NCBI GenBank assembly: GCA_946623825.1
Contig: CAMORN010000001.1
Location: forward strand, 258,246-322,245
Source of the DNA: an uncultured Alphaproteobacteria bacterium
GTDB taxonomy: Bacteria > Pseudomonadota > Alphaproteobacteria > Rs-D84
Direction: 5' to 3'
DNA length: 64,000 nucleotides
In this document: piece by piece, positions 1 to 64,000 of the stretch
Layout of the letters: each line of letters begins with the position of its first letter
How positions within the stretch are numbered: the first letter of the stretch is position 1
Position numbers and translations under genes: made by a program
Notes under the pieces: model-generated
What the model was told of the DNA's origin: nothing
The model's input: only the letters and a program-made list of their open reading frames with translations
The model's database searches: none

Positions 1-951
1 TATTTCTATTATTAAATTATGGCCGTTTTCCGCCCTTATTATACGTAATAAATCTTCAATTTTTTTCTTGGCCAAAGATTTTTGATAAAAATTTTCTATA
101 TCGTGTATAACTGTATAATTGTATAATTTATTTATAGAAAACGCGTTCGACAAATTATCAAAATAGATTCTTGGGAAAGTTGATATTGTGCCATTCTCTA
201 ATAAAATTTCTGATTCAAAACCTAATTCAGGCATAAAACGACTTAAAGAAAAACTTTTGTCAAAATTTGTTCCACCAATTTTTATACCAGTTGTGGCAAA
301 AACGTCATCTCTTCTGTTTGTTTTTTTTGCATGAGAAGGTCCTAATGCCATCGCTGTAAAATCACTGGTTCCACCACCAAGGTCTGCAACAAAAGCGTTT
401 GAATCAGATGAAATTTCTGCTTCCAATGCGAAAGAAGCGGCAATAGGTTCTTCTAAAAAAACAATATTCTGAAAGCCGAGTTTTTCTACTATTCTGCGCA
501 AATTTTGTTCCGCTTTTTTGTCGCGTTCATCATCGTCGTCAAAAAAGTGTACGGGGCGCCCCACAACAATACCGACAATGTTATCCGATCCGGCTTCTTC
601 AATTACACGTTTTTTTACACGGTTCAAGAAATTATAAATAAAACTGAAATAAGATATTTCTTTTAAATTGTTTATTCTTGTCGTTGCGTCTATGTCATCA
701 AGAATAGATTTTAGATTGCGTAAAAGCCGACCTTCGTAGTCGTGGTTTATGTACGCATTTATAGCCTGTCTGCCGACCAATAATTTGTTTAATTCTGGTA
801 TGTAGAACATTGCAGAAGGCATAGATTTACATTCTGTACCATTTTCAGATTTTTCCAAAATTGCCGTTTTAATAACAGGATTGTCTAAATCTGCGTATGA
901 TACAGAAGTGTTTGATGTTCCAAAATCTAAACCAATAACAATTCTTGGCAT
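1..951 (-). CDS. yegD: Hsp70/actin-fold ATPase, YegD-like (N-terminal 317 codons; 3' end lies beyond the window start)
   Basis: Absent from the ORF track because it runs off the edge. The reverse strand from ATG at 951-949 reads MPRIVIGLDFGTSNTSVSY ... VGRPVHFFDDDDERDKKAEQNLRRIVEKLGFQNIVFLEEPIAAS ... NAFVADLGGGTSDF, with no stop down to nt 1. It has the Hsp70-family phosphate-1/phosphate-2 motifs and is colinear with E. coli YegD as I recall it. Confidence 0.7.
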   Translation of the reverse strand, partial: MPRIVIGLDFGTSNTSVSYADLDNPVIKTAILEKSENGTECKSMPSAMFYIPELNKLLVGRQAINAYINHDYEGRLLRNLKSILDDIDATTRINNLKEISYFSFIYNFLNRVKKRVIEEAGSDNIVGIVVGRPVHFFDDDDERDKKAEQNLRRIVEKLGFQNIVFLEEPIAASFALEAEISSDSNAFVADLGGGTSDFTAMALGPSHAKKTNRRDDVFATTGIKIGGTNFDKSFSLSRFMPELGFESEILLENGTISTFPRIYFDNLSNAFSINKLYNYTVIHDIENFYQKSLAKKKIEDLLRIIRAENGHNLIIEI

Positions 952-955
952 TTTA

Positions 956-1141
956 TTAATCCATTTCTTCTGGTTCTGTATTGATATTGATACCAATAAG
1001 TTTGTTTTGCATATCTATGTAATATTGTAGTTGTGTATCTATAGAATCAATCACATCTTGTGGTGGATTGTTAAAGTTCATCAACATGTGTCTAATATTC
1101 TGTAAATTTGTAATTATTCTGACTAATTCATCTCTGTTCAT
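956..1141 (-). CDS. small hypothetical protein (61 aa), first gene of the yegD-like operon
   Basis: Trimmed from track ORF 956..1195. The 1195 start is TTG and lies upstream of the predicted -10. ATG at 1141 follows AAAGG and gives MNRDELVRIITNLQ... The stop is 4 nt before the yegD-like ATG. Confidence 0.45.
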   Translation of the reverse strand: MNRDELVRIITNLQNIRHMLMNFNNPPQDVIDSIDTQLQYYIDMQNKLIGININTEPEEMD

Positions 1142-1186
1142 AGCAAAAACCTTTTTACAAAATATAACTAAAAATGATATTGTATT

Positions 1187-1215
1187 TTTATACAATATTT
1201 ATATTGTCATTGCAA
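1187..1215 (-). promoter_or_regulatory. sigma70-type promoter for the small ORF/yegD-like operon
   Basis: On the reverse strand: TTGCAA (1215-1210), a 17-nt spacer, then TATAAA (1192-1187). Confidence 0.5.
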
Positions 1216-1255
1216 GCGCAAAAGTTGTTATATAAAACCACTTGGAAATATTTAA

Positions 1256-1433
1256 TTCTGGCGCGCCCAGAAGATTTACTCGGGCAAAGCCCTGCGTGGC
1301 AACCGTAACGATTTCACTGCACTTTGTTTGTAAAATCTACTTGTTGTCGAACCATGTTGAGTGTTCTCGTCCGTCTGGGCATAAATTAAAAACCGGTATG
1401 AAACCGGTTTTGAATTTCTGGCGCGCCCAGAAG
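1256..1433 (-). repeat. tRNA-Arg(ACG) 3'-end direct repeats (18 nt, 1256-1273 and 1416-1433) flanking a 142-bp non-coding insert
   Basis: TTCTGGCGCGCCCAGAAG occurs twice, 160 nt apart, and the second copy is the 3' end of the tRNA gene. The interior has a terminator hairpin, an inverted diverged tRNA T-arm/acceptor copy (1356-1382) and an 80-nt module (1274-1353) shared with the tRNA-Ser locus. Confidence 0.9.
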
Positions 1434-1495
1434 GATTCGAACCCTCAACCTTCTGATCCGTAGTCAGATGCTCTATCCAATTGAGCCATGGGCGC
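1419..1495 (-). tRNA. tRNA-Arg (anticodon ACG)
   Basis: The reverse strand folds as GCGCCCA-TG-GCTC-AATTGGATA-GAGC-A-TCTGA-CTACGGA-TCAGA-AGGTT-GAGGG-TTCGAAT-CCTTC-TGGGCGC-G-CCA. It is a 77-nt cloverleaf with an encoded CCA. Confidence 0.93.
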
Positions 1496-1545
1496 AACGA
1501 GGTATATTCTATCTTATTTTATTTCAATTGCAAGTAAAAATACAA

Positions 1546-2187
1546 TTATTTTGTTCTTTGTGCTTCTTTTATATATCTGTACCAATTAAAAGATGGTTGC
1601 TTAAAATAGGCTGTATTAAAATGGCAAGGGCAAACCGATTTATAAAAACTTTTGTCCGAAGATTGTTCTTTTGAATCGCCAATCTCTACTTGATTTCCAT
1701 TACGGACAACATCTCCGGTTTTTGTGCTGAATCTTAAATGATGTGTTGCTAATTTTCTGCAATTTTGGAATTCACAAACCGCTTCAAGACGGTGTTTTTC
1801 ATTGCATACCTTGAAAAGCCAATCTGATGCAGAAAATTTACCACCATTACTGTCAATCAACAAACCATAACAAAATATAGTTTTATCTAAATCTTTTGCG
1901 ATATGGTTTAATATATCTATATCTTGAACCGAGAAAAATTGGATTTCGTCAATCAATATAAATTGAGTGTCTTCTTTTGGAATATAAGATTGTAAATTTT
2001 GCAGGGCCTTGGCTGGTTCTCTTAATCCGATACGAGATACAATTTCAGAATCTGAATCTCTGTTATCAGCAGCAGGTTTTAATACTTCGTATTGTTTGCC
2101 GGAATTTTTTAATTTATAAGCATTTATAATAAGTTCTGTAGATTTAGCAGCGCCCATAACACCGTAAAAGAAATGCAGTTTTGCCAT
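1546..2187 (-). CDS. tdk: thymidine kinase
   Basis: MAKLHFFYGVMGAAKSTELI P-loop, DEIQFF, and a C-terminal Cys cluster. ATG with GAAAGG RBS. Confidence 0.88.
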   Translation of the reverse strand: MAKLHFFYGVMGAAKSTELIINAYKLKNSGKQYEVLKPAADNRDSDSEIVSRIGLREPAKALQNLQSYIPKEDTQFILIDEIQFFSVQDIDILNHIAKDLDKTIFCYGLLIDSNGGKFSASDWLFKVCNEKHRLEAVCEFQNCRKLATHHLRFSTKTGDVVRNGNQVEIGDSKEQSSDKSFYKSVCPCHFNTAYFKQPSFNWYRYIKEAQRTK

Positions 2188-2292
2188 TTTTTCACCTTTC
2201 CTTGTTATATTTCTCTCTTACATCCCTTTTGCCGTATATAAGCAAATTTATATAGGCTTGGTCAAGATGATATTTGTGTTTATTCATAAAAA

Positions 2293-3147
2293 ATGATAAA
2301 ATATTTTCGTATGAGGAAGAGTTTATTCATCTTAGCGTTGTTTTTCACAATGCCTGTTTTTGCAGGCAGTTTTTTGAAAGCACAATCTTTCCCAAAAACC
2401 TTTCAAGATTTATCTTTTTCAGACCGTATGCAATTCAAAATGGATGATTATGAATTGTATCAGCCTGAATATGATGCCAATGGTAATTGTATTTCTGGCT
2501 GTGCATATCCAGGAATAAATATTATACAGGAACACGAAACAAGTAATAATGATACGCAACAGGCTTTGCAACAATCTGAATCTTATCAACAACAACAGCG
2601 ACCATCAACAAATATATCTTTAGATACGCATCAACAACAACAGCACCCATCAACAAATATATCTTTAGATACGCGTGCTATAATAAATGCTGTAAATACA
2701 ACAAACGATGGGCCAGTATGTATAAATCGCAATGTAAATATTCCAGTTGGTCAGGTGGCGCCTTTCGGAAAACCTTTGATTGGAAATCCGCGTATATCTT
2801 CGCCATATGGCCCCAGAACATTGCATGGCAAACAAAGTTATCATGATGGTATAGATTTCGCTGTGCCCATTGGAACCAAGGTTTATTCTCCGGCTGATGC
2901 GACAGTGGTTCGTGTTATAAATGATAATCGTTGTGGCAAAGGATTAAGATTAAAACATAATGATGGCACACAGAGTATATATTGCCATTTAAACAGTCAG
3001 TTTGTAAATAATGGCGACAGGGTGGGGGCTGGTTGTCAAATTGCAGAATCTGGTAATACAGGACATTCAACTGGTCCACATTTGCATTATGGTTTAAGAA
3101 ATTCTGCCGGTAATAAAATAGACCCAACACCGTATATAAATCATTAA
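2293..3147 (+). CDS. secreted M23 (LytM-type) peptidoglycan endopeptidase
   Basis: Signal peptide. HDGIDFAVPIGTKVYSPADATVV and GNTGHSTGPHLHYGLR match the HxxxD and HxH zinc motifs. The N-terminal Q-rich region has a 15-aa duplication. Confidence 0.85.
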   Translation: MIKYFRMRKSLFILALFFTMPVFAGSFLKAQSFPKTFQDLSFSDRMQFKMDDYELYQPEYDANGNCISGCAYPGINIIQEHETSNNDTQQALQQSESYQQQQRPSTNISLDTHQQQQHPSTNISLDTRAIINAVNTTNDGPVCINRNVNIPVGQVAPFGKPLIGNPRISSPYGPRTLHGKQSYHDGIDFAVPIGTKVYSPADATVVRVINDNRCGKGLRLKHNDGTQSIYCHLNSQFVNNGDRVGAGCQIAESGNTGHSTGPHLHYGLRNSAGNKIDPTPYINH

Positions 3148-3151
3148 TTAT

Positions 3152-3514
3152 TTATTTTTTATGAAATTTAACTTCAAAACTGCCATTATTAAGTGGGCGA
3201 AAAGAAGCTATGCGCGGGCTTAATATACTGTCTGTTGCCCATTGTTGAAATTTGATTTTTAATATGCCGCTGGCGCCTGTGATAACCGTTGCGGAACGCG
3301 TGCCAGATGCGGCAACTTGTGCCAGCATATTCCAAGATTCTTCTTCGGTATGATTGTGAAAATCTATTATTGGGTGCGCTGGTAAAATTTCTGGTTTTGG
3401 AACCAGTGTTGATAAATGCAAAGATTTGCGAACTTCTTTTTTTACAGAATCATTTTCTGGTATGAATTCTGTACCAATCATATCCGCAATATCTTTGTCA
3501 TTTAATTTTTTCAT
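3152..3514 (-). CDS. Smr domain protein
   Basis: The C-terminal half (HPIIDFHNHTEEESWNMLAQVAASGTRSATVITGASGILK) resembles the Smr/MutS2 C-terminal domain. The start was moved to ATG 3514 because the track start 3535 is TTG. ATG 3514 lies 1 nt after the alaS stop. Confidence 0.65.
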   Translation of the reverse strand: MKKLNDKDIADMIGTEFIPENDSVKKEVRKSLHLSTLVPKPEILPAHPIIDFHNHTEEESWNMLAQVAASGTRSATVITGASGILKIKFQQWATDSILSPRIASFRPLNNGSFEVKFHKK

Positions 3515-3515
3515 T

Positions 3516-5594
3516 TTATTCAGCCAAATTCCCAACAGACATTGTTATACGGCGAATACCAGAACTGATAGATTTTTCTTTGTTTATACGAGCTTTGATA
3601 ATTTCGCCTGTGTGATAAATGTGTGTTCCACCACATAATTCACAAGAAACATCGCCTGCGGTGATAACACGAACTGTGTCGCCATATTTTTCACCGAACA
3701 AAGCCATTGCGCCGCGTTTCTTGGCGGATTCAATATCCATTTCTTCGTGTGCAACAGACAAATCTTCTTTTATCCATTTGTTAATTAAATCTTCAACTGC
3801 CTGTTTTTCTTCTGCTGTTAAAGAGCGACCAAATGAAAAATCAAAACGAACAGAATCAGGCGCAACCTTAGACCCGCGTTGTTCAACATCGTCATTTAAT
3901 ACCTGACGCAGGGCGGCTTGTAATAAATGTGTCGCGGTGTGTGCGCGTGCAGTCTGTTGACGGACATTTTGATTTATTTCTGGCATAATTTCATCACCAA
4001 CAGAAATTGTTTTGGTTAAAATTCCTTTGTGAATAACAATGTGTCCTACACGATTTGTTTCGGAAATATTCATAACAATTTCATCGTTTTGTTTAAATAC
4101 ACCGCTGTCGCCAACCTGACCACCCTGTGTTCCATAGAATGGTGTGTGGTCCAACGCGATTTCAACTTCATCGTTTTCATTTGCAGATTTTACAAATTCT
4201 TCACCACGCAAAATTGCTAACACTTTCGCAGGTTTTGTTGTTTTTGTTTCATATTTTTCAATATCAATTGTGTCTGGTAAATCGGTTTGAGATTCCCACA
4301 ACAATTTTGTTCCACGTGTATCTGCGCGTGAACGTTCTTTCTGTTCTGCCATACATTTTTCAAAACCAGCAACATCAACAGAAATATTTTTATCACGCAA
4401 AATCATTTGGGTTAAATCAACAGGAAAACCATATGTGTCGAATAATTTGAATGCGATATTGCCAGGCAAGATATTGTTGTTAATATTAGGTATTTCATTT
4501 TCCAATAATTTCATACCATTTTGCAACATATCTGCAAAGGCGTTTTCTTCGTTTTTAATTATTTCAACAACATGTGCTTCTTGTGTCTTTAATTCTGGAT
4601 ATGCATCGCCCATTTCTTTTACGAGAGCAGGGTAAAGAGCAGACAACAAAGCCCCCTTGTGTCCCAGCATTTGTCCATGACGCATCGCGCGTCTTAAAAT
4701 TCTGCGAATTACATAACCACGGTCTGCGTTGCTTGGGATAACACCGTCAGCAATTGCAAAACCAACAGAACGTAAATGGTCTGTGATAACTTTGAAACTT
4801 GTGATGTTTTCAGGTGTTTCTTTTACACCGGTTAAATCAGCAACAGCCTGTTTTAAATTTACAAACAAATCTGTGTCATAGTTATCATGTTTGTTTTGCA
4901 TAATAGATGCAAATCTTTCAAGACCAGCACCAGTATCAACATTTTGTTTTGGTAATGGACTTAAAACACCATTTGCATCACGGTCATATTGCATAAATAC
5001 ATCATTCCAGATTTCAACATAACGGCCACCGTCTTCGTTTGGTGTTCCTGGTAATCCGCCCGGCATATCTGGACCGAAATCATAGTGCATTTCTGTACAT
5101 GGACCACATGGGCCGGTTTCGCCCGCAGACCACCAATTGTCTTTATCTAATCTGATTGCGTCTTTGCCAGTTATTTTTTTCCATATTGCGGTCGCTTCAT
5201 CATCGCTGATGTGTGTCGTTACAACAATTCTTTCTGGGTCCAGACCGAATACCTTGGTCAATAATTCCCATGACATTTCGATTGCGCCTTCTTTGAAATA
5301 ATCGCCGAAAGACCAATTTCCCAACATTTCAAAGAAAGTATGATGACGGCCATCAAAACCGACATCTTCTAAATCATTATGTTTGCCACCTGCGCGGATA
5401 CATTTTTGAACATCTGCAACGCGTGGTGCAAATGCAGGTTCTGTTCCTTGTAAAATACCTTTCCATGGCACCATACCAGCAACCGTGAATAACAGTGTTG
5501 GATCATTTGGTATCAAAGATGCGGACGGAACAATTGTGTGTCCCTTTGATTTAAAATAATCTAAAAATAATTTTCTTATTTCATTATAAGTCAT
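3516..5594 (-). CDS. alaS: alanine--tRNA ligase, short form (692 aa, no C-Ala domain)
   Basis: MTYNEIRKLFLDYFKSKGHTIVPSASLIPNDPTLLFTVAGM..., the class II core, and editing-domain motifs TATHLLQAAL and CGGTHIYHTGEI. The ORF ends right after the editing domain. Confidence 0.93.
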   Translation of the reverse strand: MTYNEIRKLFLDYFKSKGHTIVPSASLIPNDPTLLFTVAGMVPWKGILQGTEPAFAPRVADVQKCIRAGGKHNDLEDVGFDGRHHTFFEMLGNWSFGDYFKEGAIEMSWELLTKVFGLDPERIVVTTHISDDEATAIWKKITGKDAIRLDKDNWWSAGETGPCGPCTEMHYDFGPDMPGGLPGTPNEDGGRYVEIWNDVFMQYDRDANGVLSPLPKQNVDTGAGLERFASIMQNKHDNYDTDLFVNLKQAVADLTGVKETPENITSFKVITDHLRSVGFAIADGVIPSNADRGYVIRRILRRAMRHGQMLGHKGALLSALYPALVKEMGDAYPELKTQEAHVVEIIKNEENAFADMLQNGMKLLENEIPNINNNILPGNIAFKLFDTYGFPVDLTQMILRDKNISVDVAGFEKCMAEQKERSRADTRGTKLLWESQTDLPDTIDIEKYETKTTKPAKVLAILRGEEFVKSANENDEVEIALDHTPFYGTQGGQVGDSGVFKQNDEIVMNISETNRVGHIVIHKGILTKTISVGDEIMPEINQNVRQQTARAHTATHLLQAALRQVLNDDVEQRGSKVAPDSVRFDFSFGRSLTAEEKQAVEDLINKWIKEDLSVAHEEMDIESAKKRGAMALFGEKYGDTVRVITAGDVSCELCGGTHIYHTGEIIKARINKEKSISSGIRRITMSVGNLAE

Positions 5595-5711
5595 TGTATT
5601 TTTCCTTTTAGTCGTCTTATGATAAAATTATTAGTTTCAATATTCAATCATAAAATTGCAAAAGATATATTTTTTATGATATAATAGTCTTGTTATAACG
5701 AGAGAGACACC

Positions 5712-6200
5712 ATGAATAAAAAACCGGGTTTATTATTTGTAGTAGTAGTTTTTGCCATGATTATATTGGCTGCGTCATTCAATATGAATCTCGGCGGTGG
5801 GTCTGTTGTGCATTTAAGGGCAGGTATAAATCCTGATACTATATTGTATGTATGTCCAATCACGGAAAGTAATTGGAATGTATTTGCGTCTGCGTTTTCT
5901 TTATGGGAAAAATATGTATACATGTTTTTCATTTTTGCAGCAATCGTTTTGTCATTCAGTTGGGGCTGGGCATTATATCAAAATTTATTAAAAGATAAAT
6001 TTAGTGCTGATGCGTATAAAAACCCATGGGGACTAACCAAGATATTTTTCTGGGCTGGTGTGATATGTACCGTGTTGGCGGTTACACCAAATCATTTCAG
6101 AACTGTTCATGTTCGTGGTGATAATCGAAATTGGGTTTTATGTGAAAACTTTTCAGAAGGTGCGCGTCCTGTAAGGGCTCAGGCCGTAGAATTGCGCTAA
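5712..6200 (+). CDS. hypothetical multi-pass membrane protein
   Basis: 162-aa ORF with ATG, a GAGAGAG RBS-like stretch and several hydrophobic segments. No motif recognised. Confidence 0.5.
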   Translation: MNKKPGLLFVVVVFAMIILAASFNMNLGGGSVVHLRAGINPDTILYVCPITESNWNVFASAFSLWEKYVYMFFIFAAIVLSFSWGWALYQNLLKDKFSADAYKNPWGLTKIFFWAGVICTVLAVTPNHFRTVHVRGDNRNWVLCENFSEGARPVRAQAVELR

Positions 6201-6250
6201 ATTGAATTTTGTCAATAAAATAAAATTTTTATAAATTTTTAATAAAAGTC

Positions 6251-6279
6251 TTGACTTGAACCGCAGTTTTCTCTACGAT
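6251..6279 (+). promoter_or_regulatory. sigma70-type promoter of hup
   Basis: TTGACT (6251-6256), a 17-nt spacer, then TACGAT (6274-6279). It gives a leader of about 110 nt. Confidence 0.55.
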
Positions 6280-6397
6280 TCGGGTAAGCAGTGGAGGCAA
6301 TGTCTTTGGAAATCAAATAAAAAAGATATTGTTCCAAGGGCATTGCCTTTGAAAACTGTTAGACAACCTTAAAAACTCTATATGAAAGGAGAAACTC

Positions 6398-6670
6398 ATG
6401 AACAAACAAGAATTGATTGAAGCAATTGCAAATGAAGTTGATGTTCCAAAAGTAACAGCAGCTGGTTGCTTGGATGCTTTCATCAGCACAGTAACAAAAG
6501 TATTGAAGAAAAAAGGCGAAGTTCGTTTAGTTGGTTTTGGTACATTTGCTACAACAAAACGTAAAGCAACAACTGGCCGTAATCCTCAAACAGGTGCAGA
6601 AATCAAAATTCCTGCTTCCACACAACCAAAATTCCGTCCAGGCAAAGCCTTGAAGGAAGCTTTGAACTAA
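6398..6670 (+). CDS. hup: DNA-binding protein HU
   Basis: MNKQELIEAIANEV...RLVGFGTFATTKRKATTGRNPQTGAEIKIPAS..., a typical 90-aa HU/IHF fold. AAAGGAG RBS. Confidence 0.93.
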   Translation: MNKQELIEAIANEVDVPKVTAAGCLDAFISTVTKVLKKKGEVRLVGFGTFATTKRKATTGRNPQTGAEIKIPASTQPKFRPGKALKEALN

Positions 6671-6696
6671 ACTGTAGTTTGTTTTAAGTAGAGGTT

Positions 6697-6729
6697 AAAA
6701 ACACCCGCAAATTTGTGGGTGTTTTTTTT
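6697..6729 (+). terminator. intrinsic terminator after hup
   Basis: AAAAACACCCGCAAATTTGTGGGTGTTTTTTTT: a GC-rich hairpin followed by a T-run. Confidence 0.8.
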
Positions 6730-6803
6730 GGAAAAAAATCTGCTTGATAATGATATTTTTATTGATAAAATTTTTATGTATTTAAAACAAAGGAAGGAAT
6801 ACA

Positions 6804-7238
6804 ATGGCAACAAAAAAACAAACTAAAAAAACAACAAAAACAGTTGCTAAAAAAGCAACAGTAAAAAAAGCCCCAGTCGTTGAACAAGAAACACCATGTA
6901 CATGTGGTTGTGGATGTCATAAACATGGATTTACGCATTTGTTAAAAAAATTGATAATATTGGCAATCGTATTCTTGTTGGGTATGTTTGCAGGTCAATC
7001 AATTCATTTTGGCAAACCAAAATCTTGTCCATTTAATCATATGCAACCAGTATTCACAAATGGTTGCTTGGACATGAGTGCAATCAAATGCCCAAAGATG
7101 CAAGAAAAATTATTGAAAGCCGATGCAAATGATGACGGTTGTGTTTCTGCAGAAGAATATAAATCAATGAAACAAGTAATGCGTCAAGACAAACACGGTA
7201 AAAAATTTCATGGTTTTAAACATCAACAAAAAGATTAA
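6804..7238 (+). CDS. hypothetical membrane protein with Lys-rich N-terminus, Cys cluster and EF-hand-like loop
   Basis: MATKKQTKKTTKTVAKK..., CTCGCGCHKHG, one TM segment, and DANDDGCVSAEEY (a DxDxDG-like loop). Confidence 0.5.
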   Translation: MATKKQTKKTTKTVAKKATVKKAPVVEQETPCTCGCGCHKHGFTHLLKKLIILAIVFLLGMFAGQSIHFGKPKSCPFNHMQPVFTNGCLDMSAIKCPKMQEKLLKADANDDGCVSAEEYKSMKQVMRQDKHGKKFHGFKHQQKD

Positions 7239-7245
7239 TTAAAAC

Positions 7246-7281
7246 AAAAAAACACCCCGATTTTTTTCGGGGTGTTTTTTT
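7246..7281. terminator. bidirectional intrinsic terminator between the 6804 gene and smpB
   Basis: AAAAAACACCCCGATTTTTTTCGGGGTGTTTTTTTTT, with A/T runs on both sides. Confidence 0.75.
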
Positions 7282-7749
7282 TTATCCTTTCATAATTCTA
7301 GATTTGTTTCTTTCCCATTCGCGTTGTTTGATTGTTTCACGTTTATCCACTTTGTTTTTACCATAACCGATACCCAGTAAAACCTTCAATTTGCCACGAT
7401 TGTTAAAATACAATTTCAAAGGAAAAATGGTTGCACCTTTTTCTTGCAATTTTCCAATCATACGATTGATTTGATTTCTGTGTAATAATAATTGTCTTTG
7501 ACGTCTTTCGTCAAAATTCACAATACGGTTTGCTGTCGGTAATTTTTGAATTTCAACACCCGCCAGAAATAAATTATCACCGCGTCTTTGAACGAAGCCA
7601 TCAACAATAGTTACCAACCCATAACGTACAGATTTTATTTCCGCCCCAGTCAATGAAATACCAGCCTCTATTGTGTCTTCAATAGAGTAAGCAAAACGGG
7701 CCTTGCGATTTTCAGAAACCTGACCAGATTTAATTATTTGACGTGGCAT
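7282..7749 (-). CDS. smpB: SsrA-binding protein SmpB
   Basis: ENRKARFAYSIEDTIEAGISLTGAEIKSVR..., with a typical length of 155 aa. Confidence 0.92.
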   Translation of the reverse strand: MPRQIIKSGQVSENRKARFAYSIEDTIEAGISLTGAEIKSVRYGLVTIVDGFVQRRGDNLFLAGVEIQKLPTANRIVNFDERRQRQLLLHRNQINRMIGKLQEKGATIFPLKLYFNNRGKLKVLLGIGYGKNKVDKRETIKQREWERNKSRIMKG

Positions 7750-8489
7750 TTTGGATATAATCTCTTTGTGTTTTCTGTAAGTATAGTTTCTAAATCTTCA
7801 ATTTGCAAATTTTTAATGTTTGCTAAAACCCGCGCTGTTTCAATCATCATTGCAGATTCGCATGGTTTTCCACGATATGGAACCGGTGCACAATATGGCG
7901 CATCTGTTTCAATAACAATTCTGTCGTTTGGTATTTTTGCAAATGTTTCGCGTATAGAATCAGCGTTTTTAAATGTTAAAATACCGCTGGCTGAAAAATA
8001 AAAACCACGGTCCAACATAATTTTTGCCAATTCCCAATTTGATGTAAAACAGTGCATAACCCCGTGATATTTATCAGTTAAAATATTTGCGGTGTCTTGT
8101 TCTGCGTCTCTGGTATGAATTGCCACTGGCAAATTGTGTTTATAAGCAATATCCAATTGTTTTTCGAACAATTCAATTTGTTTGTTGCGTGTTTGCGGGT
8201 TGTAATGGTAATCAAGTCCAATTTCGCCAACACCGACAACCAACGGATTTGATAAAATTTCATCTGTTAAAAAATCGGCAGGATTTGTATCTACATAATC
8301 AGGGTGAATACCAGTTGTCACAAAAATATTATTATGTGTTTCCGCTATTTTAATTGCAGGTTTTATGTCTGTTGGATCTGCTGTGGCACAAATCATAATT
8401 CCAACGCCAACATCGTTTGCGTGTTTGATATAATCATCTGGTCCATCAGGCAAATCATATGTTAAATGACAATGTGTATCTATAAACAT
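7734..8489 (-). CDS. tatD: TatD-family metal-dependent hydrolase
   Basis: MFIDTHCHL..., GEIGLDY, AIHTRDA, ETDAPY. Confidence 0.88.
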   Translation of the reverse strand: MFIDTHCHLTYDLPDGPDDYIKHANDVGVGIMICATADPTDIKPAIKIAETHNNIFVTTGIHPDYVDTNPADFLTDEILSNPLVVGVGEIGLDYHYNPQTRNKQIELFEKQLDIAYKHNLPVAIHTRDAEQDTANILTDKYHGVMHCFTSNWELAKIMLDRGFYFSASGILTFKNADSIRETFAKIPNDRIVIETDAPYCAPVPYRGKPCESAMMIETARVLANIKNLQIEDLETILTENTKRLYPKCHVK

Positions 8490-9382
8490 TTTTTTATTTC
8501 CGTGATAATTTTAAACAAAGATATATCTGGTTTTAAATTTAATCTGCTGATGTCATAGATTGCATTTGATGCTTCTGGGTATAAATCAACCAAACCAAAA
8601 TGAGCAATCGCATCAAGCAATATGTTATACAAAGATGGTTCAGTTGCGATTTTTTCAGCAATTTTCATCATGTCGCTGGCGGTTGAATGTTTGTTTTGTA
8701 AAATATCCAATAAATCTTCGTATATTACATCACCACCAGACGATTTTAAATTTGCTATTTTGCCAAAACTGCCGTTTGCGAGTTTTAAGATATCTTCGCT
8801 GATAGGGGTGTCTGGCATAAATTTATAGCATAATTCACGCAATTGAGAAATTGTCAAAGGATGCATTTTTTCAACGCGTGCGCGTGAACGAACGGTTGGC
8901 AAAACATTTGATAATTGATGTGTCACCAATAAAAATAATGTTTGTTGTGGTGGTTCTTCTAATAATTTTAAAATTGCGTTCGATGCCGATGGGGTTAATT
9001 CATCTACTGAATCTATCAATACAACGCGCCATTGTCCCGACATAGAAGACATTTGCATTTTTTCAATCATTGCGCGCACGGTTGAAACCGAAATAGATTT
9101 TGCATCTGTTTTTGATGCACCATGCTGGTCAATATTGCGAGCTAAATCAACAATGAAAAAATCACCAACATTTCCATAAACATTTTTTGCAATTTTATAT
9201 GCCAATGTAGATTTACCAATTCCGCGTGGACCACACAACATCCATACTGGATGAATAGGGTGTTTGTCGCGATTATTCCACGCGTCCATAAATGTTTTAA
9301 GCGTTTCTTCGTGTCCAATTAAACAGTCGTTGTCCATTGGATTTGGAAATTCAAACAAAGATTCTTTCTTTTTTGCTGCCAT
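8480..9382 (-). CDS. holB: DNA polymerase III delta-prime subunit
   Basis: GPRGIGKSTLAYKIAK, LLKLLEEPP, and TVRSRARVEKMHPL (SRC-type motif). Confidence 0.82.
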   Translation of the reverse strand: MAAKKKESLFEFPNPMDNDCLIGHEETLKTFMDAWNNRDKHPIHPVWMLCGPRGIGKSTLAYKIAKNVYGNVGDFFIVDLARNIDQHGASKTDAKSISVSTVRAMIEKMQMSSMSGQWRVVLIDSVDELTPSASNAILKLLEEPPQQTLFLLVTHQLSNVLPTVRSRARVEKMHPLTISQLRELCYKFMPDTPISEDILKLANGSFGKIANLKSSGGDVIYEDLLDILQNKHSTASDMMKIAEKIATEPSLYNILLDAIAHFGLVDLYPEASNAIYDISRLNLKPDISLFKIITEIKKCL

Positions 9383-10561
9383 TTATTTTCCCCATATCAT
9401 AACAGATATATTCTTAAATACGCGTCCAAACAATTGAATTTTTCTGATGCGTTCTTTCGCCACCATCGGAATTTTTTTGATGGTGTTTCCGTCTTGTTCA
9501 ATTATAACTTCGCCGATTTGTTGACCAACCTTGATAGGTGCTTGAATTGGTTGATTAAACCGCGCTAATACACGAACATTTTTTAAAGAAGCATCTTTTT
9601 GTGTGGTTATCGCAACATTTTCATTCACAGTTGCAATAACTGTTGGACGAATTCCGTACCATACTGGTATTTCAGCTAATTTATCGCCCGGTTTAAAAAA
9701 TATTTTAGTTTTAGTATTTTTATAACCATAATTTAACATTTTCTTCATTTCTTCGGCTAATGCGTCATGGCCAGCACCTTTGAAACCGTTTATAACACCA
9801 ATTAAACGACGATTTCCGATTTTGCTGCTGGCTACAACACCATAACCGCCGTCGGATGTGTGCCCTGTTTTTAAACCGTCAGCCCCAGACATAGAAAACA
9901 ACAATTTATTATAATTCATTGTGTGTGTGCGAACCCAATCATTACACCAATCTGTTTGTGTGTCTGTGAATTCAAAACGTTTTGTTGAAAACCAAGGATA
10001 AAATTCAGGATATTCATGAATAATATATTTCGCCAACATCGCGAGTTCACGAGAAGTCATCAAATTTTTTTCATTTGGCAAACCACTCGCGTTTCCAAAT
10101 GTTGATTGTTCCAAGCCAATTTCGCGTGCCTTATTAGTCATTTTTTCGGTAAAATTTTGTTCGCTGCCAGAAATGTTTTCTGCGATTGCGACAGTCGCAT
10201 CACCGGCAGATAAAACAATGGTGCCTAATATTGCGTCCATAACGCTTATTTTTTGCCCCGGAACCAGACATAATTTGCTGGCAGAATACCATAATGGATT
10301 TTTATAGTTTGCGTTTTCAGAAACGGAAATTTTATCAGTTGTTTTAATATGTCCAGATTTTATTTCATCAAACAAAACCGTCAAAGTCATCAATTTTAAC
10401 ATAGAAGAAGGTGGCATTAAAACATCTGCGTTTTTAGAGAAAATTTCAGCGCCACTTTCATAATCTATCAGCAACGCAGATTTAGCGTTTGTAGAAAATG
10501 TTGCACCATTGGCAATGCCAGTGAACATAAAACATAATAAAACAAGGAACATTTTTTTCAT
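9383..10561 (-). CDS. D-alanyl-D-alanine carboxypeptidase (S11, PBP5/6 type)
   Basis: Signal peptide, PPSSMLKLMT (SxxK), a KTGHT box and a C-terminal PBP5_C-like region. Confidence 0.85.
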   Translation of the reverse strand: MKKMFLVLLCFMFTGIANGATFSTNAKSALLIDYESGAEIFSKNADVLMPPSSMLKLMTLTVLFDEIKSGHIKTTDKISVSENANYKNPLWYSASKLCLVPGQKISVMDAILGTIVLSAGDATVAIAENISGSEQNFTEKMTNKAREIGLEQSTFGNASGLPNEKNLMTSRELAMLAKYIIHEYPEFYPWFSTKRFEFTDTQTDWCNDWVRTHTMNYNKLLFSMSGADGLKTGHTSDGGYGVVASSKIGNRRLIGVINGFKGAGHDALAEEMKKMLNYGYKNTKTKIFFKPGDKLAEIPVWYGIRPTVIATVNENVAITTQKDASLKNVRVLARFNQPIQAPIKVGQQIGEVIIEQDGNTIKKIPMVAKERIRKIQLFGRVFKNISVMIWGK

Positions 10562-10661
10562 AGCAATAAGATAATAGCAATTATAAACGCTATTTCCAAT
10601 GTTTTTTTAATAAAAAATACGCAGATATTCAATCTGCGTATTACATTAAAAAACCAAGCTT

Positions 10662-11291
10662 TTATTGGTATTGTTTTTCTTGTGTTGATTGCAACATAAC
10701 CGCTTTATATTTTTTATAATTTTTGACATAATCTGCAACATTGAACATAAAACCTGTATCAAGCATAGCGTGTTCTTGCAAAATATTCAAAATTTCTTGT
10801 CCTATACTTTTAGCTTTTATTTCTAATGATTCTTGGGACATAGAATTGTTTTTTGCTGAATCGTATTGTCTGGCTAACATTATGATTTTTTCAATTTCTT
10901 GTTTGTTCAAAGAATTGCATACAAAATCACAAAATTCTTTTAATGCATTTTCGTCTTTCTTTAAAATTTTTAGACCCGACAATTCAGGATAATTTTTTAT
11001 TGCCCAATCTGCGTATGTATCTGCAATTTTTTTCATATGATTGCGTGTTTCTTTTGGTACGGATACCAAAGAAAAATAAACCATATACAAACACAATATA
11101 ACCAATAAAGCACTTAAAGAATAATTTTTAACTGTCTGACGAACAATAGATTCTGTTGTAGATCTGTGTTTGGTTTTATTGTTTGCGTTTGCGACAGCAA
11201 AAACGGATGTCGCCAAAATAATCAAACCAAACAAGCCTGTACCAACATAGTAAGGACGCATATATCTTGAAAAAACTTTGTTTTTAGCCAT
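10662..11291 (-). CDS. hypothetical membrane protein
   Basis: 209-aa ORF with two hydrophobic segments near the N-terminus. No motif recognised. Confidence 0.45.
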   Translation of the reverse strand: MAKNKVFSRYMRPYYVGTGLFGLIILATSVFAVANANNKTKHRSTTESIVRQTVKNYSLSALLVILCLYMVYFSLVSVPKETRNHMKKIADTYADWAIKNYPELSGLKILKKDENALKEFCDFVCNSLNKQEIEKIIMLARQYDSAKNNSMSQESLEIKAKSIGQEILNILQEHAMLDTGFMFNVADYVKNYKKYKAVMLQSTQEKQYQ

Positions 11292-11415
11292 TGTAAAAAC
11301 CTTTGTTTGTTGTTCTTATAAAAATTATAGCTTGAAAATATATGTTGTCAATATTTTTTCTTGACAATATTTGTGTTTGTATTATTTTTATATTGCATAA
11401 CAAAAGGGTGTAATT

Positions 11416-12138
11416 TTGAAAAATAACATAAAAAATAGAATTAAAACATTACCTATTAAAGGCATGATTGCTGCAATGTCTTTATTGCCAATTGCAAAAT
11501 CATCTGCAAAAACAAATTACCAATTAAAACCAGATAATAAATATACTTTGGTTGTAAAAGGGGGACCTACATTTGTATTGCCATCATATATCATAAACAG
11601 CAATATCAAAGGTAACGATATGTCTGGATTTAATGGTGGTGGTTTTATTGAAGTTGGTGCAGCCAGATGGTTGGGTGAACAAGGTTATACCGGAAAAGCA
11701 GAGTTTTTAGTGGATTTCACAGGTCGTATAGATATTATGCATATGAATTCAAAAGCATCTGCTGTTTATGATGCAAGAAATGTTCATAATGATCAAAATT
11801 ATTCAGCGGCAGATGTAAACCCAAGAAATGTAAATGATTTGATTGCATCATTAAATGTGGCTACTGGATTTGGTGGACATGGTGTTAGTATCGGTGCAAA
11901 TGCTGGACTTGGGTGGCATTTTGATAATGGTGGAAATTTTGGACCTGTTTGTATTTTTGGCACAGGGCTTGGTGTCAGATTAAATGATCATATGCAATTA
12001 AAAGCAAATTATCGTTTTTATTTCTTTCCTTTTGAAAATCTTGGGTCTAATACATTTAAACCAACAACAGTAAGATTGCGTAATCTGGTTGAATTAGGTT
12101 TTGTGTATAAAATTCAAGGTGTACAAAAAAGCAGATAA
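11416..12138 (+). CDS. probable outer-membrane beta-barrel protein
   Basis: Basic N-terminus plus signal-like segment, alternating Gly/aromatic-rich strands, and a C-terminal ...LVELGFVYKI. The start codon is TTG, 8 nt after AAGGG. Confidence 0.5.
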   Translation: MKNNIKNRIKTLPIKGMIAAMSLLPIAKSSAKTNYQLKPDNKYTLVVKGGPTFVLPSYIINSNIKGNDMSGFNGGGFIEVGAARWLGEQGYTGKAEFLVDFTGRIDIMHMNSKASAVYDARNVHNDQNYSAADVNPRNVNDLIASLNVATGFGGHGVSIGANAGLGWHFDNGGNFGPVCIFGTGLGVRLNDHMQLKANYRFYFFPFENLGSNTFKPTTVRLRNLVELGFVYKIQGVQKSR

Positions 12139-12158
12139 TTGCAAAGATTTATGTTGTG

Positions 12159-12189
12159 AAACCCGAACGAAAGTTCGGGTTTTTGTTTT
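12159..12189 (+). terminator. intrinsic terminator after the beta-barrel gene
   Basis: GAAACCCGAACGAAAGTTCGGGTTTTTGTTTTG. Confidence 0.8.
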
Positions 12190-12216
12190 GTTAAATATGT
12201 TTTTTTATGGTATAAT
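12188..12216 (+). promoter_or_regulatory. sigma70-type promoter of the 12242 gene
   Basis: TTGTTA (12188-12193), a 17-nt spacer, then TATAAT (12211-12216). Confidence 0.55.
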
Positions 12217-12241
12217 ATTAACATCGCAGAAAGGATTTTTT

Positions 12242-13627
12242 ATGTCAGAATCAAGAGTTTCAAATAATGGTGAATTATTGCGTATGTTTATGCAATGGTT
12301 AGAGAAACGTTTTGATAAACAAAAAGATGTTGTTGAAAATCGTAGATTTAATCGTGCTGAAAATATTTATATGCATCAAGCAGAAACAAATTCAGAAAAA
12401 CTTAAATATTATGCGTCGCAATTGTTGAGTGGCGGACGTATGGGTACAATAAAATTAATAGAATACATAACAGAACTGACAAATATAGGCTTGGTAGATA
12501 GTGCACTTTTGCGTAAATTAGAAGAAGTTTATAAAAACGCAAATAATGATGAAAAGAAAATTGTTCAATGGATGAAAAAGCATCCTGCCACTTGGGCTTA
12601 TTTGTCATATTATCTGACAATTGCTTTGATTGGAACGATAACTTGGGGTGGTGTGAAAATCAATAATTATGTGAAAGGGAAAGAAAAAGAAAAAAAAGAA
12701 ATAGTTGTAAATCCAGAATCAGAAAAATACGAATCCGAAGAAATCGTAAGAAAAAATGTAGAATTGTTCGAAAAAACACGCAGTAAGATGAAGTTTTCTT
12801 TGGCTTTTGGTGAAAATTATTATCCATATGTTTATTTTTGTGGAAAAGCATGGACCACAGGACACGGCCTTACGGTTTTATATGGTGCAGATGGCACAGC
12901 GAAAAAAGTTACTAAAAATACAAAACCTGTGACATTGGAAGAATCAGATGTTTATAAGGGACGCTATTTAACACGAGAAGTTTTGCCAGATGTAAAAAAT
13001 TTAGTAAAAGTACCACTTGATGAAAAAACATTATTGGCTGTGTGTGTGTTAAGATATTGTATCGGACATAAAAATTTTGCAGAATCAAATTTTCTAAAAC
13101 AATTGAATAGCGGAAAAAAAGGTGCTGAATTAGCAAAAACTCTGACTGGGTGGCGCCAGCAATCGGGCGTACTGCAAAGATGTTATTTTTTTGCCGCGCT
13201 TATGTGTGATAAAATAACATTTGATGATTTATTAGATTTGCGTGCAGAAGGATGTTATAACCTGAAATTGACAGATATAGTTGTTTGTTCTGATGGAACC
13301 CCAAAGACAGATGAAAAAAATTTTTACGAATGGGATTTTACCAAGATTCAAAAAAATCTTGAAACAGCAAAACAGTCTCGTTCAGTTAAACTGGTAATTC
13401 CACCGGCAGCAAAAGGGAGAAAAAATCGAACAGTTGTGGTTAATTGTAAATTGGTCAAACAGATTGTCCCAGATTATATATGGGAAGAAGTATCTGGTAA
13501 AAAGAAAACAGAACAAGGAATAATTGATAAAAAAACTGCTTTTGCAAATGGTGAGATATTGATACAAAATAAAACATTTGATATGACACCGTTGTTCGTT
13601 TCATCTGACAAAGAATATGATGTATAA
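12242..13627 (+). CDS. membrane-anchored protein with GH24 (phage-lysozyme-like) domain
   Basis: The start was trimmed to ATG 12242 (AGAAAGGA RBS) because the track start 12101 lies upstream of a terminator. The central TM is WAYLSYYLTIALIGTITWGGV. FGENYYPYVYFCGKAWTTGHGLT ... VPLDEKTLLAVCVLRYCIGHKNFAESNFLKQLN aligns with the E-x8-D/T-G-x-G and VPLNQNQYDAL...FNIG blocks of P22/lambda-type lysozymes. Confidence 0.6.
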   Translation: MSESRVSNNGELLRMFMQWLEKRFDKQKDVVENRRFNRAENIYMHQAETNSEKLKYYASQLLSGGRMGTIKLIEYITELTNIGLVDSALLRKLEEVYKNANNDEKKIVQWMKKHPATWAYLSYYLTIALIGTITWGGVKINNYVKGKEKEKKEIVVNPESEKYESEEIVRKNVELFEKTRSKMKFSLAFGENYYPYVYFCGKAWTTGHGLTVLYGADGTAKKVTKNTKPVTLEESDVYKGRYLTREVLPDVKNLVKVPLDEKTLLAVCVLRYCIGHKNFAESNFLKQLNSGKKGAELAKTLTGWRQQSGVLQRCYFFAALMCDKITFDDLLDLRAEGCYNLKLTDIVVCSDGTPKTDEKNFYEWDFTKIQKNLETAKQSRSVKLVIPPAAKGRKNRTVVVNCKLVKQIVPDYIWEEVSGKKKTEQGIIDKKTAFANGEILIQNKTFDMTPLFVSSDKEYDV

Positions 13628-13657
13628 AAAACACCCACACTTGTGGGTGCTCTTTTA
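13627..13657. terminator. bidirectional terminator between convergent genes
   Basis: AAAAAACACCCACACTTGTGGGTGCTCTTTT. Confidence 0.7.
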
Positions 13658-15058
13658 TCTTTCGTTATCCATAACATTTTGTACAGAAACAGAGTTATAC
13701 ATTTGACGAATATTATTCATAAATGATTGGTACCAATCGTGTTCTGGTAATTTTTTACGCCATGTTTCATATGTAGAAGATAAAATTGTTGCATTTTTCT
13801 TTAATGTTTCTGCAAGATATGGATCGTAATCAGCGATTTGTTTAATAGATTCAAAATATGCCAATTCTTTTTTATATTCTTGAATTCTTTGTTTGATTTC
13901 TGCTTTTTGTTTTTGTTTTACTTCTTCTGGAATTGGGTATGTATCAACATATTTTAAGTCTTCGGTTTTTTGTCTTATGCCTGATTCTATCCAAAATTTA
14001 CTGCTTTTTATAGATGACATAAAAAACTTTTCATATAATTTCATAAAATCGAGAGGCTTGTTTTCAATCAGATTTTTTATTATTTCACACATCACAGGAT
14101 TATATTTAATATGTTTAGCCATAAAAACAATTAATTCTTCGCAATCAGGCGCTTTCAATATGCCATATTTATCAAAACCGCCATCAAAACAAGTTTTTGC
14201 ATAACCCCAGAAATTTTCCATTTCTGCATACAGAGAACCGGAATGTCCTTTGTTTGATGCGGTTGCATGCAACCCCATATTGACAGCGGTTTCTGCAATT
14301 GCGGTGTTTGCAGATGAACCGTCTGATAATTTATCTGATTCACGAAATCCCATTTTTTCCATGCTCATACGGACAACAGCATCACGCAGAAAATGTGATA
14401 ATATATCAAAACGGCTTTCTTCGAACAGACCGCGCAAAAATGCCTTTTTGTCTTTGGCAGATTCGTACATTTTTTTAACGCGTTCGTCGCCGTAAAATTC
14501 GTGTTCTATTTCATAATCTTTTAAATCGCCATTTTTGTATTTATTATATGTTTCCAGTTCTTCTGGATTTAACATTGATAAAATAGTCTGAATTTCTTCT
14601 TCTGTAAAATTGTCGCGTTTATATGTTGCGCCATGTTCGTTTATTGAATATAAAACATCATTTGATGGTTGAATAACAAATGTCTTGTCTGATAAAACCA
14701 AACCTGTATTTGGATTGACAGACCAATATGTATCAACCCCAGAAACCTGGGCAGGATTTCCGTTTGCTTTCACTATGTCTGTATATGGTGTTAAAATAAC
14801 GATAGGGCTGTCGTCCCAATTTCCCATCATATGACCGCGTACAACATGATTAAATGTTGTATGAACCGTGTTTCGTGGCACTTCAAAATTCGTAGCCATT
14901 GCAGTTGATGGAATATACATTGTGCCATCTTTATTGCGACTCGGTAAATATTTTGTTGCATGAACAACACACCAGTTTTCAGACTTTGCCATATAGTTTT
15001 CGCCAGCATAATCAATTATGGCCGCATAGGCTTTTTTAAACGCTTCTGCCTTTGACAT
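13655..15058 (-). CDS. hypothetical protein (467 aa)
   Basis: Long ORF with an ATG start and typical coding composition. No domain recognised. Confidence 0.6.
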   Translation of the reverse strand: MSKAEAFKKAYAAIIDYAGENYMAKSENWCVVHATKYLPSRNKDGTMYIPSTAMATNFEVPRNTVHTTFNHVVRGHMMGNWDDSPIVILTPYTDIVKANGNPAQVSGVDTYWSVNPNTGLVLSDKTFVIQPSNDVLYSINEHGATYKRDNFTEEEIQTILSMLNPEELETYNKYKNGDLKDYEIEHEFYGDERVKKMYESAKDKKAFLRGLFEESRFDILSHFLRDAVVRMSMEKMGFRESDKLSDGSSANTAIAETAVNMGLHATASNKGHSGSLYAEMENFWGYAKTCFDGGFDKYGILKAPDCEELIVFMAKHIKYNPVMCEIIKNLIENKPLDFMKLYEKFFMSSIKSSKFWIESGIRQKTEDLKYVDTYPIPEEVKQKQKAEIKQRIQEYKKELAYFESIKQIADYDPYLAETLKKNATILSSTYETWRKKLPEHDWYQSFMNNIRQMYNSVSVQNVMDNER

Positions 15059-15147
15059 AATAAAATCTCCTCGTCGGTGTTATTTTATCATAATTTGGTA
15101 AAAAATACTAACAATAATTAATATTTGTTCAGGCAAGATAAAAAAAT

Positions 15148-15375
15148 AAAACACCGCACGGGGCGGTGTTTTCTTATTGTGGCGGAGACGAAGTATTCCC
15201 TTGGCATAAAATGCCTGCGGGGCAACCGTAACGATTACACGGCACATGGTTTGTGTAATCTACTTGTTGTCGAACCTAGCAACTGCGTTGCGAATGGTTC
15301 AAATCTGCCTTGCGTTTGTCGACAATAAAAAAACACCGCACGGGGCGGTGTTTTCTTATTGTGGCGGAGACGAAG
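15148..15375 (-). repeat. 46-nt direct repeats (tRNA-Ser 3' end plus its terminator; 15148-15193 and 15330-15375) flanking a 136-bp non-coding insert
   Basis: AAAACACCGCACGGGGCGGTGTTTTCTTATTGTGGCGGAGACGAAG occurs twice, 182 nt apart. The interior (15194-15276) shares 55/62 identical positions with the tRNA-Arg insert over its core. Confidence 0.9.
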
Positions 15376-15452
15376 GGATTCGAACCCTTGATACCCTTGC
15401 GAGTATACCACATTTCCAATGTGGCGCACTAGACCAACTATGCGACGTCTCC
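15362..15452 (-). tRNA. tRNA-Ser (anticodon GGA), type II with long variable arm
   Basis: The reverse strand has GGAGACG...CCACA-TTGGAAA-TGTGG-(18-nt variable arm)-AAGGG-TTCGAAT-CCCTT-CGTCTCC-G-CCA, 91 nt in total. Confidence 0.9.
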
Positions 15453-15464
15453 GAATATCAGGAA

Positions 15465-15851
15465 TTATTCTTCGTTTTCAGATTCATCTGGGGTGTCGTC
15501 TTCTTCGACAACATCTTCCGCAGGTGCGTCTTCTTCTACTAAAGTATTATCCAAGATAGCGTCATAATCACGCAATTTTGGATCTTCTGATGTGATTTCC
15601 AATGCTGTTTCAGATTCAGACACAGCAGGTGTATCTTTATAAGATTCGATAAATTCATGACGAACTTCTTCTACATCTAATTTGCCACTTGCGATTTCGC
15701 GTAATGCAACAACTGTTAATTTGTCATCTTTCTTTTCGACGACAGCTGGGGCGCCACCATTTAAATCGCGAACGCGTTGAGATGCCAACATACCCAGTTC
15801 ATAACGGCTGTCTACATAAGGTAAAGTGTCTGAATTTGTTACACGTGCCAT
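15465..15851 (-). CDS. rpoZ: DNA-directed RNA polymerase omega subunit with acidic C-terminal tail
   Basis: MARVTNSDTLPYVDSRYELGMLASQRVRDLNGGA... The start was set at ATG 15851 (AAAGGA RBS). The C-terminus is strongly acidic. Confidence 0.88.
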   Translation of the reverse strand: MARVTNSDTLPYVDSRYELGMLASQRVRDLNGGAPAVVEKKDDKLTVVALREIASGKLDVEEVRHEFIESYKDTPAVSESETALEITSEDPKLRDYDAILDNTLVEEDAPAEDVVEEDDTPDESENEE

Positions 15852-15933
15852 ATTAAAATCCTTTGTTGAAATCATTTTTATCCACGATATAATGCATTAT
15901 ATAGTCTCAAAAATCAAGAAGAAAATATAAAAA

Positions 15934-17160
15934 ATGAGTATAAAAACTATATCTTTTGGGTGTCGTCTTAACGCATTGGAATCAGAAAAAATTTCCAAAA
16001 TGTTATCTAGCGTTATGGACACTGCGATTGTGGCTAATACTTGTTCTGTCACAGCAGAAGCTGAACGCCAATGTGCACAGGCTGTTCGCAGGTTTTCTCG
16101 TGAAAACCCAAATGTAGTTATTTTTGTTACGGGGTGTGGGTCAACACGCAATGAAAAATTGTTTGCTTCTGTTCCGCGTGTTATTGTGATTCCGAACAAA
16201 GACAAAACAAATTTATCAGCCTATGTTTCAGCATTAAAACAGGCAAATTTTAATATTTCTTGTCCAAAGATAGATGTTTTTAAATCAAACGAGTCAAAAT
16301 TATCAAAACAATTTGTTCAGATACAAAATGGTTGTAATCACGATTGTACATATTGTGTAACCCGTCTTTTAAGGGGAAAAAATGTATCTTTTCCATATTC
16401 TGAGATATTGGCAGATGTGAAAGAGGCAATAAAAAACGGTTTTTATGAAATTGTTTTAACTGGTGTTGATACTGCGTCTTATGTCAGACAGGAAAACGGA
16501 AAACCGTTTTTATTATCAAATGTTTGTGAAAATTTATTGAAAGATGTTCCAGAAATAAAACATTTGCGTTTGTCTTCTATTGATCCTGCATCACCGGAAG
16601 TTCCTAAAATCATAGAAATAATGAAATCAGACAACCGTTTTATGCCACATTTACATTTATCTATGCAATCTGGTTCTGATACGATATTAAAATCTATGCG
16701 TCGCCGTCATAATGCAGATTCTTTGCGAAAATTAATTAAATTGGCAGACAATAAAATTTCTTTCAGTGCTGATATAATATGTGGTTTTCCGGGTGAAACA
16801 GACGAATTGTTTCATGAAACTGCAGATTTAGTTCGTGAAATCGGACTTGTTCATGTCCATGCGTTTCCGTATTCCCCGCGTCCAAACACGGTTGCAGCCA
16901 CTATGCCAAATCAAGTGGACAGAAATATATCAAAACAACGTGTTAAAATCATAGATAATATAGCAAAGGAAAACTTGAAATTATTTATGGAAAAACAGAT
17001 TGGAAAAACAGTTTCTGTTCTGGTCGAAGAAAACAATATTGGTCGCACCCCAGATGATATAGATATAAAAATTATCGGGGATAATATTACAAATAAAACA
17101 ATATTAGATGTAAAAATTACAGGTATTGAAAACGATTGCTTCGTTGGGGAAATAAAATAA
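15934..17160 (+). CDS. mtaB: radical-SAM methylthiotransferase, MtaB-like
   Basis: N-terminal UPF0004 Cys pattern, GCNHDCTYCVTR (CxxxCxxC) and a C-terminal TRAM-like segment. Confidence 0.8.
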   Translation: MSIKTISFGCRLNALESEKISKMLSSVMDTAIVANTCSVTAEAERQCAQAVRRFSRENPNVVIFVTGCGSTRNEKLFASVPRVIVIPNKDKTNLSAYVSALKQANFNISCPKIDVFKSNESKLSKQFVQIQNGCNHDCTYCVTRLLRGKNVSFPYSEILADVKEAIKNGFYEIVLTGVDTASYVRQENGKPFLLSNVCENLLKDVPEIKHLRLSSIDPASPEVPKIIEIMKSDNRFMPHLHLSMQSGSDTILKSMRRRHNADSLRKLIKLADNKISFSADIICGFPGETDELFHETADLVREIGLVHVHAFPYSPRPNTVAATMPNQVDRNISKQRVKIIDNIAKENLKLFMEKQIGKTVSVLVEENNIGRTPDDIDIKIIGDNITNKTILDVKITGIENDCFVGEIK

Positions 17161-17184
17161 AAAATACCGGCTTTCGCCGGTGTT

Positions 17185-18330
17185 TTATGCGTTGCGCCCA
17201 GCGACAACACCGCTTGAAAACGCCCATTGTAAATTAAATCCGCCTAAATCACCGGATATATCCATTACTTCGCCTGCGAAAAACAACCCCGAACACAGCA
17301 AAGATTCCATTGTTTTTGATGATATGTCTTTTGTATCAATACCACCAAATGTGATTTCTGCGGCATTCATACCAATTGTTTCATATTCAGATATTTCAAA
17401 ATTGGTTATTTTATCGGATATTGTCTTTATTTCACTGTCTTTGAAATCTGCAATATTTTTATGCGGATTTGTTAAAAAGAACAGGGCGAGTTTGTTTGGC
17501 AAATATTCACTTAATATTGTTAAAATATCTTTTTTGCCATTTGTTTGTTTTGCAGATTTTAATATTTCAAAAACATTTTTATCTGGCATAAAATTTATAG
17601 TAAATTTACCGGTGGATAAACTGGCACGATAAATCGCAGGACCACCAATTCCGAAATGTGTAAATAATAAATTATCATGTATAATTCTGTCGTTATTTTT
17701 TATTTGAACAGGACACGAAATACCAGATAAATTTGAATCAAAATATTTTGTTTTTAATGCGCATAATGCAGGGCGCAAAGGAACGATTTTATGACCGAAA
17801 TTTTTTGCTATTAAATGACCAATATTTGACACCCCTAATACAGGATAAGAAACCCCACCAGTAGCAATAATTATTGAATAACATTGAAATTGATTTTTTT
17901 CAGTATTTACAAAGAATAAATTTTTATTTTTAGAAACAGATTCAACTTTTGTATTGTGTTTTATTTCTATGTTTTTAATGTCATTTTTTAATGCGTCTAC
18001 TATGTCTTTTGCACCGTCTTGACAGAAGTATCTATTTGGTTCTTTTTCTGTGAATTTTATGCCTTTTTCTTTCACCCAATTTAATGTGTCAATTGGTGAA
18101 AATTGTTTCAATGCAGATATGGTAAATTTAGGGTTGTTTCCAAAGTATTTTTTATATGTTGCAGATGTGTTTGTAAAATTACAATTACCACCACCCGAAA
18201 TCGCAACTTTTCGTGCATGGGTGTCGCCCATGTCTAAAACCAAAACACTTTTTTTGCGTAAATATAATTCGTGTGCCGCCTTTAACCCAGCAGCCCCAGC
18301 GCCAACAATAATTACATCATATATTTTCAT
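17185..18330 (-). CDS. FAD-dependent flavoprotein of the HI0933/YhiN (BaiN-like) family
   Basis: MKIYDVIIVGAGAAGLKAA Rossmann motif and C-terminal GLFFAGEVMDISGDLGGFNLQWAFSSG. The start was trimmed to ATG 18330. Confidence 0.72.
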   Translation of the reverse strand: MKIYDVIIVGAGAAGLKAAHELYLRKKSVLVLDMGDTHARKVAISGGGNCNFTNTSATYKKYFGNNPKFTISALKQFSPIDTLNWVKEKGIKFTEKEPNRYFCQDGAKDIVDALKNDIKNIEIKHNTKVESVSKNKNLFFVNTEKNQFQCYSIIIATGGVSYPVLGVSNIGHLIAKNFGHKIVPLRPALCALKTKYFDSNLSGISCPVQIKNNDRIIHDNLLFTHFGIGGPAIYRASLSTGKFTINFMPDKNVFEILKSAKQTNGKKDILTILSEYLPNKLALFFLTNPHKNIADFKDSEIKTISDKITNFEISEYETIGMNAAEITFGGIDTKDISSKTMESLLCSGLFFAGEVMDISGDLGGFNLQWAFSSGVVAGRNA

Positions 18331-18495
18331 AATGTATATGTTATCGGAAATAATCACAAGTTCCATAAAAATATTGAAAAATAAAAAATATTGTTTTATA
18401 ATACTGGTCATCAAAAGCAAATGTTTTTGATAACACAGGGTGGATTTATTTCCTAACTTGTTCGACCTTTAACTGAACTAAATAAGGAGTCAAAA

Positions 18496-19056
18496 ATGAT
18501 AACTTTTACATTAGAAACACCACGTTTCGACAAAAACTCACTTTCATGTTTGTTTGAAAATATTGATTTAATCAGAAATAATCAATCGTTTATAAATACC
18601 AGAAAAAAATATCGCAATATTAAGATAAAAGGTATTTTTTCTGCCGGTTTATATGTTGGTGGGACAGAAATCCCATTGGGTGTGTTATTAGATTTGTGGA
18701 ATAACACGAATTGGCACACTGATAATAAATTTTATTTTAATATAGTCGGTTCGCCGTTGTCTGGAATGAATAATTGTGCATGGTATGATTATACAACCAA
18801 ACGAATTGAGACCGGAAGGGTCGAAAGGTGGCATTATTTAGCGCCAACAGCATTGAACAGGGTGCAAAAAAGCAAAGATTATTTGTTTAGACAACAACAA
18901 TTGGCAAAATGGCGTGATAAAAACAAAAGAGAAAACAGCTCTTTTGCACAATGGAGCAAAAATGTGGAAAAAAATAATATAAAATATTATGAATGTCCAA
19001 AGGTTGCTAAAACGCTAACGATTTTTCAGTTGGTAGATTTGTTAAAGCAAAAATAA
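18496..19056 (+). CDS. hypothetical protein (186 aa)
   Basis: AAGGAG RBS 6 nt before the ATG. No motif recognised. Confidence 0.55.
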   Translation: MITFTLETPRFDKNSLSCLFENIDLIRNNQSFINTRKKYRNIKIKGIFSAGLYVGGTEIPLGVLLDLWNNTNWHTDNKFYFNIVGSPLSGMNNCAWYDYTTKRIETGRVERWHYLAPTALNRVQKSKDYLFRQQQLAKWRDKNKRENSSFAQWSKNVEKNNIKYYECPKVAKTLTIFQLVDLLKQK

Positions 19057-19090
19057 AAAAAAGGCCGTCAAAAGACGGCTTTTTAATCTG

Positions 19091-19167
19091 TGGTGGGTTA
19101 GGTAGGACTCGAACCCACGACCAAAGCGTTATGAGCGCTCCGCTCTAACCAACTGAGCTACTAACCC
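19091..19167 (-). tRNA. tRNA with CAT anticodon (elongator Met or lysidine-modified Ile2; not initiator-like)
   Basis: GGGTTAG-TA-GCTC-AGTTGGTTA-GAGC-G-GAGCG-CTCATAA-CGCTT-TGGTC-GTGGG-TTCGAGT-CCTAC-CTAACCC-A-CCA. It has a G1-C72 pair and no GGG/CCC anticodon stem. Confidence 0.9.
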
Positions 19168-19179
19168 ACAGCGAAACAT

Positions 19180-19207
19180 ATTATATCTATTTTGTTTTGT
19201 CTTGCAA
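19180..19207 (-). promoter_or_regulatory. sigma70-type promoter of tRNA-CAT
   Basis: On the reverse strand: TTGCAA (19207-19202), a 16-nt spacer, then TATAAT (19185-19180), 12 nt before the mature 5' end. The -35 lies inside a 20-bp perfect palindrome (19195-19214). Confidence 0.6.
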
Positions 19208-19261
19208 GACAAAAATGAACTTATCTTGCTTTTTTTTGTAAGGTATGGTAAATATAACCGT

Positions 19262-20542
19262 ATGCCTGATATGATTCCAATTTTGAACGAAAACCAGATG
19301 TGTGCCTTTAATACGATAGAACACACAAATTCTAATATTTTAATATTGGGTCAGGCGGGAACCGGTAAATCCACATTTGTAAATTATCTTAAATCTGTGT
19401 CGGCAAAACGTATTGTGTGCGCATGTCCGACGGCTGTGTCTGCGTTGAATATTGGTGGTCAAACAATTCATTCTTTGTTTCAAATTCAGCCGCGAGATTT
19501 TATTTTGCCTGAAATTCTTAAATTAAAGGCTAAACCACGTAATATTTTAACAGCCACAGATATTTTGGTGATTGATGAAATATCTATGGTTGCACCAGAT
19601 TTGTTAGATGCAATAGATATATTGGCGCGTATGGCGCGTCGCAATAATGAGCCGTTTGGTGGAATTCAGATTGTTGCAATTGGAGATTTGTTTCAATTAC
19701 CGCCAGTTATAACACGTGATGCAGAAGATTATTATAAACAAGAATATGGGTATAAAAACGCTTATTTTTTTGATGCAAATGTTTATAAACGGGCAAATTT
19801 CTTGAAATTTGATTTTAATCAGGTTTATCGTCAAAGTGATAATGAATTATTGAATAATTTGATATTGTTGCGAAATAACGATATTTCTGCATTACCATTT
19901 TTTAACAATTGTCGCATAGAAGACGAACAAATACTTAAAAACGCGGTTATAATTACACCATTTCGTGCAATTGCGGACAGAATAAATACAGAACGATTAA
20001 ATCAAATATCTGCACCTGAAATTAAATATACTGGTGAAATAGACGGTTTGTTTAATGCGAACGATGTGCCGGCGCCTATGGAATTAAAGTTAAAGCAGGG
20101 CGCGTTGGTTATGTTTGTTAAAAACGGCGACAAATGGCATAACGGTTCAATGGGGGTTATAGAAGGTTTGGGAACACGCAGCATAAATGTCAGAATCATA
20201 GATGATAACAGATGTGAAAATGTTAATGTGAAACCTGAAAAATGGTCCAAGATAGAATATTCGCGTGATGAAAATGACAGAATTGTCGAAAATGAAGTCG
20301 GGTCATATAAACAATTTCCGTTAACATTGGGATATGCGATGACGATACATAAATCTCAGGGAAAAACATTGTCAAAGGTTGTGTTGGATATTTCGAGTGG
20401 TGCTTTTGCGCATGGTCAAACATATGTTGCGTTATCGCGAACACGTTCTGCAAAAGATATGCATGTTGTAAAACCGTTACGTGAAAGAGATATAATTTTT
20501 GATAAAAGAATTATTGATTTTGTAAATGATGTTTCGGAATAA
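19262..20542 (+). CDS. PIF1/RecD-like SF1 helicase
   Basis: ILGQAGTGKST (Walker A), VIDEISMV, GDLFQLPPV, YAMTIHKSQGKTL, YVALSRTRS. The start was trimmed to ATG 19262. Confidence 0.85.
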   Translation: MPDMIPILNENQMCAFNTIEHTNSNILILGQAGTGKSTFVNYLKSVSAKRIVCACPTAVSALNIGGQTIHSLFQIQPRDFILPEILKLKAKPRNILTATDILVIDEISMVAPDLLDAIDILARMARRNNEPFGGIQIVAIGDLFQLPPVITRDAEDYYKQEYGYKNAYFFDANVYKRANFLKFDFNQVYRQSDNELLNNLILLRNNDISALPFFNNCRIEDEQILKNAVIITPFRAIADRINTERLNQISAPEIKYTGEIDGLFNANDVPAPMELKLKQGALVMFVKNGDKWHNGSMGVIEGLGTRSINVRIIDDNRCENVNVKPEKWSKIEYSRDENDRIVENEVGSYKQFPLTLGYAMTIHKSQGKTLSKVVLDISSGAFAHGQTYVALSRTRSAKDMHVVKPLRERDIIFDKRIIDFVNDVSE

Positions 20543-20543
20543 A

Positions 20544-20930
20544 TTATAATTGTTTTTCCATTAAAATAGCATCAACACCATTATAGTATTTAGGACGCAA
20601 ACCAACGTTCTTGAAACCGGTTGATTCATATAATTTTTGACCTGCAATATTTATTGAAGAAACTTCTAAAAATATTTTTTTAACCCCTTGATTTTTAAGA
20701 ATATTTTCGATTATACCGATCATAGCGGTTGCAATACCTTTGCGCTGCATTTCTGGGTTTACACCAATGGTAATTATTTCAGCTTCATCAACCACAGAAC
20801 GATAAACAATAAACCCGTTTTCAGACATAATAATTTCGCATCCAGATTTTTTTAAATCACGAAAATCATCTGACGACCACGGGTGTTCTGGGAAACATTT
20901 TGCATGAAGATTTGCGATTTCGTTAAACAT
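20544..20930 (-). CDS. rimI: ribosomal-protein-alanine N-acetyltransferase (GNAT)
   Basis: GVNPEMQRKGIATAMI acetyl-CoA motif. The gene sits directly after tsaB with a 1-nt overlap, the classic tsaB-rimI pair. Confidence 0.75.
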   Translation of the reverse strand: MFNEIANLHAKCFPEHPWSSDDFRDLKKSGCEIIMSENGFIVYRSVVDEAEIITIGVNPEMQRKGIATAMIGIIENILKNQGVKKIFLEVSSINIAGQKLYESTGFKNVGLRPKYYNGVDAILMEKQL

Positions 20931-21460
20931 TATTTTTCAGCATAACTTGGTCTTAAATACATTGGAATCACAGGTTTCAAATCGCCATTTTTAATTTTTG
21001 TTTCAACAATATCTTTTGCATACATAAAATTGTATGGTTTATGTCCGACGGTTGACTGGCATTTCATTTGTTCTGTTTCTACTTCATCAATTGTCATTGT
21101 GCATGGTGTGTGTACAGAAGATGCAACAAAAAAATCACCACGACCAGAATCTATTGCAACAAATGTGTTTGGTGTTTCGTATAAATATAATTCAAATACA
21201 TTTACAGGAACGACCGGTATGTTTAATGCAAGACCGATGCCTTTTGCATATGCAATACCCATACGAATACCGGTAAAACTGCCCGGACCAACAACAACAC
21301 CAATTGCGGTTAAATCACGCATAGAAACATTATTTTCTTGCAAGAAATTCATTACTGCGTTTGGCAGGGCGATTGCTTGCTTTTCTGCCTCTATTTTCAT
21401 ATGTTTATTGTCCAACAATAATTCTATGCCACGATTTGAAGTATTTATAACTAAAATCAT
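20930..21460 (-). CDS. tsaB: tRNA t6A37 biosynthesis protein TsaB (short, 176 aa)
   Basis: MILVINTSN..., VVVGPGSFTGIRMGIAYAKG. Confidence 0.8.
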   Translation of the reverse strand: MILVINTSNRGIELLLDNKHMKIEAEKQAIALPNAVMNFLQENNVSMRDLTAIGVVVGPGSFTGIRMGIAYAKGIGLALNIPVVPVNVFELYLYETPNTFVAIDSGRGDFFVASSVHTPCTMTIDEVETEQMKCQSTVGHKPYNFMYAKDIVETKIKNGDLKPVIPMYLRPSYAEK

Positions 21461-21478
21461 ATTGTTTTTTTCCTTTTT

Positions 21479-23239
21479 TTATATTCTGGCACTGAAACCA
21501 ATTTTATTATTGGTGTTTGCGTGATGGTGGACAGACAATAATTGATCTATTTTTTCTTTTGTAAATTCTGTTTTAACATCTTCGCCATTATTTTCCAGCA
21601 AACTGCGACGTAACATAGCGGATATTTCGCGTTGTAATTCACGAACACCTTGTTCAGATGTGTATTCACGAATAATATGCAATATTGCATTGTCATCTAT
21701 AACAATGTTTTCAACATTCCAACCGGTGTCGTTTGCAGCGCGTTCCAATAAATGTTCGCGGGCAATACGCAGTTTTTCTTGTTCTGTGTATGCAGGGATT
21801 TCGATGATTTCCATACGGTCTTTCAATGCAGAAGACATATTCAAAGAATTAGATGTAGCAATAAACAAAACATTTGATAAATCAAAATCTACTTCTAAAT
21901 AATGGTCGCGGAAAGTTTTGTTTTGTTCTGGGTCTAATATTTCAAGCAGTGCAGATTCAGGATCACCACGCCAATCACGTCCCATTTTATCTATTTCGTC
22001 CAATACGATAACAGGATTGTTGGTTTTACATCTTTTTAATGCGTCCATAATTCGTCCACATTGCGCACCTATATAGGTTTTTCTATGTCCACGAAAATGT
22101 GATTCATCAGAAATTCCACCCAATGAAATTCTGCAATATTTGCGACCCAATGCATCGGCAATAGATTTACAAAGTGATGTTTTACCAACCCCAGGTGCGC
22201 CAACAAAACACAAAATACTGCCACGGTTTTTACCGGTCTTTTTCATAACTGCAATATGTTCAAGAATTCTTTCTTTCACAGGTTGCATACCGGAATGTTC
22301 TTTGTCCAATGTAGAACGCGCGGTTTGTAAATCTATTGGGAAAGAATCACTTTTATCCCATGGCATAGACAACAATTCATCAAGATATGTTTTTAATAAT
22401 CCGCCTTCTTGGGACATAGGGGACATTGCGCGCATACGTTTTAATTCGGACATAGCCTTTTCTTTGGCTTCTTTTGGCATATTAGATTTTTCAATCTTTT
22501 TACGAATGGTGATGGTAGAATTTTCTTCTTCGTCATCTTCGCCCATTTCTTTCTGAATTGCACGTAATTTTTCTTGTAAAATAGCCTGTCTTTGTCCGCT
22601 TTCCATCTGTGTTTGGACACGACGATTTATATCAGATTCTATTTTTTGTGCTTCAAGAACCAATAGAACCTGTTCCAACAAAGCGACTAATTTTTCACGC
22701 CAGCTGGTTATTTTCAAAATATTAATTGCAATTTCTGTGTCAATTTCAGCCATTTGAATCACAGAATCTATAAACGCAGGCAATGGATAATTTTGAATGA
22801 CTGCGCGTAATTTTTCCATTTTCTGTTTGTGATTATTGGACAGCATTTGCATAACATCTGCAACCTTGTCTCGCAAGATAAGTGTTTGTTCAAAATCTTG
22901 GTCGTCCAATATATGTACAGGTGTAATATCTGCAGAAAAAATGCGTTTATCAACACTGATGTTCGATAATTCTACGACATCTGTTGTTTTTATTATGGTA
23001 TGAACCGCCCCGTCTGGCATATGTAAAACCTGAGCAATTTCGCCGTATGTACCCGTTGTGAACAAATCTGTTGCAAACATCGGATAAGACCATCCGTGTT
23101 GCGGACATAAAACGATTTTGCGATTTTGTTCCATTGCGGATTCTATACAGGCAACAGACATAGGATTATCAACATACACCGGTACCGTCAGGCCCGGATG
23201 TACAACCAAATCACGAACAGGTAAAATAAATTCTTTCAT
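21479..23239 (-). CDS. lon: Lon-like AAA+ ATPase lacking the S16 protease domain
   Basis: LON N-domain (ILPVRDLVVHPGLTVPVYV), GAPGVGKTSL (Walker A), VIVLDEIDK (Walker B), and the alpha-subdomain EYTSEQGVRELQREI. The ORF stops at residue 586, where the protease domain normally begins. Confidence 0.85.
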   Translation of the reverse strand: MKEFILPVRDLVVHPGLTVPVYVDNPMSVACIESAMEQNRKIVLCPQHGWSYPMFATDLFTTGTYGEIAQVLHMPDGAVHTIIKTTDVVELSNISVDKRIFSADITPVHILDDQDFEQTLILRDKVADVMQMLSNNHKQKMEKLRAVIQNYPLPAFIDSVIQMAEIDTEIAINILKITSWREKLVALLEQVLLVLEAQKIESDINRRVQTQMESGQRQAILQEKLRAIQKEMGEDDEEENSTITIRKKIEKSNMPKEAKEKAMSELKRMRAMSPMSQEGGLLKTYLDELLSMPWDKSDSFPIDLQTARSTLDKEHSGMQPVKERILEHIAVMKKTGKNRGSILCFVGAPGVGKTSLCKSIADALGRKYCRISLGGISDESHFRGHRKTYIGAQCGRIMDALKRCKTNNPVIVLDEIDKMGRDWRGDPESALLEILDPEQNKTFRDHYLEVDFDLSNVLFIATSNSLNMSSALKDRMEIIEIPAYTEQEKLRIAREHLLERAANDTGWNVENIVIDDNAILHIIREYTSEQGVRELQREISAMLRRSLLENNGEDVKTEFTKEKIDQLLSVHHHANTNNKIGFSARI

Positions 23240-23335
23240 AGCATTTTTAAATATAGAATATTTTATAGATTTTTCAAGGTATAAAAAAATTCCCTGATTA
23301 AAATCAGAGAATTTTTGTTTTTTTATTGTTTTATA

Positions 23336-23569
23336 TTAACGACGGCGAACAAAATTGTTTCCGTGAGATTGTGCGTTATTGCTGCTGCGTTTTGATAAAT
23401 AACGTGCGCCAATCAAAACCAACCATTCAACAGACAATAATGCTAATGCGATAACTTTTTCTTGGCAACCCTGTAAATATGCCAAAACATATACGAATTG
23501 TGCGATGTAAGAAATGTATAAAACACCGAATACACCTGTAAAGAATATTTTTTTGATTTTTCCGAACAT
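23336..23569 (-). CDS. small hypothetical membrane protein (77 aa)
   Basis: AAAGGAAAA RBS, two hydrophobic helices, and a hairpin plus T-run downstream (about 23285-23320). Confidence 0.45.
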   Translation of the reverse strand: MFGKIKKIFFTGVFGVLYISYIAQFVYVLAYLQGCQEKVIALALLSVEWLVLIGARYLSKRSSNNAQSHGNNFVRRR

Positions 23570-23599
23570 TTTATTTTCCTTTTTATTTTATCATTCATA

Positions 23600-24996
<1,397 letters not shown>

Positions 24997-24999
24997 ATT

Positions 25000-25503
25000 A
25001 TGTGTGTAAAACAAATCAAAGTTTTAGAAAATCCAATGGACGAATATAAAACATTTGCAGACAGAAAAAAAGCCTATGATTTAGCATGTACACAAAACGG
25101 TGTTTATGCTGTTGATGTAAATTTGAAAAAAATACCATTAAACAAAGTTAGTGTAAAAAAATTGGCTTTTGTTGGCGGTTTTTGGCGTGTGCAAAAACAT
25201 TTTCCTTATGAAATTACACGTGTTCGTGACAAAGATATGGTTATCATGGACAGAATAAAATATAGAGACAAAACTGAATTTGAATACTATAACGCAAAAG
25301 ATGTCGGATATAATTGTTATGGTCCTTTTACGATCAACGGTAATACAAGTGATTATGTTGTATCAAAAAGTGTGACAAACAAAGGCGTATGTTGGGGGTA
25401 TGGTAAAAGTATAGAATCTGCACGTGCGTTTTTGGGTCTTAAATTATTAGATGAATATATGGATGTTGTTAAAGCAGCAATGAATCAAAACATAAGAAAA
25501 TAA
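25000..25503 (+). CDS. hypothetical protein (167 aa)
   Basis: ORF starting 4 nt after the obg stop. No motif recognised. Confidence 0.5.
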   Translation: MCVKQIKVLENPMDEYKTFADRKKAYDLACTQNGVYAVDVNLKKIPLNKVSVKKLAFVGGFWRVQKHFPYEITRVRDKDMVIMDRIKYRDKTEFEYYNAKDVGYNCYGPFTINGNTSDYVVSKSVTNKGVCWGYGKSIESARAFLGLKLLDEYMDVVKAAMNQNIRK

Positions 25504-25511
25504 TTTTTTTG

Positions 25512-25537
25512 ATTTTATCGGGCTTCTCTGATAAAAT
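25512..25537 (+). promoter_or_regulatory. 8-bp perfect inverted repeat upstream of rubrerythrin (candidate operator)
   Basis: ATTTTATC, 10 nt, then GATAAAAT, about 45 nt upstream of the rbr ATG. Confidence 0.3.
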
Positions 25538-25580
25538 AAGGGCGAAATAAAATTAACACAAACCAACAAGGAGAAAACAA

Positions 25581-26201
25581 ATGGTATCATTGAAAGGCAC
25601 ACAAACAGAAAAGAATTTATTGATTGCTTTTGCCGGTGAATCTCAGGCTCGTAATCGTTATACATTCTTTGCATCTCAGGCTAAAAAAGACGGATATGAA
25701 GCAATCGCAAACATCTTTCTTGAAACCGCTGAACAAGAAAAAGAACATGCATCTCGTCTTTTTAAATATTTAGAAGGTGGCGATATTGAAATCACAGCTT
25801 CTTTTCCAGCTGGTAAAATTGGTGAAACATTGGAAAATTTGAAAGCTGCTGCATATGGTGAGCACGAAGAAAATACAGACATGTATCCAAAGTTTGCACA
25901 AATTGCAGCTCAAGAAGGTTTCACAGCTATCGCAGAAGTATTGAAAAATATCGGTTATGCAGAACGTTATCATGAATCTCGTTTTCGTGCATTAGCGGAA
26001 GCAATCGAAAACGGAACATTGTTTAAATCTGATAAAATCGTTATGTGGCGTTGCACAAATTGTGGTAATTGGCACATTGGTACAGAAGCACCATCTGTTT
26101 GTCCTGCATGTTTGCATCCACAGGGATATTTTATCAGCGAAGGTGTTATTTCCCGTTGTGATACAAATGAAGGTTTTTGTGAATACACAACAAAAGACTA
26201 A
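25581..26201 (+). CDS. rbr: rubrerythrin
   Basis: Ferritin-like diiron helices (EKEHASRLFKYLEG, ERYHESRF) and a C-terminal rubredoxin-like CTNCGN...CPAC. Confidence 0.9.
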   Translation: MVSLKGTQTEKNLLIAFAGESQARNRYTFFASQAKKDGYEAIANIFLETAEQEKEHASRLFKYLEGGDIEITASFPAGKIGETLENLKAAAYGEHEENTDMYPKFAQIAAQEGFTAIAEVLKNIGYAERYHESRFRALAEAIENGTLFKSDKIVMWRCTNCGNWHIGTEAPSVCPACLHPQGYFISEGVISRCDTNEGFCEYTTKD

Positions 26202-26220
26202 AAACATAACTTCTTTATCT

Positions 26221-26248
26221 AAAAACGCCCGTTTGGGCGTTTTTTTTA
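26221..26248 (+). terminator. intrinsic terminator after rbr
   Basis: AAAAACGCCCGTTTGGGCGTTTTTTTT. The same hairpin sequence recurs at 46021-46048. Confidence 0.8.
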
Positions 26249-26301
26249 TACTTGATTTATCAAAATATATTGGACTAGAATCAGACAAAAGGAATAAATT
26301 C

Positions 26302-26751
26302 ATGCGTTTATTTGGGTTGATGTTTTTAAGTATATCTTTGACGGCGTGCAACAGTGTTTATCTGAAACCAGACAGTTTGGATAAAAACAGTTTGATTTTT
26401 GCGCGTCGTGGCGGATATTCTATGGAACGTTCTATCAAAGAAACTATGGAAAATCGTGGATATAAAACGACTGTTGGTATATTAAAATCTGCCAGTTCTG
26501 CCGGTGATCGTGAAACAGTTGCAATACCTGTAAAGGCAAGATATGTTGTCCGTGTAGAAGAAAGACAAGAAATATTGCGTCCAATATGGTGTGTTTTTAA
26601 TGGTTTTTGGTGGTGGAATTTTAATGTATCTATTTCAGACCGTACAAATGGAACTGAAATTTTATCGTGGCGTGGGCGTGGTTGTGCCAACAGTTCTGTA
26701 GACAAATTAAATTCTATTTTAGATACATTGGAAATCAAATCAGACAAATAA
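26302..26751 (+). CDS. hypothetical lipoprotein
   Basis: MRLFGLMFLSISLTAC lipobox. The start was trimmed from the track ORF 26062. Confidence 0.6.
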   Translation: MRLFGLMFLSISLTACNSVYLKPDSLDKNSLIFARRGGYSMERSIKETMENRGYKTTVGILKSASSAGDRETVAIPVKARYVVRVEERQEILRPIWCVFNGFWWWNFNVSISDRTNGTEILSWRGRGCANSSVDKLNSILDTLEIKSDK

Positions 26752-26797
26752 AAAACCACCCGACAGGGTGGTTTTATAAAAGAATAGTATTTATATA

Positions 26798-27679
26798 TTA
26801 AATGCTGTCAGCATTTACCCATTTACCAGATTTTAATAAACCTGGGGCCATTCCTCTGTCAGAACGCAGAGCGTCAATTACTTGACGTGCTTTTGCAGCA
26901 TCTAAATCAATGATTCTGACTTTGTACATATCGCCTTCGTGAACAACGACTGCATTACCGTATGAAGACAAATCTTTTGCCAAAGATGCGGCGTTGTCTT
27001 CGCTGTAAACTGCGGCAACCTGTACACTGTATTCACCGGTTGTTGGCGCTGTTGCAACAGAAGCTGTTTCAGCAGGTGTTTCTGGTTGAACGGTTGCTGT
27101 TTCTGCAACAGGTTCTGTTTTTACTGTTTCGCCCAATGTTGCATTTTTAACCAATGTTGATTCTGGGGCTAAAACTTGAACTTGGACTTTTGTGTTTCCG
27201 TTTAAACCAATTCGTTGTGCTGCAGCGGTTGATAAATCCATAATGCGTGTATTAACAAAAGGACCACGATTGTTTACGCGGACAACAACTGAATTGCCGT
27301 TTTCTAAATTAGTAACTTTTGCGATTGTTGGCAAAGGCAAAGTTTTACTTGTTGCAACCAATTGATTTGAATCGTAAGTTTCGCCATTGCTTGTTTTATT
27401 ACCGTTTAATTCAACAGGAATAACACCCGCAATACCGGTTTGGTTGTATGTTAAATCTTCTGCTGGGATGTATTGAACATCTTCGATTTTATATGCACTG
27501 CCAATATAATATTTTGGTGCAGCAGCCAATAAATAAGCGTCATTGTTTAATGTAGCAGGTGTTGTGACCAATTGTTCTTCTGCGAAACCTTCATAGCCAT
27601 AATCTGCGACATCGTTGCTGGTGTTAATACAACCGGCAACCAAAGCGGTTAAAACCGTCAGGGATACTATTCTTTTCAT
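26798..27679 (-). CDS. rlpA: septal ring lytic transglycosylase RlpA (DPBB plus SPOR domains), lipoprotein
   Basis: MKRIVSLTVLTALVAGC lipobox, VVVRVNNRGPF...RIMDLSTAAAQRIG (DPBB), and C-terminal YSVQVAAVYSEDNAASLAKDL (SPOR). The start was trimmed to ATG 27679 (GGAGTGAG RBS). Confidence 0.85.
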   Translation of the reverse strand: MKRIVSLTVLTALVAGCINTSNDVADYGYEGFAEEQLVTTPATLNNDAYLLAAAPKYYIGSAYKIEDVQYIPAEDLTYNQTGIAGVIPVELNGNKTSNGETYDSNQLVATSKTLPLPTIAKVTNLENGNSVVVRVNNRGPFVNTRIMDLSTAAAQRIGLNGNTKVQVQVLAPESTLVKNATLGETVKTEPVAETATVQPETPAETASVATAPTTGEYSVQVAAVYSEDNAASLAKDLSSYGNAVVVHEGDMYKVRIIDLDAAKARQVIDALRSDRGMAPGLLKSGKWVNADSI

Positions 27680-27763
27680 ATTCTCACTCCTAGATTTATA
27701 TGGGACCATCCCATATACTTTTATGTATATTATTTTATCATAATAAAAGGCTGGTTGCAAATT

Positions 27764-29230
27764 TTATTTTATTATATATCTGTCCACGATAAATGCGGTT
27801 GGTAAATATAAAACCCCAAAAACACAAATCGCAATCATAAGGGATAATATGCTGGTTATATTAAACAAACACAAACCACACCCCAACGCTACAGAAATAA
27901 CGCTGAATGCAATGAAAGATATAAATGTTTTTTTGTCTGTTTTTATCAGTTGTCTTTTGCGACATACGCGACCCAACAGATAATTTTTAACATAACCACT
28001 GATTACGACACCGACTGGGATTGATAAATAACCAATAACAGGGAACAAAGCAATATAAATAAATGTTGCTATTGCCAAAGAAACCATACTGGTTCGAACA
28101 GGTGTATTAACATCTTGTGATGCGTACAATGTTTTGCTGTAAATCTGGCTTATCAACATTGCAGGCAAAACCAAACATTGTATTTTGATTGCTGTGGCAA
28201 CGGCGTGTGTAGATTCTGGGGTCCAAGCACCATATTGAAATAAAAATCTGATAATTGGTTCTGCCAACACGAATAAACCAACAACGCAAGGTATAATCAG
28301 CATCATAGAACGACGCATAGAAGAATTTTGTTGAATATAGACACTGCGCATGTTTTTATCAGCCAGCGCATTGGAAATAGATGACATTAAAACCGTTCCG
28401 ACGGCCAAACCAATCATTGCAAATGGTAATTGAATGATTCTGTCTGAATAATACAGCCAAGATACCGCCCCAGATTCAAAACTAGCAACCAATGTGCCGA
28501 CAATAATTGTTATTTGATAGAAACCAGAGCCAACCAAAGAGACCAAAAATCTTTTGAACATATTTTTAATTTGATTGTTCCAATGTGGTATTATCAATCT
28601 TAAACCAAAATGCTTTTGTCTGATTCTGGTTAACAATATGATAAATTGAACAATACCAGATAAAACGACGGTACCAGCCATAACATATAATATAATTCCA
28701 TTTCCATAAAGCAGGGAAGAAGCCAAAGCAATAATCAACATAATGTTTAACATTACTGGCATAAACGCTGCGAGCAAGAATCTTGAATGGGCGTTTAAGA
28801 TAGCGGATAAAAATGCAGAGCCACAAATAAATATGCAATAAAAGAACATAATACGTGCAATAACAACCGTCATTTGCATTTTTCCAGGGTCTTCTGCAAA
28901 CCCCGGTGCCAGAGCCCATATAACCAACGGCATTGCTATTTCAAATATTGCGGTTATACATAACAATATCAGCATCAACCACGAAAAGACATTTTTTGCA
29001 AAACCTTCGTCTTTCTTCATATCTGTATACATTGGAATAAATATTGCGGATATAGCACCTTCGCCTAACAAATCACGAAACAGGTTAGGTAATCTGAACG
29101 CAGCCAAGAATATGTCTGATAAACGACCCGCACCCAAAAATCTTGCAATCAACATATCACGGATAAAACCGAATACGCGACTTATCCCTGTCATCAAACC
29201 AACACCGAATATATTCCGCCCAAGTTTCAT
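27764..29230 (-). CDS. murJ: lipid II flippase MurJ
   Basis: GISRVFGFIRDMLIARFLGAG... and LFRDLLGEGAISAIFIPMY, with 12-14 predicted TM segments. Confidence 0.88.
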   Translation of the reverse strand: MKLGRNIFGVGLMTGISRVFGFIRDMLIARFLGAGRLSDIFLAAFRLPNLFRDLLGEGAISAIFIPMYTDMKKDEGFAKNVFSWLMLILLCITAIFEIAMPLVIWALAPGFAEDPGKMQMTVVIARIMFFYCIFICGSAFLSAILNAHSRFLLAAFMPVMLNIMLIIALASSLLYGNGIILYVMAGTVVLSGIVQFIILLTRIRQKHFGLRLIIPHWNNQIKNMFKRFLVSLVGSGFYQITIIVGTLVASFESGAVSWLYYSDRIIQLPFAMIGLAVGTVLMSSISNALADKNMRSVYIQQNSSMRRSMMLIIPCVVGLFVLAEPIIRFLFQYGAWTPESTHAVATAIKIQCLVLPAMLISQIYSKTLYASQDVNTPVRTSMVSLAIATFIYIALFPVIGYLSIPVGVVISGYVKNYLLGRVCRKRQLIKTDKKTFISFIAFSVISVALGCGLCLFNITSILSLMIAICVFGVLYLPTAFIVDRYIIK

Positions 29231-29304
29231 AATATTTACCTATTTTTTTGCTTTTATTTTTATGTGTCTTTCATTATACTGCGAATAAACAAGGGATTTC
29301 AAGT

Positions 29305-30024
29305 ATGAAAAAAATCTTTTTATTATTGTCATTGTGTGCGGTGTTGACTGCGTGTGGTGGTGGCGAGGAAATTGTTGTTGAACGCCCACTGGAAGATATT
29401 TATCAGGAAGCTTACACAGAATTTAACAAAAAACATTATGAAGAAGCTGCAGAATTGTTCCAAACAGCAGAGGCGCAATATCCGTCTTCGCCATGGTCTG
29501 CAGATGCGCTGGTTATGATGGCGTATTCAAGATATATGGATAAAGATTTTGCGGGTTCTATATTGGCAATTGACCGGTATATGCGTTTTCATCCGGGACA
29601 CAGGGATGTTCCATATATGATGTATTTGCGCGGAATGTGTTATTATCGTCAGGTCAGTGATGTTCGTCGTGACCCTGGTATGTCCGCGTTTGCATTACAG
29701 CAATTTCAACAATTGGTGGACAGATTCCCACACAGCGAATATGCAGAAAATGCGAAAAACAAGATTTTAATCTTGAAAAACTATATAGCGGGTAAAATTA
29801 TGTATGCCGCCCGTGAAGATATGTTCAATAAAAATTGGACTTCTGCAATTACAAGATTCCAATCTGTGTTATCTGGCGCACAAGAAACCGTTATGACACC
29901 AGAGGCAATGTTCCGTTTAACCGAATGTTATACAGCGATTGGGTTGCCAGAACAGGCAAACGGTTATACCGATATGTTGCGTAAAAATTTCCCAGATAAT
30001 GAATGGACCAAGAAGTTAAAATAA
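29305..30024 (+). CDS. bamD: outer membrane protein assembly factor BamD
   Basis: MKKIFLLLSLCAVLTAC lipobox and TPR-like YQEAYTEFNKKHYEEAAELFQTAEAQYPSSPWSADA. The start was trimmed to ATG 29305. Confidence 0.85.
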   Translation: MKKIFLLLSLCAVLTACGGGEEIVVERPLEDIYQEAYTEFNKKHYEEAAELFQTAEAQYPSSPWSADALVMMAYSRYMDKDFAGSILAIDRYMRFHPGHRDVPYMMYLRGMCYYRQVSDVRRDPGMSAFALQQFQQLVDRFPHSEYAENAKNKILILKNYIAGKIMYAAREDMFNKNWTSAITRFQSVLSGAQETVMTPEAMFRLTECYTAIGLPEQANGYTDMLRKNFPDNEWTKKLK

Positions 30025-30051
30025 AAAAAGCCACGATTTGTGGCTTTTTTC

Positions 30052-30828
30052 TTATCCGTGATATTTTTGGTATAAATATTCATAATAAGCATAATCAGAC
30101 ATATTTTTGCATTTTGCATATTCTTGTTCCAAAAATTTTTCAACCTGTATTTTAGCAGCAGGTGTCGGACCAGATTGGTTACGATAATGGCTTGATGGAT
30201 TTTCGTTGTATTTTTTCTGTCTTCCGCGAAATTCATCATAATATATTTGTCCAATACGCATCATAGGGCGAACAATGGTTGGATTTTTTACGCTGATTTC
30301 CAATGTCCATGTTCCACAAAAGCCGTCATCGCCACGACCGGCAGTATGATGATTCAATATAAAATTGCGTCCAAGGCTTGATTTACCGTCTATATATGGA
30401 AAATAGTTAAATGTTTTTGTTTCTTCATATGTTGATGCCAGATATCCAAATTGTGGACTTAATACAGCGCCTGTTTCAGGGATAACAAAATCAATAGTTT
30501 CTTTTTCTTTAAACGGGTCAACTAAAAATTTAGGGTTACGAAAATCGTATTCTGGGTCGCCATCAAGATATCTTTTATAAAAAACTTCGCTAACGAACCA
30601 ATCGCGCATTGTATATTGTCTGTTTTGGTCGTATGGAATAAAAGGTTTCATACCCGCAGGAATCGTGCCTTTATAAACCTTGAATTCAGGGGCAAGGTGT
30701 AAATCATAACTGTTAGACCCCAAACATTCTATATCAAAAGGTTTAATCATAATATTTGGCAAACCATCAGGATTGTGAGGATTTAATCTCAGCATTTCAG
30801 ATAATATTTCAGGACCACTAAGTTGCAT
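30052..30828 (-). CDS. dcd: dCTP deaminase family protein, expanded (258 aa)
   Basis: GSNSYDLHL, IDGKSSLGRNFILNHHTAGRGDDGFCGTWTLEISVKNP and YRNQSGPTPA align with Dcd blocks. The start was trimmed to ATG 30828, because the track N-terminal extension overlaps era. Confidence 0.72.
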   Translation of the reverse strand: MQLSGPEILSEMLRLNPHNPDGLPNIMIKPFDIECLGSNSYDLHLAPEFKVYKGTIPAGMKPFIPYDQNRQYTMRDWFVSEVFYKRYLDGDPEYDFRNPKFLVDPFKEKETIDFVIPETGAVLSPQFGYLASTYEETKTFNYFPYIDGKSSLGRNFILNHHTAGRGDDGFCGTWTLEISVKNPTIVRPMMRIGQIYYDEFRGRQKKYNENPSSHYRNQSGPTPAAKIQVEKFLEQEYAKCKNMSDYAYYEYLYQKYHG

Positions 30829-30948
30829 AGGCGTTTTTCCTTGTTCGTTGGTCTCTCTCGGGCTCTCTTGGAAAAACTTTAATATAATAAATCGTTTTTT
30901 CAAGGTTTTTTTGTTGAGTTTCCAAAATAGTGTGGTATCTTCTAGAAC

Positions 30949-31839
30949 ATGAAAAAAACTTATTCTGGCTTTATAGCAATTATCGGACCAACAAATGCCG
31001 GTAAATCTACCTTGCTGAACCAAATTATGGGGCGCAAGGTTTCTATTGTTTCACATAAGGTACAAACGACCCGTACGCGTTTGCGTGCAATAAAAATGGT
31101 TGGTGATAAACAGCTGATTTTTGTTGATACACCGGGGGTGTTTAAACCGTCTCGTCGTCTTGACAGGGCGATGGTTTCCGCGGCTATGTCTGCCATGGAC
31201 GAAGCGGACGCAGTATTGTTATTGGTTGATGCACAAAAAGGTATAACAAACACAATCAAAGAATTATGTGAAAAAATTAGTAGTCACAAAAATTTATTTG
31301 TTGCTTTAAACAAGGTTGATGCAATTCCTAAAACTGATTTATTGCCAATGGTTGCAGAAATATCACAATTGGCTAATTTCAACGAAATATTTATGATATC
31401 TGCATTGAAAAACGACGGTGTTGAACAAATGTTGTCTTCTTTGGCAAAGGTTATGCCTGAATCACCATATTTGTTTGATACAAAAGACGCTAGTGATGTT
31501 CCAGATATGTTATATTTGGCAGAATTAACTCGTGAAAAAGTTTATAAATATATTCACCAAGAATTGCCTTACCATATCAATGTTGTTACGGAACGTGTTG
31601 ACCAAGATGACGAAGGTGTTCTTGAAATCTATCAAAAGATAGTGGTTGAAAACGAAGCACACAAAAAAATAGTTGTAGGCAAGGGTGGTGCACAATTAAA
31701 GAAAATTGGGACTGCTGCGCGCCATGATATACAAGACCAATGGGGTGTAAATGCCAGATTACATTTGTTTGTTCGCGTTGAACCAAATTGGGAAAATACG
31801 GCTGAAAATTATACAGAACAAGGGCTTGAATTTAAATAA
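30949..31839 (+). CDS. era: GTPase Era
   Basis: [26 protein letters not shown] and a C-terminal KH domain (VGKGGAQLKKIG). Confidence 0.92.
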   Translation: MKKTYSGFIAIIGPTNAGKSTLLNQIMGRKVSIVSHKVQTTRTRLRAIKMVGDKQLIFVDTPGVFKPSRRLDRAMVSAAMSAMDEADAVLLLVDAQKGITNTIKELCEKISSHKNLFVALNKVDAIPKTDLLPMVAEISQLANFNEIFMISALKNDGVEQMLSSLAKVMPESPYLFDTKDASDVPDMLYLAELTREKVYKYIHQELPYHINVVTERVDQDDEGVLEIYQKIVVENEAHKKIVVGKGGAQLKKIGTAARHDIQDQWGVNARLHLFVRVEPNWENTAENYTEQGLEFK

Positions 31840-31851
31840 GAGATAAAAAAA

Positions 31852-32121
31852 ATGACAAAAGACACAATAAAAAATATTTTTAAGAATTCAATTTATGCAC
31901 AAATGTGGAAAGAAAATCCACAATTCAGAAAAGATATAAAAACTGCTTTGGCTGTTTTTGGTTTTGGTGTATTGATGTTTGTTTATGGTTCTATCAAAGG
32001 TTGCACCATGGACAAAAAAACAATACAAAAAGAATCTGTCATTGATAAAAACATGAATTCTAAATTGTCGTTTAATACACTGCAATTATTCAAAAAATCA
32101 AACAGTGAATTACAAAGATAA
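31852..32121 (+). CDS. small hypothetical membrane protein
   Basis: 89-aa ORF with one TM (ALAVFGFGVLMFVYGSI). Confidence 0.4.
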   Translation: MTKDTIKNIFKNSIYAQMWKENPQFRKDIKTALAVFGFGVLMFVYGSIKGCTMDKKTIQKESVIDKNMNSKLSFNTLQLFKKSNSELQR

Positions 32122-32126
32122 TTAAA

Positions 32127-33149
32127 ATGTTGCACACATCTGATTTTGATTTTGAATTACCACCTGAATTAATTGCATCACACCCATTGCACGAACGTGA
32201 TGCGTCGCGTATGTTGGTTGTTAATGGGCAAGATATATCCGATAAACATATTCGTGATTTTGTATCTTTTTTGCGTACGGGTGATGTCGTTGTTTTTAAC
32301 AATTCCCGTGTTATTCCGGCGCGTTTTGAAGCAAGCGGTCATGAAATTACATTGCATACATCTAAAACAGATAAAGATTGGTGGGGGCTTTGTAAAAAAT
32401 TCAACAAAATCAACATTGGCGACACATTGACAATGGTTGATGGTACCACATTGGAAGTATTGGATAAAGATGATGACAGTGGTTTGTTGTTGCACTTTAA
32501 TTGCGATAATGTTTTTGATTTGTTGAACAAATACGGAAAAATGCCGTTGCCACCATATATGAAACGCGAAGAAGAAACCGAAGATAGGGAGCGTTATCAG
32601 ACGGTTTATGCACAACCACTTGGGTCTATGGCCGCCCCGACGGCAGGTTTGCATTTTACAGATGATTTATTGTCAGAAATAGAACAGGCAGGTGCAAAAA
32701 TTGTAAAGGTTACCTTGCATGTTGGCGCTGGAACATGGATGCCGGTTAAAACAGAAAATTTAGCAGAACACAAAATGCATTCTGAATGGTGTTGTATTAC
32801 CCCAGAACAAGCAGAAATCATAAACAATGCAAAACGTATTATTGCGGTTGGAACAACATCTATGCGAACATTGGAATCTGCATCAAAATTGGCAAAAGAA
32901 AACGGTTTTCCTGGTCGTGTTATGCCAATATGTCAAACAACAAACATATTTATAACACCGGGGTATAAATTCGGTGCGGTTGATGTGTTGTTGACTAATT
33001 TTCATTTGCCAAAATCTACATTATTTATGTTGGTTTCTGCGTTTTCAGGTCTTGAAAATATGAAACACGCCTATGAACACGCAGTGTCGGAAAAATACAG
33101 ATTTTTCAGTTATGGTGATTGCTGTTTATTATTCAAAAAGGATATATAA
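32127..33149 (+). CDS. queA: S-adenosylmethionine:tRNA ribosyltransferase-isomerase
   Basis: MLHTSDFDFELPPELIASHPL..., ERYQTVYA, GTTSMRTLES. Confidence 0.92.
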   Translation: MLHTSDFDFELPPELIASHPLHERDASRMLVVNGQDISDKHIRDFVSFLRTGDVVVFNNSRVIPARFEASGHEITLHTSKTDKDWWGLCKKFNKINIGDTLTMVDGTTLEVLDKDDDSGLLLHFNCDNVFDLLNKYGKMPLPPYMKREEETEDRERYQTVYAQPLGSMAAPTAGLHFTDDLLSEIEQAGAKIVKVTLHVGAGTWMPVKTENLAEHKMHSEWCCITPEQAEIINNAKRIIAVGTTSMRTLESASKLAKENGFPGRVMPICQTTNIFITPGYKFGAVDVLLTNFHLPKSTLFMLVSAFSGLENMKHAYEHAVSEKYRFFSYGDCCLLFKKDI

Positions 33150-33151
33150 AT

Positions 33152-35556
<2,405 letters not shown>

Positions 35557-35559
35557 TTT

Positions 35560-35919
35560 ATGGAAACTATAAAAATATCTGTTAAAAAATCTATCGAATT
35601 AAACGCAGATGACCGTTTATATATGGCAATGATAACTGTTTATGACAAACCAAATTATGCGGTTTATACATTGGGACATAATCGTTCAAATGGTGCATAT
35701 TATTATATGATACCAAATGTACAGGTTGCGCATTTTACAAACAAACAAGACGCAGATTTATATCATGATACCATTGAAAATATTATGGATTATCAACAAA
35801 ACAATGGTTTGATTGCAAAAAAGATAAAAGAATATGACACCGAAGAAATAGTTAAATTTTATAACGGTGTGCATGCGGGAATAATAGGAATAAATAAAAC
35901 GCTTGAAAAACAAAAGTGA
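35560..35919 (+). CDS. hypothetical protein (119 aa)
   Basis: ORF starting 4 nt after tgt. No motif recognised. Confidence 0.45.
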   Translation: METIKISVKKSIELNADDRLYMAMITVYDKPNYAVYTLGHNRSNGAYYYMIPNVQVAHFTNKQDADLYHDTIENIMDYQQNNGLIAKKIKEYDTEEIVKFYNGVHAGIIGINKTLEKQK

Positions 35920-35953
35920 TTTTTAATATCATTGAAAAAGAAAGGAGATTTCA

Positions 35954-36937
35954 ATGGCAAAAAAACAAATTGAAGTAATAGATATGGACGGTAAAAAAAC
36001 CGTAGCAAAGAAAACATCTTTTGTAACAAACACAAAACGCGTATTTGCGGTTGTTTCAATATTATGGATTATTTTTATAGCATGGTTTCCATTGTATGTA
36101 AAAAACACTTATTCTGGACCAATTAAAAAATCTATGGTTGTGTCGGTTTTCTTTGATTTACAGAGAAATATTGTTAAACAATACGAAGCTTTATTGGGCG
36201 GAATTAAAAAATCTATTAATTTGGAAAAACCAATTGGTGTTGCCATAGAAAAAGTTAAAATTGTAGAAAATCAGGTCGATAAAGTTACCAACACAACGGC
36301 TAAGGCAAAAGAACAAACAAATAAAGTAAAACAGGAAACTAACAAAATTTCTGCAATAACTGGTCTGGCTAATAAATTTGGCGTGAAAACGGGTGAAATA
36401 GACAAAGCTGTCAAAGAAACAAATAAAGCCGTTGCAAATGCTGATAAAAACATTGCAAAGGTTGATGCTATCGCAGACCAAGTGAATAAAAAATTAGATT
36501 CCGTGAAAAATGAATTGGTCAAAGTTTCCCAGACAGAAGTTGATAAAATGGTAGATGAAGCCATAAAACATCAATTGGATAAAAACAGCGGTGGTTTGGG
36601 AACAACTTTGTTGACTAATTATGGTATTAAACATGTTTATCCATGGCGTCCATCTTCATGGCCAGTTGCGACTAAAATTTATAACGACCTTGAAAAATCA
36701 AATGTTGGGGTTGTACAAATATTAACAAATACCGTGAATAAATATTTTGGTTATGTTGCATGGACATTGGTGTTTATCACATGGGCATTTGGTTTTGTCG
36801 TATGGATGATTGCTTTCAAGAAAGTAAAACAGGTAATCTCTCCGTTCATAGTTTGTCCACGTTGTGGTCATACATTTGCAGACAAACGAACAGTTATGGG
36901 ATTGTTAAAGGTGTTTCAACCTTGGAAATGGTTCTAG
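35954..36937 (+). CDS. hypothetical membrane protein with Lys/Asn-rich coiled-coil region and C-terminal CPRC motif
   Basis: AAAGGAG RBS, an N-terminal TM, the low-complexity stretch KVTNTTAKAKEQTNKVKQETNK..., a C-terminal TM pair and CPRCGHTF. Confidence 0.55.
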   Translation: MAKKQIEVIDMDGKKTVAKKTSFVTNTKRVFAVVSILWIIFIAWFPLYVKNTYSGPIKKSMVVSVFFDLQRNIVKQYEALLGGIKKSINLEKPIGVAIEKVKIVENQVDKVTNTTAKAKEQTNKVKQETNKISAITGLANKFGVKTGEIDKAVKETNKAVANADKNIAKVDAIADQVNKKLDSVKNELVKVSQTEVDKMVDEAIKHQLDKNSGGLGTTLLTNYGIKHVYPWRPSSWPVATKIYNDLEKSNVGVVQILTNTVNKYFGYVAWTLVFITWAFGFVVWMIAFKKVKQVISPFIVCPRCGHTFADKRTVMGLLKVFQPWKWF

Positions 36938-37039
36938 GAATAAATGCCACCCCGTAAAAAGGGTGGTGTTTTTTTGATTATTATGATTGACAAATAATAT
37001 TTTTAGTCTATTATATAAACAACATAAAAAGGCTTAAAA

Positions 37040-37402
37040 ATGAAAAAACAAATATTATCTTTGGCTGTGTTTATGATGATGATGACCGGTTGTAAATCGA
37101 ATTTTGCAGTCGTCAAACAAATTGGTGAAAGACAAATATTGGTGTCTGATGTTGAAACAAAAACCGAAAAAATATTTATATTTAACCGCAAATTTGGTGA
37201 AAGCACAGATTTTTTAAAATTTGTTAATCCGGGGGATACTGTTTTGATTCAGGCAAGACAATACGACAAAAACATAGAACAGGTATTGGAATCCAGAAAC
37301 AGCAGTATTTATTTTAATGCAGACAGTATTTGTGCCAGATATGAACGCGCAAAATTTGATGCTGCTAAACAAATAATGTCAACACAAAATGTGAGACAAT
37401 AA
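37040..37402 (+). CDS. hypothetical lipoprotein (120 aa)
   Basis: MKKQILSLAVFMMMMTGC lipobox. Confidence 0.55.
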   Translation: MKKQILSLAVFMMMMTGCKSNFAVVKQIGERQILVSDVETKTEKIFIFNRKFGESTDFLKFVNPGDTVLIQARQYDKNIEQVLESRNSSIYFNADSICARYERAKFDAAKQIMSTQNVRQ

Positions 37403-37403
37403 A

Positions 37404-37790
37404 ATGATGGACTATTACACATTAAATAGAAAATATTCAGAAGTTATGAACAGAATTTTGTTCTTGCGACTTATAAATTCTGGTAAATCTAGCGTAAGTA
37501 AACAGCAGGATGTTATCGTTGCTGAAACATTTGATTTGGCTTATGAGATTTTGTTAAATTTTCATAATTCTAAAAGCAATACAAAACGCGAAAATTGCAG
37601 AAAACTTTATAAAAATGTTTTGGAAATAGTCCCAGGACCAGAAATTAAATCTGTAATGGCGTATCCTGAAAAATACGAAAAAATGGTCGCGTCAAAGAAA
37701 GAATTTCTGAAAAAGACAGCGGGCATGGTTGTCGAAATGAATGCTATATCATCGTATTTACAGAACAAAGCGAAAATAAAGGAATTATAA
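37404..37790 (+). CDS. hypothetical protein, paralog A of a tandem pair
   Basis: 128 aa. It shares the N-terminal L..L..SGKSS.S block and its length with the next ORF. Confidence 0.5.
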   Translation: MMDYYTLNRKYSEVMNRILFLRLINSGKSSVSKQQDVIVAETFDLAYEILLNFHNSKSNTKRENCRKLYKNVLEIVPGPEIKSVMAYPEKYEKMVASKKEFLKKTAGMVVEMNAISSYLQNKAKIKEL

Positions 37791-37793
37791 CCC

Positions 37794-38177
37794 ATGCAAC
37801 AGGGTAAAATGGATAAATTTTTCAGTTTATTGCTTTTTACAGAATTACTTTGTTCTGGTAAATCATCTGAATCTGGTAAAATTCACAAATACATTAAAGA
37901 CACATTTGGTATCGCAACAGAAATAGTCGTTGATTCCATAAAAAATATGAATGTGGCAAGATATCACAGGGTTATAAATGCAATTAAAGATTTAGATTTA
38001 TCAAAAAAAGAAACAATTTTAACCCCTGAATATAAAGAATTTGTGATTTATACATATAAACGTTTTATAATGCGAACAGGTGATTTATTGCAAGAAAATA
38101 CACCATTTTTGATGGAATATAATGATTATTTAACCCAATTGTCCCGTAAAACAAGAATAAAAAACAAGGCAAGATAA
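37794..38177 (+). CDS. hypothetical protein, paralog B of a tandem pair
   Basis: 127 aa (LLLFTELLCSGKSSESGK...), starting 4 nt after paralog A. Confidence 0.5.
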   Translation: MQQGKMDKFFSLLLFTELLCSGKSSESGKIHKYIKDTFGIATEIVVDSIKNMNVARYHRVINAIKDLDLSKKETILTPEYKEFVIYTYKRFIMRTGDLLQENTPFLMEYNDYLTQLSRKTRIKNKAR

Positions 38178-38185
38178 AAAAACAC

Positions 38186-38214
38186 TTGCAAAGTTGTAAA
38201 AACTATGTCAGAAT
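38186..38214 (+). promoter_or_regulatory. candidate promoter of tRNA-Gly
   Basis: TTGCAA (38186-38191), a 17-nt spacer, then CAGAAT (38209-38214), 13 nt before the tRNA 5' end. Confidence 0.45.
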
Positions 38215-38227
38215 ACCTTTCGCAAAT

Positions 38228-38304
38228 GCGAGCGTAGCTCAGTTGGCTAGAGCGCAACCTTGCCAAGGTTGAGGTCGAGGGTTCGAGCCCCTTTGCTCGC
38301 ACCA
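38228..38304 (+). tRNA. tRNA-Gly (anticodon GCC)
   Basis: GCGAGCG-TA-GCTC-AGTTGGCTA-GAGC-G-CAACC-TTGCCAA-GGTTG-AGGTC-GAGGG-TTCGAGC-CCCTT-TGCTCGC-A-CCA. Confidence 0.93.
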
Positions 38305-38635
38305 GAATTTATAAACACCCGAAAGGGTGTTTTTTATGTTTAAGCAAAGGGGCGAGAACCCGCAGGGTTGCGAGGCGAGGCAACGGCAGTTGCCGAAGTA
38401 CTTTGCTCGCACCAGAATTTATAAACACCCGAAAGGGTGTTTTTTATGTTTAAGCAAAGGGGCGAGAACCCGCAGGGTTGCGAGGCGAGGCAACGGCAGT
38501 TGCCGAAGTACTTTGCTCGCACCAGAATTTATAAACACCCGAAAGGGTGTTTTTTTATGTTTAAGCAAAGGGGCGAGAACCCGGAGGGTTGCGAGGCGAG
38601 GCAACGACAGTTGCCGAAGTACTTTGCTCGCACCA
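38291..38635 (+). repeat. tandem array of three 110/110/111-bp units, each ending in a copy of the tRNA-Gly 3' end
   Basis: CTTTGCTCGCACCA starts at 38291 (in the tRNA), 38401, 38511 and 38622. Units 1 and 2 are identical and unit 3 differs at 3 positions. Each unit is a terminator hairpin (AAACACCCGAAAGGGTGTTTTTT), then GCAAAGGGGCGAGAACCC (an inverted tRNA T-arm/acceptor copy), then the GGCAAC-GGCA-GTTGCC hairpin, then the tRNA 3' end. Confidence 0.95.
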
Positions 38636-38770
38636 AAGTTTTTTATTAGAAATCCGGGCATTTGCACCGGATTTTTTGTTTTTCACTCGAATTATTGCCC
38701 ACAAACAAAAATCCTGGAAAATCCAGTATTTTTTTGCTTTGGCACACTTGAAAATAAAGGATAAAAACCT

Positions 38771-38971
38771 ATGTTTAAAAAGTGTAAAGCAAACTGTCAA
38801 GCAAATGACAACCTTTATATAAGAAATGATGTGTTTTATTATATGGTCGAATTACCGCGTCAAGATGGTAAAAGACGATATTTTATAAAATCATTACACA
38901 CAAAAGATTATTACGAAGCATTGGAAAGGCATTTTATCCAAATATGGTCACATAAAAACAGCACCTTATAG
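38771..38971 (+). pseudogene. N-terminal fragment (66 codons) of a tyrosine integrase
   Basis: ...NLYIRNDVFYYMVELPRQDGKRRYFIKSLHTKDYYEALER... fits the N-terminal pattern of tRNA-targeting integrases (LY-R-x3-YY ... GKR-x4-SL-T-D-x2-A). No catalytic domain follows. It lies 136 nt after the last tRNA-Gly 3'-end copy. Confidence 0.6.
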
Positions 38972-39082
38972 TGCCATTTATCATAAAACATACATAAACA
39001 CGCCAAATTCAAGCCGTGGACAACGAAAATAAAATCGGCAATAAAACTATAAATCAGAAAGGCAGAACAGTTTATATATTTT

Positions 39083-40090
39083 TTACTTACGTTTGTTTAG
39101 AACATAAAAAATACTTCCAATAAATGTTGTAAATAATGTTACAAAAAACAAATATCTTATAACATGATAAACACTGAAACCCAAAATATCTCTCGCATAC
39201 CAATATTCTATTTGTTCACGTTTATTATCATTTTTGAAATCAATATATTTTGGTTCTACTTTTTTTACACCTTTTTTATCAAAACTTAAACTTATGTATC
39301 CATATTTCTTTATATTTTCATCTCTAATAACTTGACCACTGGATGGGGTTGTATAAAAAGGAACACCTGCAAAATTGTTTTTTTTAAAATAATGAACATG
39401 TCCGAACAACATCACATCAACTTTATATTTTTTTAAAACATTTTCTAACTTATTTTTTGTTAAAACATCTAATTTATCATTACTAATACTTTTTGTAATA
39501 ATTGGTGGAATATGAGAATATATAACACAATTATTAAACATAGGTCTAATTTTTTTCAATGTATCCTCTAACCATTCAAACTGTTCGTCATCTATATTTC
39601 TTGAAGAATTATCCAAAGCTATAAATAAAACATTTCCATAAGAAAACCAATAATACGTATTGCCCATAACATTACGATATGGACGCACATCATATTTATG
39701 TTTTTTAAAAACATCATGATTTCCAGGGACCGCATATAACGGCATGTTTCCAACATGTTTTTTAATTTCGTCTAACAACCAATATTGTCCCAAACTGCTG
39801 GTATGTGTAATGAAATCACCAAGATATAACATAAAACTATAATTTTCATCTGATTTTCTTATATCATCTATAACTTGCTCTAACACATGATTTTCTGCCC
39901 CCGTATCAGACAATACTGCAACAGAAAACTCATTTTGATTTTTAGCAAAAAAATGTGAGGCAGGAGACTTTAAGTAATAGTTTGATTTTGAAAATCTATC
40001 CATTGAACAAACATGAAATACAGATATAAAAAATATACTCAGCACACCTAATATACTTATAACAAAGAAAAATTTATAAACATATTTCAT
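39083..40090 (-). CDS. membrane-anchored calcineurin-like metallophosphoesterase
   Basis: VLSDTG, LYLGDF, VPGNHD, IYSHIPP and LFGHVHY motifs, with N- and C-terminal TM segments. By eye it lies in an AT-richer stretch between tRNA-Gly 3'-end copies. Confidence 0.8.
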   Translation of the reverse strand: MKYVYKFFFVISILGVLSIFFISVFHVCSMDRFSKSNYYLKSPASHFFAKNQNEFSVAVLSDTGAENHVLEQVIDDIRKSDENYSFMLYLGDFITHTSSLGQYWLLDEIKKHVGNMPLYAVPGNHDVFKKHKYDVRPYRNVMGNTYYWFSYGNVLFIALDNSSRNIDDEQFEWLEDTLKKIRPMFNNCVIYSHIPPIITKSISNDKLDVLTKNKLENVLKKYKVDVMLFGHVHYFKKNNFAGVPFYTTPSSGQVIRDENIKKYGYISLSFDKKGVKKVEPKYIDFKNDNKREQIEYWYARDILGFSVYHVIRYLFFVTLFTTFIGSIFYVLNKRK

Positions 40091-40456
40091 AATAGTTCCC
40101 TACATCATATCCATAGATAATTTATTCTTGGTGTGCTATGGTATCACAAAAAAAACGTAATACAAATATATTTTTTTAATGTATAGAAAAATTTTTTACT
40201 ATACGTGATATCGGCTAAGATATATTCTTTGTCAGAATTCCTAACATCAGAATGAATTGAAACAAAACATTAAATAAAAGTCAATGTTATTTTATGAATA
40301 TAAAATACAGTCATTGTAGGTAAAAAAATCGTGTGCTTTTTACAAAAAATACGATAAATTCAAAAAAGTGTCAAGCAAAGTGTCAGGCAAACTGATAAAA
40401 ATGGCTGAATTTCGGGTTAAAACGGACTAAAAAATGCCAAAAAAAGGCGTGATTGT

Positions 40457-40591
40457 GGTTCCCTTTGCTCGCACCAGAAATTATAAACACCCGAAAGGGT
40501 TTTTTTTTTATTGTTGTATTAGCAAAGGGGCGAGAACCCGCAGGGTTGCGAGGCGAGACAACGCAGTTGCCGAAGTACTTTGCTCGCACCA
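40457..40591 (+). repeat. distal copy of the tRNA-Gly-associated unit bracketed by two tRNA 3'-end copies
   Basis: GGTTCCCTTTGCTCGCACCA (40457-40476) is the T-loop/acceptor with a 4-nt deletion. It is followed by the terminator hairpin, GCAAAGGGGCGAGAACCCGCAGGGTTGCGAGGCGAGACAACGCAGTTGCCGAAGTA, and CTTTGCTCGCACCA (40578-40591). Confidence 0.9.
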
Positions 40592-40737
40592 GAAATTATA
40601 AACACCCGAAAGGGTGTTTTTTTTATTTGGTTAAACATGAATAAGTAAAATATTTATAAAATAAATATTGACAAATATATTTATTTGTATATTATATGTA
40701 TAAATAAGTTTTATTTTGTGATAAAGGTTGTAAAAAA

Positions 40738-42027
40738 ATGAAAAGTAAAGATTTAAAGAGTTTTATTGGTGCGTCTGCTTTTATTGGCAGCATGTTAATT
40801 TCTTGTGGTCGTGTTGGTTTACCAGTATCTTCTAAAACCGAAGATAAAACAATTTTACCCAAAAAAGAACAAAAATACGATATTGAAAACGATCAAAGAA
40901 TGCGTCAAAAATATCAAAAAATGTATGCGGATTCTATTCGTTTTGCAAATGGTTATGACAGTATTTGTAACAAAAGTAATATGTTATGGAGAAAAACGGC
41001 AGAGCTTGAATCTCGTGCAGATTCTTTAGCTATGGAAAATTCTTTAGGGGCTGTAATGCAAAGAGAAGTTGAAAGTGCTGCTAATAAAATTCTTAAAGAT
41101 TTTTTAAATAGCGTTTCTGGTGTTTTAAGAATGTATCAAATATCTTTACAAGACTACGTAACAGAAGATAATGATTTTTTATGGTGTTTTAATACTAATG
41201 TACAAAAAGATAATTATGATGGTACGGATTATGTTTTAAAACAACCTTTGATGTATTTTGGTGTTAATACTTGTGGATTTTATGATTCTGAACATGAATT
41301 TAATGAATTGGTCGATATTATAAATCAAATTATTTATGAATCAGATCATGCTAAATCACATAAAAAAGAAATTATGAATAAAATTAATGCTTTGATTAAA
41401 AAGGTAAAGCCAAAATTGATTGCTAGCAGAAAATCTATAGAACGTAAATATTCTGATTATTATGTAGTAATTGACGGACAAGATGCTGCTTTTATATCTT
41501 ATGGAGCAGATGATTGGAATTATGGTTATAGTGATACAGAATATCCAGAAAGACAGGCTGTGGTTAAAGTTACAACTTTAAGTGTATATGGAGAAGATTT
41601 ACCAATAAAATTTTTTGAAGATAAAAAAGCAAAATATGAATTGGTTAATCTAGGAAATAACAGATGGCAAGTAAAAAAGATTTCAAATATAGGTGTGATT
41701 GAAAATACAGCAATATTTACAGCTAAGGACGAAAAGTCTGTTAAAGAATATTATGCGGGGATTGATGCACGTAATTATTCAGAATTTCGTTTTGATCCGG
41801 GACATGATTCTGGTGGAGTACATATTGAAGTAGAGGAAGGTGTAGTTATAAAAAAAGCAAAACAACAATGGTGGCCATCAAGAAATGTTATAAATCAAAT
41901 TGATTCATTAGAAGAGGAATCTATAAAATATGCAAGTCAAGCAGCAAAATTAGAAGAGCAAAAGAAAATAATAAATCAATATGCAGATTCTGTTGCGCGT
42001 GCAATGGTTAACCAATATTGTAAATAG
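40738..42027 (+). CDS. hypothetical lipoprotein (429 aa)
   Basis: The signal ends in LISC (lipobox). A TTGACA-N16-TATTAT promoter lies at about 40669-40696 and a terminator at 42038-42066. Confidence 0.6.
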   Translation: MKSKDLKSFIGASAFIGSMLISCGRVGLPVSSKTEDKTILPKKEQKYDIENDQRMRQKYQKMYADSIRFANGYDSICNKSNMLWRKTAELESRADSLAMENSLGAVMQREVESAANKILKDFLNSVSGVLRMYQISLQDYVTEDNDFLWCFNTNVQKDNYDGTDYVLKQPLMYFGVNTCGFYDSEHEFNELVDIINQIIYESDHAKSHKKEIMNKINALIKKVKPKLIASRKSIERKYSDYYVVIDGQDAAFISYGADDWNYGYSDTEYPERQAVVKVTTLSVYGEDLPIKFFEDKKAKYELVNLGNNRWQVKKISNIGVIENTAIFTAKDEKSVKEYYAGIDARNYSEFRFDPGHDSGGVHIEVEEGVVIKKAKQQWWPSRNVINQIDSLEEESIKYASQAAKLEEQKKIINQYADSVARAMVNQYCK

Positions 42028-42074
42028 TTGTTTAAACAAAAACCGCCATTAATGGCGGTTTTTTGATTTTGTTG

Positions 42075-42118
42075 GCAAAGGGGGGAGTTGCGAGGCGAGG
42101 CAACACAGTTGCCGAAGT
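42075..42118 (+). repeat. partial third copy of the tRNA-Gly-associated unit (no tRNA 3'-end copy)
   Basis: GCAAAGGGGGGAGTTGCGAGGCGAGGCAACACAGTTGCCGAAGT. It keeps the hairpin GGCAAC-ACA-GTTGCC but lacks CGAGAACCCGCA and the CTTTGCTCGCACCA end. Confidence 0.8.
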
Positions 42119-42119
42119 G

Positions 42120-42392
42120 TTATTTCTTTTTTCTGTGTAATTTAAGAATCATGTATAATACGACTGAACTGAATGATAATGTGATGGTGTCGGAAATAAC
42201 CATCTGGATAGATTTCAGGTATATTCCATACAATATCCAAAATACCAAACCGGTACAATATATCAAATACATTGTCAGAGACAATCCAGAAACATCTTTT
42301 GTTTTGATAGATTTTATTGCTTGTGGCAAGAAAGCAATTGTTGTGCATGTGCAACATATACAGCCGATTATTTCACCGATTATTGGATTCAT
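42120..42392 (-). CDS. SemiSWEET (PQ-loop) family transporter
   Basis: 90 aa with three TM helices and AFLPQAIKSIKTKDVSGLSL (PQ motif). Confidence 0.75.
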   Translation of the reverse strand: MNPIIGEIIGCICCTCTTIAFLPQAIKSIKTKDVSGLSLTMYLIYCTGLVFWILYGIYLKSIQMVISDTITLSFSSVVLYMILKLHRKKK

Positions 42393-42645
42393 GATTTTAT
42401 TCCTTTCATTATTCGCAAGCGCATTATATAAATCTGCAAAATTAAAATCAAGTATTCATCAGATTTTTATTGAAAATTTGCAAGATATATGTTATAAATT
42501 ATGTCTGTAAAGAAATCACAACGGGTGGTTAAACAATGAAATTAAATATTAAACGTTTTTTTAATTAAGGGTGCGACCATCAAACAATTTGACGGACGCA
42601 CTGGACTGTGTCCGTTTTTTTATGCTAAAACAAAGGAAAAATAAA

Positions 42646-44112
42646 ATGGCAGAAAACACAAATATATCTACGAACGAATTAACAGCACGTATGCAAAAGG
42701 TTGAAAATATTAAACAACGTGATGGTGTTGTTTGGAAAGATAAATTTGACCGTTCTCATAAAATATGTGAAGCACGTGAATTGGCAGATGAAACCCCTGT
42801 AAAATTGGCGGGTCGTGTCACAGCACTTCGTTGGTTGGGTAAATTGATGTTTGGCCGTATTTATGATATCGAAGGTGAAATTCAATTTTCAATGTCCCGT
42901 GAAGAATTAGGCGAAGAAAATTATAAATTTATGAAATCCAATGTTGATATGGGTGATTTTATCGGTATTACTGGAACTTTGTATCATACAACTGCTGGTG
43001 AATTGACTGTCCGTGTTTCTGGTTATGAAATCTTGGCCAAGGCACTGCGCCCATTACCAGAAAAATTCCATGGCCTTACAGATATGGAAACACGTTATCG
43101 TCAAAGATATTTGGATATTATTTCTAATGAAGAAGCACGCAATGCTTTGCTTGGTCGTTTCAAAATGACACACAATTTGCGTGAATTTATGAACAGAAAT
43201 GGTTTCCTTGAAATAGAAACACCAATTATGCAAAATATTGCATCTGGTGCGGCTGCAAAACCATTTACAACACACCATAATGCGTTGGATGCAGATTTTC
43301 AATTGCGTATTTCCCCAGAATTATTCTTGAAACAGGCAATTGGTGCGGGTTTTGACCGTGTTTATGAAGTTGCAAAAGATTTCCGTAACGAAGGTATGGA
43401 CGCAATGCACCTGCAAGAATTTACAATGATTGAATGGTATGCTGCATATTGGGATTATAAACGTAACATAGATTTCACATGGGAAATGGTGCAAGAATTA
43501 ATTCAAAAGGCACGCGGAACATTGCAAATTGAATACCAAGGTACAATGTTAGATTTCTCTAAATATGAAATGATAGATTACACTGCCAGAATGAATGAAT
43601 TGTTTGGTTGTGATATTCTTGAATTTAATGATGTAGATAAATTGCGCAAACAATTATATGACAATGGTATGTTCCCAGTTGGTGAATTGGACGATTTGAA
43701 ATCGATACCTACATTGGTTGATTATGTTTATAAACGCAAAATCCGTAACCAAATCGTTCAACCTACATTTTTGTATAACTATCCAACATATATGGTGCCA
43801 TTGGCGCGTCATAACGACAATGACGACCGCAGATTAGATATGTATCAATTGTTGGTTGCTGGTGGTGAATTATGCAAGGGTTATTCAGAACTTGTAAATC
43901 CAATGCAACAATTGGCTGCATTTGAAGAACAGGCAAAAAATATTGCTGGTGGCGAAGAAGAAGCTTTTAACCCAGATAACGATTTCGTTCGTGCTATGGA
44001 ACATGGTTTTCCACCAATTTCAGGTGTGGGTATGGGTATTGACCGTTTAGCTATGATTGTGTTCAATCAACCAACCGCACGTGATGTTATCTTGTTCCCA
44101 ATAATGAAATAA
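42646..44112 (+). CDS. lysS: lysine--tRNA ligase, class II
   Basis: OB-fold N-domain, RYRQRYLDII, FLEIETPIMQ (motif 2 region), and GMGIDRLAMI (motif 3). The start was trimmed to ATG 42646 (AAAGGAAAA RBS). Confidence 0.93.
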   Translation: MAENTNISTNELTARMQKVENIKQRDGVVWKDKFDRSHKICEARELADETPVKLAGRVTALRWLGKLMFGRIYDIEGEIQFSMSREELGEENYKFMKSNVDMGDFIGITGTLYHTTAGELTVRVSGYEILAKALRPLPEKFHGLTDMETRYRQRYLDIISNEEARNALLGRFKMTHNLREFMNRNGFLEIETPIMQNIASGAAAKPFTTHHNALDADFQLRISPELFLKQAIGAGFDRVYEVAKDFRNEGMDAMHLQEFTMIEWYAAYWDYKRNIDFTWEMVQELIQKARGTLQIEYQGTMLDFSKYEMIDYTARMNELFGCDILEFNDVDKLRKQLYDNGMFPVGELDDLKSIPTLVDYVYKRKIRNQIVQPTFLYNYPTYMVPLARHNDNDDRRLDMYQLLVAGGELCKGYSELVNPMQQLAAFEEQAKNIAGGEEEAFNPDNDFVRAMEHGFPPISGVGMGIDRLAMIVFNQPTARDVILFPIMK

Positions 44113-44127
44113 AAAAAGGAAACATAT

Positions 44128-45534
44128 ATGTCAAATCTTGATGACATACAAGATGTGTTTTTACGCACAAAATTGCACGACGAAAAAAACATATCTGTCA
44201 TAAACGAAGCCTGTGAAGAAGGTCGCATAGATGAAGCGAGCAGGGATTATCTGTTAAATTTATACACAGATTCAATGGATTGGTTCCGTGAGGTGTTCTT
44301 GTATATCGGTAAATGTTTTGGTGCACCAAAGGCGGCTGTGCACGCATACGATTATTCAAAAGATGCCGTGATAGATTCACCGATTACAATATCATCTATT
44401 AATCCGCTTGAACCATATCTGGTTAACCATCGTCTGGACGATGATCCGATGCGTAATCAATTTTTTATGCTGACAGACAGACATAAAATAGATTTGGCTG
44501 TGTCTTCTATTATTACTGTAATTGTTGGTGCACAAAAAAGCATAAATCGTGCCATAGAAAAGATAACTGGTAAATACTATGATGATTATGTAAAAGATGT
44601 TGCAAAAACAGCATATGATGTTATTGCAAAAACAGGCCGCGAAGCATCTGCACGTGCAATATCTGAAAAAATCAAAGAAACATTTTCTAAAGATTTTATA
44701 ACAGATGCGTCTGAAACTGTTCTTGAAATAATCGGTTCCAGCCACAATCAAATTGCTGCAAATATGGTTCGTGAATTGGATAAAATTAAGAAACCGTATG
44801 AAAGATTGGAAGATGTTTGGCGTATTAAATGTTTATTTGATTTGGTACCTCAGGCACGCACATTTATTGAACGCGTTTGCAAAATGTGGCCTGAAAAAAT
44901 CATAGATGTTCGTGATAAATTTTTTGATATTACAAATCCACGTGGTTATCGTGATGCAAAATTGGTTTTGAATATCGGACATAACGGGGCAATTGTTCCA
45001 ATGGAAATAATTTGTCAGGTTCGTACATTTTTTGAATTTGAACACCAAACACATTCTGTGTATGAAAAATCAAGAAAAATCAAAACTGCAACTGCGCACA
45101 GCAGGGAACAATTGGAAAATCAAACAGAAACTCTGCACATAGAAGGCGTAAAAAAATACAATGCTATGATTTGTGATTGTGTAGATGATTTGTTTGACCG
45201 AATTGGTTGGAATATTTTGTACAGTGATGGTGATACTGATATGTTGTTTGATGGTTTCCCAAGAATATCTACAATATATTATCCACAAAAAATAACCGAT
45301 ATAATTATGGAAAAAGTTGATAATGCGGTTGAAAACGAAGTTTTCTTTGTACAAAATGCACCTACAAAATTGAGTAAAGACCAAGAAATCAGAATTTTCC
45401 GTTGGATGGCTAAATTTATATTGGTTTCCGCAATGCCGTATTCTTATTCAGATTGGACGGTTAACACGGATACAATGTCCGGAAAATTCTTTAATTTTAT
45501 AATGAAAGAATTGCAAAGATATTATAAAAAATAG
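44128..45534 (+). CDS. orphan protein with RelA/SpoT-type nucleotidyltransferase (alarmone-synthetase-like) core
   Basis: Residues about 215-320 (DVWRIKCLFDLVPQARTFIERV ... ITNPRGYRDAKLVLNI ... VPMEIICQVRTFFEFEHQTHSVYEKSR) align with small alarmone synthetase blocks (DLAGIRII ... KPNGYRSLHLIV ... PVEVQIRT...EH...YK). The long flanking regions are unrecognised. Confidence 0.6.
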   Translation: MSNLDDIQDVFLRTKLHDEKNISVINEACEEGRIDEASRDYLLNLYTDSMDWFREVFLYIGKCFGAPKAAVHAYDYSKDAVIDSPITISSINPLEPYLVNHRLDDDPMRNQFFMLTDRHKIDLAVSSIITVIVGAQKSINRAIEKITGKYYDDYVKDVAKTAYDVIAKTGREASARAISEKIKETFSKDFITDASETVLEIIGSSHNQIAANMVRELDKIKKPYERLEDVWRIKCLFDLVPQARTFIERVCKMWPEKIIDVRDKFFDITNPRGYRDAKLVLNIGHNGAIVPMEIICQVRTFFEFEHQTHSVYEKSRKIKTATAHSREQLENQTETLHIEGVKKYNAMICDCVDDLFDRIGWNILYSDGDTDMLFDGFPRISTIYYPQKITDIIMEKVDNAVENEVFFVQNAPTKLSKDQEIRIFRWMAKFILVSAMPYSYSDWTVNTDTMSGKFFNFIMKELQRYYKK

Positions 45535-45670
45535 CAAATCAAAGGGGTGAAACATAAGATTTCATCCCTTTCTTATTTTCTTGCGTTTTATTTCCGTTTT
45601 AATGTAAAATATAAACAGGTTATTGAAAGGGTTTGCAATAACCATAACAAGCATAACAAAGGATTCGATT

Positions 45671-46006
45671 ATGCGTCAAGGAAAGGTAAAATGGTATAAC
45701 GGTAAAAAATGCTTTGGCTTTATTACCCCAGATACACCAAATCAAGATGGAAATACAGACGATGTGTTTGTTCATTCCAGTGCATTAAAGGCAGCAGAAA
45801 TTCGTTTTTTAAATGAAAATGATATTGTTGAATTTGAAGAAGAAGTCAGAAATGGCAAATTATCAGTAACAACATTGAAACTGATACAAAGGGACGAAGA
45901 ATCTGCAAGAAGATTCCAAGAACGTCGTGCAGAAAGACGACGCGCAATAGAAGGTCGCAAACAGAGAGAAGAAAAGAAACATGGTTTCGCTTTCTGGAAA
46001 AAATAA
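45671..46006 (+). CDS. cold-shock domain protein with Arg/Lys-rich C-terminal extension
   Basis: MRQGKVKWYNGKKCFGFITPD...VFVHSSAL (RNP1/RNP2-like), then RRFQERRAERRRAIEGRKQREEKK. The start was trimmed to ATG 45671. Confidence 0.85.
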   Translation: MRQGKVKWYNGKKCFGFITPDTPNQDGNTDDVFVHSSALKAAEIRFLNENDIVEFEEEVRNGKLSVTTLKLIQRDEESARRFQERRAERRRAIEGRKQREEKKHGFAFWKK

Positions 46007-46046
46007 AAATCTTTATAAATAAAAAAAACGCCCGTTTGGGCGTTTT

Positions 46047-46646
46047 TTAATATGTTTTTCCGGTGTGTTCACGTGCGATTTTAATAATACCAGGTAATGG
46101 GTATTCGCGGAACATAAATTTTTTAGTTTCTTTATCTGTATATCTTAAATTTTTGCGAACAAATCCTTCTGGTAAAACAGAATCAAAATATTGTACATCT
46201 TTCCAACCGTTTTGATTTGGTAATTGGTATGGATAATATTGTTGTGGAACATTATTTATGATTATTGCATTGAAAGGAATATTGTTTTTTCCAAAAAATG
46301 TTACACGATGTTGACCGTCTATCAGAAGTGGTTGATTATCTATTATTTCAACGATAGGTGGGGTCAAAGAGTATTCAGAATCAAGTGTTTTATATTCAAT
46401 AAAGCCCTTTAATTTCGCAATATCTATATTTTTGTTCATAAAATAATCGTTCAAAACCCTTATATTATATACTTGGTCCCATAAAACAAAATATTGTGTT
46501 GGTAAAACATCTTTTGCAGTGATTTCTGAAATATAAATATCTGATTGTACAAATGGTTTAATGTTTTTATTGCCACGCAGAGTTGTATTTTTCATAATGT
46601 TTAATAATTCTTGTTCTGGGTGCATGGTGTATTCTAATATTTTCAC
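46047..46646 (-). CDS. ParB/sulfiredoxin-like nuclease-domain protein
   Basis: DVLPTQ... and PLLIDGQHRV (DGxHR box). The GTG start directly follows AAGGAAAGGAAA. Confidence 0.55.
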   Translation of the reverse strand: MKILEYTMHPEQELLNIMKNTTLRGNKNIKPFVQSDIYISEITAKDVLPTQYFVLWDQVYNIRVLNDYFMNKNIDIAKLKGFIEYKTLDSEYSLTPPIVEIIDNQPLLIDGQHRVTFFGKNNIPFNAIIINNVPQQYYPYQLPNQNGWKDVQYFDSVLPEGFVRKNLRYTDKETKKFMFREYPLPGIIKIAREHTGKTY

Positions 46647-46712
46647 TTTCCTTTCCTTTTTTTATACTTATAATAAGATACCGAATACTAGTAAAATGAA
46701 AGGAAAAAAGCA

Positions 46713-47231
46713 ATGACTTTTTATTTTGATATGGACGGTGTTTTGGCAGATTTTGATTCGTCTGCACCAAAAAACAGTCAATCTTTAAATCATCCGTCTG
46801 AATCTATGTCTGATACAGAAAAACAAGCAAAAAAACAATTCTGGCAAACCATAGAACAAAATAAAAATTTTTGGCGTGATATTCCTGTTTTTGCTGGTGT
46901 TAAAGAAGTCTTGAAATCTGCACAAGCCAAAGGTGAAATATTCGTTTTAACAAAAACACCATCTGCAAAACATTTTGTCGGTGGTCAAGATTATGTAGAT
47001 TTTGTTACAAAAGAAAAAATAGATTGGATATTGAAAAATATGGCTGAATTTTTTGATAAAAAACATATTATCGTATGTGATGGTAAAAAGGGTGCTTTGA
47101 TAAACCCGACCGCAGACGATATTTTAATAGATGACAGAGCGGAAAACATAACAGAATGGGAACAGCATAACGGTCGTGGAATATTGTTTGATGAAATATC
47201 CCGTGTAATTAAAGAAATAAATAAATTATAA
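46713..47231 (+). CDS. HAD-superfamily 5'(3')-deoxyribonucleotidase-like protein
   Basis: MTFYFDMDGVLADF (DxDGV motif I), VLTKTP (motif II-like), and IDDRAEN (motif IV-like). Confidence 0.65.
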   Translation: MTFYFDMDGVLADFDSSAPKNSQSLNHPSESMSDTEKQAKKQFWQTIEQNKNFWRDIPVFAGVKEVLKSAQAKGEIFVLTKTPSAKHFVGGQDYVDFVTKEKIDWILKNMAEFFDKKHIIVCDGKKGALINPTADDILIDDRAENITEWEQHNGRGILFDEISRVIKEINKL

Positions 47232-47255
47232 AAAAACACCCAAACGGGTGTTTTT

Positions 47256-50200
47256 TTATTCTATTGAATTATCGTGTGCATTATATGTTTCGTTGTTGTA
47301 TTGCACATGCATCTTTTTATCAGAGATTTTGTTTATATTTATATCATCATTGGTTAATATAATATAATGTACCCCGTCATTTGTTTGTATTGCCATAGAT
47401 GGACCATTTGGTTTTTCGTCTGTTAAACATATCTTGTCATCAGGATTTTCGCCAATATGCATCCATTTCTGGCTTTCGCAATAGAATTCCCATTTTGCAT
47501 ATAATGTCTGTTTGCCGGTGGCTGTATTTGGAATTATGTATGAATCATAACAATCTGTTAAATCTTCATAAGAACACCAGCCCGAGAACAAGAAATTCTT
47601 TTTCGTTGGTGTGCCGTCAATAATGGTTTCTGAACCGTAATTATAAGCATGTGGTGCATTTGCAAAATTTGTACCGCCATTTAACACATATTCAATATAA
47701 TATGTTTCAGGTGTCCATTGTGCGTACAATGTTATATCCCCAACAGAATCTGACGGTATAATAAACACTTGATTATCATTACCATCAAACCAACCATTAA
47801 ATATATATCCAGTATTTGTTGGAACACAATTTATTTCTTTTTCAACACCGACTGTATAATATTCGTTATCACAACCAGAACCACCATTTGTATAATCATA
47901 AATGATTTGATATTCAGCTGTTTCCCAAACGGCAGTCAAAGTTTTATTGCCATTTGAACCGTGTGGCAATTCGGTTATAATATTACCATGTTCATCAACC
48001 CAGTGAATGAAATTATAACCGTCTTTTGTTGGTGTTCCAAATGTGATAGTGTCAGATTCAACAGTATATTCATTTGGTGCGTTTTCATAATTTTCACCGC
48101 CATTTAATATGTATTCAATATTATATATTTCAGGTACCCATTTTGCATATAATGTTATGTCTTGTTCTTGTGTTAAATCAAACACATGTGATAAATCTGC
48201 ATTGTGTTCTATAATTCCACCGTTTTCTGGGGCTGCAATATATACGAAATTATATCCCAAGCCATTTGCAAATTGGTTCCAACCATTGAAAGAATATGCG
48301 TTTCTGAAAGGTTCTGCGTCAATGTAACCGATAATTTGTGTCCAATATATTTTACAAGCTTCCCCTTCGGCACAAACAATATCGTCAGGAACATTTGCCA
48401 CAACATCCCCGCCAGAATTAGTATCAAAATGAATATTTATTTTGCGCGCCCATACGGCAGTCAAAGTTTTATCGCCATTTGACCCATGTGGCAATTCAGT
48501 TATAACATCACCATTTTCATCCAACCAATGAATGAATTTATAACCGTCTTTAGTTGGTGTTCCGAATATAATATTTTCTGAATCTGCGGTATATGTAGCA
48601 GGGGCGTTTTCATAATTTTCACCGCCGTCTAATTCATATGTGATATTAAATATATCTGCGTCCCATTTTGCATATAATGTTTTGTTTCCGACAGAACCAA
48701 CCGGTATGTTTGTTATTATGTCACCTGTAAATTCAGCATTATCATACCAACCAATAAATCCAAAGAATTCGCGTTCGTCTGGGGCTGATATAGGTAAATC
48801 AGAATCCATATTGCTTGAATATTCGGTTGGGTTTGATGCGTTCAATGATTCATCTGCACCATTTAATACATAATTGATAGTGTATTTATAAACACAAGAT
48901 GAAATATCGCCAATATGTTCTTCGTCTTCGGTCCAATATTTATGACCGGAAACATATTCACCACCGTTCGGGGCTTCTGGACATTCTGTGAAACATTTTT
49001 TCATTGTAACATTATCGCCAGAAATAGAATCAGGATATTCAACCGGACACATTTCGCATGCAACATGACCGTCCCAATCAATTTCAAACCCAGTTAGATA
49101 TTGATATTGACCGGCATCACAAACGGTTGAAATATTAGAATTGTTAAAGATATTCGCCATACCGCCCGCGGTATATGTGGCACTACGATTTCCCGCTTCG
49201 TTATCAGATAAATAACCCGTAATACCCTTAAATAATTCAGTCGGCACCGGTGCGGTTAAATATTGTGTGTCTGCAAATGTTTCTTCAAACATAGGATATT
49301 TACTATTAGAAATATCAACTGCTGGTAATGTACCAGAAATATTTTGGAATAATTTTACTGGGATAGGTGTTGCATTACCATTTTCGTCTTTACCAAGATT
49401 AGTTGCCCCCTTGAAAGTCATTCTTAATCCAAGTGGTGCAGTTCCAGTAACATTTTTGAATAAATCTTCTGGTATTGGACCGGTTAAACCAGATGCGTTC
49501 AAGAAAGTTTTATTAAATGAACCATGCTTTATAGGACCTGATATACCTTCAAATAAAGTTGCTGGAATTGGCCCTGTCAGATTAGAACAGTTTTCAAATG
49601 TTCTTGCAAACATATATTCAGCAGGCACACCATTAAAACGACCAAACAAATTTTGTGGTATTGAACCTGTCAGCCCAGAACACCCATTAAATGTGTTTGT
49701 AAACATATAAGTTGCAGGTGTCCCGTTTATGTTTCCAAACAAATTTTGTGGTATTGAACCTGTCAGCCCAGAACACCCATTAAATGTTGATGAAAACATA
49801 TAAGGGGCAGGTGCTCCGTTTATATTTCCAAACAGATTTTCTGGAATTGAACCTGATAGCCCGGAACATCCATAAAATGTTGATGTAAACATATAAGTTG
49901 CAGGTGTCCCGTTTATGTTTCCAAACAGGTTTTCTGGAATTGAACCTGATAGCCCAGAACATCCATAAAAGGTTGATGTAAACATATAAGGGGCAGGAGC
50001 TCCATTTAGATTTCCAAACAGGTTTTCTGGAATTTGACCTGTTATATTTGGATTATTATAAAATGTCCTGTTAAACATACATTTTTGTGGTGCACCAGAT
50101 AATTTACCAAATAAACCACTATATTTTTTGTTGTTTTCAGTGTCGGTTATATCTGCTGGCAAATTTCCAGATAAATTGGTGGCACCAAATGTCAATGCAA

Positions 50201-52652
50201 ACAAAGCATCTGTATAATTTCCATTTAAACCACTAAACAGGTTTTGTGGTATTTCCCCAGATAATTTTGTACAACCATAGAATGATTGGTTAAACATACT
50301 TTTTCTTGGTTGACCAGTTATGTTTGCAAATAATTCTGGTGGAATTGGTCCCTCTAAATTTGTACAGTTTTCAAAAGCAGCAATAAATGTTGGTTGTGTG
50401 CCGTTCGGGGCAGTTGGAAATACAGCGCTTAAATTGCCTTCTATTCGTTTTAATTTGTCGCGCGTTGCGTTGTTAGATTCAGCTTTGAGCCAGCTATTAC
50501 CAAACCAAAAAGTAGGATGATAGTTTCCACCGCAATCATCATTTACCGTATCGTTTGTGTCATAATTAGTCATATTTTTAGAAGACATACCAATTCTGTA
50601 TGTTCCTGCATTTGCATAAGTGTGTTGTTGATATTCGCTTGAAGCAGATGCGATATCAATCGTTCCGTCGCCCCAATCTATATATACTGTTCCTGTATAG
50701 TTTGATACATAAAATGCGAATTTTTCCCCCGCATTCATTGGTGTTGTTGTCATCCAGAATGCTGAATTTGGATATGTATGACCGTATATTGTAACCGTAT
50801 TAGAACCATTGGATAGATTCTGTAATAAATCAAGCGTCAATGTTGTAATACGGTTTGAAGAAGTGTTTATATTAAATCCGTTTTTATCATTAAACCACGC
50901 ATAGAAAGATAGATTTTCCGATAATGTTGGGTCGGTTAAATCAAATGGTTGTGTTTCGCCAACAACCCATTGTGTTGGGTTTGTTGTTGTCAGTGCTTGT
51001 CCATTTTCATCAACATATTTGATTGTGTATATGTTTGTTTTCCATTTTGCGTATAATGTTTTGTTGCCTGAAAATTGGGTGGATGTTGTTATTGGTTCAC
51101 CGCTGAAACCAGTGTTATCATACCAACCAATAAAATCAGAATTTTGTCTGGTTGTTGTTGGTATTGTGTTCAATGTATATCCGCCGGCATTTGCGTCTGA
51201 ATAATAAATTTTTTGCACCGCCACCGCAGAGCCACCATTTGTGACAAATGTCAATGTTGCATAACATTTTGTTTTATCTGTTGCACCTTCGTCAGAATTT
51301 GGGTATTCGGTTGGGCATTTTTCAATAGATGTTGTTGTGTCTAAACAACTGTATTCGCCACCACGACAAAATGAATTCGCAGGGCAATTTGTTGGTTCTG
51401 GTGTTGTGATGGTGGACATCAAAGTTGTCTTGAAATCATTATCCCATGAAAAATGGTCACCACAATTACCCGCACATTCATTTCCGCAAATATCCCCATT
51501 TTCAAATGTTCCAGATAAAATCCATTTTGTAGAACCAAATATATCGGTCATATTACACCAACAATTTGAACCATAAATTGTGTCTGAATCAAATTGAACA
51601 TCGGATAATTCTTTGTAAGAACCGCCAATGTCACTGCACGCGGAACGACCACTGAAATTTATTTGTGGGTCAGAACCAAAATGAACCAACCATGAATTTT
51701 CAGGTTTGTTTTCAATTAAACTGTCGTCATCACAGAATGTGACACTGCGTGATTTATGGCATTTATAACCCGTTCCAGATATATCATACACCGGTGGAAT
51801 ATATTGTCCCGGCTGTAATATAATAGAGCATGAATAATTTCTGGTTATACATGTTTGGGTTGTTGTGTCCCAATATTCTGTTTCTGCATCACAAGAATCA
51901 GGTCCCGTCTTTCTTATACATGGATTTTCAATTGTTGCACCCGCACCATTTGCAGTTTCATATTTGGTATCGCATACGCATGAAGATGAACCGCTTTCGC
52001 TGTGTGAATTTTCAGGACATTGATATAAACCATTTGTCCCAGATTCTATGTCGCCACCCGGACAATATGAATCAGCAGGGCAATCAGCCGTTCTTAAAAT
52101 CGCAGTATTAAACAAGTTTTCTTTTATCGAATTGTCTGGCCATCTGTAAACATGTCCCGCTAATTGTGCGCAATCGTGTGCGCAATTTTCCCAACATGGT
52201 TGATTATTATCAATTGCACCACGCGCAACCCATTTTGATTTATATGAATAATTGTTATTTGGGTCGTTTTCACCGTTTAATCTGCACCAACAAAGATACC
52301 CATTACCAACATTGCCACGATCAAAATCTTCATCTGAAACATCGCCCCACGAACCGTAAGTTAAACATGCAGAATCACCGTATATTTTACCGTAATCAAA
52401 TATTGTATAGAAAGAATTTTCAGGAATGTTTTCAGATGCCTGATTATTGTTATATCCGTGATATTGAATAGAAGATTCATTGTTCGGCGCATCTGCGTTC
52501 ACATCAACCCATGTTGGCAAAGGTTCTGAAACAATATATTTACCAGAATCTATTGTTATTGCGTTTGCGTTTAAAGAACAGAGCGACACGAACAATACGG
52601 ATAAAATCCGTATGACAAAAAAACTGCAAAAAAACGACGGTTTTTTATGCAA
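47256..52652 (-). CDS. giant secreted cysteine-rich repeat protein (1798 aa) with Listeria-Bacteroides (Flg_new-type) repeats and LRR-like 31-aa repeats
   Basis: The TTG start is the only start that preserves the signal peptide MHKKPSFFCSFFVIRILSVLFVSLCSLNANA. There are two Cys-rich N-terminal modules of about 200 aa. Repeated Y-I-Y-x-L-N-G-G...G-Y-x-F-x-G-W...L-Y-A-x-W units are present, plus a central block of F-x-G-C-S-G-L-x-G-S-I-P-x-N-L-F repeats. Confidence 0.8.
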   Translation of the reverse strand: MHKKPSFFCSFFVIRILSVLFVSLCSLNANAITIDSGKYIVSEPLPTWVDVNADAPNNESSIQYHGYNNNQASENIPENSFYTIFDYGKIYGDSACLTYGSWGDVSDEDFDRGNVGNGYLCWCRLNGENDPNNNYSYKSKWVARGAIDNNQPCWENCAHDCAQLAGHVYRWPDNSIKENLFNTAILRTADCPADSYCPGGDIESGTNGLYQCPENSHSESGSSSCVCDTKYETANGAGATIENPCIRKTGPDSCDAETEYWDTTTQTCITRNYSCSIILQPGQYIPPVYDISGTGYKCHKSRSVTFCDDDSLIENKPENSWLVHFGSDPQINFSGRSACSDIGGSYKELSDVQFDSDTIYGSNCWCNMTDIFGSTKWILSGTFENGDICGNECAGNCGDHFSWDNDFKTTLMSTITTPEPTNCPANSFCRGGEYSCLDTTTSIEKCPTEYPNSDEGATDKTKCYATLTFVTNGGSAVAVQKIYYSDANAGGYTLNTIPTTTRQNSDFIGWYDNTGFSGEPITTSTQFSGNKTLYAKWKTNIYTIKYVDENGQALTTTNPTQWVVGETQPFDLTDPTLSENLSFYAWFNDKNGFNINTSSNRITTLTLDLLQNLSNGSNTVTIYGHTYPNSAFWMTTTPMNAGEKFAFYVSNYTGTVYIDWGDGTIDIASASSEYQQHTYANAGTYRIGMSSKNMTNYDTNDTVNDDCGGNYHPTFWFGNSWLKAESNNATRDKLKRIEGNLSAVFPTAPNGTQPTFIAAFENCTNLEGPIPPELFANITGQPRKSMFNQSFYGCTKLSGEIPQNLFSGLNGNYTDALFALTFGATNLSGNLPADITDTENNKKYSGLFGKLSGAPQKCMFNRTFYNNPNITGQIPENLFGNLNGAPAPYMFTSTFYGCSGLSGSIPENLFGNINGTPATYMFTSTFYGCSGLSGSIPENLFGNINGAPAPYMFSSTFNGCSGLTGSIPQNLFGNINGTPATYMFTNTFNGCSGLTGSIPQNLFGRFNGVPAEYMFARTFENCSNLTGPIPATLFEGISGPIKHGSFNKTFLNASGLTGPIPEDLFKNVTGTAPLGLRMTFKGATNLGKDENGNATPIPVKLFQNISGTLPAVDISNSKYPMFEETFADTQYLTAPVPTELFKGITGYLSDNEAGNRSATYTAGGMANIFNNSNISTVCDAGQYQYLTGFEIDWDGHVACEMCPVEYPDSISGDNVTMKKCFTECPEAPNGGEYVSGHKYWTEDEEHIGDISSCVYKYTINYVLNGADESLNASNPTEYSSNMDSDLPISAPDEREFFGFIGWYDNAEFTGDIITNIPVGSVGNKTLYAKWDADIFNITYELDGGENYENAPATYTADSENIIFGTPTKDGYKFIHWLDENGDVITELPHGSNGDKTLTAVWARKINIHFDTNSGGDVVANVPDDIVCAEGEACKIYWTQIIGYIDAEPFRNAYSFNGWNQFANGLGYNFVYIAAPENGGIIEHNADLSHVFDLTQEQDITLYAKWVPEIYNIEYILNGGENYENAPNEYTVESDTITFGTPTKDGYNFIHWVDEHGNIITELPHGSNGNKTLTAVWETAEYQIIYDYTNGGSGCDNEYYTVGVEKEINCVPTNTGYIFNGWFDGNDNQVFIIPSDSVGDITLYAQWTPETYYIEYVLNGGTNFANAPHAYNYGSETIIDGTPTKKNFLFSGWCSYEDLTDCYDSYIIPNTATGKQTLYAKWEFYCESQKWMHIGENPDDKICLTDEKPNGPSMAIQTNDGVHYIILTNDDININKISDKKMHVQYNNETYNAHDNSIE
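49590..50070 (-). repeat. about five near-identical 93-bp (31-codon) tandem repeats inside the giant gene
   Basis: CCAAAC... register points lie at 49642, 49735, 49828, 49921 and 50014, a period of 93 nt. They encode FGNINGTPATYMFTSTFYGCSGLSGSIPENL-type units. Confidence 0.85.
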
Positions 52653-52681
52653 AATTAAATCTCTTCCTTTCTAACATTTTT

Positions 52682-52710
52682 ATGTTAGAAAAAATGGAAA
52701 TTTTAAGCAA
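52682..52710 (-). promoter_or_regulatory. promoter of the giant gene, with the -10 inside an 18-bp palindrome
   Basis: On the reverse strand: TTGCTT (52710-52705), a 17-nt spacer, then TAACAT (52687-52682). The palindrome CTAACATTTTTATGTTAG spans 52671-52688. Confidence 0.55.
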
Positions 52711-52715
52711 GTTTT

Positions 52716-53630
52716 TTATTTCTCTGCGGACATAGGATGGGCGTGGTTATATGCATCCATTATTTCTGCCATATTTACTTTCGTGTACAATTGTGTTGTT
52801 GACAGGGAAGAATGTCCCAATAGTTCCTGTAAAGAGCGTAAATCTGCACCACCCGCCAATAATGCAGTTGCGAAAGTATGTCGCAAAGCGTGCGGTGTTA
52901 CATAATCAGGTAATTGCAAATAATGACGCAATTTTTCAATAACTTTTTCTGCCATACGCGATGACATAGGCAGCCCGCGAACACTGCGAAACAATGGGGC
53001 GTTTGAATCATGTCCAAATGGGCGAATTTTTATGTATTTTTGAATTGCTTCATTTACGGCAGGCAACACCGGAACAATGCGTTCTTTGTTACCTTTACCA
53101 ACGATGTGTAATGAAGTAGGGTTGTTTGCAACATCGCTGTTTTTTAATGATAAAGCTTCACTTATACGCAAACCGCATCCAAATATTAACACAACCAGCG
53201 CCCAATCGCGTGCACCAATCCATGGGTCGTTTGCATCTATTTCTTTGATAGCGGTGTGCATATCTGCAACATCTGTGGTTTCAATTGCCTTGGACAATTT
53301 GCGTGGAACCTTTGGCGAAGATATTAAACCAATAGCATCGTTTTGAATGTTTTTGTACCGCCCCAGATATTTATAAAACGTTCGCAGTGATGACAATGCG
53401 CGTGCGGTTGATTTATGACTTAAATTGCGACGGGCACGGTCTGCCAACCACGAACGAAAAGATATGGTGTCTGCCCCTGCAATATCAATCAGGGTGGTGT
53501 CGCCATCATTGAATCTTTTATAAAAATTTACGAAATCTAATATGTCGGTTTCATATGCAGAAACAGTATGTGTTGAATAGTTTTTTGTATTCAACAAATA
53601 ATCTGTAAATTCAGCAATAATTTCGTTCAT
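52716..53630 (-). CDS. XerC/XerD-family tyrosine recombinase
   Basis: ARALSSLRTFYKYL, GLRISEAL, and HALRHTFATALLAGGADLRSLQELLGHSSLSTTQLYT (R-H-R-Y catalytic set). The start was set at ATG 53630 because the track start 53648 is TTG and overlaps the upstream gene. Confidence 0.88.
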   Translation of the reverse strand: MNEIIAEFTDYLLNTKNYSTHTVSAYETDILDFVNFYKRFNDGDTTLIDIAGADTISFRSWLADRARRNLSHKSTARALSSLRTFYKYLGRYKNIQNDAIGLISSPKVPRKLSKAIETTDVADMHTAIKEIDANDPWIGARDWALVVLIFGCGLRISEALSLKNSDVANNPTSLHIVGKGNKERIVPVLPAVNEAIQKYIKIRPFGHDSNAPLFRSVRGLPMSSRMAEKVIEKLRHYLQLPDYVTPHALRHTFATALLAGGADLRSLQELLGHSSLSTTQLYTKVNMAEIMDAYNHAHPMSAEK

Positions 53631-53634
53631 TTTT

Positions 53635-54372
53635 TTATTTAATCTCAAATGTTGCAGATACAGAAACGGTTATTTCTGTGTCTTTGCTGACAATACTGCC
53701 AGATGTGTCAAAAGATGTTCCTGCAACCGCTTTTGCAGACATCAAACGGAAATTTGTATAATCGCGTTCACCATAAGACACATTGTTATAAGATACTGAT
53801 AATAATTTACCAGCACGCTTTTTATCAGATGAAACCAATGCGTTTGCGCGTTCACGTGCGTTTTCAACGGCAACTGATAAACATTTTTCAAGTACAGGTT
53901 TAATTTTTTCTTTGCTTGTGAATAAACGCAGATTTTCAGTATAAACATTTTCTTCGCCTGCAAATTTATTCAATAAATTTTCAATTGTTTCTGTTTTATC
54001 AGATGATATTTCGACAGAAATACTTGTTTCTGTGCCTAAGACAATAGATTCTTGTTTTTCGCTGTCCCATTTTGTTTTTTCATACGAATTAAAATTCGCA
54101 GTTTGCATTTGAACATCTTGTTCTTTCAAATATTCAGTAATTGCATTCATTTTTGATGTTGCAATTTGCATAGATTTGGCAGGGTTTTTATCCATAGCAA
54201 CAACACGCAGAGTAATTGCAGTTTTATCTTTCGGGACAGATGTTAAACATTCGCCAACAACATCTATTTTTGGTGTTTCTGATTTTGTTTTATCGATGTT
54301 GCAAAATATTGCCAATAACACAGCAGTTATACCGGCAATAACAATAGTTTGATTTGTTGTTGTTTGTTTCAT
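53635..54372 (-). CDS. periplasmic SIMPL/DUF541-like protein
   Basis: An N-terminal TM/signal, and a length and alternating pattern reminiscent of 26-kDa periplasmic immunogenic proteins. This is a weak call from memory only. Confidence 0.4.
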   Translation of the reverse strand: MKQTTTNQTIVIAGITAVLLAIFCNIDKTKSETPKIDVVGECLTSVPKDKTAITLRVVAMDKNPAKSMQIATSKMNAITEYLKEQDVQMQTANFNSYEKTKWDSEKQESIVLGTETSISVEISSDKTETIENLLNKFAGEENVYTENLRLFTSKEKIKPVLEKCLSVAVENARERANALVSSDKKRAGKLLSVSYNNVSYGERDYTNFRLMSAKAVAGTSFDTSGSIVSKDTEITVSVSATFEIK

Positions 54373-54395
54373 AATCTCTCTCCGATTTTATTGGT

Positions 54396-55388
54396 TTAGC
54401 CCAACATTTTCTTTTTTACTTTTTCAATTGTACGAGACGCAATTTTATGTGCAATATCCGCACCAGATTGCAAGATTGCATCTATTTCTTGTTTGTTGTT
54501 TAATAAACGTTCGTATTCTGCGCGTGGTTTGGACAATACAGAATCTATTTTTTCAAATAACATTGTTTTTGCAGTGCCATAACCCATACCACCATCTAAA
54601 AACATTTTTCTGAATGCCGCTGTTTCAGATTCAGATGCAAATTGTTTATACAATTGGAATATCGTTGATTCATCAGGATTTTTTGGTTCTTCTGGTGTTT
54701 TAGAATCTGTGATTATGCGCATAACCTTTTTCTTTAATTCGTTGCTTGGTGCGAACAAAGGAATTGTGTTGTCATAAGATTTGCTCATTTTTCTGCCGTC
54801 CAGACCCGGTATTAAACCAATGTCTTCACCAATAACTGGTTCTGGCATTTTAAATGTTTCACCGTAAGTGTTATTGAAATATCCCGCGATATCACGTGCA
54901 AATTCAACATGTTGTTTTTGGTCTTTGCCAACCGGAACAATATCACTGTTATAAAGCAATATATCAGCAGCCATCAACACAGGGTAGGTATATAATCCCA
55001 TGTTTACACCCGCATCAACATCAACACCCAATTCTGTGTTTTTTTCAACCACAGCCTTGTAAGAATGTGCACGGTTCATCAAACCTTTTGGTGTAACATT
55101 CATCAAGAAATTAGATAATTTGTAAATTTCATCTATGTCAGATTGACGAAACAAAATAGCATTTTCCAGATTCAACCCCATTGCAATTAATAATGCTGCG
55201 ATTTCGTATGTGTGTTGTTTTAAAGACTTGGCATCTTTTATAGTGTTTAATGCGTGTAAATCAGCAATAAACATAATTGTTTTATGATTTTGAGATAATT
55301 CAATCAATGGCTTCAGTGCACCCAAATAATTTCCAATGTGAGGGGTGCCTGTTGGTTTGATTCCAGTTAAAACAATTTTGTCATTCAT
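54396..55388 (-). CDS. trpS: tryptophan--tRNA ligase
   Basis: GIKPTGTPHIGNYLGAL (HIGH) and KMSKS. Confidence 0.93.
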   Translation of the reverse strand: MNDKIVLTGIKPTGTPHIGNYLGALKPLIELSQNHKTIMFIADLHALNTIKDAKSLKQHTYEIAALLIAMGLNLENAILFRQSDIDEIYKLSNFLMNVTPKGLMNRAHSYKAVVEKNTELGVDVDAGVNMGLYTYPVLMAADILLYNSDIVPVGKDQKQHVEFARDIAGYFNNTYGETFKMPEPVIGEDIGLIPGLDGRKMSKSYDNTIPLFAPSNELKKKVMRIITDSKTPEEPKNPDESTIFQLYKQFASESETAAFRKMFLDGGMGYGTAKTMLFEKIDSVLSKPRAEYERLLNNKQEIDAILQSGADIAHKIASRTIEKVKKKMLG

Positions 55389-55413
55389 AAAACATACCTT
55401 TTTTATTAAATAA

Positions 55414-55442
55414 ATAATATCACAATAGTATTACAAAAGCAA
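55414..55442 (-). promoter_or_regulatory. sigma70-type promoter of trpS
   Basis: On the reverse strand: TTGCTT (55442-55437), a 17-nt spacer, then TATTAT (55419-55414). Confidence 0.55.
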
Positions 55443-55454
55443 GATTTCGCAACA

Positions 55455-55487
55455 AAAAAGCCACCCAGAAAGGGTGGCTTAATTTTA
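55455..55487 (-). terminator. intrinsic terminator after rpsD
   Basis: The reverse strand reads AAGCCACCCTTTCTGGGTGGCTTTTTTG. Confidence 0.8.
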
Positions 55488-55502
55488 TTGTTCCCGTCAG
55501 TA

Positions 55503-56135
55503 TTAACGAGAATAAAATTCGACGACCAATTCTGGTTGCATTTGTACAGGATATGGAACGTCTTCAAATGCTGGAACACGAGTAAATGTTGCTGTGAAAT
55601 TAGCGCTATCTACTGTGATATAATCTGGGAAGTTGCGTTCGCCAGATTCCAAGGCCAAAACGACCAAAGGCATTTGTTTTGCTTTTTCGCTGACGGTGAT
55701 AACATCGCCTGGGTTTACGCGATAAGAAGCAATTTTAACACGTTTACCATTTACATAAATATGACCGTGGCTTACCAATTGGCGTGCAGAGAACACTGTT
55801 GGAGCCAATTTTGAACGATATACAACTGCGTCCAAACGTCTTTCCAACAAACCAATCAAGTTTTCAGGTGCGTCACCTTTCATATTTTCTGCTTCTGCAT
55901 AGTATTTATGGAATTTCTTTTCGCCAATATTACCATAATAGCCCTTCAAAGTCTGTTTTGCGCGCATCTGTTTTGCGTAATCAGATGAAGATGAACCACG
56001 AGATGTTGGTCCATGTTGACCAGGTTTATATTTGCGTTTATTAAATGGGGATTTAGCCTGACCCCAAAGATTTACGCCCAATGAACGTCCAATCTTTAAT
56101 TTACGTGTGCTACGTTTTGCACCAGCTCTTGCCAT
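55503..56135 (-). CDS. rpsD: 30S ribosomal protein S4
   Basis: MARAGAKRSTRKLKIGRSLGVNLWG... and an S4 RNA-binding domain (RLDAVVYRSKLAPTVFSARQLVSHGHIYVNGKRV). Confidence 0.94.
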   Translation of the reverse strand: MARAGAKRSTRKLKIGRSLGVNLWGQAKSPFNKRKYKPGQHGPTSRGSSSSDYAKQMRAKQTLKGYYGNIGEKKFHKYYAEAENMKGDAPENLIGLLERRLDAVVYRSKLAPTVFSARQLVSHGHIYVNGKRVKIASYRVNPGDVITVSEKAKQMPLVVLALESGERNFPDYITVDSANFTATFTRVPAFEDVPYPVQMQPELVVEFYSR

Positions 56136-56318
56136 AATATTATCCTTTTATTTTGGTTTTTCTTGTGCCGAACATTTGACAGAATCCTTATTCCAAATGG
56201 GACCAAAAGACACCATTGGTTATTCAGTTCTGACTACTCAGCGAGGCTAATATTATAATATAATTTCAGAAAAATCAAGTGTTTTTGCGTGTTTTACAAA
56301 ATAAAATTTGATAAATGT

Positions 56319-58937
56319 TTATTGGTCATATTGAAACATCCAGCCTATGAAATTTTTACCTTTTTGGTGCAGGGCTTTGAATGGGGTATTAATATCACTG
56401 CCATATGTTATGGTATTTTCGTTGTTTTGTCCGGCATATTCAGGGTCAATATTGTCCCAAATAACAGAAATAACATTCGGTGTACATGCAAAATCTTCTA
56501 TGTGGTATCCGGTTTCACAAGCTTCACATTGTTCATATGTCGTTGCCCCCGCAATTGACACAGTGTCTTGTGGACATTGTTCGATTCCCTGTGTGCCGGA
56601 AACTATGTCATAATCTTGTCCGTACGGACAATAATAACCTTTTTCACATATTTTGCATTCTGCTATTTCGTTTTCTGCATCAACATATAAATACTGACCC
56701 ACAGAACACGATTGGTAATCATGCATTGCACAATCACCAGGAAAATCGTCGTGACTGCCGAAAGGACACGCAGGGCATATGTTTAAATATGAAATTGCTG
56801 CTGCTGAATCTGTAAATATATTTGAATACATAGATTTTGGTATGGTGTTGCCCGTATAATTTTCAGCCATTGACAGCATATATGGGAAAGTGGTTCTTGT
56901 TTGAAAATTTGTTCCATTTAATCCGTAAATATCGTCCATGCTGCAAAACGCTGAAATCGCAGGGGTGCAATTACCATCGTAATTACCAGTTGTTGTATCA
57001 TATTTACAGAAAGCAATACTCAGAGCAGTTTCTTGATTAAGTGTATTTTCCCCATCAAATGTGTTTTGTGCAGTTGCAAGGTTATACAATGTTTCAAAAT
57101 TTGAAAACTGCAATTGTTCGACAATAATAGGCAGAGAATCAACCCCAATTGAACCGTACACACGACCCGCAATACATTCGTCTAATGTAATTTCACCGTT
57201 ATCATTAAAATCGACACCATACCCAGCCATTTCAGCAATAGGTCCGTTTTCAAAACTTGCAGAATGTACCGGACAAACCGCATCTGGTCGTGAACATCTG
57301 TCTAATAATGTAATTGAATTGGCGCTTAAATTAAACATACTGGCGTAATAAGATTGTGGAATTGTTTGTTGATAGTAATCTTCCACTAAATCTATAAAAT
57401 AATTCAGTGTATTAATAGTGGACGGTTGTAAAGATTCCAAATATATTAATTCATTTACATCGCACAAATTCACAGCCTGAGTGCAAGATAAATCATAATT
57501 TCCGGTTTGTGTGTTATATCTACAAAAAGCACTCGCACCGATTGCGTTTTTGTTCAAAGGTTCGTCTTTATTATCGCCAAGATATTTATAAATATGTACC
57601 CAATTTTCATAATTTTCGTGTTCTGTGACGCTGTCTGTCCATGCGCGCCAATTGGAATATCCCATGCTTGCCACGCATTCATCAAGTGTTTGTTCGCCGT
57701 CGCCATTAAAATCAAACCATTGACCATAAGATTCCCCAACCGGTCCAATCGGGTCTGTCGTAGAATGGGCAGGACACGCAAACGATAAACCTGTTCCGTG
57801 GCATCTGTCGTATGTTGCGTTATCATACGGTCTGTAAATAAACATAGAATCAAAATGGGCCAAATCAGATTGTGTAAAATCTAGCCACCCACCAACGGTT
57901 TGCAGCAAGCTGTTTGATGAACTAAACAAATTATTACGTGTTTCATCAATGGTGCATACGGAAACTTTATATGTACATGATAAATCATAATTACCAGTAT
58001 TTGGATTATATTTACAGAATGATACACTTATGCCCGCATTTTGAACAACTTCGTCTGATGAAAGGGAATGTTCTTGAAGATACGTCCCATCTTGTATATT
58101 TATTCGTGCAACATAACATTCGTTTGAGTCTATCGTTCCATTATTGTTAAAATCAAATCTTGTCGATGGCATTTCAATATAATCTAATAAGCCATCGCTT
58201 GTGTTATGATATGCACCATCAATATCAAACGAAAGGTCTGATGAATATTGTGGACAACCCGTGATATTATCAACACAGCGGGATCCGTCATAATAATAAT
58301 TTTCTGAACATTGTGGAATACATTCGCCGTATGCGCTGTCATATTCATATCCATAATCACAAGAATGTTCCACACAATTGGCGCCATCCCAATAGTAATT
58401 GGAACCATATTCGGTTTCGCACCAGAAACTTTTATCTTTACATTCTGTACCGTCCCAATAACCATCTTGATCATTGCATTCTTGTTCGTAATCGTATTCA
58501 CAGGTTGTGCCATTCCAATAAGAATAAGGACCTTGAGCATTGCATTCTTGTTCATAATCATATTCGCAGGTTTGGTTCTCTGTGTCCCAATAATAATAAG
58601 AGCCTTGGTCATTGCATTCTTGTTCAGAATCATATTCACAGGTTTGATTTTCTGCGTCCCAATAATTGTATCCACCCAAATCATTGCATTCTTGTTCTTC
58701 GTTGTTATCTGGTTGACATGTTTCGCCGTCATAGTAATAATTTTCACCATAATTATCTATACATTCTTGGTTGTTATCATATTCACAGGTTTGACTATCA
58801 TCGTCCCAATAATAATAAGAACCTTGGGCGGTACAATCGTCTGCGTCATCAGCCATTGTATTAAATGAAAGCAGGGCGGCAATTGATATAAAAGCAAGCC
58901 ACCTGAATAATTTGCCAAATATATAATAAAATGGCAT
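56319..58937 (-). CDS. secreted acidic cysteine-rich repeat protein (872 aa)
   Basis: Signal peptide, then about 8 tandem 20-aa units of the form QECN-x-QG-x-YYYWD-x-ENQTCEYD. There are three modules of about 150 aa, each with a DFN-x-(N/D)G-x-(I/T)-(D/L)-x-x-EC calcium-loop-like motif and (S/A)FC(K/R)Y(N/D)-x-x-TGNYD-x-x-CT. The C-terminus ends in a partial Flg_new-type repeat. Confidence 0.75.
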   Translation of the reverse strand: MPFYYIFGKLFRWLAFISIAALLSFNTMADDADDCTAQGSYYYWDDDSQTCEYDNNQECIDNYGENYYYDGETCQPDNNEEQECNDLGGYNYWDAENQTCEYDSEQECNDQGSYYYWDTENQTCEYDYEQECNAQGPYSYWNGTTCEYDYEQECNDQDGYWDGTECKDKSFWCETEYGSNYYWDGANCVEHSCDYGYEYDSAYGECIPQCSENYYYDGSRCVDNITGCPQYSSDLSFDIDGAYHNTSDGLLDYIEMPSTRFDFNNNGTIDSNECYVARINIQDGTYLQEHSLSSDEVVQNAGISVSFCKYNPNTGNYDLSCTYKVSVCTIDETRNNLFSSSNSLLQTVGGWLDFTQSDLAHFDSMFIYRPYDNATYDRCHGTGLSFACPAHSTTDPIGPVGESYGQWFDFNGDGEQTLDECVASMGYSNWRAWTDSVTEHENYENWVHIYKYLGDNKDEPLNKNAIGASAFCRYNTQTGNYDLSCTQAVNLCDVNELIYLESLQPSTINTLNYFIDLVEDYYQQTIPQSYYASMFNLSANSITLLDRCSRPDAVCPVHSASFENGPIAEMAGYGVDFNDNGEITLDECIAGRVYGSIGVDSLPIIVEQLQFSNFETLYNLATAQNTFDGENTLNQETALSIAFCKYDTTTGNYDGNCTPAISAFCSMDDIYGLNGTNFQTRTTFPYMLSMAENYTGNTIPKSMYSNIFTDSAAAISYLNICPACPFGSHDDFPGDCAMHDYQSCSVGQYLYVDAENEIAECKICEKGYYCPYGQDYDIVSGTQGIEQCPQDTVSIAGATTYEQCEACETGYHIEDFACTPNVISVIWDNIDPEYAGQNNENTITYGSDINTPFKALHQKGKNFIGWMFQYDQ

Positions 58938-59098
58938 TTATTCCTTCCCTTTCAATATTCTCTCTCGATTACTATGGTTTTGTTCCCATAGCAATAACAA
59001 AAACCGCACTTATAATAAAAGGGCGGTTGGAGGTTAGTTACAATTTAAAGCGAAATTGTGTGCTTATTTTATTAGCTGGGCTAATATTATTCACAACC

Positions 59099-59127
59099 CT
59101 CCAACCATCAGTGGTTGGAGATTTTTT
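59099..59127 (+). terminator. strong hairpin plus T-run, reading as a terminator only on the + strand (antisense to the 872-aa gene leader)
   Basis: CTCCAACC-ATCAGT-GGTTGGAG-ATTTTTT. An upstream GGTTGGAGG (59025-59033) could pair alternatively with the 5' arm. Confidence 0.5.
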
Positions 59128-59199
59128 ACGTCTTTCTCTCTTTGACGCGCTTTAAACGGGTAACTACACCCCATCAGCAAAACTCTTGCTGACATTTTT

Positions 59200-59229
59200 A
59201 TGTTAGTAAAAATTTGATATTTCTTGCAA
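59200..59229 (-). promoter_or_regulatory. promoter of the 872-aa gene, homologous to the giant-gene promoter
   Basis: On the reverse strand: TTGCAA (59229-59224), an 18-nt spacer, then TAACAT (59205-59200). The near-palindrome CTGACATTTTTATGTTAG is present. The resulting leader is about 260 nt. Confidence 0.5.
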
Positions 59230-59245
59230 GTAAAAAAACATAATA

Positions 59246-59287
59246 AAAGTCCCTGTTCAAACAGGGGCTTTTTTTGTTTTTTTCATA
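59246..59287. terminator. intrinsic terminator after rnj
   Basis: AAAAGTCCCTGTTCAAACAGGGGCTTTTTTTGTTTTTTT, with A/T runs on both sides. Confidence 0.75.
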
Positions 59288-59291
59288 GTGA

Positions 59292-61076
59292 TTATTTTAA
59301 TACAAAATGAACGCTGTATTGTGGTTTTTTATCTGCGCCCAATGATGCGCGGATTACACGGTTAGATGCAATCTGGACAGCTTTGTGCAAATTATCACGA
59401 TTTTTGCGTTCTGTTTTTGTTAATTTATCAATCGCCTGTGTTATTTCTATCTGAATTTGGCGTTTCATAAATCCTGTTTCATCTGTTTCAAAGATACCTG
59501 CGCTGGATACTTCTGGAACACCTTTCAAGAAACCACGTTTATCGATTGGCAATGTGACAAATATAGCACCATTTGTGGCAATCTTTCTGCGGTTTTTATA
59601 AACCTGATCGTCGGCGCTGCGTTCTGTTTCACCTTCCATAACAACAAAACCTGTTTGGACAGATTCACATACATATGGTTCTTCGCCGTCTTTCAATGCG
59701 ATAATATCGCCGTTGTGGACAATCATCATATGTTTTGCGCCACCGCGTTCCATTGCCATTTTACCATTTAACATTTCAGATATAAATTCACCGTGCATTG
59801 GGATAGAAACCTGAGGATGAACCATATCATAAAATCTTTCAAATTCAGGACGTCCCGCATGACCAGATGCGTGTAAATGGTCTGTATCAAATATAGTATA
59901 TGTTTTGATTCCCATACGTGCCAATTTGTTATACAAGAAAGAAACATCTTGTTCGCGTCCTGGAATAATAATTGCACTGAAAATAACCGTATCTGTTGGC
60001 AACAATTTCAATTCTTTTACATGACCGTTGCATAAACGGGTCAACATAGCGTATTTTTCCCCCTGAGAACCAGTCAAAAATATAGCTTGTTTTTCAGCAG
60101 GTAAATCTTTTATTTCTTCGTGCAAATATACATCATCTTTGTTGATATATCCGTATTCAATACCGATTTCACGGAATTCTGGTAATCCAACATAAGGAAC
60201 AGGATTTGGATTGCTGCGTTCTTTTATGCAAGCAATTCTGCCGGCGTTATGTGCGGCTTCTGCGAACATTTTCATACGTGCCAGACTGCGTGAATAACCC
60301 GTGACAAATACGCGTCCAGGGGCTTTTTTCATAATTTCAGTTAATGTATCACGAACCTGAATTTCTGTTGTTTGTGGTGTTTGTCTTTCCGCAGATGTAG
60401 AATCACAAACGCATGCTAATAATTTAGGGTCAGAACCAATTTCAGCCAATCTTTTATAATCTGTTGTTGGTTCAATAGGGTTGTCATCATTAAATGTCCA
60501 ATCCCCAGTATGCAATATTTTTCCCGCAGGTGTTTTGATTATCAACATTTGTGCTTCTGGGATAGAATGTGAAACATGGAAAGTTTCAACTGTAAACGGT
60601 GATAAATCAAGTTCTGCACCATTTGCATCAAATTCAATAATGTCTTTTTCAGGGTTGTAATCCATTTCAACACCATCAAATGTTCTGCGTAAAATTTCAG
60701 CAGGGAAACGGGTGCAATAGATAGGTTTTCTGAACTTTGGCCATATGAATTTTAATGCGCCAATGTGGTCTTCGTGTCCGTGTGTTATAACGAAAGCAAC
60801 AACATCTTTTTTATGTTTTTCAAGCCATGTTGTGTCGCAATATTGAACATCGCCAGCACCAATTTCTTCTTCCAAAAAACCCATACCGCAATCAACGATT
60901 AAATATTTGCCTTTGTATTTATAGACATACATATTTTGACCAACATGTTCCAAACCACCCAATGCCATAAAATACATTTTATTGTCGTTTTTATCACTTT
61001 CATGTGCAGGTTTATCTGCAATTTTAGAAACTTTTTTTACATTTTCTAAAGCTTCTTCTTTTTTCTTTTTTACCAT
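59292..61076 (-). CDS. rnj: ribonuclease J
   Basis: Metallo-beta-lactamase motif ITHGHEDHIG, a beta-CASP region, and a C-terminal domain. The start was set at ATG 61076 (AAGAAAGGA RBS). Confidence 0.88.
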   Translation of the reverse strand: MVKKKKEEALENVKKVSKIADKPAHESDKNDNKMYFMALGGLEHVGQNMYVYKYKGKYLIVDCGMGFLEEEIGAGDVQYCDTTWLEKHKKDVVAFVITHGHEDHIGALKFIWPKFRKPIYCTRFPAEILRRTFDGVEMDYNPEKDIIEFDANGAELDLSPFTVETFHVSHSIPEAQMLIIKTPAGKILHTGDWTFNDDNPIEPTTDYKRLAEIGSDPKLLACVCDSTSAERQTPQTTEIQVRDTLTEIMKKAPGRVFVTGYSRSLARMKMFAEAAHNAGRIACIKERSNPNPVPYVGLPEFREIGIEYGYINKDDVYLHEEIKDLPAEKQAIFLTGSQGEKYAMLTRLCNGHVKELKLLPTDTVIFSAIIIPGREQDVSFLYNKLARMGIKTYTIFDTDHLHASGHAGRPEFERFYDMVHPQVSIPMHGEFISEMLNGKMAMERGGAKHMMIVHNGDIIALKDGEEPYVCESVQTGFVVMEGETERSADDQVYKNRRKIATNGAIFVTLPIDKRGFLKGVPEVSSAGIFETDETGFMKRQIQIEITQAIDKLTKTERKNRDNLHKAVQIASNRVIRASLGADKKPQYSVHFVLK

Positions 61077-61370
61077 ATAAAATCCTTTCTTAAGGTTAAT
61101 GTTTTCACACCCCGTCAATTCATTGCGAATAAAGTAAAGACTTTATTTGTAGTGAATCTGTTGGGTGTGGGCTTGTTTTGTCCCGATTTATCAAATTTAA
61201 CATATTGGGACAGAATAAAGACACAAGAAAAATGTCTTAAATTATCTTTCACACAATTATAGTAGTATTTTTTAAGGACAAAATCAAGAAAAAACCACAG
61301 ATTAACAATGTCTTGACAAGTGGTTCTGGTGTGCTACATTTATTCCTATACAAAAAACAAGGAATGTCAA

Positions 61371-62183
61371 ATGTACACAACAAAAGAAAAAAGATTAATA
61401 GATAAATTCAGCAAAGAAAATGATTTGATTTATCCTTTGCATTCATCTGATTATGATAATCCTGTGCGTAAAGAATTTATCACAAATTTATTGCATAATG
61501 AAACATTTGTGCCAACAAAAAACAAAACAGAAGAAAAATATAAAGAACCTTTGTTTAAAATTATAAAAAATTTTAAGAAAAGAGATTATGTTTTTGTCGG
61601 TTTGTTAACATTGTTATGCAGTGGTGTTTATTATGGTGTTTTTTCTGATTATTTGTTTAATCACAAAAATATAGCAGAAAAAAAGCAAAGAGTTGCTATG
61701 AACCTTGTTGATTTAGCGTCTATTGTTGCGGTGGTTTTATCCAGTATGGGTTTGGGTGCTTTATCTGTTGGTGCAATAAAACAAACAAATCAAGAAGTTG
61801 CGGTAGATAAATTTTATAGCCGTTTATCTGTTCGTTTGTTTTCAGAAATGAAAAAAATGCACCCTGAATTAAGCGAAGAAACTTTGAAACAATGCAACCC
61901 AGAATTGGCACGTGTAATATATACTTTGTTGATTGCAAATATGTCTGAAAAAGATACACAAAAATTATGGAATATAGCTAATGCTGTTTCGGAATATAAA
62001 TATGATAAAATTTACAAAGGCGAAATAGGGGATTTAAAAAATCGTGATAAGGCCTTGCAACAGGCAATGGTGATTATTGAATCTCATTTGATAAATAACC
62101 CTGAATTGTCCCGTGTTATATTAGATGTTTATCATGGTGCTGTTCCTGTATCATTTATTGTAAAAGAACAAAACACAAAATAA
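61371..62183 (+). CDS. hypothetical membrane protein
   Basis: AAGGAA RBS with ATG at 61371, and two central TM segments. No motif recognised. Confidence 0.5.
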   Translation: MYTTKEKRLIDKFSKENDLIYPLHSSDYDNPVRKEFITNLLHNETFVPTKNKTEEKYKEPLFKIIKNFKKRDYVFVGLLTLLCSGVYYGVFSDYLFNHKNIAEKKQRVAMNLVDLASIVAVVLSSMGLGALSVGAIKQTNQEVAVDKFYSRLSVRLFSEMKKMHPELSEETLKQCNPELARVIYTLLIANMSEKDTQKLWNIANAVSEYKYDKIYKGEIGDLKNRDKALQQAMVIIESHLINNPELSRVILDVYHGAVPVSFIVKEQNTK

Positions 62184-62215
62184 TAAAATAACCGCCAAAT
62201 TGGCGGTTTTATTTT

Positions 62216-62292
62216 TGGTGCACCCAGTGCGAGTCGAACGCACAATCTTTGCCTTCGGAGGGCAATGCATTATCCAGTTATGCTATGGGTGC
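62216..62292 (-). tRNA. tRNA-Arg (anticodon CCG)
   Basis: GCACCCA-TA-GCAT-AACTGGATA-ATGC-A-TTGCC-CTCCGAA-GGCAA-AGATT-GTGCG-TTCGACT-CGCAC-TGGGTGC-A-CCA. Confidence 0.9.
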
Positions 62293-62310
62293 ATATGTGA
62301 ATATTTTAAA

Positions 62311-63090
62311 CTATTTATCCCGTTTTTTCAACATTTGTGAAAAATTGCCATGAAAAATATTACGCAAAGTTTCGTATATTTTTACTTGCTTTTTTATGTT
62401 TGGTAATTTGCCATTGTGATATAATTCTGGCGCCAGTTCTTTAATTGAATCTATATCAAAACCATATTTTTTCCATTCATCAGCCATTCTCATCAAAAAT
62501 ATAACAAGTGGTTTTAATCTTATGGCGTCTAAATCAAGTATTGCGCAGATATTATCGTTTTCATCTAACAATATATTTTTGTCGTGTAAATCATCATGTC
62601 CAACGACCAATGGCGCCATATTCATAGCGCTGAAAAACAAATCCTTTTTCTTGATTTGAAAATCAAATTCGGCATTGTTATAATCATAGCGAATTTCTTT
62701 GACAGGTATTTTGGCCATTTTAAGACAAATTTCATATAATTGTTTATAAATATCTTTAATTTTTTCTTTGGAAATACCGTTCAAATTTCTTTCATATAAT
62801 GTTTTGCCTTCTAGAAAAGAATATACTTCGACATAAGAATTTTTTTTGTCAGCAATTCTGTATGCGGCCACTTCTGGAACAGGAATTCCATATTTACGCA
62901 AAATGCGACTGGTATGAGCATTTTTTAACGCGTTTTTTTGGTCTGAAAATCTGAAAACAATTTTATTAGATTCTGTTGTTACAATATAAATATCATGAAC
63001 CTCGCCAGGAAATTCAGGCAATTCAATCTTGATATTTCCTCGAAATAATTCTTTTATATTTTCAATATCTTTCAGTTGTTTTTCATTCAT
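62311..63090 (-). CDS. aminoglycoside/choline-kinase-like phosphotransferase (APH fold)
   Basis: VVGHDDLHDKNILLDENDNICAILDLD matches the HxDxxxxN...D catalytic and Mg-binding motifs. Confidence 0.75.
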   Translation of the reverse strand: MNEKQLKDIENIKELFRGNIKIELPEFPGEVHDIYIVTTESNKIVFRFSDQKNALKNAHTSRILRKYGIPVPEVAAYRIADKKNSYVEVYSFLEGKTLYERNLNGISKEKIKDIYKQLYEICLKMAKIPVKEIRYDYNNAEFDFQIKKKDLFFSAMNMAPLVVGHDDLHDKNILLDENDNICAILDLDAIRLKPLVIFLMRMADEWKKYGFDIDSIKELAPELYHNGKLPNIKKQVKIYETLRNIFHGNFSQMLKKRDK

Positions 63091-63091
63091 G

Positions 63092-64000
63092 TTATATCAC
63101 CAACATTGCAAGCATAAAATCGTCTAAATCGCCGTCCAGAACTGCTGCAGAATCTGTTTTTTCTACATTTGTTCGAACATCTTTTACCAATTGGTAAGGG
63201 TATAGTACATAGTTGCGAATTTGACTGCCCCATTCAATTTTTTTCTGTAAAGCCTTGGCTGCATCTTCTTCTGCTGCGCGTTTTTCCATTTCGAGTTCAT
63301 ATAATTTAGAACGCAGCATTTTCATAGCCATTTCTTTGTTTTGAATCTGACTGCGTTCGTTTTGGCATGTTACAACCGTGTTGGTTGGAATGTGTGTTAT
63401 ACGAACAGCACTGTCGGTTTTATTAACATGTTGCCCACCAGCACCACTGGCACGATATGTATCAATTCTTAAATCTTTTTCGTTTATTTCTATTTCAATA
63501 GAATCATCTATGTCAGGCCATACATCAACCGATGCAAAACTGGTTTGACGTTTGCCATTTGCATTGAAAGGTGATATACGAACCAATCTGTGTACACCAA
63601 TTTCGTTCTTTAACCAACCATATGCGCGTTCGCCAGATATTCTGAAAGTGATGCTTTTGATACCGGCAACATCGCCTTCGTGTTCTTCAACTGTTTCAAT
63701 GTTAAAATTGTGTCTTTCGCACCAACGTGTGTACATACGGGACAACATTTGTGCCCAATCTTGTGCTTCGGTTCCGCCTGCGCCAGATTGAATAAATAAA
63801 AATGCGCCATTATTATCAGCCGGATCGCGAAACAGTGTTATAAATTTAGCCTTGTGTGCAGATTCTGATAATTTTTCAATAGCGGAAATGATATCAGAAT
63901 CTTCCGGCGACATTTCGTATAATTCGACCAGATTTTTATATTCTGATTCAAGAGATTTTAATTCATTTAATTGTTTTTCAAGATTGGATTTTTTTTGCAG
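63092..64000 (-). CDS. prfB: peptide chain release factor 2 (C-terminal about 300 codons; 5' end and frameshift site lie beyond the window)
   Basis: RISPFNANGKRQTSFASV (SPF) and RASGAGGQHVNKTDSAVRITHIPT (GGQ). The frame stays open from 63913 to the window end (LQKKSNLEKQLNELKSLESEYKNLVELYEM...). Confidence 0.9.
   Translation of the reverse strand: MQKKSNLEKQLNELKSLESEYKNLVELYEMSPEDSDIISAIEKLSESAHKAKFITLFRDPADNNGAFLFIQSGAGGTEAQDWAQMLSRMYTRWCERHNFNIETVEEHEGDVAGIKSITFRISGERAYGWLKNEIGVHRLVRISPFNANGKRQTSFASVDVWPDIDDSIEIEINEKDLRIDTYRASGAGGQHVNKTDSAVRITHIPTNTVVTCQNERSQIQNKEMAMKMLRSKLYELEMEKRAAEEDAAKALQKKIEWGSQIRNYVLYPYQLVKDVRTNVEKTDSAAVLDGDLDDFMLAMLVI

Follow-up and report, generated by a model that had tools for sequence, protein, structure and literature searches.

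Folded modules split the T-loops of duplicated tRNA 3′ ends in a clade of gut Alphaproteobacteria

The tRNA-Arg(ACG) gene in the 64,000-nucleotide stretch of alphaproteobacterial DNA analysed here (the window) is followed by a composite repeat built in two layers. In the first layer, the 3′ part of the tRNA, from the 5′ strand of the T-stem to CCA, is repeated downstream in direct orientation; this second copy originally included the terminator, and is preceded by a diverged inverted copy. In the second layer, a 71-nt module supported by covariation (module A) sits at T-loop position 58/59 of the second copy. The 3′ ends of tRNA genes are classic landing sites of foreign DNA, and the remains left there are usually read as dead integration scars. 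Here, hundreds of folded modules have been kept, all at a single T-loop position, across a clade of gut Alphaproteobacteria with reduced genomes; they show compensatory evolution, with no recombinase gene in sight. Our preferred explanation, held tentatively and with confidence just short of even, is that module A is a non-autonomous insertion module, dependent on its hairpins, whose targets are the T-loops of dispensable copies of tRNA 3′ fragments.

The intact tRNA-Arg(ACG) gene, with its CCA encoded, lies at 1419–1495 on the reverse strand (ARAGORN; Rfam tRNA, 68.2 bits). As the original prediction had noticed, the 18-mer TTCTGGCGCGCCCAGAAG occurs at 1256–1273 and again at 1416–1433, with no third copy at up to 2 mismatches and a chance expectation of 0 for such a duplication (100 shuffles). 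The copy at 1416–1433 is indeed the 3′ end of the gene, comprising its last 15 nt (T-stem 3′ strand, acceptor strand and CCA) and 3 trailing nt. The list of parts given in that prediction also proves correct: in the tRNA sense, the order is tRNA, terminator, inverted T-arm copy, and a direct copy of the tRNA 3′ end with the module inside it, the 142-bp insert containing no ORF. The intrinsic-terminator hairpin AAAACCGGT-TTCAT-ACCGGTTTT, followed by a T-run (1389–1411, reverse strand; terminator scan and sequence), lies at the centre of a long imperfect palindrome that the tRNA 3′ part builds together with the inverted copy. The latter, designated X′ (GCCCAGACGGACGAGAACACTC; 1359–1380, reverse strand), is a diverged inversion of the T-arm and acceptor 3′ strand that, by hand count, matches their reverse complement at 17/22 positions, and in which the T-loop complement TTC is altered to CGA. 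Next to it, GGTTCGA (1347–1353, reverse strand) forms the left flank of module A; within the duplicated segment, it is the end of the T-stem 5′ strand followed by the five nucleotides that open the T-loop. Module A itself (1276–1346, reverse strand) is a two-domain stem-loop, located with covariance model R1 (79.7 bits, E = 7e-17); its right flank, AT-CTTC-TGGGCGC-G-CCA-GAA (1256–1275, reverse strand), supplies the remainder of the duplicated segment and includes the downstream 18-mer copy. The recurring conserved module had been put at 80 nt; its recurrence and conservation stand, and its actual size is 71 nt.

That the duplication is an assembly artefact or a chance repeat is scarcely credible. 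Short contigs carrying the neighbouring thymidine kinase (TK) gene (L002 and L003) do stop near the tRNA, as contigs do at repeats, but the same duplication is present in GCA_001684375.1 (L127) and in ENA assemblies ERZ28612955, ERZ1756108 and ERZ28612945. Because independent assemblies carry the same locus, the duplication is not an assembly artefact: four of them agree exactly across the unit junctions, chance matches are not expected, and the same architecture recurs in ~250 copies elsewhere. Absence from independent assemblies, named in the original prediction as the mark of an artefact, is therefore not what is seen.

A sister unit is found by repeat search at tRNA-Ser(GGA) (15148–15452, gene 15362–15452, reverse strand), and scores 82.4 bits with the covariance model. 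Its 46-nt direct repeat, consisting of the tRNA 3′ end and terminator, occupies 15148–15193 and 15330–15375; the other parts, all on the reverse strand, are an inverted T-arm copy (~15296–15309), a mini-hairpin (15279–15291), GGTTCGA (15270–15276) and module A (15197–15269). The interiors of the Arg (1286–1353) and Ser (15209–15276) units are 87% identical, which bears out the earlier claim that the interior is conserved across tRNA loci, now in ~250 copies in total. The covariance model gives the two module copies ~80 bits each and the rest of the window at most 15 bits. The close relative L223 shows no differences across the Ser unit, and is hence uninformative on selection. An analogous array, also found by repeat search, consists of tRNA-Gly(GCC) and three tandem 110-bp units (38228–38634, forward strand), each with a tRNA 3′ end, terminator, inverted T-arm copy GCAAAGGGGCGAGAACCC and hairpin cargo; the direct repeat is 51 nt, and the cargo is a different GC-rich hairpin positioned where the T-loop would be. 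The same locus holds a DUF6538 remnant (weak match, 38771–38971), possibly an integrase N-terminus, for which tblastn detected no homologue in the other loci. Empty sites occur in the window at tRNA-Met (19091–19167) and tRNA-Arg(CCG) (62216–62292), each followed by a terminator only.

Module A is under selection as a single-stranded fold. Across copies it measures 71–87 nt, with ends NNAC... and ...GAGNGA; domain 1 comprises P1 and a long hairpin interrupted by a GU bulge and by an internal loop (AA/GCA), and domain 2 comprises P2, an internal loop (CGCA/GAG) and a hairpin that varies. Since copies were fetched by an exact 20-nt pattern, their sequence conservation is partly by construction. 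Single-sequence folding energies are not significant (z about –1.2); the structural evidence comes from covariation. In the fitted fold 95% of pair cells are paired, compared to 24–40% with the partners slid, and double changes occur at 15 pairs (216 cells), giving a score reached in 0/500 shuffles. Compensatory changes are present in every helix, and RNAalifold, run independently, gives the same fold. The variable positions sit in paired stems and not in free loops; the foot of hairpin 1 is conserved (GATT/AATC), and hairpin 2 varies in both sequence and length. The GTAG at the foot of hairpin 1 is invariant, lies within the fetch pattern and is paired in the fitted fold, while the unpaired CGCAG, GAG and GA segments, which lie outside that pattern, show no or almost no variation. 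With the ambiguous inner stem set aside, G-U outnumbers A-C by 21 to 9 on the tRNA-sense strand, and this strand is therefore the one that folds.

The position of the module within the tRNA copy is equally strict. Module A is inserted exactly between T-loop nucleotides 58 and 59, always in the orientation of the tRNA. Among GTDB copies, the left flank is the 5′ half of the cognate T-loop in 103/124, reading TTCGA, or TCCGA or GTTCA where the tRNA loop has those (TCCGA accompanies the TCCGAAT loop of tRNA-Met, and GTTCA accompanies TTCAAAT loops); TTCGA alone is the left flank in 103/129 metagenome copies. The right flank runs on through the same tRNA to CCA, and the two flanks, brought together, restore a complete T-loop in which no base is duplicated (TTCA/AAT in L023 is an example). 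Since what stands left of the module is the T-stem and T-loop 5′ half of the cognate tRNA, the module is an insertion into a contiguous duplicated tRNA 3′ segment. Accordingly, of the attL/attR-like layout originally proposed, the direct repeat of the tRNA end survives, and the reading as an island arm does not. Nor do tRNA-derived terminal inverted repeats, which had been suggested, delimit the module. Inverted T-arm copies of the same kind also occur at other loci, and retain an exact 5-nt complement in only 25/101 units, while the exact 13-nt tRNA 3′ end recurs in 54/92; the flanks decay, and only module A itself is maintained.

Approximately 250 copies of module A were collected from 72 genome assemblies and 119 metagenome contigs, the hosts being a clade of Ca. 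Enterousia-like gut and rumen Alphaproteobacteria. In the assemblies, tRNAs of 19 anticodon types have the module behind them; in the independent metagenome set, a tRNA lies <400 nt upstream in 77 of the 111 evaluable copies. About 17% of copies are at non-tRNA sites, and there the left flank ends in GA in 21/21. Modules also stack head-to-tail as A-A and A-A-A (L083, L105, L044 and L025), and their number differs within a species: the window has one and L083 has two, at 99% TK protein identity, the extra 71–73 nt in L083 carrying a different second hairpin. A second and unrelated family of ~80 nt, module B, occupies the identical T-loop position, and arrays exist in which modules A and B alternate. 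Identity between module A copies is 0.76 within a genome and 0.77 between genomes, over a background of 0.74; same-genome copies are no closer, and recent bursts have left no sign. Most copies appear to be old and kept intact by selection, and the identity pattern is easier to reconcile with purifying selection acting on every old copy than with an element that is purely selfish.

As an insertion module, module A would act through a folded single-stranded nucleic acid, the tRNA-sense strand, by a mechanism like that of REP elements and gene-less IS200/IS605 derivatives. It would insert on the 3′ side of TTCRA, within the loop that a T-arm hairpin exposes, with neither terminal inverted repeats nor target duplication. 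Tandem stacking would be possible because the module’s own end (..GA) recreates a similar site, and survival would be limited to dispensable pseudo-copies of tRNA 3′ ends because a hit in a genuine tRNA gene would be lethal. The repeats derived from the tRNA would then represent the landing pad rather than the ends of the element, namely the displaced or duplicated 3′ fragments that arise where DNA integrates into tRNA genes. The inserting enzyme would act in trans, and is purely inferred because a Pfam scan of 146 neighbouring ORFs and motif scans over ~1.7 Mb revealed no transposase, HUH (single-strand DNA) endonuclease or integrase near any copy. In favour of this explanation stand the exact placement, the spread over many tRNA loci, the GA-ending flanks at non-tRNA sites, the stacks, the copy-number difference within the species, the use of the same slot by module B, the selected fold of the tRNA-sense strand, the decay of flanks around a preserved module, and the empty tRNA sites. 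The mechanism accounts for neither the inverted copy nor the way in which the local duplication arose. Also against it, copies within a genome are no more alike than copies in different genomes, the two hairpins are unlike, whereas the end hairpins of IS200/IS605 are alike, and degraded copies are few (~10% of model hits).

The tRNA context also invites a more conventional reading, in which each unit is a miniature island made by an integrase, either the remains or a gene-less mobilisable form of an integrative element whose entry point into the tRNA gene was the T-loop. On this view, attL and attR would correspond to the regenerated end of the tRNA and the displaced fragment, and the module would be element DNA proximal to the attachment site. 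Such an origin accounts for the direct repeat running from the T-loop region to past the 3′ end, often with the terminator (46 nt at Ser and 51 nt at Gly), and for the tRNA that stays intact; tandem arrays occur, and gene-bearing islets separate the tRNA from a distal unit at L052 and at the Gly locus, with its weak DUF6538 remnant. The layout moreover fits the published definition of islands in tRNA genes, an intact tRNA plus a displaced 3′ fragment (PMC4383910), and crossover within the T-loop is known, as in phage Ms6 (PMC1762012). The searches for enzymes nevertheless argue against it. An intact integrase turned up in none of the 238 loci, and Pfam searches of 146 neighbouring downstream ORFs revealed no enrichment, with no integrase family among the 25 commonest families listed. 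Motif scans for recombinases and HUH enzymes covered ~1.7 Mb of flanks. The box II motif of tyrosine recombinases occurred once in 948 kb, in a Xer-like gene (window 52719–53669), and nowhere in the 738 kb of metagenome loci; the HUH motif P[ND]HxH was absent from the GTDB loci and gave one spurious match in the metagenome loci. Confinement of the module to integrase-bearing islands, a pattern that the original prediction said would make it ordinary attR DNA, is thus contradicted. IMG/VR gave no matches, so that the unit was not found as a phage attachment site. In addition, the module splits a contiguous cognate T-loop copy, unlike an attachment-site arm; covariation in hairpins is unexpected for arm sites bound by protein as duplexes; and repeats that take in an identical copy of the terminator speak for duplication on the spot and not for an incoming element. 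Overall, we regard an integrase-made island as unlikely.

The main rival is that the module, perhaps together with its tRNA-derived arms, is a host-maintained putative structured RNA in the tRNA 3′ trailer, transcribed by read-through of the terminator and serving as a small RNA or protein-binding element tied to tRNA expression, processing or turnover. Its spread to tRNA loci would be ancient, with purifying selection now keeping each copy. This is possible, and draws on much of the evidence above: the compensatory changes in every helix, the excess of G-U over A-C on the tRNA-sense strand, the near-invariance of the unpaired CGCAG, GAG and GA segments outside the search pattern, the absence of within-genome homogenisation, and the scarcity of degraded copies. 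To these may be added a double substitution in hairpin 1 (A-T to G-C) between the window and L083, which belong to the same species, and the retention of the TK-tRNA-Arg(ACG)-module order even where the TK protein is only ~50% identical. However, an intrinsic terminator separates the tRNA from the module, and a scan found no promoter-like site between them and no promoter of the module’s own. Copy number is variable within species, gene-bearing islets can part the unit from its tRNA (L052), and the unrelated module B takes the same slot. A leader or riboswitch for the downstream gene is ruled out by the unbiased orientation of downstream genes (60:40). We therefore remain doubtful of the RNA reading, to which the lack of an Rfam family also runs counter.

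In the Rfam search, only tRNA and tmRNA reach gathering thresholds in the window, and no match with E ≤ 10 overlaps 1276–1346 or the array of A and B modules at L011. A weak 14-bit match to YrlA is confined to the tRNA, the terminator and the edge of the inverted copy. By eye, a hammerhead ribozyme is suggested by GAYGAG-stem-CGA(A/C)AAC around the inverted copy, without the invariant C3, U4 and A14; this resemblance is seen in 28/124 units only, and both candidates were set aside. On these sequence searches, module A matches no catalogued RNA or mobile-element family, in agreement with the original statement that the family was not recognised.

An RNA-guided system (TnpB, Cas12 or bridge RNAs), with the module as scaffold and the tRNA 3′ copy as guide, was also considered. 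The scaffold is followed by ~20 nt identical to the sequence 3′ of TTCGA in the real tRNA gene, an arrangement resembling the TnpB right-end RNA with TTCGA as the target-adjacent motif. Yet the supposed guide is decayed or absent in ~40% of copies, and ~17% have no tRNA flank; the variable positions of the module are paired stems; and the target would be an essential gene ~100 bp away. Pfam and motif scans found no TnpB, IscB or IS110 genes adjoining the module copies, and we judge a guide function to be very improbable.

Considering modules A and B together, it is conceivable, if some way from probable, that they constitute an undescribed class of small structured elements homing to position 58/59 of T-arm hairpins. 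Such a class could possibly be a new mobile nucleic acid with its own insertion chemistry, or possibly a set of host RNAs for which duplicated tRNA 3′ fragments serve as a platform. If this grouping is true, the tRNA-anchored arrays of units, some with cargo genes and some without, would be a cassette-like system needing no adjacent integrase. Mobility of the modules would indicate a hitherto unrecognised way of inserting that is specific to T-loops and works on single-stranded DNA or RNA; should they be host RNAs, a new conserved RNA family associated with tRNA genes would be the result. In practical terms, module repeats break metagenome assemblies at tRNA genes and mark recombination breakpoints (L083 and L223), and the covariance model is ready for annotating these poorly known genomes.

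Several known systems resemble parts of the composite repeat. CIMEs are gene-less cis-mobilisable derivatives of islands in tRNA genes. As in the units described here, the tRNA in CIMEs and in such islands is intact, and its 3′ part, from the T-arm onward, recurs behind it as a direct repeat; accretion in tandem is shared as well, and so are occasional cargo genes between the repeats. The unit displays the regenerated tRNA and displaced 3′ direct repeat that define an island, but no integrase lies inside or beside the segment in 238 loci. Furthermore, the fragment does not start at a crossover abutting element DNA; it keeps the 5′ half of the T-loop, a structured module interrupts it, and an inverted copy stands before it. 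The repeats often hold the local terminator. The definition of a MITE, terminal inverted repeats plus target-site duplication, does not describe module A, whose ends are not inverted repeats.

Integron attC sites and the attP hairpin of CTX phage are folded single-strand recombination sites. In likeness to these, the T-arm copies form an imperfect inverted repeat whose centre is mismatched and whose tip varies, structure is conserved above sequence, and arrays of units with or without a gene are built at one anchor. In contrast to attC, the inverted arm is poorly conserved and the R/L box consensus is missing, with no attC boxes (RYYYAAC/GTTRRRY, L) in the unit and no integron integrase adjoining the anchor. 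The Rickettsia palindromic elements are likewise clade-specific, small structured repeats of reduced alphaproteobacterial genomes, but carry a CGTC tag (PMC3733652), insert in protein genes and have no tie to T-loops.

REP, BIME and REPIN sequences are GTAG-tagged palindromes mobilised by RAYT transposases (PMC3733652). Similar to module A, they are small, non-coding and located downstream of genes and terminators, and they form mosaic or tandem clusters that are long-lived and vertically inherited (PMC3733652). The module also shares with them G-T pairs in its stems. A GTAG stands at the 5′ foot of one stem (AA-GTAG-ATT...), where it belongs to the fetch pattern and is paired in the fitted fold; it may correspond to the REP tag. 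Whereas a REP is a single hairpin of 20–40 nt, module A is 71–87 nt long with two unlike domains and conserved internal loops; it is arranged head-to-tail rather than in inverted doublets, has no within-genome master sequence, and keeps a strict insertion point inside T-loops. The ~1.7 Mb of flanks contained no RAYT-like HUH motif.

IS200/IS605 elements transpose as single strands by ‘peel and paste’, and PATEs are their gene-less derivatives. Their two end hairpins are alike. Module A departs from them in lacking similar end hairpins, in having old and diverse copies, and in that neither TnpA nor TnpB was found and no HUH motif lies nearby. It shares with PATEs the lack of terminal inverted repeats and target duplication, hairpins folded on one strand, the possibility of tandem insertion, and insertion in fixed orientation just 3′ of a short motif of 4–5 nt, which for module A is TTCRA.

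The 18-mer TTCTGGCGCGCCCAGAAG occurs in the window at 1256-1273 and 1416-1433 and at no third site, even with two mismatches allowed; chance would yield zero matches, which bears out the duplication at tRNA-Arg described in the original prediction. As tRNA-Arg(ACG) lies at 1419-1495 on the minus strand (ARAGORN and Rfam), the copy at 1416-1433 comprises the tRNA 3′ end (T-stem 3′ strand, acceptor strand and CCA) and the three bases that follow it. The four-part order proposed for the intervening DNA also holds: in the tRNA sense, the gene is followed by a terminator hairpin (1389-1411; terminator scan), an inverted T-arm and acceptor copy matching at 17/22 positions (1359-1380), and a conserved 71-nt block, hereafter module A (1276-1346), with GGTTCGA on its left (1347-1353) and AT-CTTCTGGGCGCGCCAGAA, from the direct tRNA 3′ copy, on its right (1256-1275). 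An assembly artefact was ruled out by the same locus, with both copies and both junctions, in NCBI GCA_001684375.1 and three ENA metagenome assemblies. The tRNA-Ser(GGA) locus has the same build, with a 46-nt direct repeat of tRNA 3′ end and terminator (15148-15193 and 15330-15375) and module A at 15197-15269, confirming the anticipated recurrence of the interior; the interior, whose family the original prediction did not recognise, matches no Rfam family.

We refer to the inverted T-arm copy and the direct tRNA 3′ copy, split by a module, as a unit. Across 124 module A copies, the left 5 nt equal the 5′ half of the cognate tRNA T-loop in 103, minor variants included: TTCGA flanks 81 copies, TCCGA nine at tRNA-Met genes with a TCCGAAT loop, and GTTCA nine at tRNAs with a TTCAAAT loop. 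The right side continues with the remainder of the same T-loop, the T-stem 3′ strand, the acceptor strand and CCA, and the flanks rejoin without any duplicated base. Since the flanks are the two halves of the cognate T-loop, module A is an insertion that interrupts an otherwise contiguous second tRNA 3′ copy between T-loop nucleotides 58 and 59. Upstream of this copy lies the inverted, diverged T-arm copy, which sometimes reaches through the acceptor strand to TGG, such that the real tRNA end, terminator and inverted copy form a long imperfect palindrome; fold-back synthesis at the terminator might have produced the inverted copy. A mini-hairpin, GCAAC-GNA-GTTGC, was seen at window 15279-15291 and in many loci from other genomes (e.g. 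L012, L013, L014, L015, L023), often separating GGTTCGA from the inverted T-arm copy; its stem occurs in several covarying versions (ACAAC/GTTGT, GAAAC/GTTTC, GCAAT/ATTGC).

The same slot also carries other cargo. Family B (~80 nt, CCCGCAGGCGAAAGGCAGACG...AGCGAAACA), unrelated to module A and without a match in Rfam, occupies T-loop 58|59 in at least nine units (L008 5715-5790; L011 5331 and 5699; L026, L048, L054, L069, L080, L103). Arrays behind tRNA-Met and tRNA-Arg hold A and B modules in alternation, and L080 has a B copy behind tRNA-Ser. Units form tandem arrays (L014, L015, L094), and modules stack head to tail within single units (L083, L105, L044). Module A is found behind at least 19 anticodon types (Met, Gln (two), Leu, Arg (four), Ser (four), Pro (three), Lys, Tyr, Gly and Val), always in the tRNA sense. 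This shared slot, the fixed orientation, the two unrelated modules, the stacks and the ~17% of module copies at non-tRNA sites together require an insertion process that recognises T-loop context. As a separate observation, a ~80-nt palindromic element with ~20-bp inverted ends (ACGAGAATAnACAATTA ... TTATTGTGTATCGAGG) and a terminator-like centre lies just 3′ of module A in L030, L038, L046, L049, L063, L068 and L101, nested between the module and the tRNA 3′ copy in L030, L038, L063 and L101; related right ends occur in L009, L028, L040 and L091.

A hand-drawn structure was tested on 69 aligned module A copies (alignment A2). Pair cells were paired in 95% of cases, versus 24-40% with partners slid by 1-3 columns; both sides had changed at 15/26 pairs (216 cells), and the covariation score was reached by 0/500 shuffles. 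RNAalifold recovered the same fold without the hand-drawn input, adding a strongly covarying two-pair inner stem, 20-29 (GC 47, AU 20) and 21-28 (UA 34, CG 30). Domain 1 comprises P1 (NNAC/GTNN), a tandem A/G internal loop, GUA/UAC, a GU bulge, an 8-bp stem, an AA/GCA internal loop, two further pairs and a small loop. Domain 2 has a short closing helix, in which an N-N′ pair covaries (CG 32, GC 20, AU 7), and, beyond a conserved CGCA/GAG internal loop, a hairpin whose length varies. The invariance of AAGTAGATT and AATCGTTACGG is partly by construction, as these formed the fetch pattern, which leaves CGCAG, GAG, the final GA and the helices unaffected. Single-sequence folding energies were unremarkable (z about −1.2). 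G-U pairs outnumber A-C pairs by 21 to 9, the ambiguous inner stem left out, and therefore the tRNA-sense strand is the one that folds, as RNA or single-stranded DNA. Module A is a selected single-stranded fold. A reading of the module as a scaffold with the adjacent tRNA 3′ copy as its guide is unlikely, given that this would-be guide decays and that the module varies at paired positions.

A GTDB scan of one genome per species with a 20-nt split pattern from module A returned at least 119 stretches in at least 72 assemblies, and a JGI metagenome scan at least 119 further contigs; IMG/VR gave no match. Among the GTDB matches listed, the sources were Ca. Enterousia or unnamed Alphaproteobacteria MAGs (rumen, gut, faeces), one chance match excepted: L066, from a Maribellus MAG, the sole non-alphaproteobacterial case, was rejected by a covariance model of module A trained on 69 copies. 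This model identified exactly two copies in the window and 120 in 100 GTDB loci, nearly all scoring 60-94 bits, with about a tenth degraded. A module lies within 400 nt downstream of 92/120 tRNA genes in the GTDB loci, and 77/111 evaluable copies in the metagenome loci follow a tRNA on the same strand by less than 400 nt.

The tRNA-derived arms decay, but the module does not. The last 13 nt of the tRNA recur exactly after the module in 54/92 GTDB cases, and, upstream, 5 nt exactly complementary to the T-stem 5′ strand survive in 25/101 units, versus 2 by chance. Module identity was 0.76 within a genome at different tRNAs and 0.77 between genomes at the same tRNA, where the background is 0.74; within-genome copies are no more alike than between-genome copies, and there is no sign of a recent burst. 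The order thymidine kinase (TK), tRNA-Arg(ACG), module is retained where the TK protein is only ~50% identical. The locus is still dynamic, and copy number is polymorphic. L083, the GTDB representative of the window's species (TK protein 99% identical), carries an extra, second module whose hairpin 2 is different, and its downstream flank is unlike the window's; hairpin 1 of its first module is set apart from the window's by a compensatory change, A-T to G-C. The window's tRNA-Met (19091-19167) and tRNA-Arg(CCG) (62216-62292) are empty, with only tRNA, terminator and next gene; in other species the corresponding sites are occupied (L042, L037, L096). Host-level purifying selection fits better with copies that are old and diverse, with the scarcity of decay among them and with compensatory evolution at orthologous loci; a host-maintained structured RNA in the trailer of the tRNA, to which transcription would read through the terminator, is therefore a serious rival, although on balance we consider it rather unlikely. 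Separately, two close relatives stay collinear with the window as far as a tRNA unit, where collinearity ends abruptly: downstream of the Arg unit in L083 (6700-6950 versus window 1100-1255) and just 5′ of tRNA-Ser in L223 (versus window 15450-15520). Both loci therefore look like recombination or rearrangement breakpoints.

The original prediction likened the layout to an attL/attR pair. Its direct repeats, together with the arrays and islets, are accounted for by an integrase-made island (PMC4383910, PMC1762012); however, this reading fails on the split T-loop, the hairpin covariation and the missing integrases, and appears improbable. Pfam and motif scans revealed no integrase or transposase linked to the module. 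For the 146 ORFs of 200-470 aa that lie no more than 2.5 kb downstream of a module, the commonest Pfam families included housekeeping genes and no recombinase or transposase. The tyrosine-recombinase box II motif occurred once in 948 kb of window and 119 GTDB loci, among the matches listed, and had no convincing case in the 738 kb of metagenome loci. The gene with the motif, at window 52719-53669 (minus strand), encodes a 317-aa Xer-like tyrosine recombinase (HALRHTFA...LGHSSLSTTQLYTKV). HUH motifs were absent from the module loci of both sets in the motif scan, among the matches listed. Two loci have gene-bearing islets between tRNA and distal unit. In L052 (6050-7290), a 1.2-kb islet without an integrase separates tRNA-Gln(TTG) from a distal module A unit and holds a single ORF, methyltransferase-like by eye rather than by Pfam. 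In the window, the tRNA-Gly(GCC) array (38228-42120) bears a third kind of cargo in the place analogous to modules A and B: three tandem 110-bp units (38291-38621), an islet with a 66-aa ORF and a metallophosphoesterase (~38635-40447), a further unit (40448-40628), an islet with a 429-aa ORF lacking a Pfam match (~40630-42070) and a partial unit (42075-42120). This cargo, which also contains a hairpin like GCAAC-GNA-GTTGC, is absent from all other fetched loci and from IMG/VR. The 66-aa ORF (38771-38971), the sole integrase trace among the matches listed, has a weak, below-threshold DUF6538 match (E=7e-4) and no homologues in other loci; it is possibly an integrase N-terminal remnant. Elsewhere, the window holds a permuted two-piece alpha-type tmRNA gene (23597-23949, minus strand; tag peptide AANDNVRFAMAA), which agrees with an alphaproteobacterial origin, a 1798-aa surface-type ORF (47256-52652, minus strand) with 93-nt tandem repeats (49449-50042) and 423/525-nt repeats, and 72-nt repeats near 58471-58851, in the region 56900-58900.

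The duplication and its tRNA origin, the exact T-loop placement, the fold, the spread across the clade, the copy-number polymorphism and the lack of linked recombinase genes are all shown by the data, whereas the mechanism is inferred. We tentatively favour, with confidence a little short of even, module A as a non-autonomous, hairpin-dependent insertion module. The insertion process would sense T-loop context, the module would insert as a folded single strand 3′ of a short motif, and copies would last only in dispensable tRNA 3′-fragment copies. Co-option of a module that was mobile in ancient times would reconcile the mobile and RNA readings.

Neither module A nor the unit matches an Rfam family. 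With islands in tRNA genes, the unit shares a regenerated target and a displaced fragment, but not their other defining features. The closest logic to module insertion is that of REP elements and gene-less IS200/IS605 derivatives, folded single strands inserted 3′ of a short motif without inverted ends or duplications. The module shares this insertion logic with IS200/IS605, but lacks the paired end hairpins and transposase. REPs, which are long-lived and accept G-T pairs in their stems, have a GTAG tag at the stem foot (PMC3733652). Location and persistence are shared with the unit, whereas size, architecture and within-genome homogeneity differ; a GTAG also stands invariant at the foot of hairpin 1, where it belonged to the fetch pattern and is paired in the fitted fold. 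A categorically new T-loop-homing structured element, or a cassette-like system without an integrase, has a substantial though minority probability, and we file the unit as a variant of known small bacterial repeat elements.

Follow-up and report, generated by a model that had tools for sequence, protein, structure and literature searches.

What kind of sequence separates a tRNA gene from a second copy of its own 3' end? The question is raised by positions 15148 to 15375 of the window (the whole stretch of 64,000 nt of alphaproteobacterial DNA analyzed here), where a 46-nt direct repeat, identical between 15148-15193 and 15330-15375, flanks a 136-bp insert downstream of tRNA-Ser(GGA). Repeat and insert had been described in a first-pass annotation, which took the repeat to be the tRNA-Ser 3' end CTTCGTCTCCGCCA plus its terminator. 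All of this holds, with terminator hairpins at 15148-15172 and 15330-15354, and the repeat finder extends the repeat to 52 nt at 96%. The insert is one copy within a previously undescribed family of hairpin-rich modules of approximately 140 to 190 bp that lie behind many tRNA genes. A full-text literature search found no description of such elements.

The tRNA-Ser unit and its relatives in the window

Read in the tRNA sense, the locus starts with an intact tRNA-Ser(GGA) gene (15362-15452, minus strand; ARAGORN, and 59 bits with the Rfam tRNA model). Directly 3' of it lies terminator 1, a bidirectional intrinsic hairpin (15330-15354; terminator scan and repeat finder) inside the repeat copy 15330-15375. 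It is followed by the arm (15296-15321, minus strand; CGACAAACGCAAGGCAGATTTGAACC in the tRNA sense), which copies the T arm and acceptor of the tRNA in antisense and has diverged from them. The arm is the inverted T-arm-like segment noted earlier, which also spans the acceptor and variable region. The cap hairpin GCAAC-GCA-GTTGC (15279-15291, minus strand) closes a GAACC/GGTTC helix; it is present as annotated, its relative in the tRNA-Gly units being GCAACGGCAGTTGC, and is an optional part within the family. A sense copy of tRNA nt 52-58 (GGTTCGA; 15270-15276, minus strand), covering the T-stem 5' strand and the T loop through A58, comes next. Since this copy precedes the scaffold, the latter is embedded in the T loop of an incomplete copy of the tRNA.

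The scaffold, termed S1 (covariance-model match of 80.5 bits), has two elements, both on the minus strand. P3 (15223-15269), delineated by folds and by RNAalifold and pair counts over 116 sequences, is a hairpin of approximately 17 bp with two small internal loops, in which the proximal sequence is kept and the distal 4 bp and the 2-bp loop helix vary. P4 (15197-15221) consists of CCCGCAG, the variable hairpin GCATTTTATGC(C) and AAGGGA. The unit ends with a second tRNA 3'-end copy, ATA plus CTTCGTCTCCGCCA (15180-15196, minus strand), and with terminator 2 (15148-15172), which lies inside the repeat copy 15148-15193 and is identical here to terminator 1.

A sister unit (1259-1418, minus strand; covariance model, 85.9 bits) lies behind tRNA-Arg(ACG) (1419-1495). 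It comprises a terminator (1389-1411), an arm (1354-1381), GGTTCGA (1347-1353), P3 (1300-1346), P4 (1277-1298) and a tRNA 3' copy (1259-1273), after which comes a degenerate terminator. The direct repeat at this locus is only about 15 to 18 nt long, with the terminator outside it, which corrects the first-pass annotation. Its comparison of the two loci stands up well: by alignment, the 62-nt core is identical between the Ser and Arg inserts (the latter at 1291-1355) at 55 of 62 positions. Between the reported stem pairs, GATTTTAC/GTGAAATC in the Arg insert and GATTACAC/GTGTAATC in the Ser insert, a T-A pair is swapped to A-T and a T.G pair becomes C-G, and the second hairpin occurs as GGGC-TTT-GCCC (Arg) and GGCAT-TTT-ATGCC (Ser). 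Both core halves match the window at the Ser and Arg loci only, for a chance expectation of 0.01 to 0.5, and the two loci are not segmental duplicates of each other, as had been argued.

Behind tRNA-Gly(GCC), Tandem Repeats Finder and a 3' copy search revealed tandem units (3.1 x 110 nt; 38291-38635, plus strand) that share the architecture with a minimal scaffold. Their order is terminator, antisense T-arm copy, GGTTGCGA, hairpin GCAACGGCAGTTGC and tRNA 3' end. An N-terminal integrase remnant lies beyond this array (38771-38968).

Distribution and covarying structure of the module family

The notion of an element family, first drawn from so few loci, is strengthened by an exact-pattern scan in which 73 other assemblies yielded at least 119 further stretches; in all, there are at least 129 cores in 74 assemblies. 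In 88 of the 129, a tRNA gene on the same strand lies at most 400 nt upstream of the core, with 19 tRNA species represented. The stretches from other assemblies nearly all come from gut and rumen metagenome-assembled genomes of Candidatus Enterousia (order Rs-D84), to which the family appears limited. These host genomes are reduced, at 0.75 to 1.0 Mb (PMC12306168).

The combination of a conserved scaffold with locus-specific segments of the cognate tRNA, direct and inverted, is likewise seen in 47 canonical units at 19 tRNA species. The first half of a canonical unit runs from the tRNA through a terminator and the diverged antisense T-arm/acceptor copy to the small cap hairpin; the second half contains the sense T arm to nt 58, the two-hairpin scaffold S1, sense nt 59-76 and, usually, terminator 2. 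Immediately before S1, 7 nt equal cognate tRNA nt 52-58 at 7/7 positions in 37 of the 47 units, locus-specific variants such as GGTCCGA and AGTTCGA included, and the 18 nt on the 3' side of S1 are a perfect match to nt 59-76 in 28 of 47. Across the family, the antisense likeness of arms to their own tRNA is 18.1, compared with 13.5 for non-cognate tRNAs. Both junctions of S1 end in (C)GA.

Units are arranged in tandem at several loci, and mixed arrays also occur. Other scaffolds, S2 and S3, fill the same slot as S1, and S1 itself can also follow immediately on the ..GAGNGA end of another scaffold; such tRNA-tail cassettes come in at least four scaffold types. The terminators flanking the units are strong and bidirectional, and every unit lies behind one that is 3' of its tRNA. 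A terminator in the sense of S1 nearly always follows it within approximately 20 nt, also where S1 is inverted or lies outside a T loop. A consensus promoter scan predicted no promoter in the Ser or Arg unit; hexamers resembling -35 and -10 elements near the cap and "TAGATT" have inconsistent spacing, as judged by eye. Separately, the order of terminators is swapped between some genomes (for example, X/Y at tRNA-Met), so that array rearrangements are needed to explain it.

The compensatory changes first read from the Ser and Arg sequences are matched by strong covariation over 116 distinct sequences (RNAalifold and pair counts). P3 has nine covarying pairs with 98.9% paired cells; none of 500 shuffles reached the observed score, and slid controls gave 0.004 to 0.063 versus 0.427. 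The tRNA-sense strand is the structured one, as a single wobble pair had suggested, with about 23 cells of the G.U type versus about 5 of the A.C type. At the foot of P4, the base N of NCGCAG pairs and covaries with the N of GAGNGA (CG 47, GC 38, AT 9 and TA 2 of 110 parsed units), and the variable hairpin takes 64 distinct sequences among these units. A compensatory change also separates orthologous loci (TTGG/CCAA in L017 versus TCGG/CCGG in L058). Covariance-model scores range from 59 to 89 bits and then fall to 36. Single sequences often fold into a four-way junction, closed by a helix (P1) with ..CCA at its end. P1 is weaker than expected, and the arm pairs with the 3' copy in an only modestly cognate-specific way (-13.4 versus -11.3 kcal/mol).

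At the gathering and E-value thresholds of Rfam 15, only tRNAs and transfer-messenger RNA pass in the window, sub-threshold matches to the module are at chance level, and the Rfam tRNA model does not match it. Several structural identities were considered and rejected. A second, degenerate tRNA gene carrying an insertion does not fit, as the arm corresponds to the antisense of the tRNA as far as the variable region and not to a tRNA 5' half. A hammerhead ribozyme is dismissed because GAUGAG occurs without the essential CU, a K-turn because the polarity is wrong, and a retron or group II intron because a reverse transcriptase is lacking and the module is far too small.

Conservation of the units and search for a partner enzyme

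At tRNA-Gln(CTG), tRNA and module are 97 to 99% identical across five species, including the terminator-1 loop, although the neighboring coding DNA of these genomes is 73 to 77% identical. The conserved block stops exactly at the CCA of the copy, where the diverged terminator 2 starts. At the filled locus L036, it is terminator 2, and not terminator 1, that more closely resembles the terminator of the window's empty site, and the displaced tRNA 3' copy has decayed. Selection for a role in the host, instead of spread, could also account for the strong conservation of the module. Two copies from one genome are no more alike than two from different genomes (0.754 versus a background of 0.731), and at orthologous loci the divergence of the arm goes along with that of the scaffold (r = 0.57). 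Recent bursts of transposition are therefore not indicated, and much of the pattern is vertical. When the window's rpoZ and tdk neighbors were looked up, they showed the same arrangement or contigs broken inside units; neither a presence/absence polymorphism between strains nor an excised form turned up.

The first-pass annotation had further suggested an attP-like, cis-mobilisable cassette. This part finds no support: no recombinase tracks the module, and the sole integrase element found beside arrays has no scaffold in common with it. In approximately 1 Mb of loci, the modules have no linked recombinase, transposase or reverse transcriptase, and clustering of 894 ORFs from 119 loci yielded syntenic housekeeping clusters only. 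The integrase remnant of the tRNA-Gly locus, used as a tblastn query, matched only itself. In a tblastn search of approximately 1.7 Mb of DNA, two IS200/IS608 TnpA queries gave no match to a Y1 HUH transposase, which is a weak test. A Pfam scan of singleton ORFs returned a P4-like integrase fragment (L038), a WYL protein, a methylase and a weak G2P/Phage_CRI match (L086), and the 8-kb loci contain no integrase except at L038 and L086. A Rep-like call and "filamentous-phage" link for L086 were dropped, with no PDB match and no alignable homology to the partner ORFs of L135 and L136. The core pattern has no match in 2.9 million viral contigs.

The integrase-bearing element adjoining such arrays (L086/L132) encodes a 194-aa tyrosine recombinase (PF00589, E = 5e-16), a possible enzyme acting in trans on the modules. 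Its tRNA identity likewise begins in the T loop, antisense and sense tRNA segments are present, and a 94% identical protein occurs at a different tRNA, the loci being tRNA-Gln and tRNA-Met. The element has different ends and no scaffold in common with S1, and most relatives of its integrase lie in unrelated contexts. Among 80 metagenome loci with relatives of the recombinase, none contains the exact S1 core pattern; the sequence directly after the recombinase gene is almost always another coding region, and tRNA 3'-end copies follow it in L138 only. A general link between this recombinase family and the module is unsupported by the 80-locus scan.

Candidate explanations and known systems

Between a mini-element and a structured RNA made by read-through from the tRNA, the two possibilities raised at the outset, the evidence favors the mini-element, because a terminator precedes each unit, no promoter is predicted, and tRNA plus module are conserved beyond the flanks and the post-copy terminator. 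The decay of displaced copies and terminators and the tandem and mixed arrays support the same choice. Our leading explanation, held tentatively and at somewhat less than an even chance, is non-autonomous, site-specific insertion into the T loop that replaces the tRNA 3' end, with a folded single-stranded form recognized by an enzyme in trans. On this view the module would spread as a tiny parasite. It would enter the tRNA gene right after ..TTCGA (nt 58) and bring its own nt 59-76 and intrinsic terminator, so that the tRNA would remain intact and transcription would still stop; the original 3' end and terminator would be pushed downstream, producing the direct repeat. The last 18 nt of tRNA-Ser(GGA) (nt 59-76) would thus be supplied by the module, and the copy at 15180-15196 would be the displaced original. 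On the tRNA-sense single strand, the antisense arm would pair with GGTTCGA and nt 59-76, rebuilding a T-arm-like duplex, with S1 branching off precisely between nt 58 and 59. This structure may then be recognized and cut by a recombinase or transposase acting in trans, as with integron attC, CTX-phage attP and IS200/IS605 ends. Insertion as the origin, the single-stranded DNA form and the identity of the enzyme are inferences; the missing linked enzyme in approximately 1 Mb, the lack of a common scaffold with the integrase-bearing element, the weak cognate pairing, the absent within-genome likeness, the lack of polymorphic or excised forms and the swapped terminator orders count against the reading.

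The main alternative, a structured noncoding RNA, is somewhat unlikely. S1 would be transcribed in the tRNA sense, by terminator read-through or from a weak promoter of its own, and its tRNA-like 3' tail (nt 59-76, CCA) plus terminator could let tRNA-processing enzymes trim and stabilize it; the module would be kept for a host function, and the repeats would reflect the origin of the gene instead of ongoing mobility. Such an RNA would fit the strong covariation, the wobbles of the tRNA-sense strand, the compensatory change between L017 and L058, the high conservation of unpaired and proximal-stem nucleotides across 74 assemblies, the fall in covariance-model scores from 59-89 to 36 bits, the own-sense terminator soon after S1, the four-way-junction folds ending in ..CCA and the retention of modules in genomes of 0.75 to 1.0 Mb (PMC12306168). 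However, a strong intrinsic terminator separates the tRNA from every unit, promoter-like hexamers vary in spacing, the closing helix is weak and poorly cognate specific, and neither an Rfam family nor the tRNA model matches. Several unrelated scaffolds share one slot, and identical terminator-1 loops despite approximately 75% coding identity fit recent spread better than selection.

Less probable still, S1 alone may be a miniature IS200/IS605-like (PATE-type) single-strand transposon with two subterminal hairpins and no inverted terminal repeats, inserting 3' of ..TTCGA or ..GA without duplication. True T-loop insertions would be lethal, leaving survivors only in nonessential pseudo T-arm copies, and these pseudo-copies (sense, terminator, antisense, sense) would arise by separate, palindrome-driven template switching at the terminator. 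The strand-specific structure with P3 at the left and P4 at the right end agrees with this, as does the placement of S1 always after ..(C)GA, with its own end being ..GNGA; because (C)GA also ends the scaffold, the exact boundaries of S1 are ambiguous. S1 also directly follows GAGNGA of other scaffolds and, at a tRNA-Leu copy, CCAGA, with neither arm nor GGTTCGA present. The base 5' of the P4 foot covaries with that in the terminal GNGA, like the pairing of guide and cleavage site in IS608. An independent process would nevertheless be required for pseudo T-arm triplications at many tRNAs, the Gln(CTG) conserved block includes terminator 1 and arm and not just S1, same-genome copies are not near-identical, and the search for a Y1 HUH transposase, weak as it is, was negative. 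It is quite improbable that the module serves as a programmable guide, of single-stranded DNA or RNA, in which S1, arm and sense nt 52-58/59-76 direct an enzyme by base complementarity. That enzyme would be a minimal tyrosine recombinase consisting of the catalytic domain alone, or some other enzyme acting in trans. Guidance would explain one scaffold at 19 tRNAs and 94% identical recombinases at tRNA-Gln and tRNA-Met; the P3 tip was rejected as a locus-specific guide, the same tips occurring at different tRNAs. Inert attL/attR remnants of deleted tRNA prophages or islands, local duplications or assembly artifacts are hardly credible. Direct repeats of tRNA 3' ends are the classic footprint of integrase insertion, and the integrase remnant beyond the tRNA-Gly array (38771-38968) points the same way, but covariation and distribution already contradict this reading: a 62-nt core with compensatory substitutions recurs in at least 129 copies in 74 independent assemblies at 19 tRNAs, is conserved more than neighboring genes, is missing from viral contigs and bears no likeness to the ends of the integrase-bearing element.

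Like tRNA islands and CIMEs, the module has an insert flanked by direct repeats of the tRNA 3' segment, an intact tRNA reconstituted by element-borne sequence, tandem accretion behind the tRNA and no integrase inside. It differs from them in its length of only about 150 bp, too short for easy duplex circularization, in a junction in the T loop beside a covarying scaffold, and in its internal antisense target copy. No parent island with the ends of the module was found, the neighbors being housekeeping genes. With integron attC sites and CTX/TLC Xer elements it shares a structure kept while sequence varies, compensatory changes, strand-specific folding with bulges and mismatches, and cassette arrays behind one primary site; the inverted, imperfect target copy could make a folded site double-stranded. 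Single-strand recombination as in attC or CTX is a proposal for the module. In contrast to these systems, the target is the tRNA T loop and not attI or dif, and no genes are carried. Neither S1 nor its junctions contain R or L boxes (GTTRRRY; RYYYAAC ... GTTRRRY), and no IntI-type integrase is adjacent.

IS200/IS605 PATEs and omega RNAs appear to resemble the module in two subterminal hairpins without terminal inverted repeats, in a scaffold followed by a locus-specific flank and possibly in insertion 3' of a short fixed sequence. Unlike these, no TnpA or TnpB was found with the module, its copies are old and diverged, and no Rfam match of the omega-RNA type was obtained; beside the modules, genes for tnpB, iscB or IS110-type recombinases, expected with omega or bridge/seek RNAs, were not found. 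A TnpB-type nuclease guided by the flank copied in the module would also cut the neighboring tRNA gene, which contains that sequence in intact form. Plant mitochondrial t-elements, mascRNA and tRNA 3' external spacer RNAs similarly lie near RNA genes and share a potential acceptor-like CCA helix. In the module, however, a three-helix insert takes the place of the T loop, the closing helix P1 is weak, module and tRNA are separated by a terminator, and the tRNA covariance model does not match.

If mobile, the modules would be among the smallest site-specific insertion elements known, with target choice encoded in the element itself as sense and antisense target copies around a structured core. 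They would offer a natural model for how integration is redirected from one tRNA gene to another, and might serve as a compact insertion system that can be retargeted. If they are RNAs, S1 would represent a new, widespread, covariation-supported class at many tRNA loci. On either reading, the family offers a large, clean alignment for experiments. Reduced genomes of 0.75 to 1.0 Mb, usually considered poor in mobile DNA, hold diverse tRNA-tail cassettes, and these cassettes break metagenome assemblies at tRNA genes.

The Ser and Arg units and their relatives

The insert behind tRNA-Ser(GGA) (15362-15452, minus strand) comprises 136 bp between two copies of a direct repeat (15148-15193 and 15330-15375), which are identical at 46 of 46 nt and 96% identical over 52 nt. 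Both copies contain the tRNA 3' end CTTCGTCTCCGCCA and a terminator hairpin, as the first-pass annotation had described. A sister core is carried by the insert behind tRNA-Arg(ACG) (1419-1495), and alignment reproduced the reported identity of 55/62 core positions between the two. The stem differences noted earlier are correct (T-A swapped to A-T at one pair, T.G changed to C-G at another), and the sequence also contains the second variable hairpin, the inverted segment resembling a T arm, and the GCAAC-GCA-GTTGC hairpin. Across the 64 kb, the core halves occur only at the Ser and Arg sites (chance expectation, 0.01 to 0.5 matches), and a covariance model detects two copies only (85.9 and 80.5 bits; third-best score, 15 bits). 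A degenerate terminator comes after the Arg unit.

Elsewhere in the window, positions 23597-23949 encode a permuted (two-piece) alphaproteobacterial tmRNA with the tag AANDNVRFAMAA. This tmRNA type and the G+C content of ~35% indicate that the window originates from a low-GC alphaproteobacterium.

One genome per species was searched for the exact pattern CAAGTAGATT-N20-30-AATCGTTACGG, yielding at least 119 matching stretches. The listed matches come from 73 assemblies, nearly all Candidatus Enterousia or unnamed Alphaproteobacteria metagenome-assembled genomes (MAGs) from rumen, horse, sheep, yak, and human gut. This group is the order Rs-D84, whose reduced genomes measure 0.75 to 1.0 Mb (PMC12306168). 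When the listed matches and the window are combined, 88 of 129 cores lie within 400 nt downstream of a same-strand tRNA gene, representing 19 tRNA species (Met, four Arg, two Gln, four Ser, Tyr, Leu, three Pro, Gly, Lys, and Val), and many of the others are found at contig ends. One match in a Bacteroidota MAG (L060) reached only 30.6 bits and was rejected as a chance pattern match. The core pattern is absent from the 2.9 million viral contigs scanned, no Rfam family matches the module at gathering or E-value thresholds, and the module is undescribed in Rfam 15 and in the full-text literature searched. Three metagenome contigs of the window's species (L121, L123, and L124) stop ~80 to 130 nt past rpoZ or tdk. 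These ends fall inside the tRNA/module region; the modules break short-read assemblies.

Anatomy and folding of the unit

Unit anatomy was derived from 47 canonical units, read in the tRNA sense. The tRNA is followed by an intrinsic, bidirectional terminator (T1), an arm, often a cap hairpin (GCAACnnnGTTGC), sense nt 52-58 of the tRNA, the two-hairpin scaffold S1, sense nt 59-76, and usually a second terminator (T2). The 7 nt 5' of S1 equal the cognate nt 52-58 in 37/47 units, with locus-specific variants such as GGTCCGA (one tRNA-Met), AGTTCGA (tRNA-Val), and GGTTCA (tRNAs with a TTCAAAT loop), and the 18 nt 3' of S1 are a perfect nt 59-76 in 28/47. Counted from the CCA end, unbroken identity usually spans 19 to 21 nt because the (C)GA at the end of S1 matches T-loop nt 56-58. 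The match to nt 52-58 before S1 and to nt 59-76 after it places S1 exactly within the T loop of a partial tRNA copy.

The arm is an imperfect antisense tRNA copy that begins at the CCA end, spans the acceptor and T arm, and extends to the variable region. In antisense orientation, it aligns with the cognate tRNA at a score of 18.1 versus 13.5 for non-cognate tRNAs (sense-orientation control, 13.1 and 12.3), and the cognate tRNA is within the best 5% for 19/47 units. The arm is thus a genuine, though diverged, antisense copy of the cognate tRNA. At many unrelated loci, the arm has GAYGAGAAC rather than GATTCGAAC as its T-loop complement, which by our reading of the sequence would set tandem G.A/A.G mismatches opposite G57-A58, beside the branch point.

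Covariation was assessed on 116 distinct cores. In the long hairpin of S1, P3, 98.9% of cells are paired and 9 pairs covary; the covarying set takes in the outer and distal 4-bp segments, both outside the search pattern, and a 2-bp loop helix. None of 500 shuffles matched its covariation score, which fell from 0.427 to 0.004-0.063 when the 3' partners were slid. Eight invariant P3 pairs are preset by the search pattern and hence uninformative; under the covariance model, which needs no exact match, they barely vary (scores of 59 to 89 bits, then 36). The second hairpin, P4, is variable, with 64 distinct, nearly all Watson-Crick sequences between the flanks NCGCAG and GAGNGA, whose N-N positions covary (CG 47, GC 38, AT 9, and TA 2 in 110 parsed units). 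Wobble cells number ~23 in the tRNA sense versus ~5 of the A.C type, marking the tRNA-sense strand as the folding strand. When whole units are folded as single sequences, pairing of the arm with the 3' copy often forms a helix that closes the three hairpins; this helix is weak and only modestly cognate-specific (-13.4 versus -11.3 kcal/mol). A CGCAG-like pentamer recurs three times per S1 unit, as GCAACGCAGTTGC in the loop of the cap hairpin P2, as ACGCAG on the 3' side of the P3 loop, and as NCGCAG in the 5' flank of P4, and may be a protein-binding or non-canonical pairing motif. Where the third pentamer is CACAG, the opposite side of P4 tends to carry AAG rather than GAG.

Conservation, displacement, and candidate mechanisms

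Identity is 0.754 for same-genome copies, 0.774 for the same tRNA in other genomes, and 0.731 for unrelated pairs. Copies within a genome are no more alike, which counts against recent transposition, as do the co-divergence of arm and scaffold at orthologous loci (r = 0.57) and the true compensatory changes seen there. Other data speak for insertion and for horizontal spread. In 58 of 80 between-species pairs, the segment between the tRNA end and the copy end shows higher conservation than either flank, and in no pair is it lower. At tRNA-Gln(CTG), tRNA and module are 97 to 99% identical among five species, T1 loop included, and the adjacent coding DNA is 73 to 77% identical. The conserved block in this five-way alignment runs from the tRNA promoter to exactly the CCA of the copy, and the T2 beyond it is clearly diverged. 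The tRNA-Met gene at 19091-19167 is an empty site in the window; in its occupied orthologue (L036), T2 is nearer the empty-site terminator than T1 is, and the displaced tRNA 3' copy is decayed. Together with the degenerate Arg terminator, these data fit a module that carries nt 59-76 and T1 and displaces the native 3' end and terminator.

The T-loop junction, the supplied 3' end and terminator, and the decayed native end point to a non-autonomous site-specific insertion, which we favor tentatively, at a little below even confidence. A structured RNA with a tRNA-like tail, made by read-through or as its own transcript, would account for the conservation and the downstream terminators. Units are bounded by terminators and no promoter is predicted, however, and this rather unlikely reading leaves the upstream terminator, the absent promoter, and terminator loops identical across species unexplained. 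Tandem units occur at seven loci (L008, L009, L030, L070, L073, L088, and L095), and S1 is also found directly 3' of another scaffold's GAGNGA end and of CCAGA in a tRNA-Leu copy, always with GA on its 5' side. Such scaffold-after-scaffold arrangements, and the N-N covariation close to the right end, are explained if S1 on its own is a miniature IS200/IS605-like element that inserts into pseudo T loops. This improbable scenario requires a separate source of the sense-antisense-sense tRNA pieces, and a weak test with two TnpA queries matched no HUH transposase in ~1.7 Mb of fetched DNA. Both the covariation and the distribution contradict a reading as inert att remnants or artefacts, which has almost no probability.

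If the module is a site-specific insertion, its active form would be a folded single strand, in which the arm would pair with GGTTCGA and nt 59-76 into a T-arm-like duplex and S1 would branch off at 58/59 as a protein-recognition structure. If one single strand were exchanged with the tRNA gene at GNGA|ATCC and replication resolved the product, exactly the arrangement seen would result. Integron attC sites and CTX-phage integration provide the logic for folded single-strand exchange. A ~150-nt unit is easier to handle as a single strand than as duplex circular DNA.

The module behaves like a tRNA-integrating island cut down to its attachment logic and structurally resembles folded single-strand recombination sites. 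It lacks defining features of each of the CIME, attC/integron, PATE, and guide-RNA families: it has no internal or parental integrase (CIME), no attC boxes or intI (integron attC), and no adjacent nuclease or recombinase or Rfam match (guide RNAs), and no transposase or near-identical intragenomic copies were found (PATE).

Between the tRNA-Met loci L002/L063 and L069/L116, terminators X (AAACGACC..GGTCGTTTT) and Y (AAACCGGG..CCCGGTTTT) trade places around the S1 unit, a swap between genomes that needs array rearrangement or exchange. Four S1 copies (L025, ~400-900; L110; L114; L117) are inverted relative to tRNA-Tyr. Read in its own sense, each copy precedes a hairpin resembling a terminator, after which comes the tRNA-Tyr 3' end in antisense orientation. 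Inverted repeats containing TTCGAA flank the copies, and similar GAGTTCGAAAGT...ACTTTCGAAC motifs occur after the Gln(CTG) arrays of L007 and L085.

Recombinases and other scaffolds at the T-loop junction

The ORFs around modules revealed no linked enzyme but syntenic housekeeping genes: in the window these encode thymidine kinase, M23 peptidase, and RpoZ, and at other loci hydrolases, transferases, and ABC transporters. Only locus L086 was informative. It encodes a 194-aa tyrosine recombinase (690-1274, minus strand; PF00589, E = 5e-16) that has no domain besides the catalytic one; its nearest solved relatives are the catalytic domains of XerA and XerD. The junction TGGTTGGAGCACG-aaatctgcac-GATTCCGTGCGCTCCAACCA, ~150 nt downstream, joins an antisense arm, 10 nt, and the tRNA-Gln(TTG) 3' end, and an S1 array comes next. 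A 94%-identical recombinase at L132 (8001-8585), present also in L138, is followed by two tRNA-Met 3'-end copies that enclose an S2-like unit. L086 and L132 are similar in nucleotide sequence no further than 31 nt past the stop codon, and in both, tRNA identity starts in the T loop, like in S1 units. This shows that the lineage has an integrase system at the same T-loop junction whose target is given by element-borne sequence, and does not imply that this system mobilizes S1. That tRNA genes are targeted by a nucleic-acid program via a minimal recombinase is improbable. The 193- to 194-aa family comprises 245 clusters from gut and rumen Alphaproteobacteria, and most of these relatives occur in other contexts, without tRNAs or S1. 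Most family members lie within other mobile regions, alongside ankyrin, DUF3768, resolvase, and T5orf172 genes. A left end of the recombinase-bearing element was searched for and not found.

S1 shares its slot, from the T-loop GA to tRNA nt 59-76, with S2 (L002, L063, L113, and L132), S3 (L019, L029, L048, and L113), and a palindromic "module 2" (L016, L024, L025, L101, and L105). At least three further scaffold families occur there, often mixed with S1 in arrays at one tRNA. Module 2 is a ~85-nt palindrome with the end TTATTGTGTATCGAGGA, followed by the acceptor 3' strand only. Behind tRNA-Ala(TGC), L108 has three tandem 96-nt units, each ending in an unbroken T arm plus acceptor copy with a GAGACG/CGTCTC hairpin upstream, a further unit type without T-loop insert. 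In the window, 3.1 tandem 110-nt units behind tRNA-Gly(GCC) (38291-38635) display the module architecture with a minimal hairpin replacing S1, and past this array lies what remains of a phage-type integrase, 66 aa of its N terminus (38771-38968).

Follow-up and report, generated by a model that had tools for sequence, protein, structure and literature searches.

We lean towards reading the three 110-bp tandem repeats that follow the tRNA-Gly(GCC) gene, in the 64,000-nt stretch of alphaproteobacterial DNA analysed here (hereafter, the window), as copies of a miniature mobile cassette that contains no ORF and is specific for this tRNA's 3' end, with a fourth, older copy situated 2 kb downstream and with amplification by recombination at a repeated core. 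Comparison with related genomes shows that the units are gained or lost precisely at a 14-nt core, form arrays and decay, that their hairpins change compensatorily, and that the module they carry (X) is a member of a family tied, in Enterousia-like gut Alphaproteobacteria, to 12 or more tRNA identities. This family is apparently large and undescribed so far, and no description of such tRNA-linked mini-elements was found in the literature.

The array after tRNA-Gly(GCC)

Every unit opens with an intrinsic terminator, continues with module X (57 nt) and closes with a copy of the last 14 nt of the tRNA (Table 1). The terminator-like hairpin present in each of them is AAACACCC-GAAA-GGGTGTTT with a T-run after it, and a scan of the array region found nine terminator-like sites vs. 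2.0 expected. Tandem Repeats Finder describes the array (38291-38635) with a period of 110, 3.1 copies, 98% matches and a score of 667. The core CTTTGCTCGCACCA occurs exactly at 38291 (inside the tRNA gene), 38401, 38511 and 38622, giving periods of 110, 110 and 111; two further exact copies at 40463 and 40578 make six in the window, and seven matches are obtained when up to two mismatches are allowed, vs. 0.24 expected from shuffles. Besides, GCAAAGGGGCGAGAACCC matches the reverse-complemented T-arm/acceptor of the tRNA at 16/18 positions (two mismatches). Units 1 and 2 are identical, and the three changes of unit 3 are one T added to the T-run and one substitution per hairpin loop (first loop, GCA to GGA; second loop, GGCA to GACA); divergence rises away from the tRNA, being larger in unit 4 and largest in the decayed X at 42075. 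An earlier note on this DNA had reported the units, their periods, the core inside the tRNA, the inverted match, the hairpins and the identities in these terms, and all of its direct observations on the array were reproduced, the core positions by exact search. Unit 4, the decayed X and the 1.8-kb degenerate island between the arrays had been overlooked there.

Table 1. Coordinates of the tRNA genes, inserts and neighbouring features in the window.
Feature	Position	Strand	Evidence
tRNA-Gly(GCC) gene, CCA encoded; last 14 nt (38291-38304) are the repeated core	38228-38304	+	ARAGORN; Rfam tRNA, 65.9 bits
Unit 1: terminator 38313-38339, X 38344-38400, tRNA 3'-end copy 38401-38414	38305-38414	+	
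Unit 2, same sequence as unit 1 (100% identity): X 38454-38510, core 38511-38524	38415-38524	+	
Unit 3, 111 nt, three changes: X 38565-38621, core 38622-38635	38525-38635	+	
Degenerate integrated island, core copy at each border, own terminator	38636-40462	+	
Integrase N-terminal fragment, 66 aa, inside the island	38771-38971		DUF6538, E=7e-4, below the Pfam cutoff
12-nt AAAGTGTMARGC repeats by both island ends	38779-38805 and 40365-40391		
Metallophosphoesterase gene inside the island	39083-40090	-	Metallophos, 2.6e-19
tRNA 3'-end copy closing the island's right side; T-arm-like GTGGTTCC just before it	40463-40476	+	
Unit 4, older and more diverged: terminator, X 40522-40577, core 40578-40591	40477-40591	+	
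Terminator after unit 4, presumably native to the tRNA	40600-40627		
Decayed short-form X without core (GCAAAGGGGGGAGTTGCGAGGCGAGGCAACACAGTTGCCGAAGTG), 3' of the terminator of ORF 40738-42027	42075-42119	+	
Insert after tRNA-Arg(ACG) (1419-1495, -): terminator, inverted tRNA-like arm, type-A module from GGTTCGAC at 1353, tRNA 3'-end copy 1273-1259	1259-1418	-	
Insert after tRNA-Ser(GGA) (15362-15452, -): 182-nt unit, duplicated terminator, type-A module, tRNA 3'-end copy 15193-15180	15180-15361	-	

That the assembler expanded or mis-joined a single unit is hardly credible at all. The identity of units 1 and 2, whose length is below that of typical reads plus k-mers, and the breaks of further assemblies at or inside the locus would suit such an artefact; however, a second, independent metagenome assembly (ERZ28612945) has the same three units on scaffold_247, which stops 4 nt past the fourth core, units 3 and 4 are distinguishable variants, and several unrelated MAGs have arrays of this module too. 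Unit 4 is also found in ERZ28612945 (scaffold_221), and an orthologous unit is present in L084. As identical 110-bp units are not reliably countable from short reads, the array is best given as at least two identical units plus one variant. As the earlier note had stated, it is not a CRISPR, the repeats being whole 110-bp units with unique spacers absent; Rfam CRISPR-DR models gave sub-threshold matches only, to the terminator hairpin.

The module in relatives and beside other tRNAs

X is present 3' of tRNA-Gly(GCC) in at least 15 related gut and rumen alphaproteobacterial lineages, where its flanks (GCGAGGCGAG and CGAAGTAC) are constant while loops and adjacent terminators vary, and where the hairpin shows compensatory substitutions; the scan of a genome collection placed it at 12 alphaproteobacterial loci. 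At every locus with enough sequence, tRNA-Gly(GCC) and a terminator come before X and the genome's own tRNA 3' end comes after it (L013 and L022 end inside or before the tRNA), and tandem copies are found in L007, L012, L014 and L018. The number of units between tRNA-Gly(GCC) and the same island with the integrase fragment is 0 in L084-L091, 1 in L101 and 3 in the window, with the junction at the 14-nt core each time; L084 has a unit on the island's far side, like the window. Likewise, tRNA-Gly(CCC) is followed by 0 vs. 1 unit (L097, L098 and L100 vs. L092-L095). Occupied and unoccupied states of the same tRNA site are therefore present in relatives (0/1/3 at Gly(GCC), 0/1 at Gly(CCC)), gain and loss not being distinguishable from them. 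The core junctions of the 0/1/3 states and the arrays of other species fit the proposal, made in the earlier note, of a tiny att-bearing cassette multiplied by integration or unequal crossing-over. Two considerations weigh against mobility: the 0/1/3 polymorphism can be read as loss through deletion between cores instead of gain, and the invariant X(Gly) flanks beside diverged terminators could equally mean a host-beneficial function. Neither an excised or circular form nor an empty/filled pair inside one species was observed among the loci compared, and the cassette reading does not account for the fit between the arms and each tRNA.

A longer relative of X (type A), with GTAG and an 8-bp hairpin that are missing from the Gly-type module, lies 3' of tRNAs with at least 11 further anticodons, among them the Arg and Ser genes of the window. 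The connection with an "Arg insert" drawn previously is real, since the Arg, Ser and Gly inserts have a common architecture. Type-A modules show strong covariation, tandem arrays and many decayed copies. The block common to the Arg and Ser inserts of the window led to 59 metagenome loci, which together with the window make 69 copies: 47 have a same-strand tRNA at most 300 nt upstream (11 anticodons), seven are later array units, ten lie at contig edges and five behind other modules or inserts. Many copies are truncated or no longer have a CCA or core (L033/74/76, L037, L066, L041 unit 2, L080), and empty sites exist at the same tRNA (Ser-GGA in L050; Pro-GGG in L052 and L061; Arg-CCG in the window). 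The direct repeat also differs in length among loci, from 15 to about 62 nt. The inverted arm is clear for Arg, Gly, some Gln, Ser and Lys, but weak for Pro and Ser-CGA, and it was rejected as a universal feature; its complementarity is moderate (-13.7 kcal/mol for cognate vs. -11.5 for non-cognate pairs). The longer modules read like a T-loop split by an insert (GGTTCGA, ~85 nt, AATCC), the unsplit T-loop motif being GGTTCGAAT.

The comparative data indicate that the structure of the module is under selection. Paired cells amount to 94.9% vs. 81.2% in shuffles (0/500 as high) and 23-48% in slid controls, with double-sided changes in nine pairs; the covarying helices are the variable hairpin and P1 (GCAAWG/CWTTGC), which covaries with the tRNA, and the X(Gly) hairpin occurs as four different stems, three of them fully complementary and one (L084) imperfect. 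Single-sequence folds of the Gly (both strands), Arg and Ser inserts were not significantly better than shuffles (z from -1.3 to -1.9), so the support for structure is comparative; counts of G.T vs. A.C, considered for the strand of folding, were uninformative. The acceptor minihelix GCGAG:CTCGC that had been suggested for the unit fared less well: it pairs in 13/16 units, but does not covary with tRNA change. The tRNA and the copied end read CCCGC in L006, L014 and L024 with GCGAG unchanged, leaving an A.C mismatch (L006 and L024 are counted among the 16 units, L014 is additional).

These features also bear on a possible, though unlikely, alternative, according to which X functions as a structured RNA or as a cis-element of the tRNA locus (e.g., a tRNA-trailer RNA with a tRNA-like 3' end matured by tRNA-processing enzymes) and the repeats are incidental local duplications of a host gene. 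The strong covariation would suit it, as would the invariance of the X(Gly) flanks beside variable loops and neighbouring terminators, the preservation of the second terminator through compensatory changes (e.g., in L006), and the position of X, always on the tRNA strand and 3' of the tRNA, ending in an authentic ...NCCA with a terminator after it. Nonetheless, many copies are truncated or without CCA or core, presence at the same tRNA varies by species (the Ser-GGA, Pro-GGG and Arg-CCG empty sites), and the single-sequence folds are no better than shuffles. No Rfam family was matched: Rfam 15 at the gathering threshold gave tRNA and tmRNA only in the window, and permissive searches of the Gly and Ser inserts (E<=10) and of the GIY-YIG elements treated below (E<=1) yielded nothing credible. 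Furthermore, a strong intrinsic terminator opens every unit and a scan found no promoter-like site within the units, so distal units are unlikely to be expressed and units 2-4 would be nearly silent; for the same reason it is doubtful that read-through transcripts carry up to four RNase-processable ends, as the earlier note had supposed.

Known tRNA-associated systems and a candidate partner

The island that separates units 3 and 4 is distinct from the X element, though it uses the same core: its own ends and arms differ in sequence from X, and the 66-aa DUF6538-like fragment is assigned to it and not to the units. A full-length integrase was sought among the relatives of this fragment, and all 19 are themselves short. 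In L084 the same island adjoins the tRNA directly on its 3' side, and in L101 one unit separates the two.

Integrative elements classically leave direct repeats of a tRNA 3' end as their footprint, an integrase fragment adjoins the array, and partial tRNAs with successive integrations at one tRNA are known from the tycheposons of Prochlorococcus (bioRxiv 10.1101/2020.12.28.424599) and the Dehalococcoides ssrA islands (PMC3146451). From this it could be proposed that the units are inert scars, i.e., the arm on the attR side of an ordinary prophage or island with an integrase, which had integrated into tRNA-Gly and was then deleted, this arm being multiplied later by unequal crossing-over and not mobile itself. 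We consider this improbable, because the ends of the resident island are unlike X, one internal module serves at least 11 different tRNA cores, and in ~100 loci X is never the arm of a gene-bearing element, core plus terminator always lying before it; compensatory evolution and invariant flanks in at least 15 lineages are not expected for neutral scars either. Nor are the 110 bp the conserved junction of a normal prophage attR, the outcome named beforehand as contrary to the cassette: X is conserved in relatives with no prophage attached, and the island's right end is different. The phage, IMG/VR and plasmid collections gave no matches in support of such an origin; a phage or virus source was rejected, since comparing the Gly unit and Arg insert with 50,697 phage records by blastn gave chance matches or none, and exact IMG/VR scans with both module motifs returned 0 matches.

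The cassettes nonetheless resemble tRNA-targeting islands, degenerate or satellite versions of these, and cis-mobilizable elements (CIMEs), whose accretion has been described together with that of ICEs and IMEs (PMC5704250). Both have a full tRNA (or tmRNA) gene and direct repeats of its 3' end at their borders and regenerate the target gene; gene-proximal insertions push older elements out, remnants and partial tRNAs accumulate, and non-autonomous forms retain att sites only. Every unit is indeed bounded by core copies, the first of them within the intact tRNA gene. On the other hand, the units measure 110-190 bp, have no ORF and contain a conserved covarying folded module, one family of which occurs with 12 or more different tRNA cores; they have no associated integrase, and the arms of the adjoining island are unrelated.

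No recombinase, nuclease or reverse transcriptase gene recurs beside the ORF-less units. Clustering of 454 flanking ORFs returned syntenic housekeeping neighbours only, motif scans at the loci (tyrosine and serine recombinases, HUH) found XerC/D-like genes and island resolvases only, and Pfam searches of the ORFs near the window's tRNAs gave no integrase; the single recombinase, nuclease or reverse transcriptase gene in the window is a housekeeping XerC/D-like one 14 kb off. A dif/XerC-arm likeness of the reverse-complemented core was judged coincidental, since it follows from the CCA plus acceptor stem and is absent from other tRNA cores.

Sister elements of other genomes (L032, L102-L119) encode an 81-aa GIY-YIG protein (PF01541, precomputed annotation; e.g., at 6864-7109 of L032), a predicted nuclease, and are a candidate autonomous partner of X. 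Each of the 13 distinct junctions of these elements (13/13) begins immediately 3' of the last A of a ...CCA, or of the degenerate equivalent of that triplet, belonging to a tRNA, to a tRNA fragment or to an X core (in L005, an X(Gly) core), so that copies share a fixed insertion site; X units are bounded by the same CCA ends. The elements rebuild 16-17 nt of the tRNA end, occur in tandem and interleaved with X units, and most of them close with the X-type motif GAGGGAAT or GAGGGAAC plus core (L032, L102, L109), but L104 and L110 do not. The partner was found only at Gln or Arg loci of other genomes; the 64-kb window has no GIY-YIG ORF, and the plasmid collection no homologue. The leader of the elements has no sequence similarity to X above shuffled controls, and a resemblance of the 3' end of the GIY-YIG ORF to the 5' part of type A was not upheld by alignment.

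A comparable situation has been described for SegB of phages T4/T6, a GIY-YIG homing endonuclease located among tRNA genes, with the cleavage-site motif RAWTSGAAC, which drives tandem segmental amplification of a tRNA-containing repeat via short homologies (PMC13096335). That motif may be read as the reverse complement of the T-loop GTTCSAWTY, and the 81-aa element considered here inserts after a tRNA CCA, in tandem and interleaved with X units; the split T-loop of the longer X modules is a further point of resemblance. SegB differs in being a larger phage protein with a DNA-binding part, in amplifying whole tRNA genes and in having no ORF-less derivative described. The window is also unlike SegB in that no GIY-YIG gene is encoded in it.

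Other short repeats share some traits with the units. Integron attC cassettes and CALINs form arrays of short cassettes, some of them ORF-less, inserted at a fixed proximal position through imperfect-palindrome sites conserved in structure but not in sequence. By inspection, however, GGCAAC/GTTGCC fails RYYYAAC/GTTRRRY and forms a tight hairpin instead of site ends; there is neither intI nor attI (no intI-like gene in the window), the target is a tRNA 3' end, and the cassettes are all alike. REP/BIME sequences with RAYT, and PATEs or MITEs derived from IS200/IS605, are short geneless extragenic hairpin repeats, often 3' of terminators and with compensatory stems. Type-A modules are REP-like in having a long hairpin after GTAG, which Gly-type modules lack. 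Unlike all these repeats, X is tied to tRNA 3' ends and not dispersed (the decayed X at 42075 being the sole exception seen), duplicates 14-62 nt of its target and shows no Y1/HUH transposase motif at the examined loci; its inverted "arms" are copies of the local tRNA end and not of an IS, and its duplication is not of fixed length. Finally, CTX-phi-type phages (IMEX, XerCD) use a folded single-stranded attP and typically form tandem arrays. The two inverted target-like copies of a unit could similarly fold into a duplex mimicking the chromosomal target. The target here, however, is a tRNA gene and not dif, phage genes are absent, and the arm complementarity is only moderate.

The exact CCA boundaries, the tRNA-like 3' end and the direct repeats of varying length, resembling variable target-site duplications, could also be taken as marks of retro-copies, in analogy with the Mauriceville retroplasmid of Neurospora: on this view, an RNA that spans the trailer from just past one CCA up to the next would be copied by reverse transcription beginning at its tRNA-like 3' end, and template switching to other CCA ends would yield concatemers that recombine into the locus. 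We hold this to be highly improbable. The CCA is genome-encoded here, so the CCA boundary is not diagnostic; the duplicated terminator and spacer match native downstream sequence, for which DNA-level duplication is the better fit; and no reverse transcriptase was noticed at the examined loci, in scans that were crude motif searches for recombinases and HUH only.

Proposed mechanism and significance

Under the preferred reading of a mobile cassette, new units would enter at, or duplicate from, the tRNA-proximal core through recombination between core copies, while older units and other elements, here the island with the integrase fragment, would be displaced outward. As each unit brings a terminator, the tRNA gene is still terminated, and as each brings the 14-nt copy, every insertion leaves the tRNA gene intact together with a new target copy. 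Recombination could be site-specific, or break-induced once a trans-acting nuclease has cut the 3' region of the tRNA gene, the best nuclease candidate being the 81-aa GIY-YIG protein of the sister elements, because these insert exactly after the same CCA ends and have a 3' junction motif in common with X. Arrays would grow or shrink by unequal crossing-over between the ~55-nt core-plus-terminator repeats. Truncated copies and mutated cores are as expected for selfish DNA.

More tentatively, and with the odds clearly against it, X and the GIY-YIG elements together might constitute an undescribed class of "tRNA-end homing" elements, in which the CCA end would be the target, the folded module would recognise it by base-pairing with the 3' region of the tRNA or mimicking that region, cutting would be done by the minimal 81-aa nuclease, and ORF-less miniatures would ride on that nuclease and be re-targetable to any tRNA by a change of arm. 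The inverted arm in X and a CCA|CNC : GNGTGG pairing in the leader of the GIY-YIG elements can be noted as candidate recognition features. Should this be true, the ORF-less units would be the homing-endonuclease counterpart of MITEs, and the 81-aa protein a possible minimal homing enzyme.

If mobile, the units would be the smallest known elements using the safe-harbour trick of islands (i.e., inserting at a tRNA 3' end and rebuilding that end), carrying no gene and fitting one conserved folded module to a dozen tRNA targets, which raises the question of whether target specificity is encoded in nucleic-acid arms or in a protein. From the practical point of view, such repeats should not be annotated as CRISPRs, prophage ends or tRNA pseudogenes. 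These elements account for assembly breaks at tRNA loci in the reduced genomes of gut Alphaproteobacteria, and flag tRNA ends as hotspots of copy-number variation.

Tandem array and island at tRNA-Gly(GCC)

In the window, from an alphaproteobacterium of low GC content (about 35%), tRNA-Gly(GCC) is followed by a real tandem array (38291-38635), recovered by Tandem Repeats Finder with a period of 110 bp, 3.1 copies and 98% identity. The last 14 nt of the tRNA (CTTTGCTCGCACCA, hereafter the core) lie at 38291, 38401, 38511 and 38622, and again at 40463 and 40578; allowing up to two mismatches, 7 matches are found against 0.24 expected by chance. Each unit consists of the terminator AAACACCC-GAAA-GGGTGTTT with its T-run, a 57-nt module referred to as X (GCAAAGGGGCGAG-AACCCGCAGGG-TTGCGAGGCGAG-GCAAC-GGCA-GTTGC-CGAAGTA) and the core. 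The earlier note had observed these repeats directly, and it correctly reported the identity of units 1 and 2, the three changes in unit 3 and the inverted match to the tRNA T-arm (16/18); its three units stand, a fourth unit and a decayed X farther downstream having been overlooked. Divergence from unit to unit rises with distance from the tRNA. The 429-aa ORF ahead of the decayed X may lie between two old X sites in the manner of cargo.

An assembly artefact is a less likely explanation of the array: a second assembly from the same sample series carries the identical three units on a contig ending 4 nt past them, so the array is not one assembler's accident, the count of three being the number as assembled, as short reads cannot certify how many identical units there are. 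In the other assembly of this series, contig L001 ends at window position 38639, exactly at the array end, and contig L004 starts at 40392, inside the right-end repeats of the adjacent island; the tRNA-Gly locus is thus an assembly breakpoint, and is possibly heterogeneous in the population.

Coordinates of the features discussed (window positions, except where L-numbered loci or contigs from other genomes and metagenome assemblies are named)
Feature	Position	Strand	Remarks
Insert after tRNA-Arg(ACG)	1259-1418	-	regenerates tRNA 3' end
Insert after tRNA-Ser(GGA)	15180-15361	-	regenerates tRNA 3' end
tmRNA, alpha-type, circularly permuted (two-piece)	23597-23949	-	Rfam; tag AANDNVRFAMAA; marks the organism as alphaproteobacterial
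tRNA-Gly(GCC) gene	38228-38304	+	tRNA prediction
Degenerate island, 1.8 kb	38636-40462		between units 3 and 4; own terminator inside
Integrase-like N-terminal fragment, 66 aa	38771-38971	+	DUF6538, E=7e-4, below cutoff
12-nt AAAGTGTMARGC repeats, both island ends	38779-38805 and 40365-40391		one set inside start of fragment ORF
Unit 4, more diverged	40477-40591		then presumably native terminator
Decayed short-form X, solo, no core	42075-42119		3' of terminator of 429-aa ORF (40738-42027)
93-bp tandem repeats	49642-50042		inside 1798-aa Flg_new/LRR-type ORF 47256-52652 (-)
72-bp tandem repeats	58466-58697		inside ORF 56319-58937 (-)
Serine recombinase (resolvase) of orthologous island	L084 6550-7143; L101 4835-5135		adjoins distal X unit
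GIY-YIG element	L032 6734-7166		5' end right after tRNA-Gln CCA
GIY-YIG element	L102 1432-1880		tRNA-Gln(TTG), element, second truncated copy to about 2110
GIY-YIG element	L104 1394-1786		within L103-L108 group
GIY-YIG element	L109 1565-1945; second 5' end at about 3299		tRNA, type-A unit, then element
GIY-YIG element	L110 1084-1446		abuts CCA of tRNA-Arg(ACG) 3' fragment

The degenerate island contains a metallophosphoesterase gene and, just 5' of its right-hand core, the T-arm-like GTGGTTCC. Homologues of its DUF6538-like fragment are all short (44-108 aa; 19 clusters from related lineages), and for this reason the fragment may be a small protein that has been kept, not just a pseudogene. 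The less-reduced orthologous island of relatives encodes near its right end a small serine recombinase (about 197 aa), lost from the window island.

With these homologues as handles, orthologous island loci were fetched. The island directly follows the CCA of tRNA-Gly(GCC) in the pig-gut contigs L084-L091, where a unit (core-terminator-X-core) is present on the far side only; one short-form unit separates tRNA and island in L101, and three do so in the window. In L097, L098 and L100, this island type adjoins tRNA-Gly(CCC) directly on its 3' side; in L092-L095, one type-A unit (carrying a longer relative of X) comes between the two. Unit/island junctions fall at the core in every case compared, and unit number differs between relatives at exact core boundaries. 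These junctions and the distance-graded divergence together fit proximal insertion or duplication with outward displacement of older material, as likewise described for tycheposons inserting next to tRNAs; part of the 0/1/3-unit pattern can be accounted for by core-to-core deletion. That the units are ordinary scars of such islands is less likely.

A conserved, structured family linked to tRNA 3' ends

One genome per species was scanned with GCGAGGCGAGRCAAC-N2-6-GTTGCC, yielding 20 loci, 12 of them in gut or rumen alphaproteobacterial MAGs (Ca. Enterousia, RUG, RGIG, UBA3635); the other eight are unrelated chance hits. Wherever the sequence reaches far enough (L013 and L022 break off within or ahead of the tRNA), all 12 show tRNA-Gly(GCC) with a terminator, then X, then the genome's own tRNA 3' end, usually followed by a second, similar terminator. 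Second units, tandem or partial, occur in L007, L012, L014 and L018. X comes in three versions: long, short (without AACCCGNAGGG) and, in L012, one that carries a larger insert. The adjoining terminators are of several unrelated types. Within X, the invariant flanks GCGAGGCGAG and CGAAGTAC enclose a hairpin whose loops are free and whose stem occurs in four versions (GGCAAC/GTTGCC, GGTGGC/GCCACC, GGTTAT/ATAACC and the imperfect GGGCGACC/GGTCGGCCC). A tRNA T-stem with CATTGC in place of CTTTGC goes together with GCAATG in place of GCAAAG at the 5' end of X. The acceptor-minihelix pairing of GCGAG with CTCGC, proposed in the earlier note, lacks comparative support, because GCGAG stays constant in those loci where the acceptor reads CCCGC.

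The window inserts after tRNA-Arg(ACG) and tRNA-Ser(GGA) belong to the family of the Gly units and resemble them in design. The two share a 68-nt block (87% identity) and a common order: terminator, degenerate reverse complement of their own tRNA 3' region, small hairpin, GGTTCGAC, long hairpin, GGTTGCC, variable hairpin, GAGGGAAT-like sequence and tRNA 3'-end copy. No insert follows the window's tRNA-Met or tRNA-Arg(CCG). Sequence comparison suggests that the Gly-type X corresponds to the 3' half of this type-A module, a deletion between two GGTT repeats having removed the long hairpin. A 20-mer from both inserts (GGTTCGACAACAAGTAGATT) matched 59 metagenome loci, giving, with the window, 69 type-A copies. 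For 47 of them, a same-strand tRNA lies no more than 300 nt upstream, with 11 anticodons represented (Arg-ACG, Arg-CCG, Gln-TTG, Ser-GGA, Ser-CGA, Ser-TGA, Pro-CGG, Pro-GGG, Pro-TGG, Lys-CTT, Lys-TTT); the rest are later array units (7), contig edges (10) or copies behind another module type or insert (5). A given tRNA is occupied in some species and empty in others, and copies decay, many being truncated or having mutated or deleted cores. Neither Rfam nor phage records, IMG/VR and plasmids gave any match, and comparison of flanking ORFs and motifs found no recurring protein gene beside the units.

Two side observations concern other repeats. At tRNA-Lys(CTT) in L081 (about 7860-7990), a type-A unit has its core copy interrupted by a small hairpin element, CCACCCCTTCTTTCATAAAGAAGGGGAATG, indicating further miniature repeats in these genomes. 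The 93-bp and 72-bp repeats of the window are coding, in large surface-protein genes, and unrelated to the tRNA elements.

In an alignment of 32 distinct type-A modules, pairing in the proposed helices amounts to 94.9%, a level reached by 0/500 column shuffles (81.2%); slid controls give 23-48%. Nine pairs carry double-sided changes, and the 3-bp helix bracketing the variable hairpin occurs as CCC/GGG, ACC/GGT, CGC/GCG, AGC/GCT and GGC/GCC. This pairing excess, together with the double-sided changes, indicates selection on a folded single strand, which may be RNA or DNA and of either polarity. The main rival reading, a structured RNA useful to the host, draws on this covariation and on the invariant X flanks; however, a terminator stands ahead of every unit, the units lack promoters, copies are found decayed and occupancy is patchy. 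Retro-copying is a less likely origin of the units.

GIY-YIG elements and the proposed mode of spread

A nuclease-encoding element has the same target as X. In L032, a structured leader of about 130 nt and the gene for an 81-aa GIY-YIG nuclease precede the 3' part of an X(Gln) module and a tRNA-end copy. Homologues of the nuclease form 132 clusters, mostly of 80-81 aa, and were inspected at loci L102-L119: L103-L108 show tRNA-Gln(CTG), element and a 16-nt tRNA-end copy, and L110-L119, from other samples, carry a 63% identical homologue at a tRNA-Arg(ACG) 3' fragment. All 13 distinct 5' junctions lie immediately behind CCA, or a degenerate version of it, at the end of a tRNA, part of a tRNA or an X core (among them that of X(Gly) in L005 and X cores at Gln and Arg-CCG loci), and 16-17 nt of tRNA end are regenerated. 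An internal GGGTGG can pair with the CCA and the three element bases that come next, and a CCA|CAC junction co-occurs with GTGTGG. The 3' end is GAGGGAAT or GAGGGAAC plus core, as in X, in three of five elements (L032, L102, L109); those of L104 and L110 lack it. As the leader has no sequence similarity to X and the 64-kb window contains no GIY-YIG gene, the link rests on shared target, shared 3' junction and physical interleaving.

The element resembles a homing element for tRNA ends, apparently of a kind not described before. Its closest studied analogy is phage SegB, a GIY-YIG homing endonuclease located among tRNA genes, which has the cleavage-site motif RAWTSGAAC and drives tandem segmental amplification (PMC13096335). 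We read this motif as the T-loop sequence in reverse complement, and the type-A module (GGTTCGA, about 85 nt, AATCC) reads as a T-loop split by an insert.

We infer that the units are ORF-less mobile cassettes which would spread via recombination, either site-specific or break-induced, at the repeated core; a possible factor acting in trans is the GIY-YIG nuclease, and copy number would be tuned by unequal crossing-over between the ~55-nt core-plus-terminator repeats. A more radical, speculative extension, rather unlikely in our view, is a homing system for tRNA ends that is specified by nucleic acid, can be re-targeted and has miniature derivatives. Integration into a tRNA 3' end that is then restored is itself a known strategy, and literature searches retrieved no description of this unit form. 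What is new in form are gene-less units of 110-190 bp, one conserved folded module suited to a dozen tRNA identities and a possible 81-aa GIY-YIG partner.
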